Assembly (NCBI GenBank): GCA_002780205.1
Contig: PEVQ01000190.1
Location: forward strand, 1 to 31,423
Reading direction: 5' to 3'
From: Elusimicrobia bacterium CG06_land_8_20_14_3_00_38_11
GTDB taxonomy: Bacteria; Elusimicrobiota; UBA8919
Length of the DNA stretch: 31,423 nucleotides
In this document: in pieces, positions 1-31,423 of the stretch
Layout: each line of letters begins with the position of its first letter
How positions within the stretch are numbered: the first letter of the stretch is position 1
Program-made: the position numbers and the translations under genes
The notes under the pieces: model-generated
Database searches by the model: none
What the model saw: the letters and a program-made list of their open reading frames with translations, nothing else
Told to the model about the DNA's origin: nothing

Positions 1-2
1 TT

Positions 3-1190
3 TCTTTTCTTATTGCGTTGTATCTTACAAAAACCCGAGCGGGATGGATTGCTTTTATCGTCTCACTTATAGTTTTTATTTTTTTGTCGTTGGATTCAAA
101 AGTCAAAAGGTTGATTCTAATTTTTGTCCTGGTAATTTTCGGATTTTTGTTCACCTTAAAAACAAAAAATGTCTGGATGCGACAGCAGGGGCATCTTCTT
201 ATCTGGCGCGACTCATTAAGAATGCTTTTTGATAAACCGGTTTTTGGCGTCGGACTCGGCAGTTTCCATATAAGTTTCCCCGATTATGCGTCGGATGAAC
301 TAAAAAAAATCTGGCCCCAATCGCAAAATATCGTCAATGATGCCCATTCGGAGTTTGTTCAGATTCTTGCCGAGACGGGAATCGTCGGTTTCGGGATTTT
401 CCTGTGGATACTTTTTTCAGTATTTTATCACGCCCATCAATTTTACAAACGGTTGCATGATAGGGAAGAGTTTTTAATTTATGCCGCATTATTTTCTTCG
501 GCAATCGGACTTCTGGTCCAGAATTTTTTTTCGGTTGATATGCGTTTCACAATTTCTTCGTTTTATCTTTTTTCCATATTCGGGATACTTTCCTCTCATT
601 CATCGGTAAAAACGAAAGAGATAAAATTGCAAAAACCCGAAAAATTATTTATTATGCTCGTTCTTTTTTCGGCGGTTATTTTTTTAGAATATAAAATGGT
701 TATAAAACAATACAGAAGTTGGAAGATTGTTTTTGAAAGCAAAGATTTTCTGGATAAAAGAATTGTTAATTCCGACGAGCAAAAAAAAGAAATTGAAAAA
801 ATGCTCGCTGCAAATCCCTCTGATGCCCGTCTGTATTTCAAGTTGGGGTATCTTTTTGCTAACGAAATCAAAGTTAACAAGGTCTCCGCCGATCTCGCCA
901 TAGCAAATTTTACAAAAGCCGCTCTTCTTGACCCGAAAGTTGAAAACGGCGGTGCATTTAATAATCTGGGAAATATCTATTTTACGCTCGGTGACAGAAA
1001 AAGTGCAAAAGAAAATTATATCAAAGCCATCAGCATAAATCCATCTTTAATTGATGCCCGGTTAAATCTCGGCATTGCTTATTATTACGAGGGTAAATTA
1101 AAAGAGAGTTCGGCTGAGTTTGAAAAAGCACTTGAACTTGACCCCAAAAATTCATCAGCAATTTATATGTTGAAAAAAATGAGAGAATAG
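3..1190 (+). CDS. O-antigen ligase (Wzy_C)-family membrane protein with C-terminal TPRs; 5'-partial
   Basis: The frame is open back to the window edge. It shows TKTRAGW (T/SRxGW-like), IWRDSLRMLFDKPVFGVGLGSF and AHSEFVQILAETGIVG (the AHN..LQ..AE.G.G motif), then TPRs (AFNNLGNIYFTLG, ARLNLGIAYYYEG). Confidence 0.8.
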   Translation, partial: SFLIALYLTKTRAGWIAFIVSLIVFIFLSLDSKVKRLILIFVLVIFGFLFTLKTKNVWMRQQGHLLIWRDSLRMLFDKPVFGVGLGSFHISFPDYASDELKKIWPQSQNIVNDAHSEFVQILAETGIVGFGIFLWILFSVFYHAHQFYKRLHDREEFLIYAALFSSAIGLLVQNFFSVDMRFTISSFYLFSIFGILSSHSSVKTKEIKLQKPEKLFIMLVLFSAVIFLEYKMVIKQYRSWKIVFESKDFLDKRIVNSDEQKKEIEKMLAANPSDARLYFKLGYLFANEIKVNKVSADLAIANFTKAALLDPKVENGGAFNNLGNIYFTLGDRKSAKENYIKAISINPSLIDARLNLGIAYYYEGKLKESSAEFEKALELDPKNSSAIYMLKKMRE

Positions 1191-1201
1191 AGGGGGCAGA
1201 G

Positions 1202-1267
1202 AATGGAGATTAAGAGATTAGGGTTTTGACTTTCCCTCATTTCCTAATTTCCATTTTCCTAATCTCT
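1202..1267. repeat. Intergenic imperfect palindrome built from GAGATTA(A/G)-type units
   Basis: AGAGATTAGG (1213-1222) is the exact reverse complement of CCTAATCTCT (1258-1267). AATGGAGATTAAG (1202-1214) matches the complement of CCTAATTTCCATT (1243-1255) at 11/13. Confidence 0.65.
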
Positions 1268-1289
1268 GGCGTTCACTCAACCGTAGTTT

Positions 1290-2198
1290 ATGAAAAAAAT
1301 CAGTCACCTGATTGAATTTATCTTACTTTTTATTTTCAATATATTTGTCTTGATTATTCCACTGAAGTTGGCATTGTGGTTGGGCCGCCGTCTCGGTGAC
1401 ATTGCTTTTGTTGTCTTAAAAATCAGAAGAGATGTCGTTATGAAAAATCTCTCATTTGCTTTCTCAAATAAAAATCCTGACGAACTCTTTGATATCGCCC
1501 GTCGGACATATCAAAATTTTGGGATGTCAATGATAGAACTTTTATCCTTTCCGAAACTGAAATTAAAAAAACTTATAGATACTAAAATTGAGTTTGAAGG
1601 GCTTGAATATCTTGACGAACTTATTGCTCAAAAACAGGGTGCGGTGCTTGTGGCGGGGCATTTCGGCTCGTGGGAACTTATGGGCGCCGCTACATGTCAA
1701 AAGGGTTATCCGCTTGATTTTCTGGTCGGAAAACAGCATAATATTCCGGTTGACAATCTTCTCAATTTCTACAGAAAAATAAAAAAAATCGGGATTATTC
1801 ACTTAAAGATGGCGTTAAAAGGAGTTATGAAAGCGGTTAAAACCGGCAGATTTGTAGCGATGCTTTCCGACCAGGATGCCGGGAAAAGAGACGGTGTGTT
1901 TGTCAATTTTTTCTGTCGTCCTGCGTCAACTCCTAAAGGTCCCGCAGTTTTTTCTTTAAGAGCCGGTGTGCCGGTAATTATGGGATTTTGTATAAGGCAG
2001 AAACCGTTTAACAGGCATAAAATAAAATTTCTAAAAGTTGATTTCAACAAAACCGGCGATGACGAAAAAGACATTGAACTTTTAACCTCAAAATATACTC
2101 AGATTTTAGAGGGTTTTATCAAAAAATATCCTGACCACTGGTTTTGGTTCCATAAAAGATGGAAAACGGTTATTGACAATACGCCGAATATGTATTAA
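1290..2198 (+). CDS. lpxL: Lipid A late acyltransferase (LpxL/HtrB family)
   Basis: N-terminal membrane anchor, HFGSWE catalytic motif, AMLSDQDAG, VNFFCRPASTPKGPA and C-terminal YPDHWFWFHKRWK. Confidence 0.85.
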   Translation: MKKISHLIEFILLFIFNIFVLIIPLKLALWLGRRLGDIAFVVLKIRRDVVMKNLSFAFSNKNPDELFDIARRTYQNFGMSMIELLSFPKLKLKKLIDTKIEFEGLEYLDELIAQKQGAVLVAGHFGSWELMGAATCQKGYPLDFLVGKQHNIPVDNLLNFYRKIKKIGIIHLKMALKGVMKAVKTGRFVAMLSDQDAGKRDGVFVNFFCRPASTPKGPAVFSLRAGVPVIMGFCIRQKPFNRHKIKFLKVDFNKTGDDEKDIELLTSKYTQILEGFIKKYPDHWFWFHKRWKTVIDNTPNMY

Positions 2199-2201
2199 AA
2201 T
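2173..2201 (+). promoter_or_regulatory. Sigma70-type promoter for tRNA-Ser and the downstream genes
   Basis: TTGACA (2173-2178), 17 nt, TAAAAT (2196-2201), inside the lpxL 3' end and 33 nt upstream of the tRNA. Confidence 0.75.
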
Positions 2202-2234
2202 AAAGGCAATTAAAAATTTTTAATTGATTTTTCT

Positions 2235-2322
2235 GGAGAGGTGGCCGAGCGGCTGAAGGCGCGGGTCTCGAAAACCCGTATATCGCTTTGCGGTATCGAG
2301 AGTTCAAATCTCTCCCTCTCCG
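2235..2322 (+). tRNA. tRNA-Ser (anticodon CGA), 3' CCA not encoded
   Basis: Acceptor GGAGAGG/CCTCTCC with G discriminator; D arm GCC/GGC; anticodon arm CGGGT-CTCGAAA-ACCCG; long variable arm TATCGC-TTT-GCGGTA; T arm GAGAG-TTCAAAT-CTCTC. Confidence 0.97.
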
Positions 2323-2340
2323 TATTTTTGGAGGGCTGAT

Positions 2341-3444
2341 ATGAGAAAAATTTTAATCTGTGTAATCTGTGTTTTCAATCTATGTAATCTGTGTTTTGCA
2401 AAAAAAGAAGGAACTGTTATTTTAGATTCGCTGCCCAAAGCGATTTCACCAAATAGAGACGGTTTATATGAAAAAACAAGATTTATTATTTCCGCGGATG
2501 CAGGTAAAATCAAAAAGTGGACAATTGAAATAAAAAACGATATTGGCGTTCCCGTAAAAACTTTTACCGGCGTTGATGCTATTCCCGTTGCTCTTGAGTG
2601 GGACGGCACTGATGAAAAAGGCACAGTGGCGCCCGACGGCAAATATGTTTGTGTGATGACTATTGACGGCAAATATCCCGCCCGTTCAAATGAATTATGG
2701 ATTAATGTGGACACGATGGAACCGTTCGCCGGAATTTCTGTCTCAACGAACGGAATTACTCCGAATAATGATGGCAGAGATGATTTTGTTGACATTTCGT
2801 TTATTGCCGAAGACCCCGTAGGTTTTTCTCTCTGGCAGATATCAATTGAAAATTCTAAAGGTATTGAAGTAATATCCAGAAAAGGTAACAATGATATTCT
2901 GAAAAGTTTCAGGTGGGACGGCAAAGACGATTATTACAAAAATGTCGTTCCCGATGGTAAATATAAAATAAAATTCAGCGTGCTTGATGCGGTCGGCAAC
3001 AAAACAGAGGCAGAGCCGGTTGAAATAGATGTTAGCGTTCAGAAAAAAATTATTCCCGAAGTAAAAAATATTTCCGTTAAAGAGGAAAAAAGGGGGCTGG
3101 TCGTTAATCTTGCCTCTGCGGTACTTTTTGATTCTGGCAAGTCGGAATTAAAACCCGCCTCTTATTCGGTTATGAACGAAGTGGTAAAACTTATGCAGGA
3201 TTACCCGGAAAATAAAATTTTGATTGAAGGTCACACGGACAGTTATGGAAGCAATGCATATAATAAAAAATTATCCGAAAAACGGGCACAGGCGGTTAGC
3301 AATGTTCTTGTTTCAAAATACGCGGTGGACTCAAAACGGCTGAAAGTGGTGGGCTACGGCGAGGAGAAACCGCTTGCGGATAACAAAACTGCCGTCGGAA
3401 GAGAACAAAACAGAAGAGTGGAAATTATAATACTTAAAAAATGA
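2341..3444 (+). CDS. Exported OmpA-family protein with two FlgD/Ig-like (SPNxDG...WDG) domains
   Basis: GGAGG RBS and a signal peptide. Repeated ISPNRDG/ITPNNDGRDD and WDGTD..PDGKY/WDGKD..PDGKY motifs. OmpA C-terminal domain LFDSGKSELK...IEGHTDSYG...LSEKRA...NRRVEI. Confidence 0.9.
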   Translation: MRKILICVICVFNLCNLCFAKKEGTVILDSLPKAISPNRDGLYEKTRFIISADAGKIKKWTIEIKNDIGVPVKTFTGVDAIPVALEWDGTDEKGTVAPDGKYVCVMTIDGKYPARSNELWINVDTMEPFAGISVSTNGITPNNDGRDDFVDISFIAEDPVGFSLWQISIENSKGIEVISRKGNNDILKSFRWDGKDDYYKNVVPDGKYKIKFSVLDAVGNKTEAEPVEIDVSVQKKIIPEVKNISVKEEKRGLVVNLASAVLFDSGKSELKPASYSVMNEVVKLMQDYPENKILIEGHTDSYGSNAYNKKLSEKRAQAVSNVLVSKYAVDSKRLKVVGYGEEKPLADNKTAVGREQNRRVEIIILKK

Positions 3445-3538
3445 TGCGAGGGCATATCAGGATTTCAATCCTGATGCTTATGCCCGAAGCATCACACAAT
3501 AATGGTAGCCCACCCTTCAGGGTGGGTGAGCGAAGCGA
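3442..3538 (+). repeat. Structured intergenic element, copy A (double hairpin with TGAGCGAAGCGA tail)
   Basis: TCAGGAT-TTCA-ATCCTGA inside an outer stem (TGATGC/GCATCA, GGGCATA/TATGCCC), then CAATAATG, GTAG-CCCACCC-TTCA-GGGTGGG and TGAGCGAAGCGA. Confidence 0.85.
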
Positions 3539-3544
3539 AGAATA

Positions 3545-4366
3545 ATGACCGGATTAAAAAAAATAATTTTGTCAATTTTCATAATAATAATTTCTCTGAT
3601 AATTATTTTCACAGTCGTAGAAAAATTCGTTTTTCCGTCAAAACTTTTGAAAAATTATGTACAGGGAAGAATCTCATATATTTCCGGAGCAACAACCGAA
3701 TTAAAAGACATATCGGTCGGTTTAAGCGGGATTAAACTGATTAATATTGTTATTTTTCTGCCGGATGTATTTGAATTAAAAATTGAAAAAACAATAATTT
3801 CTCCCAATTTATTTCCGTTTCCGAGAAAGCAGGTTGCTTTTAACGAAATAAAAATAGTAAAACCGAAAATTAAACTTTGGAAAGGGTTCAGAAATTTCAA
3901 ACTGAAAAAAAATGTTTTACATGCCGGCCACACATTAGTTCTAAGCAGATTAAAAATTGAAGACGGGAGTTTTTATTACGGCGGACTTGAAATTCTTGGC
4001 ATTCAAGTTGATATAAAAAATGCATCAATTATCGGCATATTCCCGATAGAAATATATTTTGATATGGAAGGTGTCGGAGCAAAAATTTCTGCTGAATATG
4101 ATTTCAAAAAACAGTATCTTAAAATAAATAACGCAGCCATTAAAAGCGATAAAAAAAATGTAATAATTTCAGGTGGTATTGAAAAACCCATGAATCTGGA
4201 TGAGGCGGAGTTTGATGTCGTTGTAAAAGGCAGCGGAGAATTGTTTAATAAATTTTTTCTGTCAAATATCCGGCATAAAAAGAAAATTATCATTTTTGAT
4301 AAAGAAAATATAGAACTAAAAATTCACGGAAATCTTAACTCATTTCAAGTAGTAAATTTGCAATAA
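3545..4366 (+). CDS. Hypothetical protein with N-terminal membrane anchor, AsmA-like
   Basis: One N-terminal TM helix followed by a beta-rich region resembling AsmA N-termini (ISVGLSGIKLINI...EIKIVKPKI...RLKIEDGSF). The family call is tentative. Confidence 0.5.
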   Translation: MTGLKKIILSIFIIIISLIIIFTVVEKFVFPSKLLKNYVQGRISYISGATTELKDISVGLSGIKLINIVIFLPDVFELKIEKTIISPNLFPFPRKQVAFNEIKIVKPKIKLWKGFRNFKLKKNVLHAGHTLVLSRLKIEDGSFYYGGLEILGIQVDIKNASIIGIFPIEIYFDMEGVGAKISAEYDFKKQYLKINNAAIKSDKKNVIISGGIEKPMNLDEAEFDVVVKGSGELFNKFFLSNIRHKKKIIIFDKENIELKIHGNLNSFQVVNLQ

Positions 4367-4370
4367 AAAA

Positions 4371-4465
4371 GAATTTGTGAAATGGCGGGTTTCAACCCGC
4401 CGCCAATGGAACAAATTCGAACCAATAATGTGGCCCCCGAATTTATTCGGGGGTGAGCGAAGCGA
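4371..4465 (+). repeat. Structured intergenic element, copy B (95 nt)
   Basis: GAATTTGT/ACAAATTC outer stem, GGCGGGT-TTCA-ACCCGCC, CAATAATG, GTGG-CCCCCGAA-TTTA-TTCGGGGG and TGAGCGAAGCGA. It is gap-free colinear with copy C (79/95 identical by hand count). Confidence 0.9.
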
Positions 4466-4482
4466 AATGGAGGTGATGTAAA

Positions 4483-4704
4483 ATGATGGCAGTAATTGGT
4501 GGTATTGTTGCGGTCTTAATCGGTATTGTTTTGCTGTTTGGCGGTCCGCTTTTTGGTCTTCCTGTTTATATGTGGGATGACTTCCTTGTTTGTCTTAAAG
4601 GGACTATTTCTTCTGGACTTGTGCTCGGTGGAATTCTCGCAGTTATAGCCGGTGTTTCGGCAATCAAGGACAGGGCAAAAGCGAAATCAGAGGAAAATAA
4701 ATAA
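4483..4704 (+). CDS. Small membrane protein, 73 aa, two hydrophobic segments
   Basis: Strong GGAGGT RBS, two Gly-rich hydrophobic stretches and a charged tail. Its stop abuts the thiL start. Confidence 0.75.
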   Translation: MMAVIGGIVAVLIGIVLLFGGPLFGLPVYMWDDFLVCLKGTISSGLVLGGILAVIAGVSAIKDRAKAKSEENK

Positions 4705-5676
4705 TTGAAAATATCTCAACTTGGCGAGTTTGGTTTAATAGAAAGAATAAGAGAGAAAAACAAAAAAGCGGTTCATCATTCCGGGACGGTTGTCGGTATA
4801 GGCGACGATTGTGCTGTCGTGAAATGCCGAAATGAAAACTTGCTTTTTACGACGGACACACTTGTAGAAAATGTCCATTTTTCAAAAAAATATTACAGTT
4901 TTTTTGATATTGGATATAAATCGCTTGCCGTTAACCTTTCCGATATCGCTGCGATGGGGGGTATGCCGCTTTACGCTCTTGTAACCGCCGGTTTTCCTGC
5001 CGAAACAAAAGTTAAAGACGCAGATGAAATTTATCGCGCAATTCGTAAACTTGCTACCGAGTTTAATGTTGAAATTATAGGAGGAGATACCGTTAAGTCC
5101 CCGGCTGCTTTAATAATTTCAATTACACTTATAGGAAAAACAATTTTCGGTTCCGGTATAAAAAGAAGCGGAGCGGTCGCTGGTGATTTAATTTTCACGA
5201 CCGGCAATTTCGGTGACTCTTCGGCAGGACTTTACTTATTACAAAAAGGTATTTCGGACTATAAAGAACTTAAAAAAAAGCATCTGAATCCCTACCCGCG
5301 AATTAAAGAAGGATTTTTTATCGCAAAATCCGGTTTTGCAACTTCAATGATTGATTCTTCCGACGGGTTTGATAAGTCAGTCCGTTTTATCTGTCAGGAA
5401 TCAAAAGTTGGTTGCAAAATTTATCTTGACAAAATTCCCGTTTCTGATGAGTTTAAATCTTTCGCTTCCGACTTCCGACTTCCGACTTCCGACTTTATTT
5501 TATTCGGTGGCGAAGAATATGAACTTATATTTACCGTCCCGCCCGGTAAAAAATCATATTTTGAAAAAAGATTTTATGAAGTAGGAAAAATTACAAAAGA
5601 CAAAAAAATTATCTATCTGAACTCAAACAATAAAAAAGTCAATTTGAAAAATAACGGCTATGACCATTTCAAGTAA
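4705..5676 (+). CDS. thiL: Thiamine-monophosphate kinase
   Basis: GEFGLIE, GIGDDCAVV, TTDTLVENVHF, KSLAVNLSDIAAMGG, IIGGDT, MIDSSDG and GGEEYELIFT motifs; TTG start. Confidence 0.95.
   Translation: MKISQLGEFGLIERIREKNKKAVHHSGTVVGIGDDCAVVKCRNENLLFTTDTLVENVHFSKKYYSFFDIGYKSLAVNLSDIAAMGGMPLYALVTAGFPAETKVKDADEIYRAIRKLATEFNVEIIGGDTVKSPAALIISITLIGKTIFGSGIKRSGAVAGDLIFTTGNFGDSSAGLYLLQKGISDYKELKKKHLNPYPRIKEGFFIAKSGFATSMIDSSDGFDKSVRFICQESKVGCKIYLDKIPVSDEFKSFASDFRLPTSDFILFGGEEYELIFTVPPGKKSYFEKRFYEVGKITKDKKIIYLNSNNKKVNLKNNGYDHFK
5465..5495 (+). repeat. Heptamer tandem repeat (CTTCCGA)x4.4 inside thiL
   Basis: CTTCCGA four times plus CTT, translated as ASDFRLPTSDF. Confidence 0.9.
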
Positions 5677-7309
5677 AACCGAACAAATGTTCGGTTTTGG
5701 AAAAATCAAAAATATGTTCCGTCTAAAGCAATTTGAAAAAACTGAAAACCGAACAAATGTTCGCCCGAACAAATGTTCGGAGATTGCGTTTCTCTGTGTT
5801 GTTACTATTATCCTTTTAGTTCCGTTTTACAACAAGGCAATTTCTTCCGATGCGATATTTTATATCTATACGGCAAGACAGATTCTAAAAGAGCCGCTTA
5901 AACCGTTTGATTTCCAGATAAACTGTGCAGAAAAAAATTATTTCGGATGGGATGTTGCCAATAATCCGCCATTGGTCTCATACCTCATTGCCGGTATCAT
6001 AAAAATTTTTGGCGAAAATGAAAAAATACTGCATCTTGTTTTTCTTGGTTTTGCCGTATTTACCATTATGGGAATGTATTTTCTATCCGATGAGTTAAAA
6101 ATAAATCCGTTTTTTTCCACACTTCTTTTAATAGCCAGCCCGGCATTTTTTGTGAATGCTACCGATATTATGCTTGATATTCCGATGCTCGCATTTTCAC
6201 TGTGGGGTATCTATTTTGTAATTAACGAAAAATTTATCGGATGGATTTTACTCGGTTTGGCGGTTCTTATAAAATTTGTAGCGATTATAAATTTACCGGT
6301 TGTTTTTGCATGGTTTTTACTTAATAAAAAACTAAAAAAAAATCTTATATTTTTTTTGATTCCGATTTTATTTTTAATTGCCTGGTCAACGCATAATAAA
6401 TTAGTTTATGATGAAATTCAAATTCTGAAAAAATCTCTTTCGGTGGGGTTGTTTTTCGGACCGGTAAAAGAAATTCCGCTTTTAACCTACCTCGGAGGCG
6501 CTTTTATTTTTCCTTTGAGTATTTTATGGATTAGTTTCAAATACAATAAAGTTTATATTTGGTTTTTTATAATTTTATTTTCAGTTGCAAATCTTTTTTT
6601 TAACTTACTTGGTAATTCTAATCTTAAAAATTTGTTTTTCGGAGTTTTTATATCTTCGTCAGTTATGCTTATTTTTATTTTTGCAGAGCATCTTAGAAAA
6701 ACAAATTTCCAAAACGAAACTTTTTTTCTTGTAATGTGGTTTTTTCTATATTTTCTTTTTTTTGCATCCGTTTCGGCGATAATTGCGGTAAGATATCTTT
6801 TACCTCTTTTGCCACCGGTAATAATGCTATTAGTAAAAATATCGCAAGATTTATCAACCAGAAAAGTTTTTTTGACAATAACGATTACAGCAGGAATTAT
6901 CCTGTCGTTATTTCTTACACATTCCGATTATATGCTTGCCGGTTCATACAGGGATATTGCGGAATATATCAAAAATAATTATGCGGGGCAAAATGTTTAT
7001 TTTACAGGACATCTTGGCTTCCAATACTATATGGAGAAAAACGGTTTTTTAGCAGTTGATTCAAACGATAAAATATATCCGAAAAATTCGATTTTAGTTA
7101 ATCCGATTTTTCCTGTCACGCAAAAAATTCATAAAGATGTCTTTAAAAAATTAAAATTCATAGAAGAAAAATATGTATTTACAAAAAATCCTTTTAGAAC
7201 AATGAACCCCTGGGTAAATGCGGGATTTCACTTAAATATGTATGGGCTTTTGCCTTATTCCTTTTCAAGCGACCCGTTAGAAGCATTTATAATTTACAAA
7301 GTTAAATGA
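5660..7309 (+). CDS. GT-C fold glycosyltransferase (ArnT/PMT, GT39/GT83-like)
   Basis: Multi-pass membrane protein with SSDAIFYIYTARQI, NNPPLVSYLIA, MLDIPMLAFSLWG, LAVLIKF and AVRYLLPLLPP. The start codon is uncertain (5660, 5687 or 5714). Confidence 0.75.
   Translation: MTISSKTEQMFGFGKIKNMFRLKQFEKTENRTNVRPNKCSEIAFLCVVTIILLVPFYNKAISSDAIFYIYTARQILKEPLKPFDFQINCAEKNYFGWDVANNPPLVSYLIAGIIKIFGENEKILHLVFLGFAVFTIMGMYFLSDELKINPFFSTLLLIASPAFFVNATDIMLDIPMLAFSLWGIYFVINEKFIGWILLGLAVLIKFVAIINLPVVFAWFLLNKKLKKNLIFFLIPILFLIAWSTHNKLVYDEIQILKKSLSVGLFFGPVKEIPLLTYLGGAFIFPLSILWISFKYNKVYIWFFIILFSVANLFFNLLGNSNLKNLFFGVFISSSVMLIFIFAEHLRKTNFQNETFFLVMWFFLYFLFFASVSAIIAVRYLLPLLPPVIMLLVKISQDLSTRKVFLTITITAGIILSLFLTHSDYMLAGSYRDIAEYIKNNYAGQNVYFTGHLGFQYYMEKNGFLAVDSNDKIYPKNSILVNPIFPVTQKIHKDVFKKLKFIEEKYVFTKNPFRTMNPWVNAGFHLNMYGLLPYSFSSDPLEAFIIYKVK
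5675..5780. repeat. Three copies of the palindrome CGAAC-AAAT-GTTCG (matches the Gram-positive-type LexA box consensus)
   Basis: Exact copies at 5680-5693, 5750-5763 and 5766-5779. The first extends to a 10-bp inverted repeat AAAACCGAAC/GTTCGGTTTT (5675-5698). Confidence 0.8.
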
Positions 7310-9303
7310 TGAAAAAATATCTCAAATTATTTTTTATAAGTTTTGCGGCACTTTTTTTAGAAATTGTATGCATCAGATGGTTCAACTCCAATGTCGTTAT
7401 GCTTTCTTATTTTTCCAACTTTGTCTTGCTTGCATGTTTTTTGGGTTTGGGTATCGGGATGCTTCTTGTATCCAAAAAGACGGATTTCATAGTTTTATTT
7501 CCTTCATTTTTTTTAATTTTGTGTGTTATATTCTGGAAAGTTATAATCAGATTGACGGTTAATTCCGATGTAAGCGTATATTTTACTGCTTCGGGTTTTG
7601 CCAAAGGAGTGCCGTTGTATAATGCGAATGCATGGTGGTTTCTTCCGATTATTTTTATACTTGCAACCGTAATGTTTATTTCTGTCGGGCAAGAGGTCGG
7701 CAGGGCATTTTCCGGCATTAAACCGCTTGTTGCTTACATAATAAATATCTGCGGAGCAATTTTTGGCGTCGGTTTATTTACGGCGATTTCATTTTCTAAC
7801 AGTTCGCCTCTTGTATGGTTTGTGATTATTTTTTTGTGTCTGTTCCCTTATCTATACGGGAAACGGTTTTTTTATTTCAATGTTCTTGCGTTTGTATTAT
7901 CATTTTTTTTCTTATGGATGATAAGTCATGGTGCAATTTTTTCACCTTATTATAGAATTGATGTAATCAACAATTGTGTAATAGTCAACGGGATTCCTCA
8001 TCAGACAATGCTTAATATAGATAAAGAGTTTGTCAATGGCTATGAGTTTCCGTATAAACTTATAAAAAAACCAAAAAAGGTTTTGATACTCGGTGCCGGT
8101 ACCGGAAATGACGTGGCAGTTGCATTAAAAACCGGCGCTGAAAAAATAGATGCTGTTGAAATAGACCCTGTGATTATTGAAATAGGAAATCGGCACCCGA
8201 ATAAACCATATCAAAATAAAAAAGTAAAAATTTTTAATGATGACGCCCGTGCTTTTCTTAAAAAATCAGACGAAAAATACGATTTGATAATTTTTGCCCT
8301 GATTGATTCGCTGACGGTATTTTCGCAATTCTCGTCGGTGCGTCTTGAAAATTTTATTTTTACAAAGGATGCTTTTGAGGATGTAAAAAGGCATTTAACC
8401 GGCGATGGCGTTGTTATTATATATAATCAGTTCAGAAAAATCTGGCTCGTTGAGCGCTTGTCAAAAATGCTTGAAGAAACTTTCGGCAAAAAAACAATTA
8501 TCTACAATGAACAGGAAAAAGAGCACTTCGCTGTGCTGTTTAATGGCCCCGGGATTGAAAAAATAAATTTTCCCCCAAAAGCGGAATTATTCCCCAAGCA
8601 AAAAGCCCCGTTGTTTTTAACATCAAATTACCATATTAAATCAACCACCGACAACTGGCCGTTTCTGTATCTTAAAAATCCGACAATCCCGGTACATTAT
8701 GTTCTATCTCTTTTTATGATATTATTTTTTGCTGCCTTACTTGTTTTCATATCGTCGGATATTTCTTACGGTATAAACAACCATTTCTTTTTTCTCGGCA
8801 CGGGTTTTATGATTTTGGAAACATCTGCAATTATAAGATTTGCAATACTTTTCGGTTCAACCTGGATTGTCAATTCAATAGTCATAATTGCGATACTTGT
8901 TATGGCATTTTTTGCGACATACTTTACTAGCAGATTTTCTCCGGATAACAATAAAAAGTATTATATTTATCTTTTTCTGATTATTACAGCAAACATTCTG
9001 ATTCCTTTGAAAATATTTTTAATTTTTCCTTTTTATGTGAAAGTTGTTTTATCATCGCTCCTTTTATTTTTACCGATATATTTTTCGGGAGTAATTTTTG
9101 CCACATCATTTTCTAAATCGGAAAACCCGTCTTCATCTTTAGGCTCAAATTTAATCGGTTCAATGTTCGGCGGCTGTTTGGAATACATCTCGCTAAAATA
9201 CGGTTACGGTTCGTTGATGATTCTCTTGCTGGGGGTATATCTTGTTTCAATCAAAAACTTTAAGTGGAGATTTAGTTTCAAAAAGTCCTTTGGGAACATT
9301 TAA
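7306..9303 (+). CDS. Membrane-embedded class I SAM-dependent transferase (spermidine-synthase-like domain between two TM bundles)
   Basis: N- and C-terminal TM blocks flank VLILGAGTGNDVAVAL, VEIDP, DDARAFL, YDLIIFAL and TTDNWPFLY. It overlaps the upstream stop (ATGA). Confidence 0.75.
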   Translation: MMKKYLKLFFISFAALFLEIVCIRWFNSNVVMLSYFSNFVLLACFLGLGIGMLLVSKKTDFIVLFPSFFLILCVIFWKVIIRLTVNSDVSVYFTASGFAKGVPLYNANAWWFLPIIFILATVMFISVGQEVGRAFSGIKPLVAYIINICGAIFGVGLFTAISFSNSSPLVWFVIIFLCLFPYLYGKRFFYFNVLAFVLSFFFLWMISHGAIFSPYYRIDVINNCVIVNGIPHQTMLNIDKEFVNGYEFPYKLIKKPKKVLILGAGTGNDVAVALKTGAEKIDAVEIDPVIIEIGNRHPNKPYQNKKVKIFNDDARAFLKKSDEKYDLIIFALIDSLTVFSQFSSVRLENFIFTKDAFEDVKRHLTGDGVVIIYNQFRKIWLVERLSKMLEETFGKKTIIYNEQEKEHFAVLFNGPGIEKINFPPKAELFPKQKAPLFLTSNYHIKSTTDNWPFLYLKNPTIPVHYVLSLFMILFFAALLVFISSDISYGINNHFFFLGTGFMILETSAIIRFAILFGSTWIVNSIVIIAILVMAFFATYFTSRFSPDNNKKYYIYLFLIITANILIPLKIFLIFPFYVKVVLSSLLLFLPIYFSGVIFATSFSKSENPSSSLGSNLIGSMFGGCLEYISLKYGYGSLMILLLGVYLVSIKNFKWRFSFKKSFGNI

Positions 9304-9685
9304 TTTTGGTAGAAAAATAGCAGAAATAGTAAAATGTGGTTCTGTTATCTGTCTTTATGGAACACTCGGCGCTGGAAAAACGGTTATTGTGCAGGGGATA
9401 TGTAAGGGGCTTAAAGTAAAGGGTTTTGTAAACAGCCCTTCGTTCAAAATTGTGAACGAATACAGAGGAAAATTTCCGGTTTATCATATTGATTTATATC
9501 GTTTGAATTCCGCGAGCGAAATAAATGATTTGGGCCTTGACGAATATATTTACGGTGATGGGATTACAATTATTGAGTGGGCAGGAAAATTAGGCAAAAA
9601 AAATTTGCCGAAAAAAAGAATTGAAATTTACATAAAAATTAAAAATGAAAATGAGAGAGAAATAAAATGGCAGCGATATCAATAG
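9242..9685 (+). CDS. tsaE: tRNA threonylcarbamoyladenosine biosynthesis ATPase TsaE
   Basis: Walker A GTLGAGKT, VNSPSFKIVNEY, YHIDLYRL and IIEWA. The start is uncertain and overlaps the upstream gene. Confidence 0.93.
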   Translation: MFQSKTLSGDLVSKSPLGTFNFGRKIAEIVKCGSVICLYGTLGAGKTVIVQGICKGLKVKGFVNSPSFKIVNEYRGKFPVYHIDLYRLNSASEINDLGLDEYIYGDGITIIEWAGKLGKKNLPKKRIEIYIKIKNENEREIKWQRYQ

Positions 9686-11577
9686 TTTTAGTATTGGTTA
9701 TTATTATTATCTACTGGAAAACAGTTTTTCTTTTTGGACTTTTTTCCGCACATTTTCCAGAGATAAATGATATTATCGCTATGTATTTCCCGTTCAGAAG
9801 TTTTTTTGCCGACTCAATAAGGAATGGAATGTTCCCTCTCTGGAGTTCTGATATTTTTCTAGGATTTCCTTTACATGCAGAAAGCCAGGGTGGCTTTTTT
9901 TATCCTCCGAACATTCTCTTTGCGATATTACCGCCCGGGGCTGCTTACAACTTTGTATTTGTTTTGCACAGTTTTCTTTCAGGATTTTTTACGTATCTTT
10001 TTGCAAGAGCTATTAAATTGAAAAAATCAGCAAGTATTCTTGCATCAATAGTTTTTGCTTTTTCTGGTTTTTCTGCCGTTCACAATGAGCACATGAATCT
10101 ATTAAATGCGATAAGTTGGATACCGCTTGTTTTTCTTTTCGTTAATAAAATTTCACAAAAAAAATTGTGGTTAATTCTTAGTTTGATCTTTGCAAATCAG
10201 TTTCTATCGGGTTTTCCTCAAGTTCTATACTATTCTGCAATTGTTGGATTTATATACCTTATTTTCTTATCAAAAGATCTAAAACTAATTTTAAGATTTT
10301 TCCTCGCCATCGGTTTTGCATTTTTAATTTCTTTTTGTCAAGTTTTACCTACCGTTGAACTAATACCTTATTCTCACCGGGCTTACGGTGTGGTGAAGGA
10401 AGAAATGTTTGCATGGGGCTATTACATAAAAGATCTTTTGTTTTTCATAATGCCTTATATTTTTGGTAATCCTGCTATGGGCACATATACAAGAAAGGAT
10501 AGTTTGTTCGGTGAAAACTGTGCTTATGTGGGAGTTATAACAATACTGATTGCTTTCATTTATATACTCAAAAATTTTAAAAAAGAAAAAGAAACAAGAT
10601 TTTTTTCTCTCCTTTTGCTTTTTCTAATATTTGTTGTCCTAAGTTTTCCATATTTGCATTATCTATATTTCAAAATAATGCCTGGATTTAAGTATTTCAG
10701 AATACCGCAACGTCTACTTATTTTTGTTGTATTTTCACTGGCAATACTATCAGCAAAAGGACTAGAAATTTTTCCAAAGATTAAGTTTTTAGTTATAACG
10801 GCAGTCCTTGCTGAACTTTTGAATTTTTCTTCCGGATATAACAAGGTCATCGATTGGCAGTTTTTTTCCAAACCAGAAATTGTAAAAATATTAGAAAGCG
10901 ATAAAGAATTATTCAGAGTTTATACTTATGACAAGAGTGCTATCGCTTGGATAAGAGCATATTGTTTTTCAAAGATTCCTGGATTTGCTGAAATCACTCA
11001 ATACAGTTTCCGAAATTATCTTTATCCAAATACGAATATGTTATATCACATACCATCCTTAAATGCATATACCCCGTTTGTTCATCTGAATGAATTTGAA
11101 CATTTTGATATAGCAAATGTAAAATATGTGATTTCATCGTCAGATTTGATTAAGAAAAAAGATTTTTTGCTTGTTAAAAAAATAAACTTTCCAGTTCCAT
11201 TACCAGAGTTAAAAATATATCAAAATATCAATTTTTTACCTCGAGCATTCATAACGAAGAAAGAAAAATCTATTATAAAAAACATTTTACCAGTTAAGGT
11301 GCTGGATTATCAAACTACAAAAGTAAAAATAATAAAGAAGGAAAAGGATGAGGGAGAACTTATTCTCTGCGATTTTTATTACCCCGGGTGGAATGTTTTT
11401 GTAGATGGTAAGAAGAGAGAAATCTCCAATTTCCAATCTGTAAGAAGGGTTACTGTTTTCCAAAATGAAAAAAAAATCTTTTTTGTTTATAGACCGCTGT
11501 GCTTCTTTTCAGGGGTCATAATATCAATAATTTCAATTTTTATTTTGGGTGTTTTAGTATATAGAGTTGAAACTTAA
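9667..11577 (+). CDS. YfhO-like multi-pass membrane glycosyltransferase (GT-C)
   Basis: PLWSSDIFLGFPLHAESQGGFFYPPN, SGFPQV..Y, QVLPTVEL...S.R and the YfhO-like C-terminus LILCDFYYPGWNVFVDG. Confidence 0.75.
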   Translation: MAAISIVLVLVIIIIYWKTVFLFGLFSAHFPEINDIIAMYFPFRSFFADSIRNGMFPLWSSDIFLGFPLHAESQGGFFYPPNILFAILPPGAAYNFVFVLHSFLSGFFTYLFARAIKLKKSASILASIVFAFSGFSAVHNEHMNLLNAISWIPLVFLFVNKISQKKLWLILSLIFANQFLSGFPQVLYYSAIVGFIYLIFLSKDLKLILRFFLAIGFAFLISFCQVLPTVELIPYSHRAYGVVKEEMFAWGYYIKDLLFFIMPYIFGNPAMGTYTRKDSLFGENCAYVGVITILIAFIYILKNFKKEKETRFFSLLLLFLIFVVLSFPYLHYLYFKIMPGFKYFRIPQRLLIFVVFSLAILSAKGLEIFPKIKFLVITAVLAELLNFSSGYNKVIDWQFFSKPEIVKILESDKELFRVYTYDKSAIAWIRAYCFSKIPGFAEITQYSFRNYLYPNTNMLYHIPSLNAYTPFVHLNEFEHFDIANVKYVISSSDLIKKKDFLLVKKINFPVPLPELKIYQNINFLPRAFITKKEKSIIKNILPVKVLDYQTTKVKIIKKEKDEGELILCDFYYPGWNVFVDGKKREISNFQSVRRVTVFQNEKKIFFVYRPLCFFSGVIISIISIFILGVLVYRVET

Positions 11578-11587
11578 AAAGTAGAAG

Positions 11588-12250
11588 ATGAAAATACTTG
11601 CTATTGAAACATCGGGTAACATTTGCGGCGCCGCTGTAATAAGCGGCGATAAAATTATTGCCGAAAAGAATATTTTTTTGCCGAAAAATTCGTCATCCAA
11701 AATTTTTGATGTTATAAAAAATATCACAAGGGAAAATTTACAGTTTAATGTTATAGCGGTTGATGTGGGACCAGGTTCTTTCACCGGCATAAGAGTTGGT
11801 GTTTCGCTGGCTCGGGCTTACGGACAATTTCTGAGATTACCCATTATCGGTGTTTCGTGTCTGGATTGTTTGGTTTTCGACGCCTTAAAAAATAAAAATG
11901 TTTTTGGGAAAATTTTTCCGGTAGTAGATGCTCTTCGCGGTGAAGTTTACACGGCAGAGTATGAAGGGCTAAAAAGAAAAACTAAAATAAAAATAATTGA
12001 GGTTGCAAAATTCTTAAAAATGTTGGATAATAAGTCAACGGTTGCAGGAAGTTATGAAATTTGCCGCTCAATACCGGATAATAGAAAATGTGTTGTTGTG
12101 AAATTATCCGCTTCCGCCGTCGGTTTTATGGCATCAAAGAAATTGGAAAGATGTGAGAAGCACAATTATAATGAAGTTCTGCCTTTGTACATAAGGAGGG
12201 CTTTTGCCCAAGAGCATTATTCCGGTCGTAAATCGACAAAAAGATACTAA
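11588..12250 (+). CDS. tsaB: tRNA t6A biosynthesis protein TsaB
   Basis: MKILAIETS, IAVDVGPGSFTGIRVGVS, VDALRGEVY and C-terminal PLYIR. Confidence 0.92.
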   Translation: MKILAIETSGNICGAAVISGDKIIAEKNIFLPKNSSSKIFDVIKNITRENLQFNVIAVDVGPGSFTGIRVGVSLARAYGQFLRLPIIGVSCLDCLVFDALKNKNVFGKIFPVVDALRGEVYTAEYEGLKRKTKIKIIEVAKFLKMLDNKSTVAGSYEICRSIPDNRKCVVVKLSASAVGFMASKKLERCEKHNYNEVLPLYIRRAFAQEHYSGRKSTKRY

Positions 12251-12683
12251 AATTGAAATTCGCCGGGTGCGGATTGATGACATAAGTGCAATTGCCGAAA
12301 TTGAAAAAAAATCATATCCGGAGCCGTGGTCGCAAAATTTGTTTGAAAGGGAATTACAGATTAAATTCTCAAATTTTTTTGCAGCGATAAAAGACTGTGA
12401 AATAATCGGTTATGTCTGCTTTTGGACGGTTTCCGACGAAGGACAAATTACGAACATTACCGTTAAGGAAAAATTCAGAAGAAAAGGTATTGGTTCAAGA
12501 CTTATGAAATATATTATGGATATATCTTACGCGAAAAAAATAAAAAAAATGTTTTTGGAAGTAAGAGCACAAAATTACCCGGCATCAAAATTTTATGAGA
12601 AATTCGGATTCAAAAAAATAGGATTGAGAAAAAAATACTATTCAAATACCGACGATGCCGTAGTTATGGCAAAAACTTTATGA
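12204..12683 (+). CDS. rimI: Ribosomal-protein-alanine N-acetyltransferase (GNAT)
   Basis: IEKKSYPEPWS, ITNITVKEKFRRKGIG, FLEVRAQN, FYEKFGF and RKKYY..DDAVVM. TTG start 4 nt after AAGGAGG. Confidence 0.9.
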   Translation: MPKSIIPVVNRQKDTKIEIRRVRIDDISAIAEIEKKSYPEPWSQNLFERELQIKFSNFFAAIKDCEIIGYVCFWTVSDEGQITNITVKEKFRRKGIGSRLMKYIMDISYAKKIKKMFLEVRAQNYPASKFYEKFGFKKIGLRKKYYSNTDDAVVMAKTL

Positions 12684-14815
12684 AAAAATATTATTTATTT
12701 TTTTTACTTCTCACTTCTCACTTCTCACTTCTTACTACCGTTTCCGCTTCCCAATCCGACGCTTACTATCATTATTTATTGGGCAACATTGCCCAGATGA
12801 AAGGTGAATATCCTCAAGCAATAGAGGAATATAAAAAATCAACTTTATACGATAGCGGCTCAGTTTATCTGAAAAAACAATTGGTCAATCTGTATATTTT
12901 AACCGGTGACACGAATGCGGCTTCGGAGGTTCTTTCTGAAATTTCCAAAGTCGCCCCCGCCGACCAATCAACAGCGGAACTTATGGCGGAATTATCAATT
13001 TACAATAAAAAACCCGAAGATGCAATTTCGGTATATGAAAAAATACTGTCAACGGAGCCGTCTAACGAACAGGCGATTTACAATCTGGGAGTGTTATATT
13101 CCGAAACAGGTAAATATGAGAAGGCGATTTTATATTTTGAAAAATTTTTGCAGATCGCTCCGGATTCACCAGATGTTTATGTCAGTATAGGAATTTTATA
13201 CAATAAACTTGAACGCCCGGTTGAAGCGGAATTATATCTGAAGAAGGCTGCTGAAATAGACGGTAATTCAGTCGTTGGGCTGTTTGCCCTTGCAGGTATC
13301 TACGAAGAAAAAAAGGACTACGGCAAAGCGATTGAGTTATATGATAAACTGCTCGAAATATTGCCGGATGATGCGGAACTTACGATGAAAATTGCAGGAC
13401 TTTATATTCTACAAAAGGATTATGTGTCGGCAAAAAAATATCTTACAGGAGCAAAAGAAAAGTTTCCGAAAAATCACTGGATTGACTATTATCTCGGGCT
13501 TTTGTCTCTTGAAGAAAAGGACTATGAAACAGCACTCAAATATTTTGACAAATCAATCTCCATAAATAAAAAATCCCCTGAGCCGCATATACAAAAGGGC
13601 TATGTTTTTACGATTCAACAGAACACAAAAGAAGCGGTAAAATCTTTTAAAAAATCGTTGTCGCTTGGTGCTGAAATTTCCGATGTGGATTTTTTTCTTG
13701 CAATGAATTATGAGGTTTTAGGCAAGTATAAGAAATCAGAAAGTTATCTGAAAAAAGCAGTTGCACTTGAACCGCAAAATTCCAAATACCGTTTTGAACT
13801 GGGGATTGTTTATGATAAATTAAAAAAACAGGAATTAGCGGAAAAAGAGTTTTTTAGCGTTATAGAAATTGATTCAAATTCTGCGGTGGGATGTAATTAT
13901 CTCGGCTATACTTATGCGGACAAAAACATAAAACTTAAAGAAGCGGAAGAACTTATAAAAAAGGCGCTGGAAATAGAGCCGGAAAATCCCGCATATATTG
14001 ATTCGCTCGGCTGGGTTTTTTACCGTCAAAAAAAATATGATGAAGCGTTGACATTACTTAAAAAAGCGTCTGAAAAATTAGATGATGCTGTGATTTTTGA
14101 CCATCTCGGCGACTGTTATTTATCTGTCGGAGATATTGAAAAAGCAGTTGATAGTTGGGAGATATCTTTTTCCCTTGAAAAAAACAAAGCGGTCAAAAAA
14201 AAGATAAAAAAGTACCGCAGAAACTTGAATTGGACAAAAGATATGATAAAGTTACGGGCACTGAGAAGTTTTAAGGGGATACAGGACATTTCCGGTTTTG
14301 TCAGTGCAAACACCGTCTATAAAAACGAGGGATACGGAGCGAACGGGCCATTTTTTTTCAAGAAACCGAAACAATTGCGATTTGAAATTTTAGGGCTGTT
14401 CTCAGTTCCGCAGGGACTTATTTTGATGCGGCAGGGAACGGTCGTTTATGTTACGCCAGACAAAAAGCAATACAATCTTACCGACGATTTTTTTTGGGTT
14501 AAGGACATTTTCAGTATTTTTGATGCTGAATGTTTTGACGGGCTTGATAATGTTTCAGAGAAAGAAAATTTCTATATCTTTAAAAATGATTTTGTAGAAG
14601 TAAAAGTTGATAAAAAAGAACACACAGTTTCCGAGATAAAATTTGCCAACGGTTCCGGTATTAGTCCGTCTGATTATAAACTGCTGGAAAAAATAAAATT
14701 TCCGCACAAATTGGATTTTATAAGTTCCGGCGGAGATATAAGAACAACCTTGATTCTCAAAAAACTCAATCTCAATAAAAACATAAAAATAGATTTATTT
14801 AATCTGCCTGAATGA
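12680..14815 (+). CDS. Exported multi-TPR protein with a roughly 190-aa C-terminal LolA/LolB-like beta domain
   Basis: Signal peptide and many TPRs ending in NYLGYTYAD...ALEIEPENPAYIDSLGWVFY...DHLGD. The C-terminal part has FFFKKPKQLRFEILGLF. Confidence 0.8.
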   Translation: MKKYYLFFLLLTSHFSLLTTVSASQSDAYYHYLLGNIAQMKGEYPQAIEEYKKSTLYDSGSVYLKKQLVNLYILTGDTNAASEVLSEISKVAPADQSTAELMAELSIYNKKPEDAISVYEKILSTEPSNEQAIYNLGVLYSETGKYEKAILYFEKFLQIAPDSPDVYVSIGILYNKLERPVEAELYLKKAAEIDGNSVVGLFALAGIYEEKKDYGKAIELYDKLLEILPDDAELTMKIAGLYILQKDYVSAKKYLTGAKEKFPKNHWIDYYLGLLSLEEKDYETALKYFDKSISINKKSPEPHIQKGYVFTIQQNTKEAVKSFKKSLSLGAEISDVDFFLAMNYEVLGKYKKSESYLKKAVALEPQNSKYRFELGIVYDKLKKQELAEKEFFSVIEIDSNSAVGCNYLGYTYADKNIKLKEAEELIKKALEIEPENPAYIDSLGWVFYRQKKYDEALTLLKKASEKLDDAVIFDHLGDCYLSVGDIEKAVDSWEISFSLEKNKAVKKKIKKYRRNLNWTKDMIKLRALRSFKGIQDISGFVSANTVYKNEGYGANGPFFFKKPKQLRFEILGLFSVPQGLILMRQGTVVYVTPDKKQYNLTDDFFWVKDIFSIFDAECFDGLDNVSEKENFYIFKNDFVEVKVDKKEHTVSEIKFANGSGISPSDYKLLEKIKFPHKLDFISSGGDIRTTLILKKLNLNKNIKIDLFNLPE
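12706..12736 (+). repeat. Heptamer tandem repeat (ACTTCTC)x3 + ACTTCTT + ACT in a signal peptide
   Basis: Read directly; it encodes LLTSHFSLLT. Confidence 0.85.
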
Positions 14816-14822
14816 TAAAAAA

Positions 14823-16070
14823 ATGATTAAGCGATTTTTAATTTTAACCTTTCACTTTTTACTTTTAACTTTCATCAACGCTTCTGACTTAACGGTTACA
14901 TTCATAAATGTCGGGCAGGTCGGCGATTCAATTTTAATTCAGACACCGTTAAATAAAAACATACTTATTGACGGCGGTTTGTGGTATGCGGGTGAAAAAA
15001 ATATAGCCCCCGTTCTTAGAAATAAAAATATAGAAAAAATTGACACCGTAATTCTTACCCATCCTCACGGCGACCATTACGGCGGACTGGAATATATTCT
15101 TAAAAACTTTAAGGTAGTGGAGGTTTTAACTGATGGAATTGTTTCACCGGTTGAGCCCTATCAGGATTTTCTATTAGAAGTGAAAAAAAGCGGTGCGGCA
15201 TATAAAATAGTTGCCGTCGGTGAAAAATACGATTGGGGCGGCTGCGAAGCGACCGTATTAAACTCAAAAAACGAGATTTTATACAGCACCGAAGCATACA
15301 ATAATCATTCCGTAGTAATAAAACTTACACACGGTAAAAATTCGTTTCTTTTTACCGGCGATATAGAAAAAGAAGCCGAAAATTTTTTGCAAAGTAATTA
15401 TGACATAAAATCTACCGTCTTAAAAATCCCGCATCACGGAAGCAGTTCGTCGTCAACTTATAAATTTCTGAAAAAGGTAGCACCCAAAATTGCCGTGCTT
15501 ACCGTCGGTTATCCCAATGATTATGGTCTGCCTGTTTTATCAACGCTTGAAAAATACAAGCAACTCAATATTAAATTGTACAGAACAGATATTGACGGTA
15601 ACATTGAAATAATTTCAGACGGTAAAGCGATAAAAATTAACATGGAAAAAAAATCGGATATAAACAGGTATTCAGCATCCGTCAGTACATTTTCAACAAA
15701 TTACGATGACTTTTGGATGTATATGGATAATGGTTGGTTTTTAGTGAGGGATAAAAAATTTGAAGAAGCGGTTGTTGAACTGAAGAGAGCCGTCGTGATA
15801 AATCCTAATTCGGCAGATGCCCACTCCAAACTCGGCTATGCTTACAAAAAAATAAATAATTCTGTGCTTGCCGAAACAGAATTTTTGAAAGCAATTTCTC
15901 TCAACGCTCAAGAGTATTATGCACGGATACATCTCGGATTGATGTATTACTTTGATGATAAATCCGACGCGGCGGTTACACTTTTTAAAAAAGCACTTGA
16001 AGTTGAACCGCAAGGAAGATACACTGATTTATTGAAGGAAAAAATAGAAGAAATAGAACAAAGAAAATGA
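14823..16070 (+). CDS. Exported ComEC/Rec2-type metallo-beta-lactamase-fold hydrolase with C-terminal TPRs
   Basis: TFINVGQVGDS, ILIDGG, LTHPHGDHYGG, FLFTGDIE, LKIPHHGS and LYRTD..GNI, followed by three to four TPRs. There is no membrane Competence domain. Confidence 0.85.
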   Translation: MIKRFLILTFHFLLLTFINASDLTVTFINVGQVGDSILIQTPLNKNILIDGGLWYAGEKNIAPVLRNKNIEKIDTVILTHPHGDHYGGLEYILKNFKVVEVLTDGIVSPVEPYQDFLLEVKKSGAAYKIVAVGEKYDWGGCEATVLNSKNEILYSTEAYNNHSVVIKLTHGKNSFLFTGDIEKEAENFLQSNYDIKSTVLKIPHHGSSSSSTYKFLKKVAPKIAVLTVGYPNDYGLPVLSTLEKYKQLNIKLYRTDIDGNIEIISDGKAIKINMEKKSDINRYSASVSTFSTNYDDFWMYMDNGWFLVRDKKFEEAVVELKRAVVINPNSADAHSKLGYAYKKINNSVLAETEFLKAISLNAQEYYARIHLGLMYYFDDKSDAAVTLFKKALEVEPQGRYTDLLKEKIEEIEQRK

Positions 16071-16163
16071 ATTTGTGGAATGAGGGACTTCAGTCCCTCG
16101 TCAATGGAACAAATTCAAACCAATAATGTAGCCCCCGACTTTAGTCGGGGATGAGCAAAGCGA
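16069..16163 (+). repeat. Structured intergenic element, copy C (95 nt)
   Basis: GAATTTGT/ACAAATTC, GAGGGAC-TTCA-GTCCCTC, CAATAATG, GTAG-C-CCCCGAC-TTTA-GTCGGGG and TGAGCAAAGCGA. Confidence 0.9.
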
Positions 16164-16172
16164 GGGGAAATA

Positions 16173-17378
16173 ATGTTCACACATTTACACAATCATTTTA
16201 TCGGTTCGTTTTCTGACAGCGCCCTGCGGATTGATGAAGCGGTAAAAAAAGCGAAATCACTTGGACAAAATGCAATCGCTATAACGGAACACGGCGAAAT
16301 GCCGTTTATGTATGAATTTTCTGATGCCTGTAAAAAATACGGCGTGAAACCGATTTTCGGCGTTGAAATATATTTTGTCGACGATGCCCAAAAATCAATT
16401 GAAAAGAGGGACAAAAACAGGTTTCATCTTGTTTTACTTGCAAAAAACGACGAGGGCTATAAAAATCTCGTTTCGCTTGTTTCTGATAGTTGGCTTTTTA
16501 ATAATTATTATGAACGCCGCGGGCTTGTTGATTGGAAACTTTTAGAAAAATATCACGAGGGTTTAATCGCTTCATCTGCCTGTTTTTTTAATCAGATCTC
16601 GCAGGCATACATAAAAAATGGCCTTCCCGATGCTGAAAAAATTTTTATAAAATACAAAGAAATTTTCGGAAATGATTTCTATGTTGAGATAGCGAAGCAC
16701 GGTATTACCGACGAGGAAATATCAAATAAAGGGTTGCTGGAACTTGCCAAAAAATATAATGTGACCCCGATTGCAACAAATGATGTTCATTATTTGGAAA
16801 TTGACGATTGGCTTGCCCACGACATTATCATAAAAACCCGTTTTGATAAAATATCGTCGTTTAAGATTGATTCGCATCACTTCTGGCTTAAATCGGAAAA
16901 AGAAATGTTTGATGCGGGGATGCCCCAGGAATTTTTGGACAACACTCAAAAAATTGTTGCGAAGTGCGAATTTGTTCTGAATGACTTTGAGCAAGTGCCA
17001 TATGAAAATACAGGGTCGGAAGATGTAGAAATAAAAAAAGGCAATGCCGCTTATCTGTCGCAATTGGAATTTATTTCCAGCAGCAAGGCAATTTATTACG
17101 CCGAAAACATAATAGGGAAAAATCATCCGGATGTCGTTCACTATGCCGAAAGGATTACGGGAATTCCGAGAAAAAGTTCGCAGAACCCGAATAAAATCGC
17201 GTATCTTCCCGGCATAAAAGAAAAAATTCCGCTTAAAATTTCACTCGGCAAAATTATCACGCAGTTCACTGAAGATTCCTGTTGTCGCGCCGGGGCTTCA
17301 ATCCAGCCGCTCGTACGCTCAACTTTGGCGGAGGCGTTGCTCGCTGCCAAAAAAGTCCTTAAAAAAATTATAGAATAG
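16173..17378 (+). CDS. DnaE-type PHP-domain protein (mini-DnaE, no intact polymerase active site)
   Basis: HLHNH, AIAITEHG, GVKPIFGVE, HLVLLAKNDEGYKNL, GLIASSAC and ATNDVHY match the Pol III alpha N-terminus. Only about 130 aa follow, and they contain degenerate palm fragments. Confidence 0.85.
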   Translation: MFTHLHNHFIGSFSDSALRIDEAVKKAKSLGQNAIAITEHGEMPFMYEFSDACKKYGVKPIFGVEIYFVDDAQKSIEKRDKNRFHLVLLAKNDEGYKNLVSLVSDSWLFNNYYERRGLVDWKLLEKYHEGLIASSACFFNQISQAYIKNGLPDAEKIFIKYKEIFGNDFYVEIAKHGITDEEISNKGLLELAKKYNVTPIATNDVHYLEIDDWLAHDIIIKTRFDKISSFKIDSHHFWLKSEKEMFDAGMPQEFLDNTQKIVAKCEFVLNDFEQVPYENTGSEDVEIKKGNAAYLSQLEFISSSKAIYYAENIIGKNHPDVVHYAERITGIPRKSSQNPNKIAYLPGIKEKIPLKISLGKIITQFTEDSCCRAGASIQPLVRSTLAEALLAAKKVLKKIIE

Positions 17379-17386
17379 ATATCACT

Positions 17387-18496
17387 ATGTCTAAACCTTA
17401 TTTTTTATTTTTTATTTTGATTTTTTCATCAATTTATCTCGGAATTCATTTTTATGTATATAGTCGTATTGCCGTCGGTTTAATGCTGTTGTCATCCGCT
17501 TGCCGGTATTTAAGATTGTTTTTCTTACTTGCAGGATTATCGTTTTTACTCGGTGAATTTTTGAGCAGACGCATAATCTCATTTTGGATAAAGCCGTTTG
17601 CGGAATTCGGTTCTATCTGGTTCGGGGTTATTGCCATTGCATTTACCGTTTTTGTAATTTCCGATGTTCTTAGAATATTTTCTCCCGCCGCATCATTCAG
17701 ATATTATTCCGTTATTCTCTCACTTGCCGTTACATTCTTGGTCTCGGCATATTCGCTTTGTAATGTTGCCCGTGCGCCTGTAATAAAGGAACTGAAAATT
17801 AGAACCGGAAAACTTCCGCAAAAACTTTCCGGTTTCACAATAATTCAGATTTCAGACCTGCATATAAACTTTTTGAAATCCAAAAAACGGCTTAATAAAA
17901 TTGTTGAAAAAATCAATCTGGAAAATCCCGATTTGGTCGTTATAACCGGCGATTTGATAGATGCGGATTTGCGCGGTTTAGACGGTTTCTGCGATATACT
18001 GAAAAAAATAAAATCAAAATGCGGAATTTTTGCGGTGACCGGCAACCATGAGTTTTACGCCGGCATCGGTATGTTTTTGGAAATTGCAAAAAATTCAAAC
18101 ATAACTGTCTTAAGGAATGGAAAAACAACTATTGTCGGTGCGATTGAACTTGCAGGCATAGACGATAAAACTGGCAGAAGATTTTCGGAAGCCGGTTCGG
18201 ATTTGGATTCAGCATTAAAAAATTGCGATTTCACGAAACCTGTAATTCTTCTTTCGCACCAGCCGGATGTTTTTGATGAGGCGGAAAAGTTAGGCGTTGA
18301 CTTGCAACTTTCAGGACATACCCATGCAGGTCAGATTCCGCCTATGGATTTAATAACGATGTTTTATTTTAAGTATCCTTTCGGTTTGTACAAAAAAAGC
18401 GGTTCTTATCTTTACACAACTTCCGGAACGGGAATATGGGGACCTCCGATGCGGCTTTTTTCGCGCAATGAAATCGTAAAAATTGTTCTCGAATAA
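17387..18496 (+). CDS. Membrane-anchored calcineurin-like metallophosphoesterase (YkuE/YaeI-like)
   Basis: Four N-terminal TM helices, then QISDLH, ITGDLID, VTGNHE, LLSHQPD, LSGHTHAGQ and GTGIWGPPMR. Confidence 0.92.
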   Translation: MSKPYFLFFILIFSSIYLGIHFYVYSRIAVGLMLLSSACRYLRLFFLLAGLSFLLGEFLSRRIISFWIKPFAEFGSIWFGVIAIAFTVFVISDVLRIFSPAASFRYYSVILSLAVTFLVSAYSLCNVARAPVIKELKIRTGKLPQKLSGFTIIQISDLHINFLKSKKRLNKIVEKINLENPDLVVITGDLIDADLRGLDGFCDILKKIKSKCGIFAVTGNHEFYAGIGMFLEIAKNSNITVLRNGKTTIVGAIELAGIDDKTGRRFSEAGSDLDSALKNCDFTKPVILLSHQPDVFDEAEKLGVDLQLSGHTHAGQIPPMDLITMFYFKYPFGLYKKSGSYLYTTSGTGIWGPPMRLFSRNEIVKIVLE

Positions 18497-18510
18497 TTTT
18501 TAGGGAAAAG

Positions 18511-18516
18511 TATAAT
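18511..18516 (+). promoter_or_regulatory. Perfect -10 box 6 nt upstream of the CDF start codon (leaderless-type arrangement)
   Basis: TATAAT-AAAATC-ATG(18523). A good -35 is not evident. Confidence 0.5.
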
Positions 18517-18522
18517 AAAATC

Positions 18523-19407
18523 ATGCCGAAAAAAATCAATTTTCAAGATGAATATGTCTGCACTATAACAGGACTTGTTGCCAACGGTTTTCTGACTATA
18601 ATTAAATTTTTTGCCGGAATTTTCGGTCACAGCCAGGCGATGATTGCCGACGCCATCAATTCGCTTTTTGATGTATTGACATCGGCGGTTATTTATCTCG
18701 GCATAAAAATGGGTAAAAAACCCGAGGATGACGAACATCCGTACGGGCATGAAAACATAGAGGTTATTGTTTCATGGATTGTCTCTATTATTGTGTTGTC
18801 TACCGGTCTGTTCCTCGGTTATTCCGCTTTTCATACTATAATTGACAAAAACTACAGCCATCCTTCTTCTATCGCTTTGTGGGCTGCTATTATTACAATA
18901 ATAATAAAAGAAATACTGCACAGATACACTTTGAAAGTCGGCAATATGTTAAATTCACCGGCAATCAAGGCAAACGCTTTTGACCACCGTTCGGATGTTC
19001 TTGCGTCAACCAGTGCTCTCATAGGTATTGCCGGCGCCCGAATGGGAGATTCCTGGCTTTTTTTAGACCCCGTTGCAAGTTTAGTGGTGTCAGTTTTTAT
19101 TATGAGGACAGGCGTGAATATAATGAAGGAGAGCAACAGGATAATAATGGATTCTATTCCTTCTGCGGAATTCATAAGGGAAATAAAAGAATTTATTTTG
19201 AGGTATCCCGAAATAAAAAATTTTTCTAATCTACGCGTTCATCCTGTGGGAAGAAATTACATAATAGATGTTTCAATATTCGTAAGTTCGGATTACACGG
19301 TTTCAAAAGGGCACGATATAGCAACTAATTTGAAGGAGGCGCTGATTAAAGAGAAACCTTTTTTAAGGGATGTCATTGTACATGTAGAACCGTACTCGGA
19401 AGGTTGA
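18523..19407 (+). CDS. Cation diffusion facilitator (CDF) family transporter
   Basis: SQAMIADAINSLFD, KPEDDEHPYGHENIE, NAFDHRSDVLAS, LDPVAS and C-terminal GHDIA...DVIVHVEP. Confidence 0.93.
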   Translation: MPKKINFQDEYVCTITGLVANGFLTIIKFFAGIFGHSQAMIADAINSLFDVLTSAVIYLGIKMGKKPEDDEHPYGHENIEVIVSWIVSIIVLSTGLFLGYSAFHTIIDKNYSHPSSIALWAAIITIIIKEILHRYTLKVGNMLNSPAIKANAFDHRSDVLASTSALIGIAGARMGDSWLFLDPVASLVVSVFIMRTGVNIMKESNRIIMDSIPSAEFIREIKEFILRYPEIKNFSNLRVHPVGRNYIIDVSIFVSSDYTVSKGHDIATNLKEALIKEKPFLRDVIVHVEPYSEG

Positions 19408-19431
19408 TTTTCCAGATTTTTTTGCTATAAT
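19404..19431 (+). promoter_or_regulatory. Sigma70-type promoter with extended -10, upstream of HD-GYP
   Basis: TTGATT (19404-19409), 16 nt, TG-C-TATAAT (19423-19431). Confidence 0.65.
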
Positions 19432-19463
19432 GAAATCAACGGGGGTTTTCTAAAAAGATACAA

Positions 19464-20120
19464 ATGATAAATTTTATTAAACGACTTGTAATTATGATTA
19501 AGTGGTTGTTTAACGGGAGGACAGGCATTTCGCCCCATCACTCGCAGGAAGATATTTACCTTGAAGTTCTTTCCGCTCTCGCCGAGGCTATTGAAGCGAA
19601 AGACCACTCCACACGCGGTCATTCGGAGAGAATGGTAAAATTCGTAAGTTATGTCGCCAAAAATATGGGTATGACAAAACAGGAATTAAAGGATTTGGAA
19701 ATGGCGGCAACTCTTCACGATGTGGGAAAAATAGGAATTGACAAATCGGTTTTCCTGAAACCCGGGAAATTAACTCCCGAAGAATACGAGATTATAAAAA
19801 AACATTCCACAATAGGCGCCAACATCATCAGCCGCGTAAGTTTTCTTAAAGGCGCCGCCGAGTATGTCAAGCATCACCATGAGAGATGGGACGGCAACGG
19901 CTATCCGGACAAACTTAAAGGGAATGATATTCCTCTCGGCTCAAGAATTCTTGCCGTCGTAGATTCATTTGACGCTATGATGTCGGAGAGACCTTACAAA
20001 AAAGCGATGACGTTATCCGAGGCATTCGTAGAACTTAAAAAAAACAGCGGTGCGCAGTTTGACGCGAAAGTTGTCGAGGAATTTCTGAAATATGATTTTC
20101 AGTCGGAAAAATTATCTTGA
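19464..20120 (+). CDS. Stand-alone HD-GYP domain protein (putative cyclic-dinucleotide phosphodiesterase)
   Basis: AIEAKDHSTRGHSERM, LHDVGKIG, LKPGKLT, HHERWDGNGYP and ILAVVDSFDAM..RPYK. Confidence 0.92.
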   Translation: MINFIKRLVIMIKWLFNGRTGISPHHSQEDIYLEVLSALAEAIEAKDHSTRGHSERMVKFVSYVAKNMGMTKQELKDLEMAATLHDVGKIGIDKSVFLKPGKLTPEEYEIIKKHSTIGANIISRVSFLKGAAEYVKHHHERWDGNGYPDKLKGNDIPLGSRILAVVDSFDAMMSERPYKKAMTLSEAFVELKKNSGAQFDAKVVEEFLKYDFQSEKLS

Positions 20121-20143
20121 GTTTCACAACCCATACCTCAAAA

Positions 20144-21109
20144 ATGTATAAAAAACTCATCCGCACAATTTCCATTCTTGTTTTTATTTTATTATTCGGC
20201 ACGGTAGGTTATGTCATTATTGAAAAATGGAATTTTCTTGATTCCCTTTATATGACCGTCATCACGCTTGCCACCGTCGGTTACGGAGAAACCCATCCGC
20301 TTACAATTCACGGAAGAATTTTTACGATTATTTTGATTTTGTCGGGGATTAGCGTTATGCTTTATGCCGTCTCATCCATTACTTCATTTTTCATAGAGGG
20401 AGAACTGAGCCAGATTTTCAGGAGGAACAAAATGCTTAAAACAATTTCGCAATTAAAAAATCATTTTATTTTATGCGGCGTCGGGAAAGTAGGCAGTCAC
20501 ATAATTTCGGAACTTTCACAGACAAAAAGGAATTTTGTGATAATTGAAAAAGATAAGGACTTGCTGAAAAAACATGAAAATTACCTCTGCATAAATAATG
20601 ATGCCGCCGATGAAAATGTTCTGAAGGTTGCGGGGATAGAAAATGCGGCCGGACTTTTTGCCGCACTTTCCACCGACGAGGAAAATATTTTTTTAATAAT
20701 AACCGCTCGTGAAATGAATCCGAATATAAAAATAGTCGCAAAGGCGGTTAAGGATTCCTCGGCGAGAAAACTTATGTTTGCCGGCGCGAATTCGGTCGTT
20801 CTTCCCAATCTTATAGGCGGTTTGCGCATGGCATCGGAAATGATTCGTCCGACGGTTGTTTCTTTTCTTGATATGATGTTAAAAGAGGGAAAAGGCGACC
20901 TTCGGGTTGAAGATGTTGAGGTAAAAAATCCGAAGGTTTCAACGGTTTCGCAAGTGCAATTTGAAAAAACAGGAGTGCTGCTTCTTGCCATAGCGACAAA
21001 ACAAGGGTACAAGTTTAATCCGCCTAAAGATACCTCAATTCACGCTGGTGATAAACTGATTGTTATGGGCAATGCCGACCAGGTTTTATCGCTGAAAAAT
21101 CTTCTGTAA
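20144..21109 (+). CDS. Potassium channel, 2TM pore plus RCK (TrkA-N/TrkA-C) domains
   Basis: Selectivity filter TLATVGYG, HFILCGVGKVG, and RCK motifs. ATG 20144 is preferred over TTG 20117. Confidence 0.92.
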   Translation: MYKKLIRTISILVFILLFGTVGYVIIEKWNFLDSLYMTVITLATVGYGETHPLTIHGRIFTIILILSGISVMLYAVSSITSFFIEGELSQIFRRNKMLKTISQLKNHFILCGVGKVGSHIISELSQTKRNFVIIEKDKDLLKKHENYLCINNDAADENVLKVAGIENAAGLFAALSTDEENIFLIITAREMNPNIKIVAKAVKDSSARKLMFAGANSVVLPNLIGGLRMASEMIRPTVVSFLDMMLKEGKGDLRVEDVEVKNPKVSTVSQVQFEKTGVLLLAIATKQGYKFNPPKDTSIHAGDKLIVMGNADQVLSLKNLL

Positions 21110-21110
21110 G

Positions 21111-21572
21111 ATGACAATAATTTTAACGGTAATTTTTGCTGCCGCGATGGGTTATCTGGAAGCCGCCGTCGTAGTATATTTGAGAGAACTTTATTATCCT
21201 TCGGGGTTCCACATTCCGCAAAAAGTAAAATTTCCGTTTATAAAATTCGGGCCCGTTGCAGAATTGAAACCGTTTTCCAAAAAAATTATTTTAACGGAAC
21301 GCGGCCGGGAATTATCTACGATTATAATGCTTTTTTCTTTTGCGTGGCTCGTCGGCAGTTCTTTATCATCCCGCATTTCGTATTTTTTGCTTACCTTCGG
21401 CGTGTGGGACATTTTTTATTATATTTTTCTTAAAATAATTTTGCGCTGGCCGGAATCATTTGGCACGACCGATGTTTTCTTTCTAATACCGACTCCGTGG
21501 CTCGGCCCCGTGTGGCTGCCGATTTTATGCTCGGCGATAATCATAATAATATCGCTTGCCGTGTTGTTATAG
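21111..21572 (+). CDS. Conserved-looking hypothetical membrane protein
   Basis: Four hydrophobic segments with motif-like strings MGYLEAAVVVYLRELYYP, FGVWDIFYY and FLIPTPWLGPVW. It starts 1 nt after the upstream stop. Confidence 0.7.
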   Translation: MTIILTVIFAAAMGYLEAAVVVYLRELYYPSGFHIPQKVKFPFIKFGPVAELKPFSKKIILTERGRELSTIIMLFSFAWLVGSSLSSRISYFLLTFGVWDIFYYIFLKIILRWPESFGTTDVFFLIPTPWLGPVWLPILCSAIIIIISLAVLL

Positions 21573-21580
21573 TTTCTTTC

Positions 21581-21613
21581 ATCTGTGTAATCGCTTTTTT
21601 AATCCGTGTAATC
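21581..21613. repeat. Solo arm of the ATCTGTGTAATC palindromic-repeat family
   Basis: ATCTGTGTAATC (21581-21592) and AATCCGTGTAATC (21601-21613). The same string occurs in ompA at 2356-2367. Confidence 0.65.
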
Positions 21614-21623
21614 AGATTTTTAT

Positions 21624-22058
21624 ATGAACTACAAAAAATTTACCCAAGAAAAAAACGAAAAATATTTTGAAAAGTTCCTGCAAATACCTGCGAATAAAAG
21701 AATGATTTTAGTGCCGCAGTGTTTGAGAAATATAAAAAAATGCAAAGCGAAGGAGTTCGGGAGTTATTATCTCTGTGCAGAGTGCGGCGGCTGTAAAATA
21801 TGTAAAATTTCACAGGCGGCAAAATCCGCCGGCTATCTCGGGTTGAGAATACTAAAAGGCGGCAGCACCGTAAAAAAATTGGTTACGGAATTAAAACCCG
21901 GGGCAATTTTGGGCGTTGCCTGTTATTTTGAGGGTGTGCAGGGAATAAAAGAGTGCGAGAAGCGGAAAATTTCCGTATATTTTTATCCGCTGTCCAAAGA
22001 CGGTTGCGAAAATACCGATTTGGAATTAGATAATCTGATAAAATTATTAGAAGTATAG
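21624..22058 (+). CDS. DUF116-like cysteine-containing protein
   Basis: LVPQCLRN..KC, CAECGGCKI, ILKGGS, ILGVAC and GCENTD pattern. Confidence 0.75.
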   Translation: MNYKKFTQEKNEKYFEKFLQIPANKRMILVPQCLRNIKKCKAKEFGSYYLCAECGGCKICKISQAAKSAGYLGLRILKGGSTVKKLVTELKPGAILGVACYFEGVQGIKECEKRKISVYFYPLSKDGCENTDLELDNLIKLLEV

Positions 22059-22075
22059 GAAATTATAAAAAATCA

Positions 22076-22206
22076 AGCCACAGATTTTAACAGATGACAC
22101 GAAGTGTCACCCTGAGTGAAACGAAGGGTCTCGTCTTTAGCACCGAGATTCTTCGCCTTCGGCTCAGAATGACATTTCAGTGTTTATCCGTGTCCATCTG
22201 TGGCTA
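22076..22206. repeat. Nested palindrome: AGCCACAGAT/ATCTGTGGCT shell around a 70-nt TGTCA...TGACA REP-like module
   Basis: Outer arms at 22076-22085 and 22196-22205. The inner module (22105-22174) recurs at 22913-22983. Confidence 0.85.
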
Positions 22207-22229
22207 CGAAAGTTTTCTGGAGGAACAAA

Positions 22230-22727
22230 ATGGCAAGTGATTTTAGTTTTGACATAGTGTCGCAGGTTGACTTACAGGCGGTGGACGATGCGGTTAATAT
22301 TTCAATGAAAGAAATAATAAACAGGTTTGATTTGAAAGGGACCAATTCCACAATTGAATTTAACCGCGGCGAAAAAACGGTTATACTTTCTGCAAGTTCG
22401 GAGTTTCATCTCAAACAGATTAAAAATGTCCTGTCGTCAAAAATGGCAAAAAGAGGAGTAAGCCAGAAAGCATTGACGGTAAAAAAGACCGAGACAAATA
22501 TAAGCGGCGCTGTCCGGGAAACGGATAACATCGTCTGCGGAATAGAAAAAGAACTCGCAAAAAGCATTGTAAAAGATATAAAGACCCTAAACCTGAAAGT
22601 CCAATCGGCGATACAGGATGAGCAGATAAGGGTTTCAAGCAGAGACAAGGACGCCCTGCAGTCGGTCATCGGTTTTATAAAATCCAAGGACTACCCCGTC
22701 CCGCTGCAATTTATAAATTACAGATAA
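22230..22727 (+). CDS. yajQ: YajQ family nucleotide/c-di-GMP-binding protein
   Basis: SFDIVSQVDLQAVDDAVN...RFDLKG, VQSAIQDEQIRVSSRDKDALQ and PLQFINYR. GGAGG RBS supports ATG 22230. Confidence 0.93.
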   Translation: MASDFSFDIVSQVDLQAVDDAVNISMKEIINRFDLKGTNSTIEFNRGEKTVILSASSEFHLKQIKNVLSSKMAKRGVSQKALTVKKTETNISGAVRETDNIVCGIEKELAKSIVKDIKTLNLKVQSAIQDEQIRVSSRDKDALQSVIGFIKSKDYPVPLQFINYR

Positions 22728-22730
22728 AAA

Positions 22731-23221
22731 ATGAAAATTGAATACTACGATTTTGGAGAAGTTATTGTTGACAGTAAAGAATACACCGGCGATGTAATTA
22801 TTTATCCTAACAGGGTTCGAGCGAACTGGTGGAGAAAGGCAGGGCATTCATTGTGTATTGATGACTTACTACTCAGAGCGGAATATACTTTACATTGGTG
22901 AAGCACTTCGTCTGTCACCCTGAGTGGAACGAAGGGTCTCGCATTTTAACATCGAGATTCTTCGCCTTCGGCTCAGAATGACATCCTTTTCATGTAAAGT
23001 ATTTTATGCTCCCCTTAGTAAAAGATGTGATTTCGGAAAAACCGGAGATTATTATCGTAGGAACAGCTTTTGACGGTTGTATGAAAATTCCTCCTGAAAC
23101 AAAAAAATATATTGAAAGCCAAAACATAAAATTAATTATAGAAACCACAAAAAATGCAATTGAAATGCACAATGAACTTCAAATAAAACATATAATCACC
23201 TGTTTACATTTAACCTGCTAA
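22731..23221 (+). pseudogene. Mth938-like (DUF498-type) protein gene interrupted by a MITE
   Basis: 5' part MKIEYYDFGEVIVDSKEYTGDVIIYP..WWRKAGHSLCIDDL (22731-22868) and 3' part KDVISEKPEIIIVGT...CLHLTC (23021-23221). Removing 22869-23020 gives an intact 112-aa frame. Confidence 0.88.
22869..23018. mobile_element. 150-bp MITE with 27-bp imperfect TIRs and a TA target-site duplication
   Basis: Left CTACTCAGAGCGGAATATACTTTACAT against reverse-complemented right CTAAGGGGAGCATAAAATACTTTACAT (20/27). TA at 22867-22868 and 23019-23020. No coding capacity for a transposase. Confidence 0.85.
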
Positions 23222-24369
23222 ATTAAAAATAAAAGTAGAAATGATGAGAGAATCCCCGTTAATCCGCCCATAATGAAAGGCGCTGCGGGTCCGAGTTGTG
23301 TCCACAAAATCCCGGCTAAAAAAGATGCTGGGAAAAGTCCGATTCCGACGATTGTAGCGTGAAGTCCGAGTATGGTTGCTTTTTTATCCGTTGGTGAAAC
23401 ATCAGAAATAAACGCTTTTTCAATACCTTCCGTCAAGCCGATGTAAAGCCCGTAAAGCGCGAATAAAATCCAGATTGAGAGTTTTGCCGAAGCGAACGCA
23501 AATCCGAAATACACCAACCCGTAGAAAAAATATCCCATTACCAGTATTTTTTTTCTGCCTATTTTATCGGAAATAATTCCAGCCGGATAAGACACGAAAG
23601 CATAAACGATGTTATACACTAAATAAAGCAAAATTATGTTTGCCGCGGAAAAACCGAGATTTTTTGAACGCAGAAACAAAAACTGGTTTGAAGAATTTCC
23701 GAGGGTGAACAGCATCGCTATCATTAAAAAATATTTTAATTTTTTATCAAGATACTTAAAACTTTTAAAATTGATTTTTAGTTTTGTGTCTGTTCCGTGT
23801 TTTTGTTCCGTGTCAGTTTTGTGCTTTTCTTTAACGAAAAACAATACCGCAACACCCAGGATTGCCGGAACTACCGACCACAGAAAAACGGTTTTGTAAC
23901 TGCCGTGCCACGCTGTGATGAAAAAGTATGCAAGTAAAACGCCTGATGCTGCGCCGAGGGTGTCCATAGTCCTGTGAAGCCCGAATGCTTTTCCTTTTTT
24001 GCCTTCAGCGGAACTTTCGGCAATCAGAGCGTCACGCGGCGCTGTCCGAACACCCTTTCCAAACCTGTCAAAAATCCGCGCAAAAAGAACATAATGCCAA
24101 GTTGTAGAAATATAAAGCAGAAATTTTCCGATGCCGGAAAAGGAATACCCAAAAATCGCAAACGGTTTTCTTCTTTTTAATTTATCCGAGAAATAACCGG
24201 AAAAAACTTTCAATAATGATGCTAAACTTTCCGCTATGCCCTCAATAAACCCGATAATTGCCGGTGTCGCGCCCAAAGAAGAAAGATAAACGGCAATCAG
24301 CGGATAAACCATTTCCGACGAAACATCCGTCAATAAACTTGTAAGTCCGAGAATAATTATGTTGGACAT
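23218..24369 (-). CDS. MFS transporter
   Basis: Twelve-TM pattern; SLLTDVSSEM, GYFSDKLKRRKP, DRFGKGVRTAPRDALIA, FGLHRTMDTLGA and GIISDKIGRK. Confidence 0.93.
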   Translation of the reverse strand: MSNIIILGLTSLLTDVSSEMVYPLIAVYLSSLGATPAIIGFIEGIAESLASLLKVFSGYFSDKLKRRKPFAIFGYSFSGIGKFLLYISTTWHYVLFARIFDRFGKGVRTAPRDALIAESSAEGKKGKAFGLHRTMDTLGAASGVLLAYFFITAWHGSYKTVFLWSVVPAILGVAVLFFVKEKHKTDTEQKHGTDTKLKINFKSFKYLDKKLKYFLMIAMLFTLGNSSNQFLFLRSKNLGFSAANIILLYLVYNIVYAFVSYPAGIISDKIGRKKILVMGYFFYGLVYFGFAFASAKLSIWILFALYGLYIGLTEGIEKAFISDVSPTDKKATILGLHATIVGIGLFPASFLAGILWTQLGPAAPFIMGGLTGILSSFLLLFLI

Positions 24370-24392
24370 AAATTTTGCACACTCTCACTTAA

Positions 24393-24408
24393 TCATTTAG
24401 CTAAATGA
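24393..24408. promoter_or_regulatory. Perfect 16-bp palindrome in the MFS/clpB divergent region (candidate operator)
   Basis: TCATTTAGCTAAATGA is self-complementary. The binding factor is unknown. Confidence 0.45.
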
Positions 24409-24429
24409 GAAAATGATATTCCAAAAATT

Positions 24430-24458
24430 ATTATATCAAAAATTACTCTTGTTTTCAA
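24430..24458 (-). promoter_or_regulatory. Sigma70-type promoter for the MFS gene
   Basis: On the minus strand: TTGAAA (24458-24453), 17 nt, TATAAT (24435-24430). Confidence 0.7.
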
Positions 24459-24477
24459 TCTTTATTTTTTGTAAAAT
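24449..24477 (+). promoter_or_regulatory. Sigma70-type promoter for clpB
   Basis: TTGTTT (24449-24454), 17 nt, TAAAAT (24472-24477), 8 nt before the ATG. Confidence 0.5.
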
Positions 24478-24485
24478 AAAACAGT

Positions 24486-27071
24486 ATGAATGTTGAAAAA
24501 TTTACCATAAAGATGCAAGAGGCACTTGCTAAATCACAGGCGGTTGCGGAAAAACATCACAACCAGCAGATTACCGATTTACATTTTCTTTTTGCATTAG
24601 TTGAACAAAAAGACGGAACCGTTCCCGCAATTCTTGAGAAACTTTTTGTTGATATTTCGCATCTAAAAAAACAGATTGAGATTGAAATTGAAAATCTACC
24701 AAAGGTTGAAGGTTATGGTCAGATTTATGTATCGCCAGAACTACATAAGATTTTGGAAGAAGCAAAATTAGAGGCGTCAGCATTAAAGGACGAATTCATA
24801 TCAACAGAACACTGCTTCCTTGCGATTTCCGAATCAGGCACAAAATCAAAAGAAATAATTTCAAAATACGGCATAACAAAAGAAAAAACACTAAAAACAC
24901 TTGTAGAAATGAGAGGAAACATGAAAATCACAGACCAGAATCCGGAGGATAAATATCAGGCATTGGAAAAATACACCCGTGATTTAACCGAACTTGCCGG
25001 GAAAGAAAAACTTGATCCCGTTATCGGCAGAGACGACGAAATCCGCAGGGTAATGCAAGTTTTGTCCCGTCGCACGAAAAACAATCCTGTTTTAATCGGC
25101 GAGCCCGGTGTCGGTAAAACGGCCATTGCGGAAGGTCTCGCCCGTCGGATTGTCGCAGGCGATGTTCCGGAAATGCTGAAAAACAAAAAGGTACTTTCAC
25201 TGGATATGGGCGCTCTTATTGCCGGTGCAAAGTTTCGCGGCGAGTTTGAAGACCGCCTGAAAGCGGTTTTGAAAGAAATCGTAGCCGGAGAAGGCGAGAT
25301 AATTCTTTTTATTGACGAAATTCATACGCTTGTCGGTGCCGGCGCCGCCGAGGGCGCAATTGATGCCGCAAACATAATGAAACCGATGCTTGCCCGTGGC
25401 GAATTGCGCTGTATCGGTGCAACCACATTGGCCGAATACAGAAAACACATAGAAAAAGATGCCGCATTGGAGCGAAGATTCCAGCCGGTAATAATTCAGC
25501 CCCCGACGGTAGATGATACAATTGCTATATTGCGCGGTCTCAAAGAACGCTATGAAGTTCATCACGGCGTAAAAATCAAGGACTCTGCGCTTATTGCCGC
25601 AGCGATTTTATCAAACAGGTATATTTCGGACAGATTCTTACCCGATAAAGCGATTGATTTAATCGACGAGGCGGCTTCCCGTTTGAGAATAGAAATTGAC
25701 TCGCTACCGTACGAAATTGACGACCTTGAAAGAAAAATCAGACAACTTGAAATTGAAAAGCAAGGACTTCTTAAAGAAAAATCAAAGACGGAAGAAACGG
25801 ATAAAAAACTTGATGAACTAAAGAAAGAGAGAAAAAAATTTTCCGACCAATGGCAGAAAGAAAAAGAGGTCATTACAAAAATCCGCCGATTAAAACAGGA
25901 AATAGAAGAAACAAAATTAGAAGAACAGCAGGCAGAACGGGTCGGCGATTTGGGAAAAGTTGCGGAACTGCGTTACGGAAAATCGCGCGAATTACAAAAA
26001 CAGTTAAACGATGAAAACAAAAAACTTCAGGATGTGCAAAAAAATACGAAAATGCTAAAAGAAGAAGTTGACGAAGAGGACATCGCCGAGGTCGTTTCCA
26101 AATGGACCGGTATTCCGGTAGCAAAAATGCTTGAGACGGAAACGCAAAAACTTTTAAGAATGGAAGATGAACTGAAAAAACGGGTGGTCGGTCAGGACGA
26201 AGCGATTACTGCAATTTCAAATGCTATCCGTCGGTCAAGAAGCGGGCTTTCGGACCCGAATAGACCAATCGGCTCATTTATATTTTTAGGTCCTACGGGC
26301 GTGGGAAAAACCGAACTTGCCAGGGCTCTTGCCGAGTTTTTATTTAACGATGAAAAAAACATAATACGGATTGATATGTCGGAATACATGGAAAAGCACA
26401 CCGTTTCCCGTCTGGTAGGAGCCCCTCCCGGTTATGTCGGCTACGAGGAAGGCGGGCAACTCACAGAGTCAGTCCGTCGGAAACCGTATTCCGTAATTCT
26501 TTTTGACGAGATAGAAAAAGCCCATCCCGATGTTTTCAACATGCTTCTGCAGATATTAGACGACGGACGACTTACCGACGGACAAGGCAGAACTGTTGAC
26601 TTCAAAAACACTGTAATTATTATGACATCTAATCTCGGAAGCGAACTTTATCAAAAAACCGCTTCACAGGTTTTGGAGTTTATGGAAAAAGATATTAAGG
26701 AAAAACTGCTTTCCGTTCTGAGACAGTATTTCCGCCCCGAATTTTTGAACCGCATTGACGAGATAATTATTTTTCACTACCTTACGCTTGAGCATATCAA
26801 AAAAATCGTGGATTTGCAGATGGAACTTGTGAACCTTCGGCTTTCCGATAGAAAGATTACCGTTGAACTTACCGATAGAGCAAAAGTATTTATTGCCGAC
26901 AGCGGTTTTGACCCCGTTTATGGAGCCCGCCCGTTAAAAAGAACGATTCAGCGTGAAATAGTTGATGGTTTAAGCCGGCAGATTCTGTCGGGTGGAATAA
27001 AAGAAGGTAAAAAAATTATTGTAGACAAGCCGGCAAAATCGGAAAATCTTGAATTCAAAATAAAATCGTAG
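24486..27071 (+). CDS. clpB: ATP-dependent disaggregase ClpB
   Basis: 861 aa with an N-domain and two AAA+ modules ([13 protein letters not shown] and [15 protein letters not shown]), a long coiled-coil middle domain and the GARPLKR motif. Confidence 0.97.
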
Positions 27072-27151
27072 ATGGCTGAAAAAATAATTTTAGATTGTTA
27101 TGAAACCGAAAAACAGGCATTTCTATTATTGAGCCAATCAATATAATTTCC

Positions 27152-27180
27152 TTGAAAACCCGCCTAAAAAGTAGTAAAAT
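27152..27180 (+). promoter_or_regulatory. Sigma70-type promoter upstream of the MORN-repeat/apbE/rsx genes
   Basis: TTGAAA (27152-27157), 17 nt, TAAAAT (27175-27180). Confidence 0.6.
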
Positions 27181-27234
27181 AACAACATAAAAGGTTGAAG
27201 AATTATTATCTTCCAAAGACTACACATTATAAAA

Positions 27235-27924
27235 ATGACAAGAAAAAACTGTAGATGGATAATAATATATTTTTTAGCGGTACTCTCGGATATATCTTCG
27301 CTATTTCCTGAAGTGGTGCGAAAAATAACTCAGAACGGGAATATAAAAGAAATTTTTTTCTACAGCGATGGAAAAGAAATAGCGAAAGAAACAATTGATG
27401 AAAAAGGGAATATTCAGAGATCCGGCGTTATTCCCGACGGAATAATCAGGCAATATGATGGCAACGGTCAGTTATTTTTAGAGACAAACTATACAAAAGG
27501 TTCGCAAGAAGGAATTGTCAGATTATATTATGAAACTGGCAAGGTGATGCAAGAGGCAAATTACAAAAACGGTAAGTTAGACGGTAAAACCAGAGATTAT
27601 TATGAAAGCGGAAAATTGAAGGATGAGATAAACTACAAAGACGGAAAATTGGGAGGCACAAGCAAGATGTATTATGAGAGCGGCGAATTATTTTACAAAG
27701 TGAACTACAAAAATAATGAATTAAACGGAACATACAAAACATATTATGAAAACAGGAAATTAAAGGAAAAATCCGATTACAAAAACGGTAAGTTAGACGG
27801 AGTTTGCAGGGAGTATTATGAGAGCGGACAAATAATGTGCAAAGATACCTACAAAAATGGCGAAAGGATAAAAAGTAAAAAATATAATACCAAAGGTGAA
27901 CTTATATCTAATCAAGGCGATTAA
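27235..27924 (+). CDS. MORN-variant repeat protein (YwqK-like), probably exported
   Basis: About six 24-aa repeats of the form YYESG.L..E.NYKNGKL.G, after a hydrophobic N-terminus. Confidence 0.85.
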   Translation: MTRKNCRWIIIYFLAVLSDISSLFPEVVRKITQNGNIKEIFFYSDGKEIAKETIDEKGNIQRSGVIPDGIIRQYDGNGQLFLETNYTKGSQEGIVRLYYETGKVMQEANYKNGKLDGKTRDYYESGKLKDEINYKDGKLGGTSKMYYESGELFYKVNYKNNELNGTYKTYYENRKLKEKSDYKNGKLDGVCREYYESGQIMCKDTYKNGERIKSKKYNTKGELISNQGD

Positions 27925-27938
27925 CGATTAACCGTTTT

Positions 27939-28895
27939 ATGAAAAAAATTATTCTAATTGTTGCAGTTTTTTTATTCGGTTGTTCAGCAGTTAACAAAGA
28001 ATTTGCCGAGAAGAAACTCTTAATGGGGACTGCCGTTGAGATAAAAATTTGGTTTTTTGACGAGGCAATTGCCAAAAAATCAATATCAGACGCTTTTGAT
28101 GAAATTGCCCGGGTAGAAAATATTTTTTCCGTCTATAAGCCCGAATCGGAGATTTCACGACTTAATAAAAGCGGTTTGTCAATCGTTTCGGATGAAGTAA
28201 TTCAACTCATAAAAAAATCAAATTATTTTTCTGAAATATCCGGCGGTGCGTTTGATATAACTGTTTTACCGGTTATCGAGTTGTGGAAAAATTCAAAGAA
28301 AAAAGAGCGATTACCGTCAAAAAAAGAAATTGAGAATGCTATAAAACTTGTCGGTTGGAAAAATATTAGCATTGACGAAAAAAACAAAAAAATTAACTTT
28401 GCAAAAAAAGGAATGAAAATTGACCTCGGCGGGATTGCAAAAGGTTATGCTGTTGACTGTGCAGTTGAGTATCTCAAAAAAAACGGCATAAAAACTGGAA
28501 TGGTAAATGCCGGGGGCGATATAAGATGTTTCGGCAACAAAACATGGAAAATCGCGCTCCAAAATCCGCGGGATAAAAACGATTTTATCACAGTGCTGAA
28601 AATAAAAAACAAAGCAGTTACAACAAGCGGCGATTATGAGAGATATTTTTTTATTGACAAAACCAAAATTTCGCATATAATAAATCCGTTGTCCGGCTAT
28701 TCGGCTGATGAATCGATAAGTTCAACTATCATAGCAGATAGTGCGACAAATGCCGACGCTTTGGCTACGGCGACTTATGTTTTAGGACCAAAAGATGGAC
28801 TTAAACTTATACAATTGTACAAAGTCGCCGAGTGCCTTGTAATTGATAAAGAAAAGAAAATTTATAAAACAACGGGTTTTACGCATTATGAATAA
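27939..28895 (+). CDS. apbE: FAD:protein FMN transferase lipoprotein
   Basis: Lipobox LFGC, LMGT, SEISRLN, GAFDITV, DLGGIAKGYAVD, VNAGGDI, TTSGDYER, HIINP and ADALATA. Confidence 0.95.
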   Translation: MKKIILIVAVFLFGCSAVNKEFAEKKLLMGTAVEIKIWFFDEAIAKKSISDAFDEIARVENIFSVYKPESEISRLNKSGLSIVSDEVIQLIKKSNYFSEISGGAFDITVLPVIELWKNSKKKERLPSKKEIENAIKLVGWKNISIDEKNKKINFAKKGMKIDLGGIAKGYAVDCAVEYLKKNGIKTGMVNAGGDIRCFGNKTWKIALQNPRDKNDFITVLKIKNKAVTTSGDYERYFFIDKTKISHIINPLSGYSADESISSTIIADSATNADALATATYVLGPKDGLKLIQLYKVAECLVIDKEKKIYKTTGFTHYE

Positions 28896-30192
28896 TTTCA
28901 TCGGAGGAGTTCACCCTCCCGAATCAAAATTCACATCACAAATACTGACGGAGGAAATACCGCTCCCGAAAAAAGCAGTTGTTCCTTTATCACAACATAC
29001 CGGTTCACCTTCAAAACCCATAGTATCAGTTGGCGACGAAGTCAAAACCGGACAACTCATCGCCGAAGCGACCGGATTTATCTCCGCAAATCTGCACTCC
29101 CCTGTTTCAGGAAAAGTTTCTGGTATTTCCAGCCGTCTTCATCCCTGCGGATATAATTTTGATTCAATAATCATTGAGTCCGACGATAAAGACGAGACGG
29201 TTGAGTTTATTCCGCATAACCCCGAAAAACTTTTTCCTAATGAAATCGTTGAAATTATAAAAAATGCGGGCATTGTCGGGCTCGGCGGTGCTGCATTCCC
29301 AACGCATGTAAAACTTTCACCGCCGAAAGAAAAAAAGATTGACAGCGTGATATTAAACGGATGTGAATGTGAACCCTATTTAACCTGTGACCACAGAGTA
29401 ATGATTGAAGAGACGGAAAAAGTCGTCGGCGGATTGAAACTTATAATGAAAGTTCTTGATGTAAAAAACGGTTTCATCGCAATTGAAGACAATAAAGAGG
29501 ATGCGATAGAAAAGATGGAAGATGGAAGATGGAAGATGGAAGATGTTCAAGTCAAAGTGGTTAAACTTAAAACCAAATATCCGCAGGGTGCGGAAAAACA
29601 ACTGATTAAAGCCGTTTTGAAACGGGAAGTGCCGTCGGGAAAACTTCCGATGGATGTCGGTTGTGTAGTCCAAAATGTCCAAACGGCAAAAGCGATTTAC
29701 GAGGCGGTTTATGAAGGAAAACCGCTTTATGAACGGGTAATTACTGTAGCAGGTTCCGTAAAAAGGCCGGGCAATCTGAAAGTCCGTATCGGGACATCAC
29801 TGTCTGAAATTGTTGATTATTGCGGCGGTTTCGAAGGGGATGTAAAAAAAGTTATTGCCGGCGGGCCTATGATGGGCATTACCCAGTTCACGCTGGATGT
29901 TCCCGTCGTAAAAGGTTTTTCCGGACTGGTTATTCTTACAGAAAAAGAGTCAAAATTTTATGAACCTTCAAATTGCATTCGTTGCGGAAAATGTATAGAT
30001 GTTTGTCCGATGGGACTTGTCCCGACGGTAATTTCACGCATGGTTGAAAAAGAGAGATATAAGGAATTAAAAAATTACAATCCGCTTGATTGTATGGAGT
30101 GCGGGTGCTGCGCCTATGAATGTCCTGCAAAAATTCATCTTGTTCAGAATATAAAATTAGCAAAAACATTAATTCAGCAGAAAAAAATATAG
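28888..30192 (+). CDS. rsxC: Rnf/Rsx electron transport complex subunit C
   Basis: GGVHPPE, HSPVSG, AGIVGLGGAAFPTHVK, NGCECEPYLTCD, KYPQGAEK and two ferredoxin motifs (CIRCGKCIDVCP, CMECGCCAYECP). ATG 28888 overlaps the apbE stop. Confidence 0.96.
   Translation: MNNFIGGVHPPESKFTSQILTEEIPLPKKAVVPLSQHTGSPSKPIVSVGDEVKTGQLIAEATGFISANLHSPVSGKVSGISSRLHPCGYNFDSIIIESDDKDETVEFIPHNPEKLFPNEIVEIIKNAGIVGLGGAAFPTHVKLSPPKEKKIDSVILNGCECEPYLTCDHRVMIEETEKVVGGLKLIMKVLDVKNGFIAIEDNKEDAIEKMEDGRWKMEDVQVKVVKLKTKYPQGAEKQLIKAVLKREVPSGKLPMDVGCVVQNVQTAKAIYEAVYEGKPLYERVITVAGSVKRPGNLKVRIGTSLSEIVDYCGGFEGDVKKVIAGGPMMGITQFTLDVPVVKGFSGLVILTEKESKFYEPSNCIRCGKCIDVCPMGLVPTVISRMVEKERYKELKNYNPLDCMECGCCAYECPAKIHLVQNIKLAKTLIQQKKI
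29512..29545 (+). repeat. Heptamer tandem repeat (AAGATGG)x4.9 inside rsxC
   Basis: AAGATGG four times plus AAGATG, translated as KMEDGRWKMED. Confidence 0.9.
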
Positions 30193-30354
30193 CCACAAAA
30201 TCACATAGAAAAAACACAGAAAAAAAATTCAGTGCAATTCTGTGACTATCTATGGGTTCTGTAAAGTAAAAAATGGTAGCCACAGAATGACACAGAAACA
30301 TCACAGAAAAATTCAGTGCAATTCTGTGACTATCTGTGGCTAAAGTAAAAAAAT
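30190..30354. repeat. Tandem pair of TAGCCACA...TCTGTGGCTA-family palindromic units between rsxC and rsxD
   Basis: Units start at 30190 and 30277 and share an exact 29-mer, AAAAATTCAGTGCAATTCTGTGACTATCT (30223-30251, 30307-30335). Unit 2 has a perfect 10-bp terminal inverted repeat. Confidence 0.85.
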
Positions 30355-31284
30355 ATGAAATTTACAATTTCACCTGCTCCGCATATTAAATCGCAACAGA
30401 CCGTGAAAAAAATAATGCTGTCTGTTTTTCTGGCGTTGATTCCGTCGGGGATATGGGGTGTTTATAAATTCGGAGTCCATTCGGGCTATGTGATTTTAAT
30501 ATCAGTTTTAAGTTGCGTTTTCTTTGAATTCATTTCGCAAAAATATATTTTTAGAACAAAAATTAAAATTACCGACGGCAGTGCGGCACTTACCGGACTT
30601 TTGCTCGCTTATTGTCTTCCGCCGGATATTGCTTTATGGCAGGTTTGTATCGGTTCATTTTTTGCGATTTTTATAGCAAAGGAATGTTTCGGAGGCATTG
30701 GTTTCAACATTTTTAATCCCGCTCTGATAGGTCGTGCCGTTTTACTTTCTTCGTTTCCGACTGTTATGACAAAATGGCAGATTGATGGAATAACCTCGGC
30801 GACGCCGCTCGGTATTTTGAAAGAAAAACTTGTCCAACAACTGCCTTCATATATGGATTTGTTTGTCGGCAACATCCCGGGTTCTATCGGAGAGGTATCA
30901 AAAATTCTTCTTTTATTGGGAGCGATTTTTCTTTTTTATCGTCGGATAATTTCCTGGAATGTTCCGTTAACATTTGTTTTTACTGTTGCGGTTCTTTCAG
31001 TTCTTTTCAAACAGGATCCCGTTTTTCAGGTTTTGTCAGGCGGCGTAGTTTTAGGCGCATTTTTTATGGCGACCGATTATGTTACCGGTCCGCTGTTTTC
31101 GAAAGGGAAAATTATTTTCGGATTTGGCTGCGGAGTACTGACCGTCTTAATAAGAAATCTCGGTGCATATCCCGAAGGCGTCTGCTACTCAATTTTGATT
31201 ATGAATATACTCGTGCCTTTGATTGACAGATATACCAAACCACGGGTTTTTGGAAGTATAAAATCAATTAAAAATGCAAAATGA
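30355..31284 (+). CDS. rsxD: Rnf/Rsx electron transport complex subunit D
   Basis: SPAPHI, DGSAALTGLLLA, FGGIGFNIFNPALIGRA, DGITSATPL (FMN-acceptor Thr motif), GSIGEVS, FFMATDYVTGP and YPEGV. Confidence 0.96.
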   Translation: MKFTISPAPHIKSQQTVKKIMLSVFLALIPSGIWGVYKFGVHSGYVILISVLSCVFFEFISQKYIFRTKIKITDGSAALTGLLLAYCLPPDIALWQVCIGSFFAIFIAKECFGGIGFNIFNPALIGRAVLLSSFPTVMTKWQIDGITSATPLGILKEKLVQQLPSYMDLFVGNIPGSIGEVSKILLLLGAIFLFYRRIISWNVPLTFVFTVAVLSVLFKQDPVFQVLSGGVVLGAFFMATDYVTGPLFSKGKIIFGFGCGVLTVLIRNLGAYPEGVCYSILIMNILVPLIDRYTKPRVFGSIKSIKNAK

Positions 31285-31347
31285 AAAATTAAAAATTATG
31301 GATTTTCAATTTATCAAAACATTTTTAACTTTTAATTTTTAACTTTT
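31270..31347. repeat. Inverted pair of heptamer arrays (4 + 4 units, 22-nt spacer)
   Basis: AAAAATG CAAAATG AAAAATT AAAAATT (31270-31297) faces CATTTTT AACTTTT AATTTTT AACTTTT (31320-31347). Confidence 0.7.
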
Positions 31348-31348
31348 A

Positions 31349-31423
31349 CTAACAAGAGCGGAATATACTTTACATGGAAGATGGTGTCATGCTGAACTTG
31401 ATTCAGCATCTATAGACCCTGAA
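31349..31423. mobile_element. Left end of a second MITE copy (truncated by the window edge)
   Basis: TA followed by CTAACAAGAGCGGAATATACTTTACAT (24/27 to the 22869 TIR, last 21 nt identical), then a different palindrome, TGTC-ATGCTGAA-CTTGA-TTCAGCAT. Confidence 0.8.

Follow-up and report, generated by a model that had tools for sequence, protein, structure and literature searches.

The three structured gaps at gene junctions in this window (the whole 31,423-nt stretch of Elusimicrobia DNA analysed here) pose one question: does a short element whose stems vary while its loops and linkers stay fixed act as a regulatory RNA, or is it mobile DNA? The initial annotation offered both readings: an undescribed, non-autonomous, HUH-mobilised element, and a cis-regulatory RNA family. 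Its description of three copies, here A, B and C, is borne out. All lie on the + strand at the positions it gave, and the parts follow in its order of CAATAATG, GT(A/G)G, hairpin and TGAGC(G/A)AAGCGA. Copies B and C align without gaps and with 16 differences, 10 of which form five compensatory pairs (four in the first hairpin, one in the second), and the fold of copy A confirms the same order of parts with other stem sequences. The elements end 6, 17 and 9 nt before the next ATG in A, B and C, and the upstream stop codon lies at or just before the element.

Each copy is resolved here into a 5′ module, L1 or L2, and an S module. In the 5′ module, an outer stem encloses a short, GC-rich hairpin whose loop is TTYA; there is no GTAG tag. 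The S module opens with an unpaired GTAG, and a 7-8-bp hairpin closed by a TTYA loop (TTCA or TTTA) comes next. A 13-nt tail, TGAGC-GNA-GCGAA, ends the elements and folds as a mini-hairpin; mini-hairpins of this type are very stable in DNA. The features, all on the + strand, are:

3442-3538, +: copy A element, from the sequence
3442..3541, +: copy A whole insert, an L2+S composite of about 101 nt, from comparison with empty sites
3443..3493, +: copy A L2 module, from its fold; the 18 L2 modules of the genome have varying, complementary stems
3443-3447 with 3489-3493, +: copy A L2 outer stem, GATGC/GCATC
3450-3456 with 3479-3485, +: copy A L2 middle stem, GGGCATA/TATGCCC
3457-3474, +: copy A L2 inner hairpin, TTCA loop
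3505..3526, +: copy A S module; GTAG tag at 3505-3508, 7-bp hairpin CCCACCC-TTCA-GGGTGGG at 3509-3526
3527..3539, +: copy A tail, TGAGCGAAGCGAA; mini-hairpin with pairs G4-C10 and C5-G9 and a GNA loop
4371-4465, +: copy B element, from the sequence
4363..4468, +: copy B whole insert, an L1+S composite with an A-rich leader, about 105 nt, from comparison with empty sites
4371..4418, +: copy B L1 module, from its fold; one of 30 L1 modules in the genome
4371-4378 with 4411-4418, +: copy B L1 outer stem, GAATTTGT/ACAAATTC
4384-4401, +: copy B L1 inner hairpin
4430..4466, +: copy B S module; GTGG tag at 4430-4433, 8-bp hairpin at 4434-4453, tail at 4454-4466
16069-16163, +: copy C element, from the sequence
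16062..16165, +: copy C whole insert, an L1+S composite with a leader, about 104 nt, from comparison with empty sites
16069..16116, +: copy C L1 module; outer stem 16069-16076 with 16109-16116, inner hairpin 16082-16099
16128..16164, +: copy C S module; GTAG at 16128-16131, hairpin at 16133-16150, tail TGAGCAAAGCGAG at 16152-16164

All three fold far better than their shuffles (z = -6.1 for A, -3.5 for B and -4.1 for C).

The three copies in view of the initial annotation understate the family: a genome scan recovers about 88 elements in the 1.5-Mb genome, a fragmented metagenome-assembled genome (MAG) that is 90% complete and comprises 282 contigs, many of them ending in repeats. The modules number 30 L1, 18 L2 and 80 S, arranged as 26 L1+S, 14 L2+S and 40 solo S, and the approximately 80 S copies are spread over more than 60 contigs. 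The commonest S stem in the genome, CCCACCC/GGGTGGG with 15 copies, is that of copy A. L1 modules of identical sequence occur with different S hairpins; the L1 of copy C, for example, recurs unchanged on contigs C149 and C89 beside S hairpins that differ from its own. The modules recombine. In addition, several repeat families of this genome that are otherwise unrelated bear the same tail at their tip or end.

The S module belongs with a published class of repeats. Di Nocera, De Gregorio and Rocco 2013 (PMC3733652) describe REPs with a GTAG tag, copies of them that lie in frame within genes, frequently genes of replication and repair, and mobilisation by RAYT enzymes; the REP/RAYT (TnpA-REP) system is treated further by Nunvar 2010 (PMC2817692) and by Bertels and Rainey 2011 (PMC3116915). 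The likeness extends to: the unpaired 5′ tag, usually (T)GTAG with a few GTGG, GTAA and GTAT variants; the adjacent GC-rich stem of 6-9 bp with a short loop, in dozens of dispersed copies; several stem classes per genome; RAYT genes bracketed by GTAG hairpins in the same genome; and in-frame copies in replication and repair genes, here dnaE, polA and uvrA. Unlike those systems, the present elements carry a conserved 13-nt mini-hairpin tail after the REP, about half have the additional untagged 5′ module, the search turned up no RAYT gene with this REP class on its flanks and the host phylum is Elusimicrobiota. The composites also run head-to-tail in a single orientation, not as the inverted pairs of REPINs or BIMEs that are typical of RAYTs, an observation that sits poorly with a RAYT model. 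The word "undescribed" in the initial annotation is right only in part. The S module falls within the published GTAG-tagged superfamily, intragenic in-frame copies included (PMC3733652), whereas the composite architecture appears unreported; the literature search found no paper on the GAGCGAAGCGA motif or on Elusimicrobia/Elusimicrobiota repeats.

The presence/absence comparison suggested by the initial annotation shows how the window copies arose. No element is present at the sites orthologous to copies A and B in any of the three congeners (G001, G002 and G003), nor at the copy C site in two of them. With a slash for the junction, the empty copy A site reads AAAAAA/TAATGACC in G002 and G003, with overlapping stop and start codons, and G000 has the insert in between; the empty copy B site reads TTTGCA/GGGAGGTGATG in all three congeners; and the empty copy C site reads ATAGAG/GAGAAATAATG in G001 and G002. 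The copy C site is filled in G003, where the S hairpin has been exchanged for another and the L1 outer stem shows two compensatory changes. At the empty sites the stop and start codons overlap (as TAATG or ATGA), so the "intergenic gap" at the window copies is the insert itself. All three window copies are insertions, specific to their lineage, into gene junctions whose stop and start ancestrally overlapped.

Variable, A-rich leaders accompany the inserted segments, which HUH cut-and-paste does not predict. Terminal inverted repeats are absent from the element ends, the inverted repeats being the internal hairpins. Target-site duplication is likewise not seen: flank identity averages 3.11, compared with 2.88 for shuffles, which reach 3.19 at most, and no duplication is found in the filled/empty comparisons. 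An AATAATG direct repeat around the S module of copies A and C was considered as such a duplication and rejected as not general. At a DPD-like gene, four element sites are variously filled across six genomes, and their states include tail only, as well as solo S versus L1+S at one site.

We conclude that this is quite probably a family of mobile, REP-like DNA elements of which the window copies are recent insertions: small, modular, non-autonomous DNA palindromes of the GTAG-tagged REP kind. The original reading of a structure under selection, non-autonomous and probably HUH-mobilised, fits in outline, given the GTAG tag, the lack of target-site duplication, the filled and empty sites and the RAYT genes with GTAG hairpins. 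The elements would move as single-stranded DNA hairpins, and their mover may be an HUH (Y1) enzyme of the RAYT type that acts in trans, or a comparable enzyme that processes single-stranded DNA. Surviving copies would be those that do not break genes: at junctions, copies that follow a stop codon, precede the next ribosome-binding site and would themselves supply a new TGA or TAA stop; elsewhere, copies in frame in tolerant protein loops.

The RAYT step of this mobilisation is plausible, at a strength just short of probable. The genome has five Y1_Tnp matches, of which two are RAYT-like ORFs, on contigs C173 and C64, bracketed by GTAG hairpins of other classes than S; each RAYT found carries its own hairpin class. 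The initial annotation had looked to a RAYT, TnpA or TnpB gene flanked by copies, and the search returned none: among approximately 57 Y1 loci from the family and other S-holding genomes, Planctomycetota and Acidobacteria included, no RAYT is flanked by S with its tail, and as the present genome is only 90% complete, the gene may be missing from it. With RAYT genes in the genome but S hairpins beside none of them, the mobilising enzyme is one we infer. A short RAYT class is present in the four S-bearing genomes tested and absent from S-free G002 and G011, a comparison of six related genomes only.

The alternative that survives best is that the DNA is mobile by other means, the tail mini-hairpin being used by another enzyme acting on single-stranded DNA, or the elements spreading mainly by recombination and gene conversion between copies and A-rich microhomologies. 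This is unlikely. The tail that is shared with unrelated repeat families here also closes S-like repeats in four or five phyla, and the S module recurs in exact form in Planctomycetota, Acidobacteria and a single alphaproteobacterial MAG. The lack of a RAYT flanked by S, the tail-only state at one orthologous site, the hairpins swapped at fixed loci, the combinatorial modules and the variable A-rich leaders are each consistent with it. Against this, the GTAG tag and hairpin geometry match RAYT substrates (PMC3733652), and RAYT genes are present, their short class accompanying S in the few genomes compared. No other enzyme emerged as a candidate, and the search for a TnpB/IscB-type partner detected no PF07282 in this genome. 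A specific form of the idea, which we regard as fairly doubtful, is that the TGAGC-GNA-GCGAA mini-hairpin may be the real handle of a non-RAYT system, in which a single-stranded-DNA enzyme pastes S, L1 and L2 cassettes head-to-tail on one strand only. It draws on the S elements closed by the tail in Elusimicrobiota, Planctomycetota and Acidobacteria and on the unrelated repeat families, and it sees RAYTs as keeping to their own REPtrons.

If the elements instead formed a cis-acting RNA family, transcribed hairpins would stabilise the upstream mRNA, set processing sites or tune translation, and mobility would account for their origin only. Covariation is strong. Among 20 L1+S copies, 97.5% of cells are paired versus 79% in shuffles, and 98 cells carry double changes versus 29.5, a count that none of 500 shuffles reaches. 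The distinct stem arms number 24 in S, 12 in L1 and 13 in L2, with constant TTCA or TTTA loops. Such a pattern, in which stems vary and loops and linkers are fixed, can arise from mobile DNA palindromes and is not proof of RNA. The 873 stem pairs divide into 852 Watson-Crick, 7 G.T, 5 A.C and 9 other; G.U is thus not enriched relative to A.C, unlike in selected RNA helices, and the almost purely Watson-Crick stems point to a DNA structure. The tail obeys the DNA rule for GNA triloops. Its loops are GAA (approximately 41), GTA (9) and GGA (7), GNA being kept across variants, and pair 4-10 switches from G-C to A-T in three copies. Three signs mark mobile DNA palindromes: pairing that is purely Watson-Crick, triloops of the GNA type and orthologous sites that lack the element. 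The complementary stems could then stem from exchange of whole hairpin cassettes between copies, with hairpin-templated correction, and not from selection on RNA.

Placement speaks for RNA. Of the 51 copies outside ORFs, 41 are flanked by two same-strand ORFs and none by two opposite-strand ORFs; the copies are fitted closely into the space from stop codon to ribosome-binding site; and where an insert replaces an overlapping stop/start, the coupling of the two genes must change. REPs have, moreover, been reported as RNA elements in other bacteria (PMC3733652). Overall, the coding strand that dominates locally carries 82 of the 88 copies, and the antisense copies are all on contigs whose every gene is on the other strand; because the assembly is fragmented (282 contigs), sense-strand bias is inseparable from replication-strand bias. 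Movement as single-stranded DNA would also explain the near-constant gene-sense strand, as the lagging-strand template. Purging of antisense copies by a terminator effect (hairpin plus U-tract) was rejected, the hairpins having no terminator-like site on either strand. A promoter borne by the element was rejected too: one weak sigma-70-like match (9/12) falls inside copy C, and the region holds 62 such sites versus 49 expected, barely above shuffles.

Further results count against an RNA family. With Rfam 15 at gathering score, the only match is a tRNA at 2235-2322, and at E up to 10 no element gains more than a chance-level, opposite-strand match that overlaps copy B. Copies are absent from orthologous sites of congeners, and numbers vary many-fold between species: tail-bearing S counts are 30 in G000, 24 in G003, 13 in G001, 0 in G002 and 13 in G008, with approximately zero in roughly 140 other genomes of the phylum, and L1 counts are 20, 2, 0, 0 and 5 in G000, G003, G001, G002 and G008. 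Together with the 24 in-frame intragenic copies, six of them antisense, this leaves the cis-regulatory RNA family unsupported and, in our judgement, distinctly improbable. Public RNA runs were searched and none holds this DNA; mobile elements of this kind may still have an added effect on the operons at the RNA level.

These intragenic copies also show that "intergenic", as used in the initial annotation, is not a trait of the family. By a codon-usage frame test, with host genes identified by Pfam, 18 sense and six antisense copies are read through in frame. The hosts include rpoB, dnaE, polA, uvrA and metabolic enzymes and are lengthened by 13-33 codons, as in the segment CSPRIYSGVSEANS within a host protein. 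The DPD-like gene has inserts of 39, 39 and 90 nt that are absent from its orthologues. Every recognised intragenic copy keeps the frame and lacks a stop codon, and insertion points match loops of variable length among orthologues. Judging from the preserved frame, the inserts are probably translated. A mini-intron, removed from the mRNA or bypassed in translation and so never translated, would suit the excess of sense copies inside genes (18 versus 6) and the presence of hosts as essential as rpoB and dnaE. Preservation of frame would be unnecessary if copies were excised, however, and where insert length can be measured it is 39 or 90 nt; the six antisense copies are likewise in frame, the insertion points are length-variable loops and in-frame, translated REP and RPE inserts are documented (PMC3733652). 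Mini-introns are accordingly very improbable. Misjoining of repeats into genes during assembly or binning, conceivable in a fragmented MAG with repeats at many contig ends, has a negligible probability, as contigs assembled independently from four groundwater sequencing runs span in-frame inserts without differences, with neither empty-site alleles nor joints at the inserts, and orthologous sites are filled in separately assembled genomes.

Three other known systems resemble the family in part. Rickettsia palindromic elements (RPE), reportedly described by Ogata et al. in 2000, are palindromic repeats of 40-150 nt that are intergenic or in frame in protein-coding genes, essential ones included, adding a short peptide and leaving the gene unbroken; copies within ORFs, in frame and with insert-free orthologues, are found here too. 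The present host is a free-living groundwater organism, unlike the obligately intracellular Rickettsia, and its elements are modular with a GTAG tag; a sequence relation is not expected. Palindrome-associated elements derived from IS200/IS605 (TnpA, a Y1 HUH enzyme) share subterminal hairpins, the lack of target-site duplication and a strong strand bias that fits insertion into the lagging-strand template; unlike them, this genome has no IS200/IS605 ends, no TnpA/TnpB with matching end hairpins (its Y1 genes lack a flanking element) and no autonomous parent with these ends. MITEs such as Correia/NEMIS, ERIC and Nezha are similarly non-autonomous, approximately 100 nt long, located at gene junctions, co-transcribed and sometimes intragenic; MITEs of the terminal-inverted-repeat type differ in having such repeats and target-site duplications, neither of which is present here.

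The finding bears on the annotation of small groundwater genomes: in this one, both short "intergenic spacers" in operons and segments of 13-33 residues in RpoB, DnaE, PolA, UvrA and metabolic enzymes consist of repeat DNA that entered after the species had split. For REP/RAYT biology, the family provides a natural example of modular REPs that are strand-specific and run head-to-tail, with a conserved mini-hairpin tail common to several phyla, and it could help define what the mobilising enzyme recognises.

The three element copies reported in the initial annotation were all recovered on the + strand. Each consists of a GTAG-tagged hairpin (S) preceded by one of two alternative 5' modules, L1 or L2, in which a hairpin lies within an outer stem.

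Element copies in the window
3442-3538, + strand, copy A, L2+S
4371-4465, + strand, copy B, L1+S
16069-16163, + strand, copy C, L1+S

As had been claimed, the gapless alignment of B with C contains 16 differences, of which 10 make up five compensatory pairs (four in hairpin 1, one in hairpin 2), and copy A keeps the same order of parts with different stem sequences. Against shuffles, folding gives z of -3.5 to -6.1 over the three copies. The comparison with Rfam 15 that had been proposed gave no match to A, B or C. Within the window, only a tRNA (2235-2322) reaches gathering score; relaxing the threshold to E values up to 10 adds nothing on the copies beyond a chance-level, opposite-strand match that overlaps copy B. 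A weak sigma-70-like match at 16098-16127 (TCGTCA, 18 nt, AATAAT; 9/12) arises from the conserved 3' portion of L1 together with the CAATAATG linker and is oriented toward the downstream gene; in so AT-rich a region it is no better than chance.

Iterated nhmmer searches seeded with the window copies were run over the whole assembly, G000 (1.54 Mb, 282 contigs, ~90% complete, ~37% G+C). These yielded 88 elements: 26 L1+S, 14 L2+S, 40 solo S and a few lone L modules. By module, there are 30 L1 (hairpin enclosed by the outer stem GAATTTGY/RCAAATTC), 18 L2 (hairpin enclosed by a middle stem and the outer stem GATGC/GCATC) and 80 S (TGTAG and a TTYA-looped hairpin of 7-8 bp, followed by TGAGCGAAGCGAA). 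The L and S modules are combinatorial: C149 and C89 carry exactly the L1 found in copy C, yet the S hairpin differs among all three. Nested and extended variants are present, as are many other classes of GTAG-tagged hairpin. A GTAGCCGACCC...GGGTCGG hairpin is nested in the loop of another S hairpin on C71, C98, C108, C144, C181, C197, C222 and C11, and its recurrence in identical sequence on eight or more contigs argues that the nested form itself propagates. In a further S variant, on C29, C44, C86, C90, C120 and C241, the tail is split by an additional hairpin (TGAGC-CCCGCATCGCAGTGCGGGG-TAAACTCC-GCGAATAG); this variant also lies in frame within UvrA and a GH57 enzyme.

The genus has three further species genomes (G001, G002, G003), and comparison of orthologous sites, as the initial annotation had suggested, separates filled from empty sites. 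Those of copies A and B are empty in all three congeners, and that of copy C in G001 and G002. G003 has an element at the copy C site; its S hairpin differs, and the outer stem of its L1 shows two compensatory changes. At the empty sites the stop and start codons overlap (TAATG at A and C, ATGA at B), so the "intergenic gap" is the insert itself. The new TGA or TAA stop of the upstream gene comes from the element or its A-rich leader. Occupancy also varies across six genomes at four element sites in a fused dihydropyrimidine-dehydrogenase-like (DPD-like) gene: one holds the tail alone in another genus, and another holds solo S in G001 and L1+S in G000 and G003 and is empty in three genomes. 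No target-site duplication was found in the element flanks; one candidate, an AATAATG repeat on both sides of S in A and C, is not general across copies.

Exact matches to the S tail and the L1 core
G000 (source genome): S tail 30, L1 core 20
G003 (same genus): S tail 24, L1 core 2
G001 (same genus): S tail 13, L1 core 0
G002 (same genus): S tail 0, L1 core 0
G008 (other genus, same family): S tail 13, L1 core 5
~140 other genomes of the phylum: S tail ~0, L1 core at background level

In a wider scan of one genome per prokaryote species, the exact S module occurs in two Elusimicrobia MAGs, which also have L1 and L2, in Planctomycetota, where it is embedded in a longer repeat, in Acidobacteria and in a single alphaproteobacterial MAG. 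This patchy, bursty, cross-phylum distribution is the signature of a mobile element and not of a conserved regulator.

Taken together, the family is probably mobile REP-like DNA. Of the two readings initially offered, an HUH-mobilised element is supported in outline and a regulatory RNA is unsupported. REPs have been sorted into GTAG- and CGTC-tagged superfamilies, with several families per genome, and REP-flanked RAYT genes have been described (Di Nocera et al. 2013, PMC3733652). The S module has the defining features of a GTAG REP. The family differs from GTAG REPs in being arranged head-to-tail on one strand, in its added L1 or L2 modules, which lack GTAG, and in a conserved mini-hairpin tail common to other G000 repeat families and other phyla; a cognate REPtron, a RAYT gene flanked by its REPs, was not found. 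Dense BIME-like arrays of other GTAG hairpins in both orientations (GTAGCGTCC..GGACG and GTAGCGTTGGG-TTTTAA-CCCAACG classes) occur on C238, C266, C273, C168 and C174, unlike the single-strand S family.

The Y1_Tnp domain (PF01797) has five matches in G000. Two of the five, on C173 and C64, are RAYT-like ORFs, a type of gene which the initial annotation had proposed to seek beside element copies; the GTAG palindromes that bracket them have stems of other classes. Relatives of this short RAYT class occur at 37-50% identity in G001, G003 and G008. The best match in G002, which has no S, is at 28% and belongs to a different class, and S-free G011 gave no match. This co-occurrence with S, over a handful of related genomes, is suggestive. 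No RAYT locus flanked by S and the tail was found in the family or in the S-holding Planctomycetota and Acidobacteria genomes, and TnpB is absent from G000; the mobilising enzyme is therefore one that we infer. Mobilisation by a RAYT, taken alone, is a tentative step, plausible and somewhat short of probable. A non-RAYT driver that recognises the mini-hairpin tail is unlikely, and is the most interesting remaining reading. In IS200/IS605-type single-stranded DNA transposition, one specific strand inserts into the lagging-strand template. Here, most copies (82 of 88) are on the locally dominant coding strand. This fits such strand-specific insertion, although in an assembly this fragmented it is not separable from a transcription-linked bias.

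The tail, TGAGC-GNA-GCGAA, is a third hairpin, and d(GCGNAGC) forms a DNA mini-hairpin of exceptional stability. The tail loop is GAA in ~41 copies, GTA in 9 and GGA in 7, indicating a free central position between a constant G and A; in three copies the G4-C10 pair is replaced by A-T. The stems likewise preserve pairing. Over 20 L1+S copies, standard pairs fill 97.5% of pair cells (79% in shuffles) and double-change cells number 98 versus 29.5, a value reached in 0 of 500 shuffles; sliding the partner columns abolishes the signal. The 8-bp outer stem of L1 also swaps, with C-G in 9 copies and T-A in 8. The 117 hairpins together contain 852 Watson-Crick, 7 G.T, 5 A.C and 9 other pairs; wobble pairs are scarce, with no excess over A.C. 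This composition is like that of perfect DNA palindromes and unlike that of diverged RNA helices under selection. On the mobile-DNA reading, the covariation would come from copies trading hairpin cassettes and from hairpin-templated correction, not from RNA selection. Among the 51 non-ORF copies, 41 lie between two ORFs of the element's own strand and none between two opposite-strand ORFs. An RNA-level role in operons could be a side effect; as the explanation of the family it is distinctly improbable.

A further 37 copies lie within called ORFs. In a codon-usage frame test, in-frame read-through without a stop is seen for 18 sense copies, 15 of them flanked on both sides by strong coding signal, and for 6 antisense copies, of which 4 are strong.

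Hosts of in-frame copies
DNA polymerase III alpha
RNA polymerase beta
DNA polymerase I
UvrA
GH57 glucanotransferase
GlgE-like enzyme
DPD-like fused protein, two solo S and one L1+S

Sense solo S inserts read, for example, CSPRIYSGVSEANS, and composites are ~30 residues. Removal of the intragenic copies at the RNA level is highly improbable, because the reading frame is strictly preserved. Assembly artefact is practically excluded, since contigs of four independent groundwater runs span the in-frame inserts without differences. The polA insert (C62:1894-2025) is tail + L2 + S plus a four-fold tandem HPVA repeat derived from a reiterated GTAGCCCACCC segment. The DPD-like fusion (899 residues, C83:8071-10770) consists of a PreT-like flavoprotein portion joined to a PreA/DHODH-like one that has 4Fe-4S domains, and is conserved across the genus and also in G008 and G011.

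Other repeats were observed in G000. In a second family, TGAGCGAAGCGAA caps a longer hairpin, GTCATTC-TGAGCGAAGCGA-AGAATCTC or GTCATGT...AAACATC (C13, C36, C40, C55, C87, C89, C97, C112, C135, C218, C221; compare window 22076-23018); it has the mini-hairpin alone in common with the 95-nt element. Repeated-word stretches (TTATTCGTG, CACAGATAA, CTTAATCCTT) terminate in or bracket the same GAGCGAAGCG motif on C118, C146 (1380-1520), C263, C271, C253, C77, C36, C61, C130, C213 and C259. A ~42-nt sequence, GTGAATTAAAGAGATTAATTCTTTAA then CTTTCAGTGAAGTTCT, lies at about ten contig ends (C6, C33, C46, C63, C98, C99, C119, C173, C202, C258) and is probably the end of a multi-copy insertion sequence or another assembly-breaking repeat.

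The family would comprise non-autonomous mobile DNA palindromes, and copies would survive where genes stay intact, either at operon junctions or in frame within protein loops. The literature search found no paper describing repeats in Elusimicrobia or the tail motif. The system is not new in kind; the family is a clean, well-documented case of it, with some unusual architecture, in an unstudied phylum.

Follow-up and report, generated by a model that had tools for sequence, protein, structure and literature searches.

[quoted passage not shown] The family to which mini-DnaE belongs is conserved and strongly held by purifying selection; it is not a lineage of decaying fragments. It is probably a cytoplasmic, functional, polymerase-dead DnaE paralogue, the function being a proposal, and its family, for which we found no description in the literature searched, is probably one of free-standing nucleases or phosphoesterases.

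The gene lies in the middle of the 31-kb contig with its own ribosome-binding site and stop codon, which bears out an earlier reading made from the sequence alone (hereinafter the sequence-only reading), in which the frame was described as uninterrupted and preceded by a ribosome-binding site. Position 16173 is the first ATG, as defined by an open frame of 407 codons. No Rfam match was found near the gene, and the protein has no signal peptide. The features are as follows.

16162–16167, + strand: ribosome-binding site GAGGGG with a 5-nt spacer to the ATG, located at the 3' end of an intergenic repeat element of 95 nt (sequence read directly)
16173–17378, + strand: mini-DnaE coding sequence, 401 aa plus stop (protein P0001), starting at the first ATG in the 407-codon open frame; homologues of 397–409 aa at 63–91% identity
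16173–16982, + strand: DnaE-type PHP domain, aa 1–270; PF02811 E 9e-44; nine ligands; invariant RGLVDW at aa 116–121; 37% identity to the DnaE of the same genome
16983–17039, + strand: variable linker, aa 271–289; poorly conserved, dN high; stands in for residues ~292–432 of the genome's own DnaE
17040–17321, + strand: vestigial palm, aa 290–383; hhalign E 1.4e-6; VIA-align Z 47.1; dN/dS 0.08–0.14
17322–17375, + strand: C-terminal amphipathic helix, aa 384–401 (AF2 helix 384–400); basic, less conserved, dN/dS 0.26–0.5

The PHP domain and its metal site

The Pfam model PF02811 matches mini-DnaE at residues 4–176 with 150.1 bits against a curated cut-off of 26.4 (E 9e-44). Matches to the NCBIfam DnaE models are confined to residues 2–275 or 2–276, with TIGR00594 (229 bits against a cut-off of 434) and NF005298 (238 bits against 1260) both covering residues 2–276 only. 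The DnaE matches seen with Pfam, NCBIfam and PDB sequences all end at about residue 275–301, and PF07733 gives no match at E <= 1. Identity is 37% to the own-genome DnaE over residues 2–275 and 37–40% to DnaEs generally over ~270 residues.

The nine canonical metal ligands that had been assigned to residues 1–269 by the sequence-only reading (H6, H8, D15, H40, E65, H85, C137, D204 and H206) are all present, and each is 100% conserved in 32 family representatives, down to ~38% identity, as well as in 34 full-length DnaEs. Together they read as the HHDHEH[C/H]DH pattern, which has been scored as an active PHP (PMC12926913). As the ligands are kept without exception while the polymerase-site columns vary freely, the conservation appears to be that expected of a working PHP site.

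An AF2 model, built from an alignment of family members only and without templates (pLDDT 93, pTM 0.90), predicts a PHP barrel that is superposable on solved DnaE PHP domains, with the PHP-only chimera chains 4gx8 and 4gx9 aligning over 257–258 residues at 2.1–2.2 Å (Z 29.4–29.6). The most invariant family-specific motif, RGLVDW, is unchanged across the family and falls in the DNA-path hairpin region of DnaE1. In an alignment to 5lew, R115 and R116 of mini-DnaE are paired with K136 and W137 in the DNA-wedge hairpin of Mycobacterium tuberculosis DnaE1, mutation of which lowers exonuclease activity (PMC5636811).

A palm remnant without a polymerase centre

Beyond the PHP domain, the GRGS motif, the PDxDxD strand carrying the first two catalytic aspartates, most of the thumb and the fingers, clamp-binding, OB and tail domains are gone, and no clamp-binding motif was found in the protein. 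The DnaE stretch replaced by the linker (~292–432 in own-DnaE numbering) is the N-terminal palm half with the GRGS motif and the PDxDxD strand, and the structural alignment, skipping most of the thumb, ends at about E. coli residue 557–576. The third catalytic aspartate is replaced by Pro379 or Gln378, in a column that varies within the family; the sequence-only reading had placed Gln there, and its point that no carboxylate remains holds, while the alignment extension and the superposition shift the position by one residue to Pro379. With two catalytic aspartates and the GRGS motif deleted, the third aspartate substituted and the remaining polymerase domains absent, mini-DnaE, judged by its residues, cannot synthesise DNA.

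The last ~110 residues are a genuine DnaE palm remnant, comprising a stump of ~95 residues. When the C-terminal part is compared with the own-genome DnaE by pairwise BLAST, no significant similarity is seen (E 11), so the by-eye matches from which the sequence-only reading had recognised the palm are not above chance by themselves; profiles and structure bring the significance. In hhalign, the C-terminal profile of the family aligns with a DnaE palm/thumb profile (probability 90.5%, E 1.4e-6), pairing mini-DnaE residues 290–376 with residues 464–557 of the own-genome DnaE, and it also picks up, in a related genome, a genuine DnaE of 1173 aa (E 3.8e-4). Two of the by-eye matches (YAERITGIPRK ~ A.KLEG..R and IPL...GKIITQF ~ VPL....TQF) are reproduced by hhalign. 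The match preceding them, to V.QIITFGT..AK.AIRDVGR, is absent from the direct hhalign alignment and is recovered through thumb-retaining relatives (hhalign E 1.5e-9) and by structure, and the last one (GASIQPL... ~ GL.K.DFLGL) is covered only by a low-confidence alignment extension and the structural superposition, with a shift of one residue. A phmmer extension to Taq residue 316 (AAYLSQLEFI ~ AQYLRELTFL) was rejected: in the model this segment is a strand, which the structural alignments equate with the pre-thumb strand, and the Taq segment is presumably helical in the solved structure.

Superposition on DnaE, which had been proposed as a check, places the whole AF2 model on Taq and E. coli Pol III alpha over 371–373 residues at 2.3–2.6 Å (Z 46–47), palm included. 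The best VIA-align match pairs model residues 1–383 with Taq residues 6–622, superposing 373 residues at 2.3 Å (Z 47.1). Folded alone, the C-terminal domain gives Z of at least 2 for 7 of 48,161 PDB chains, all seven of them C-family polymerases, and aligns from E. coli residue 418, M. tuberculosis residue 438 and Taq residue 480 onward. The AF2 training set included DnaE structures, which may bias the C-terminal fold; the profile–profile result is independent of AF2. The closest folds and sequences are all DnaE or PolC, with no PolX chain among 29 Foldseek matches (E <= 0.001) or in the VIA-align table.

In the predicted structure, strand 292–300 is the counterpart of the last palm strand of DnaE and helix 303–314 that of its first thumb helix, and helix 321–328, hairpin 332–344 and strands 354–357, 360–363 and 376–379 correspond to its second palm segment, in which R333 is invariant in the family. 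The C-terminal helix is the positional equivalent of the DnaE helix leading from palm to fingers, the structural alignments reaching E. coli residues 574–576 and Taq residue 640. Profiles and structure thus agree with the earlier description of mini-DnaE as a DnaE derivative that retains a PHP domain and collinear palm elements without a polymerase centre.

Conservation, relatives and gene neighbourhoods

Values of dN/dS, which the sequence-only reading had asked for, are 0.08 in the PHP part and 0.08–0.14 in the palm remnant at unsaturated dS of 0.7–0.9, and show that the gene is not decaying. A search for homologues of about 400 aa, suggested in the same place, returned proteins of the same architecture (397–409 aa, 63–91% identity). 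All 12 sampled genomes of one Elusimicrobiota order carry mini-DnaE, each as a single copy with the frame unbroken, and a search of the remaining 289 genomes in the 301-genome phylum sample found none. The whole module is carried by about 20 clusters at 50% identity, the distribution outside Elusimicrobiota being taken from database names alone.

In a tree of PHP domains, a single branch (SH-aLRT 99) separates all polymerase-dead forms from the full-length DnaEs, that of the same genome included. This separation and the existence of less reduced relatives do not support an origin of the in-frame deletions as recent events in the dnaE of the same lineage, as the sequence-only reading had implied. 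Relatives of 550 aa and 580 aa and the 401-aa form make up a series that can be read as the stepwise whittling of a replicase to an accessory enzyme.

Longer relatives are found in Auribacterota, Dependentiae and Lindowbacteria, with the thumb kept and, in most of the extended ones, TPR repeats at the C terminus. In one Dependentiae protein, forming a single cluster with one member, the module is fused to a pair of nucleotide-cyclase domains and an AAA_16/NB-ARC (STAND) ATPase. A PilZ/STAS-like tail seen by eye in an 837-aa Lindowbacteria relative has no Pfam match at E <= 1. The TPR and cyclase/STAND relatives indicate protein partners or nucleotide signalling as much as DNA repair.

Gene order around mini-DnaE is not kept even among close relatives, and in nine neighbourhoods examined dnaE, dnaN and dnaX never lie beside it, the adjoining genes not being replication genes. 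Distant members directly follow either RNase HIII (on three contigs from Auribacterota, one lineage) or an RNase_T–WYL gene, and one homologue comes immediately after an H+-pyrophosphatase gene. A TPR gene of ~711–726 aa precedes mini-DnaE in the window and in two relatives. A functional link between the two was rejected: the TPR protein has a signal peptide whereas mini-DnaE has none, and the arrangement is missing from two closer relatives, so it is read as inherited gene order.

Proposed function and relation to known systems

By analogy with characterised PHP enzymes, we propose, with roughly even confidence for and against, that mini-DnaE is an autonomous PHP phosphoesterase or 3'-end nuclease with a palm stump. 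The complete DnaE-type PHP domain, with its intact trinuclear metal site, is packed in the model against the ~95-residue stump, which may serve as a structural buttress and, being basic (pI 9.6 for the remnant versus 5.9 for the PHP part), may form part of a nucleic-acid groove. The site would carry out metal-dependent phosphoester hydrolysis on single-stranded nucleic acid at its free 3' ends, in a 3'-5' exonuclease or 3'-end cleaning reaction like that of the PHP domains of Thermus and Mycobacterium DnaE1 and of PolX, and the protein would act alone, outside the replisome. The absence of all parts with which DnaE holds dsDNA counts against a nuclease. Hints of nucleic acid, all of them weak, are R115 and R116 at the wedge hairpin, the basic remnant and the RNase HIII or RNase_T–WYL neighbours. 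Among repair nucleases, no Xth-type gene (PF03372) was found in the mini-DnaE genome; AP_endonuc_2-fold proteins, ExoVII and RecJ are present, and no clear AP-endonuclease or 3'-exonuclease gap for mini-DnaE to fill emerged.

Because the PHP superfamily hydrolyses many phosphoesters, an intact site does not fix the substrate, and it is possible, if doubtful, that the site is used on a small molecule such as pyrophosphate, a nucleoside bisphosphate or a cyclic or linear signalling nucleotide, by a phosphatase or phosphodiesterase that is recruited through TPR or STAND parts in the longer relatives. The TPR and cyclase–AAA_16/NB-ARC architectures, the homologue next to an H+-pyrophosphatase gene and the lack of a recognisable DNA-binding domain beyond the palm stump are consistent with this reading. 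So are the pyrophosphatase activity of the E. coli DnaE PHP domain, reported in PMC4822814, and the existence of stand-alone PHP phosphatases, with a fold match to 2yb1 (Z 14.3) and a weak NCBIfam hit. The PHP domain is, however, far nearer to DnaE than to small-molecule PHP enzymes (see below), its most invariant family-specific motif lies in the DNA-path hairpin region of DnaE1, and the cyclase fusion is confined to one protein. A pyrophosphatase gap filled by mini-DnaE was considered and rejected. Neither PF00719 nor PF03030 was found in the mini-DnaE assembly, which is 90% complete, and the absence of H+-PPase probably reflects this incompleteness; of the 10 carrier-family genomes 9 have H+-PPase, as have 279 of the 301 genomes in the phylum sample, family I PPase is seldom present anywhere in the phylum, and the distributions of pyrophosphatase and mini-DnaE are not complementary.

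The sequence-only reading had entertained a trans-acting proofreader, which would have to dock on the replisome and remove misincorporated nucleotides for DnaE. In its favour, PHP sites of this type proofread in Mycobacterium and Thermus DnaE1 (PMC5636811), and a search for dnaQ, suggested with that reading, found no stand-alone gene in the genome, in which RNase_T occurs once only, as a domain inserted into a 736-aa RecJ; genomes of the order mostly resemble it in dnaQ/RNase_T content. We regard such a role as very improbable, since the own-genome dnaE, on a separate contig, is full length (1201 aa) and, as the corresponding check established, keeps all nine PHP ligands together with the GRGS and PDLDID motifs and would proofread in cis. 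Mini-DnaE moreover lacks a clamp-binding motif, thumb, fingers and tau/beta-binding parts, has no replication genes as neighbours, and is dispensed with by most of the phylum. A non-catalytic pseudo-enzyme, acting as a scaffold or regulator on the old polymerase surface, would fit the dead polymerase centre and the protein–protein interactions suggested by the TPR fusions; it is made very improbable by the full conservation of the nine PHP ligands across the family while the polymerase columns are free to vary. That the gene is a piece of dnaE in decay, or arose from dnaE through faulty assembly or annotation, might be suggested by public annotations in which some family members are named 'DNA polymerase III subunit alpha', a naming that the present reading corrects, and by the many short database matches that are contig-end fragments of real dnaE. 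This explanation is almost certainly wrong: the gene is mid-contig with its own start signals and stop, the full-length dnaE is a separate gene, selection is strong, orthologues are intact in every sampled genome of the order, and their 63–91% identity spread rules out one contaminating contig.

More speculatively, and in our view rather unlikely, the family might be an old C-family sister group that discarded the polymerase and kept the PHP domain, with longer forms wired to TPR and STAND/cyclase modules, and might work in signalling, stress or defence, not in replication, its members being nuclease or nucleotide-phosphodiesterase effectors.

The autonomous phosphoesterase or 3'-end nuclease that we propose can be set beside three groups of known proteins. 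The stand-alone PHP phosphoesterases RNase AM/YciV (7ug9, 9etk), Cv1693 (2yb1), BAD_1165 (3e0f) and the histidinol-phosphate phosphatases (3dcp, 2yxo) share the barrel and trinuclear sites with mini-DnaE and act on nucleic-acid ends or nucleotides, but they are single-domain proteins, none with a palm remnant. They match mini-DnaE at 14–18% identity and Z 8–15 (7ug9, 9etk and 2yb1 at 16–18% and Z 13.6–14.3), versus Z 29.6 for the DnaE PHP domain alone, and the NCBIfam models of such enzymes score far below their cut-offs (NF041577, 20.7 bits against 400). The PHP domains of DnaE1-type Pol III alpha (M. tuberculosis DnaE1, 5lew and 7pu7; Thermus, 2hpi and 4iqj) have the same fold and nine-ligand trinuclear site, 37–40% identity over ~270 residues, the same packing on the second palm segment and two conserved basic residues at the DNA-wedge hairpin. 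Unlike them, mini-DnaE is free-standing, lacks ~140 N-terminal palm residues, the greater part of the thumb, the fingers and all that follows them, has no polymerase aspartates, and forms its own branch apart from the sampled full-length DnaEs. As a natural minimal construct of a PHP domain with the palm elements needed to fold, it may be useful for the study of PHP exonucleases, which have been proposed as an antibiotic target in mycobacteria.

The same logic, a PHP nuclease kept while the polymerase is lost or inactivated, is seen in the PolX-like proteins of Actinobacteria and in non-canonical PolX (PMC12926913; PMC9226535). We found no description of a C-family counterpart in the literature searched; a 2026 survey of the C family discarded sequences without a recognisable polymerase domain, and as such sequences were dropped or left undiscussed in the 2013 and 2026 surveys, a polymerase-less branch went unreported. 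The parent family differs, C for mini-DnaE, whose matches are to DnaE or PolC, versus X for the PolX-like proteins, and mini-DnaE would be their C-family counterpart, strengthening the view that a PHP nuclease can matter more than the polymerase to which it was once attached.

Residual polymerase architecture of mini-DnaE

The mini-DnaE gene occupies an uninterrupted frame preceded by a ribosome-binding site, as recognized in the sequence-only reading:

16173-17378, + strand: mini-DnaE ORF (P0001), 401 codons, uninterrupted

The frame stays open for only six further codons 5′ of the ATG, GAGGGG lies 5 nt 5′ of the ATG, and no signal peptide is found in the product. The ribosome-binding site is provided by a hairpin-rich repeated intergenic element (16069-16163), whose end immediately precedes the gene start; the earlier reading lists further copies at 3442-3538 and 4371-4465, and the element has no Rfam match at the gathering threshold.

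Mini-DnaE combines a conserved PHP metal site with a scaffold that has otherwise lost its polymerase parts. The Pfam PHP domain covers residues 4-176 (E 9e-44), and matches to NCBIfam DnaE models and PDB DnaE sequences are limited to residue 2 to about 275-301, with NCBIfam scores far under the full-length cut-offs. All nine canonical metal ligands named from the sequence are present; they are invariant in family alignments of 17 and 35 sequences and 100% conserved in 32 polymerase-dead representatives, as they are in 34 full-length DnaEs. Recent surveys score this nine-ligand pattern as an active PHP proofreader (PMC12926913). The domain also contains an invariant family-specific motif, RGLVDW (116-121), and R115 and R116 correspond in alignment to K136 and W137, β-hairpin wedge residues of M. 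tuberculosis DnaE1 whose mutation reduces exonuclease-dependent activity (PMC5636811).

Four independent lines of evidence identify the C-terminal 110 residues as a DnaE palm remnant. Comparison by hhalign of a C-terminal profile (20 sequences) with a DnaE palm/thumb profile (21 sequences) gives 90.5% probability (E 1.4e-6), pairs mini-DnaE 290-376 with residues 464-557 of the genome's separate full-length DnaE (own DnaE), and reproduces the GIPR ~ EGL.R, IPL ~ VPL and ITQF ~ TTQ(F/Y) correspondences first drawn by eye. Thumb-retaining relatives align more strongly with DnaE (96.3%, E 1.5e-9), in an alignment that begins at the AK..(I/V)RDVGR helix, spans the entire thumb and reaches the TQ strand. 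The SKAIYYAENIIG helix of mini-DnaE coincides with that helix in the family alignment, so the first by-eye match, to AK..RDVGR, is backed transitively. An AF2 model built from family members as sole input, without templates (pLDDT 93, pTM 0.90), superimposes on Taq Pol III α over 373 residues (2.3 Å, Z 47.1; 1-383 on 6-622) and on E. coli Pol III α over 371 residues (Z 45.9; 1-381 on 5-557), compared with 257 residues (Z 29.6) for PHP-only chains; the query-normalised Foldseek TM is 0.83 versus 0.60. When the C-terminal 116 residues are folded alone (pLDDT 93.7) and compared with 48,161 PDB representatives without a prefilter, just seven chains score Z ≥ 2, all C-family polymerases (aligned ranges: Mtb 438-608, E. 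coli 418-576, Taq 480-637 and PolC 989-1346). Because the alignment skips the thumb, Z (7.6) is moderate and the rmsd is high; the weight of this model-based comparison lies in its exclusivity. The palm likeness proposed for the last 130 aa is thus borne out in both profile and structure.

Mini-DnaE cannot be a polymerase. It lacks the N-terminal palm (own-DnaE residues ~292-432) and with it the GPGRGS (365) and PDLDIDF (406) motifs, keeps only the first and last thumb helices, and has no counterpart of own-DnaE sequence past about residue 575. The third catalytic Asp is also lost; the sequence-only reading placed this position at Gln378, one residue from the Pro379 indicated by gapless profile extension and structural alignments, in a column that varies within the family.

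Distribution, selection and origin

Searching 5.8 billion proteins recovers ~20 full-length homologues (397-409 aa, 63-91% identity), every one from Elusimicrobiota MAGs, and more remote ones of 386-414 aa (38-49% identity). Auribacterota/'PVC group' MAGs encode 459-581-aa forms with C-terminal TPR repeats. Among 1.84 billion cluster representatives searched with a profile, ~20 clusters (50% identity) cover the complete module in a single continuous match, including an 837-aa Lindowbacteria protein and P0144, a 1342-aa protein from a Candidatus Dependentiae MAG, in which the module (residues 1-409) is followed by a TPR-like segment, two class III nucleotide-cyclase domains and a STAND-type AAA_16/NB-ARC ATPase; the P0144 cluster has a single member, on a 4.3-kb contig. 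One database entry, P0020 (315 aa, on a 1244-base ENA contig), matches roughly half of mini-DnaE at 99% identity yet is labelled Radical_SAM by Pfam; a chimeric gene call, or a misjoin on so short a contig, may explain this.

Across 301 genomes of the phylum, a profile of the C-terminal part alone matches all ten remaining genomes of the window's family, plus the sole sister-family genome in the same order; each carries the gene once, in an unbroken frame 402-421 codons long. No comparable gene is found elsewhere among the 301; one additional weak match (E 3.8e-4) falls within a 1173-codon frame that is a genuine DnaE. Codon-based dN/dS against an 87%-identical orthologue is 0.08 for both the PHP part and residues 290-383 (dS 0.7-0.9), and against an 82% orthologue 0.06 and 0.13, respectively. 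With same-architecture homologues present and dN/dS far from 1, the earlier proposal of repurposing rather than decay holds.

Intermediate forms exist among the relatives. P0037, a 550-aa Aureabacteria protein, still aligns across the whole palm and thumb (E 8.5e-8) with a weak PF07733 match, having lost the PDxDxD strand and retaining a degenerate GRGS motif; the 580-aa forms keep the thumb and have added TPRs, and the Elusimicrobiota form lacks both. In a tree of PHP domains, one branch (SH-aLRT 99) divides 32 polymerase-dead forms from 34 DnaEs, with own DnaE on the DnaE side, and mini-DnaE is not a recent truncation of its own lineage's dnaE. As the tree comes from a quick, unrooted search with some long branches and compositional outliers, it is compatible with a single origin of the dead forms rather than proof of one.

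Gene neighbourhoods

No neighbour is conserved across the family. In the window, mini-DnaE follows tsaB, rimI and genes for two exported proteins, a 711-aa TPR protein and a metallo-β-lactamase-fold protein with C-terminal TPR repeats (MBL-TPR, 14823-16070), and precedes genes for a membrane metallophosphoesterase and a CDF transporter. Two relatives' loci (L011, L012) show the tsaB-rimI-TPR-PHP order without the MBL gene, the TPR gene abutting mini-DnaE, which suggests that the MBL-TPR gene was inserted into an older order. Two closer relatives have wholly different neighbours. At L020, a different PHP-domain protein (4459-5859; 466 aa, PHP 150-246) is encoded directly 5′ of an 82%-identical orthologue. 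RNase HIII lies immediately 5′ of the gene on three Auribacterota contigs; on one unassigned contig the gene follows an H+-PPase gene, and on another (L013) it starts 12 nt after an RNase_T-WYL gene:

L013:5183-5989: RNase_T (DnaQ-like)-WYL fusion, 268 aa, ending 12 nt upstream of a mini-DnaE homologue with 44% identity

Downstream on L013 lie an HTH_17 gene, small ORFs and a gene encoding a protein of >5000 aa, so that the locus may represent a mobile or defence context.

Putative function

The suggestion that mini-DnaE proofreads in trans for the replicative DnaE now seems unlikely. The 1.54-Mb, 90%-complete assembly (G000) encodes a separate 1201-aa DnaE with GRGS, PDLDID and all nine PHP ligands, against the possibility that these had been lost, and its sole RNase_T domain is inserted in a 736-aa RecJ (DHH-RNase_T-DHHA1-RecJ_OB):

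G000 contig C110:8828-12289 (L004), ORF 400-2610, minus strand: RecJ-RNase_T fusion, the only DEDD (RNase_T) exonuclease domain of the genome

A ~740-aa fusion of this kind, which would unite 5′-3′ and 3′-5′ exonucleases in one chain, is the sole RNase_T match in most genomes of the order. With the DnaE PHP intact and RNase_T confined to RecJ, the lineage appears, from its gene content, to proofread in cis and would not need a trans-acting proofreader; mini-DnaE also has no clamp-binding motif. Most likely, mini-DnaE would act as a free-standing 3′-end nuclease or end-cleaning enzyme, because its nearest relatives are PHP domains that proofread, the family retains the DNA-path hairpin, the palm remnant has a basic pI of 9.6 (5.9 in the PHP part) and nucleic-acid-related genes adjoin the gene in some relatives. 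A small-molecule phosphoesterase connected with signalling is a serious rival, favoured by the TPR and cyclase-STAND fusions among relatives and by the absence of DNA-binding domains from mini-DnaE.

Replacement of a pyrophosphatase is rejected on the phyletic pattern: neither family I pyrophosphatase (PF00719) nor H+-pyrophosphatase (PF03030) is found in G000, likely an assembly gap, and H+-PPase occurs in nine of ten genomes of the family.

The polymerase-dead C-family group goes unmentioned in the 2013 and 2026 surveys of bacterial polymerases, the latter of which discarded sequences without a recognisable polymerase domain, and a further full-text literature search returned nothing on it. 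Its analogue among known systems is the 'PolX-like' group of family X described in the 2026 survey.

Follow-up and report, generated by a model that had tools for sequence, protein, structure and literature searches.

How can two copies of a small mobile element share their ends to the base and have nothing in common directly behind them? The question is raised by a 31,423-nucleotide stretch of DNA from Elusimicrobia bacterium CG06_land_8_20_14_3_00_38_11 (contig PEVQ01000190.1, positions 1 to 31,423; the whole stretch is called the window here). The 21-mer AGAGCGGAATATACTTTACAT occurs in the window exactly twice, at 22875-22895 and 31355-31375, where shuffled sequences predict no occurrence. 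Each copy opens with TA and CTA followed by three unlike bases (CTC in one, ACA in the other) 5' of the 21-mer, and the two sequences part immediately 3' of ...TTTACAT, which confirms the identity and the abrupt divergence on which a preliminary description of this DNA was built. The 21 identical nucleotides are only part of the terminal inverted repeat (TIR), which is 27 nt long and imperfect, with 20-21 matches between left and right ends, an identical inner 11 nt and a differing stretch that reads ..GAGCGGAATAT.. in the left end and ..GAGCATAAAAT.. in the right. Copy 1 is complete (Table 1), and its predicted fold is a long hairpin of -52.9 kcal/mol (z -5.7); the fold is similarly strong on both strands (z about -5.5 to -6), as expected of a DNA palindrome. 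The window ends at a 68-N scaffold gap within copy 2; contig C211 runs on to 38243, the right end of copy 2 falls in the gap, and none of the metagenome loci listed spans it. Elsewhere in the genome, type-B right ends (n=32), together with at least 11 complete type B copies, read ...GGGTGACA, a 17-nt spacer, ATGTAAAGTATTTTATGCTCCCCTTAG and then TA, the pattern that the preliminary description predicted for copy 2.

The history of copy 1 can be read from its orthologous site. In three genomes of the same genus (G001, G002 and G003) the site is empty and reads GATGACTTAAAAGATGTG with a single TA, against a TA on both sides of the filled site. Since the two flanks of copy 1, placed on the uninterrupted DUF498 gene of these three genomes, have precisely the bases TA in common, copy 1 is an insertion with TA duplication, and the proposal of a TA-duplicating MITE is thereby borne out. 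Copy 1 split the DUF498 gene. The two halves were scanned against Pfam one by one and match successive parts of one profile (Table 1), the 3' part is 92-99% identical to G001-G003, and removal of 152 nt restores the reading frame. The 5' part now lies in an ORF (22731..22901) that enters the MITE and stops at TGA (22899-22901), and an ATG at 23006 in the right TIR is in frame with the 3' half; ORF callers would give two small genes for what is a base-precise knockout. Across copies the same target recurs: TA stands on both sides of 85 of the 86 complete copies listed, and a census of flanks found TA at 110 of 111 ends and T at -3 at 94 of 111. Two other insertion modes were considered and ruled out. 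An IS200/IS605-type insertion after TTAC disagrees with the TIRs, with the TA duplication and with the 17 of 111 flanks that read ATAC; a MITE of IS5 (IS1031-type) with a 3-bp TNA duplication disagrees with the duplication of TA only, the relatives reading GACTTA|AAAGAT at the copy 1 site, which excludes duplication of TTA. Neither an empty allele nor an excision joint was present in the contigs of four groundwater or aquifer metagenome runs, all of which carry the filled allele; in runs covered by contigs only, this is no argument against mobility.

Table 1. Positions of the element, its parts and the neighbouring features in the window.
Feature	Position	Strand	Remarks
Free-standing type-A-like module, without MITE ends	22105..22174	+	91.5% identical to MITE-A module; flanks unrelated
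DUF498/Mth938-like gene, 5' part	22731..22868	+	Pfam PF04430 profile positions 1-42
Left TA of duplicated target	22867..22868	.	Inside TTA codon of DUF498 gene; single TA in empty sites
Type A MITE (copy 1), complete, 150 nt	22869..23018	+	Missing at orthologous site in 3 same-genus genomes
Left TIR, type LE-A (CTACTCAGAGCGGAATATACTTTACAT)	22869..22895	+	20/27 vs reverse complement of right end
Long spacer (TGGTGAAGCACTTCGTC)	22896..22912	+	Kept in every MITE lineage
TGTCA...TGACA double-hairpin module ('cargo'), 71 nt, TGTCACCCTGAG...CTCAGAATGACA	22913..22983	+	
Short spacer (TCCTTTTC)	22984..22991	+	
Right TIR (ATGTAAAGTATTTTATGCTCCCCTTAG)	22992..23018	+	Contains ATG at 23006
Right TA of duplicated target	23019..23020	.	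Empty-site comparison
DUF498 gene, 3' part with stop codon	23021..23221	+	Pfam PF04430 profile positions 48-98
TA at copy 2 left flank	31347..31348	.	T also at -3
Type B MITE (copy 2), left 75 nt only	31349..31423	+	Cut by 68-N scaffold gap
Copy 2, left TIR, type LE-B	31349..31375		
Copy 2, short spacer	31376..31384		
Copy 2, module TGTCATGCTGAACTTGATTCAGCATC...	from 31385		

The two copies in the window represent two recently amplified populations. A genome-wide search for the TIR, with classification of the interiors behind it, found 114 MITE termini in the 1.54-Mb groundwater MAG (G000), corresponding to about 57 insertions, where a backwards-read control pattern in the same search found none. 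The interiors are not uniform, falling into two classes in this genome and further ones in others. The two subfamilies, both non-coding, are each nearly uniform, type A at 150 nt and type B at 136 nt. Among the copies listed from the genome and the metagenomes, 26 complete type A copies comprise only three distinct sequences; complete type B copies number at least 11 in the genome and at least 47 in the metagenomes, and these are the basis of the 136-nt consensus. All 57 left ends in the genome read into an A or a B interior or are unreadable (N or contig end), and none of them belongs to an empty two-TIR shell. The depth ratio of type A in three metagenome runs suggests roughly 35-41 copies per genome equivalent, bearing in mind that depth is not copy number. 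Copies lie in both orientations, several complete ones apparently inside ORFs. The spread of the MITE is recent.

Membership of the IS630/Tc1-mariner group, proposed in the preliminary description from the TA duplication, is supported by an intact insertion sequence with near-identical ends. Metagenome contig L083 carries at 842-1955 a TA-flanked, 1114-bp IS630-family IS with one intact ORF of 345 aa. This ORF reaches 214.6 bits with the NCBIfam model NF033545 transpos_IS630, whose cut-off is 100, and matches Pfam DDE_3 at 2e-32. Once reverse-complemented, the MITE right end agrees with the left end of L083 at 25/27 positions and with its right end at 23/27, and the LE-A left TIR matches the L083 left end at 22/27. 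The suggested full-length IS with these ends was thus found on a metagenome contig but not in the assembled genome itself; this MAG, 90% complete and fragmented at repeats, gave no match to PF13358 (DDE_3) and no tblastn match with the ORFs of L051, a second IS that bears the GAGCATAAAATACTTTACAT end and lies on a Latescibacterota chromosome. In a Verrucomicrobiota MAG, four contig ends have copies with the same end; the sources of the IS copies whose ends match are other phyla or unbinned contigs. The sharing of one IS630 lineage and its ends among Elusimicrobia, Verrucomicrobiota and Latescibacterota suggests horizontal spread. Within the same taxonomic family, a single IS630 relative was found (G008), and its ends are related but not the same; G009, G060, G074, G136 and G184 contain no inverted TIR pair at IS distance. 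The TIR matches in G074 lie within coding sequence and look like chance. A weak resemblance of the short spacer plus TGTCATG to the 5' leader of L083 (..AAGATGGAGGCATG..) may likewise be chance.

The interior has an origin of its own. Each of the two interiors contains a TGTCA...TGACA double-hairpin module that is 86-93% identical to modules standing free of any MITE, the 71-nt module of type A showing 87-93% full-length identity to four of them. The homology stops exactly at TGTCA/TGACA, and the flanks of the free-standing modules are unrelated. One such module, at 22105-22174, occupies the middle of another palindromic shell (22052-22217), and the whole 166-nt composite is missing from G001-G003. 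Half-sites of the form TGTCAYNCTGAR number 254 in G000 and 100 in G060; many relatives without the MITE have 9-34, and controls 0-3. Free-standing modules are widespread in the phylum, such relatives included. Two expectations of the preliminary description therefore held, namely that the copies have no one common interior and that the interiors are members of a second, independent repeat system. The GTAG-type tetranucleotide at the hairpin foot, a hallmark of REP/RAYT systems, is absent; the modules begin TGTCAYNCTGA and finish TGACA. The genome encodes five Y1_Tnp homologues; no TGTCA module lies within 1.2 kb of any of them, apart from one homologue that neighbours a type B MITE. Rfam 15 holds no family for the element at gathering or permissive thresholds (a tRNA gives the only match in the window), no significant match falls in 22000-23100, and full-text literature searches returned chance matches in unrelated papers for the module sequence and nothing relevant for Elusimicrobia and MITE.

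What lies between module and TIR connects the two subfamilies. Types A and B share the spacers, a 17-nt one at 13/17 identity and a short one, which are flipped relative to the unequal ends. The long spacer is kept in types A and B of G000, in G060, and in L053, L087 and L165, and it adjoins the right-end-type TIR in all of them but type A, so that the type A interior is inverted compared with all others. Because the same skeleton recurs in elements from other genomes (G060, L053 and L165), the module-bearing element is old, and A and B do not go back to separate captures by an empty shell. Several copies combine parts of both types: in C138 and C207 an LE-A end is joined to a B interior, L157 is bounded on both sides by right-end-type repeats and L119 by left-end-type ones, the flanks of the latter two matching no G000 locus. 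The hybrid copies point to recombination or conversion between copies.

We consider it probable that the element is a non-autonomous MITE of the IS630/Tc1-mariner type with two recently amplified subfamilies, A and B. An IS630-family DDE transposase supplied in trans, from an autonomous partner with ends of the form CTAA..ATACTTTACAT, would recognize the 27-nt imperfect TIRs, excise the MITE and paste it into TA, preferably within T-TA-A, with duplication of the TA. The module is one of a separate, older hairpin-repeat family spread through the phylum, and the ancestral MITE would already have borne one. Types A and B differ in the module variant and in the way the whole interior is turned with respect to the unequal ends. 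Replacement of the module or flipping of the interior may have occurred by recombination or template switching during gap repair, with use of the TGTCA/TGACA edges common to the modules and of the inner 11-21 nt in which the TIRs are identical, each resulting version then being multiplied by transposition. We infer this exchange route from anatomy alone. Eukaryotic cut-and-paste transposons provide a parallel, as internally deleted Tc1/mariner, P and Ac/Ds elements contain filler DNA from abortive gap repair. The likeness lies in a plausible route to a foreign interior with the ends kept; such a route for bacterial IS630 MITEs is not documented in the literature cited here. The MITE would thus spread whichever module it holds and probably has no dedicated capture function.

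The exact module boundaries, and the presence of the same module in the centre of the unrelated shell at 22052-22217, a composite that is itself an insertion compared with the three same-genus genomes, also suit a history in which the modules are mobile hairpin elements that home to palindrome centres and entered a module-free MITE, possibly more than once, the MITE being target and not collector. Free-standing modules far exceed the MITE in number and diversity, and other metagenomes contain MITEs with the same left end and no TGTCA module (L055, L066, L082, L099, L103, L122 and L041), both of which favour this nested insertion. However, no module-sized presence/absence polymorphism was seen inside MITE copies (all 86 complete copies listed are standard A or B), the insertion at 22052-22217 is the whole composite and not the module alone, the module has no known target duplication or enzyme, and the Y1 homologues, apart from the exception given above, are not flanked by modules. 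We therefore regard nested insertion as rather unlikely. More doubtful is a further possibility, that the double hairpins are a new class of site-specifically exchanged DNA cassettes, cut or copied at TGTCA/TGACA by a putative enzyme and swapped among palindromic shells (the IS630 MITE, the CCACAGAT shell and others). Were the exchange enzyme-driven instead of recombinational, it would amount to a new kind of cassette system, in which a DDE transposon is coupled mechanistically to a hairpin-cassette system, with the MITE as a high-copy launch pad.

The preliminary description had gone further and seen in the MITE a minimal two-TIR vehicle for the capture and spread of REP-like modules, a view under which each subfamily would be an independent capture and capture would be repeated. 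Constant ends with differing interiors, within the genome and between genomes, are what such a vehicle would leave behind, and the part of the proposal that the interiors match free-standing modules stands. The capture itself does not in the form proposed, as A and B share flipped spacers outside the module and distant lineages have the same skeleton; nor does the genome contain an empty two-TIR shell, and IS630 elements have no known capture mechanism. A module-bearing ancestor, with recombinational exchange among its descendants, explains the data better, and active capture appears very unlikely. The reverse direction would make the second repeat family a product of the MITE, with the free-standing modules as what is left of MITEs whose ends have gone. 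It could appeal to a decayed type A copy in G009, in which a 16-nt deletion in the left end demonstrates that ends do erode. But free-standing modules lack the MITE spacers and lie in other conserved shells, they occur without a TIR trace in many genomes, including G001-G003, and their diversity is much greater than that of the MITE interiors, which makes this direction highly improbable. That the element is a structured RNA gene or regulatory hairpin, as its strong predicted fold might suggest, is scarcely credible and, for its primary nature, refuted by the TA-duplicating insertion, polymorphic among genomes, in a coding gene, along with the lack of an Rfam match, copies in both orientations and apparently in ORFs, and a fold equally good on both strands, although the element may have a secondary effect at the RNA level.

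Among described systems, the RUP elements of pneumococcus are close in their mode of spread: they are non-coding, 107 bp long and highly conserved, with IS630-like TIRs, insertion at TA and about 100 copies (Delihas, 2008, PMC2229807; Croucher, 2011, PMC3049150). The MITE shares with RUP and IS630-Spn1 the TIR match to an IS630 IS, the TA duplication and the recent burst. The RUP interior is simple and uniform and its IS (IS630-Spn1) resides in the same genome, whereas the Elusimicrobia MITE has an interior shared with another repeat family, two subfamilies, a flipped interior and no transposase assembled in its host. The Correia/NEMIS elements of Neisseria have terminal TA, TIRs of ~24-26 nt and a long hairpin, and occur as subtypes of ~107 and ~155 bp that differ by an internal segment, with four related forms (PMC2229807). 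Terminal TA, TIRs, long-hairpin fold and size subtypes recur here, a likeness by description with no sequence relation expected; the Correia difference is a 50-bp indel and no parent IS is known, in contrast to a module that is also free-standing and a parent-type IS that was found. The BOX elements of Streptococcus consist of boxA, a number of boxB units and boxC, and in S. suis boxB lies inside two kinds of end shells, with boxE/boxF (PMC3049150). With conserved end modules around a variable interior, BOX is the closest described analogue of the same module in different shells, but its ends resemble ISSpn2 and not IS630, and boxB varies in tandem number, whereas here a single double-hairpin module that is abundant on its own is exchanged for another variant. 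The BIMEs and REPs of enterobacteria and pseudomonads are likewise mosaic intergenic repeats of hairpin units in varied arrangements, with stems kept by paired changes. REPs are marked by a GTAG-type tag and linked to RAYT (Y1) transposases, unlike the modules here, which are bounded by TGTCA/TGACA and do not flank the Y1 genes of this genome, and BIMEs are without DDE-type TIRs or TA duplication.

The element is a mosaic, yet an ordinary kind of mobile DNA. It offers a clean natural example of how small-repeat mosaics are built, with a fixed shell recognized by a transposase, a module exchanged at exact boundaries and an interior flipped. Its copies also mark the assembly: the MAG (282 contigs) has 55 of its 564 contig ends stopping in the MITE, which accounts for about a tenth of the contig breaks.

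Two occurrences of the 21-mer AGAGCGGAATATACTTTACAT are present in the window (22875–22895 and 31355–31375), against none in shuffled sequences, and upstream of each occurrence lie TA, CTA and three bases that differ between the copies. The two copies part directly after ...TTTACAT, confirming the preliminary description of two ends identical over 21 nt that diverge at once. Copy 1 sits within a DUF498/Mth938-like gene that is uninterrupted in all three same-genus genomes (G001–G003); aligned to them, the two sides of copy 1 show 91–99% identity and overlap by exactly two bases. The empty site in these relatives reads ...GATGACTTAAAAGATGTG..., while in the source MAG (G000) GACTTA is followed by 150 nt of element and then TA again, and the comparison therefore delimits copy 1 as tabulated, with a TA duplication. 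An IS5-type 3-bp TTA duplication is ruled out by the same empty-site sequence. The interrupted host frame ends at a TGA at 22899–22901, and the MITE right end contains an ATG (23006) that shares the reading frame of the gene's 3′ half. Contigs from four metagenome runs all contain the filled allele, and none has the empty-site joint. At three other loci, removing a type B copy and one TA leaves open frames across the junction, and these frames hint that genes besides DUF498 may be interrupted. Separately, an insertion of ~816 nt separates the DUF498 gene of G001 from its upstream neighbour; G000, G002 and G003 do not have it.

Features of the element, its relatives and neighbouring repeats (window coordinates unless a contig or locus is named; C numbers are G000 contigs unless another genome is named)
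Feature	Location	Description
Copy 1	22869–23018	Complete type A MITE
Copy 2	from 31349	Type B MITE, left part
DUF498 5′ piece	22731–22868	Pfam PF04430 positions 1–42
DUF498 3′ piece	23021–23218	Pfam PF04430 positions 48–98
Junction frames, C54	about 4155–4296	64/129 codons
Junction frames, C61	25525–25660	64/42 codons
Junction frames, C215	about 2247–2390	34/118 codons
G001 insertion (L032)	G001:C19, about 19317–20134	
Palindromic composite	22052–22217	166 nt; GCCACAGAT...ATCTGTGGC shell around TGTCA module
Free-standing module	22105–22174	Enclosed in the composite
IS of L083 (metagenome contig)	842–1955	1114 bp, TA-flanked; one intact 345-aa ORF
Relative in L051 (Latescibacterota chromosome)		~1.19 kb; frame split by stop; HTH and DDE_3, 7e-31
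Verrucomicrobiota MAG		Element's end at four contig ends, each entering same N-terminal coding sequence
IS630 relative in G008 (taxonomic family of G000)		45% amino-acid identity to L051; ends related but different
Y1_Tnp (IS200/RAYT-like) homologues	C173:6833–7171; C64:3793–4086; C158:1700–2041; C215:2429–2701; C88:105–341	
Fossil type A copy in G009 (L036)	G009:C80:18549–18684	

The element is bounded by an imperfect inverted repeat of 27 nt in which 20–21 positions match: CTA(CTC or ACA)AGAGCGGAATATACTTTACAT on the left and, in inward reading, CTAAGGGGAGCATAAAATACTTTACAT on the right. Each element in G000 has one left-type and one right-type end. Both types are predicted to fold into a single long hairpin (type A, -52.9 kcal/mol, z -5.7; type B, -47.6 kcal/mol, z -5.5), with the opposite strand folding equally well, and the element has no match in Rfam. 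The window covers the first 31423 of the scaffold's 38243 bases, and a 68-N gap within copy 2 starts at its end. The G000 assembly (1.54 Mb, 38% GC, 282 contigs, 90% complete) derives from groundwater and aquifer metagenomes and contains the core ATACTTTACAT 116 times, 114 of them as element termini. A genome-wide survey of these termini found two interior classes rather than one, nearly all copies falling in subfamily A (150 nt; 16 left ends running directly into the type A interior, 21 right ends) or B (136 nt; 36 left and 32 right ends). The element terminates 55 of the 564 contig ends, and several copies contain scaffold Ns. Complete copies from G000 and at least 119 metagenome contigs are near-identical within each subfamily; among the matches listed, 26 complete type A copies comprise three distinct sequences, and 85 of 86 complete copies have TA on both flanks. 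The preferred target is T-TA-A, because T precedes the flanking TA in 94/111 flanks.

A search for the end pattern in public genomic and metagenomic sequences yielded full-length elements, among them the intact IS of L083. Its ORF matches the NCBIfam IS630-family transposase (214.6 bits, cut-off 100) and Pfam HTH_33 plus DDE_3 (2e-32), and the reverse-complemented MITE right end agrees with its left end at 25/27 positions and its right end at 23/27. Because target, ends and cognate IS agree, the IS630/Tc1-mariner assignment with TA duplication proposed in the preliminary description is supported, also by the empty sites; the element shows what the tests for an IS630-derived MITE look for and, on these sequence features, can be read as one. 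In G000, a fragmented MAG 90% complete, there was no DDE_3 match and none by tblastn with related transposases; its helper is unassembled, lost or foreign. In the Verrucomicrobiota MAG SPRUCE 288 (L040, L042, L048, L049), four contig ends break off ~100 nt into an IS630-family IS whose end is TA followed by ATCGGAGCATAAAATACTTTACAT, which suggests a multicopy IS breaking that assembly and an IS630 lineage with this end spread across phyla.

Interiors A and B are both TGTCA...TGACA double hairpins, and G000 has 266 matches to the motif TGTCAYNCTGA, ~170 of them outside the MITE. Four free-standing modules, including one in the window, match the 71-nt type A module end to end at 87–93% identity, and at least nine match the 56-nt type B module at 86–91%. 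Alignments extended by 30-nt flanks show that homology ends exactly at TGTCA and TGACA and that the flanks are unrelated; stems of free-standing modules are maintained through paired changes. Half-sites number 254 in G000, 100 in genome G060, 9–34 in many MITE-free relatives and 0–3 in controls. Because of the free-standing copies and these half-sites in relatives, the module family, judged by its distribution, is older and wider than the MITE, and the proposed second repeat system is real. A REP/RAYT identity fails for the module, and none of the five Y1 transposase homologues in G000 has TGTCA modules beside it; a type B MITE is found ~40 nt upstream of the homologue on C215. The palindromic composite is missing at the orthologous site in the three same-genus genomes, relative to which it is an insertion, and that comparison revealed no clear target duplication; besides the MITE, it represents another type of mobile mosaic repeat. 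Two copies of a CCACAGA / CAGTGCAATTCTGTGAC repeat between two Rnf-like genes (30193–30350) look like the same shell without the TGTCA module.

The proposed capture of exchangeable cargo holds in that the interiors are modules of a separate repeat family, but simple capture is not borne out. Two spacers outside the module, one long and one short, are common to A and B, and the long one reads TGGTGAAGCACTTCGTC in A, while its B counterpart, once reverse-complemented, reads CCGTAAAGTACTTCGTC and matches at 13/17 positions. The long spacer and a GGGT hairpin adjoin the right-end-type repeat in B, G060, L053, L087 and L165 and the left end in type A; the whole interior is therefore inverted in A, the outcome expected if the element's inverted repeats recombined with each other. 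Recombinants exist: C138 and C207 join an A-type left end to a B interior, and repeats of the right-end type stand at both ends of L157, those of the left-end type at both ends of L119. Other environments contain MITEs that share the left end and lack a TGTCA module; among G000 termini genome-wide no empty shell was found. The most economical reading is that the ancestral MITE already bore a module, that recombination or template switching altered module and orientation, and that each resulting version was then amplified in a burst. Possibly, instead, a self-mobile module entered the MITE.

In a sample of 400 genomes from the phylum, only G000 has the element in abundance; it was not found in the three same-genus genomes, and G060 has two complete copies. 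The fossil copy in G009 (same family, another genus) is 94% identical over 136 nt, lacks 16 nt of its left end through a deletion and still has TA on its flanks; G009 also holds a ~270-nt relative with another interior. Other MITE families share the left end (L055, L066, L082, L099, L103 and L122, from metagenome Ga0335070, and L041); one (~105 nt) differs in its right end and lacks a TGTCA module, and the other contains C-rich CCCCC/GGGGG hairpins in its interior. The closest known systems are RUP with IS630-Spn1 (TA target, TIRs matching an IS630 IS), Correia elements (TA, long TIRs, internally differing size classes) and BOX elements (variable interior modules between conserved end modules), and in S. 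suis the same boxB module lies within two kinds of shell (PMC2229807, PMC3049150). Like RUP, the present element combines a TA target with TIRs matching an IS630 IS, that of L083. Elsewhere in the window, a GAAGATG heptamer run (29510–29545) lies in frame inside an RnfC/RsxC-like ORF.
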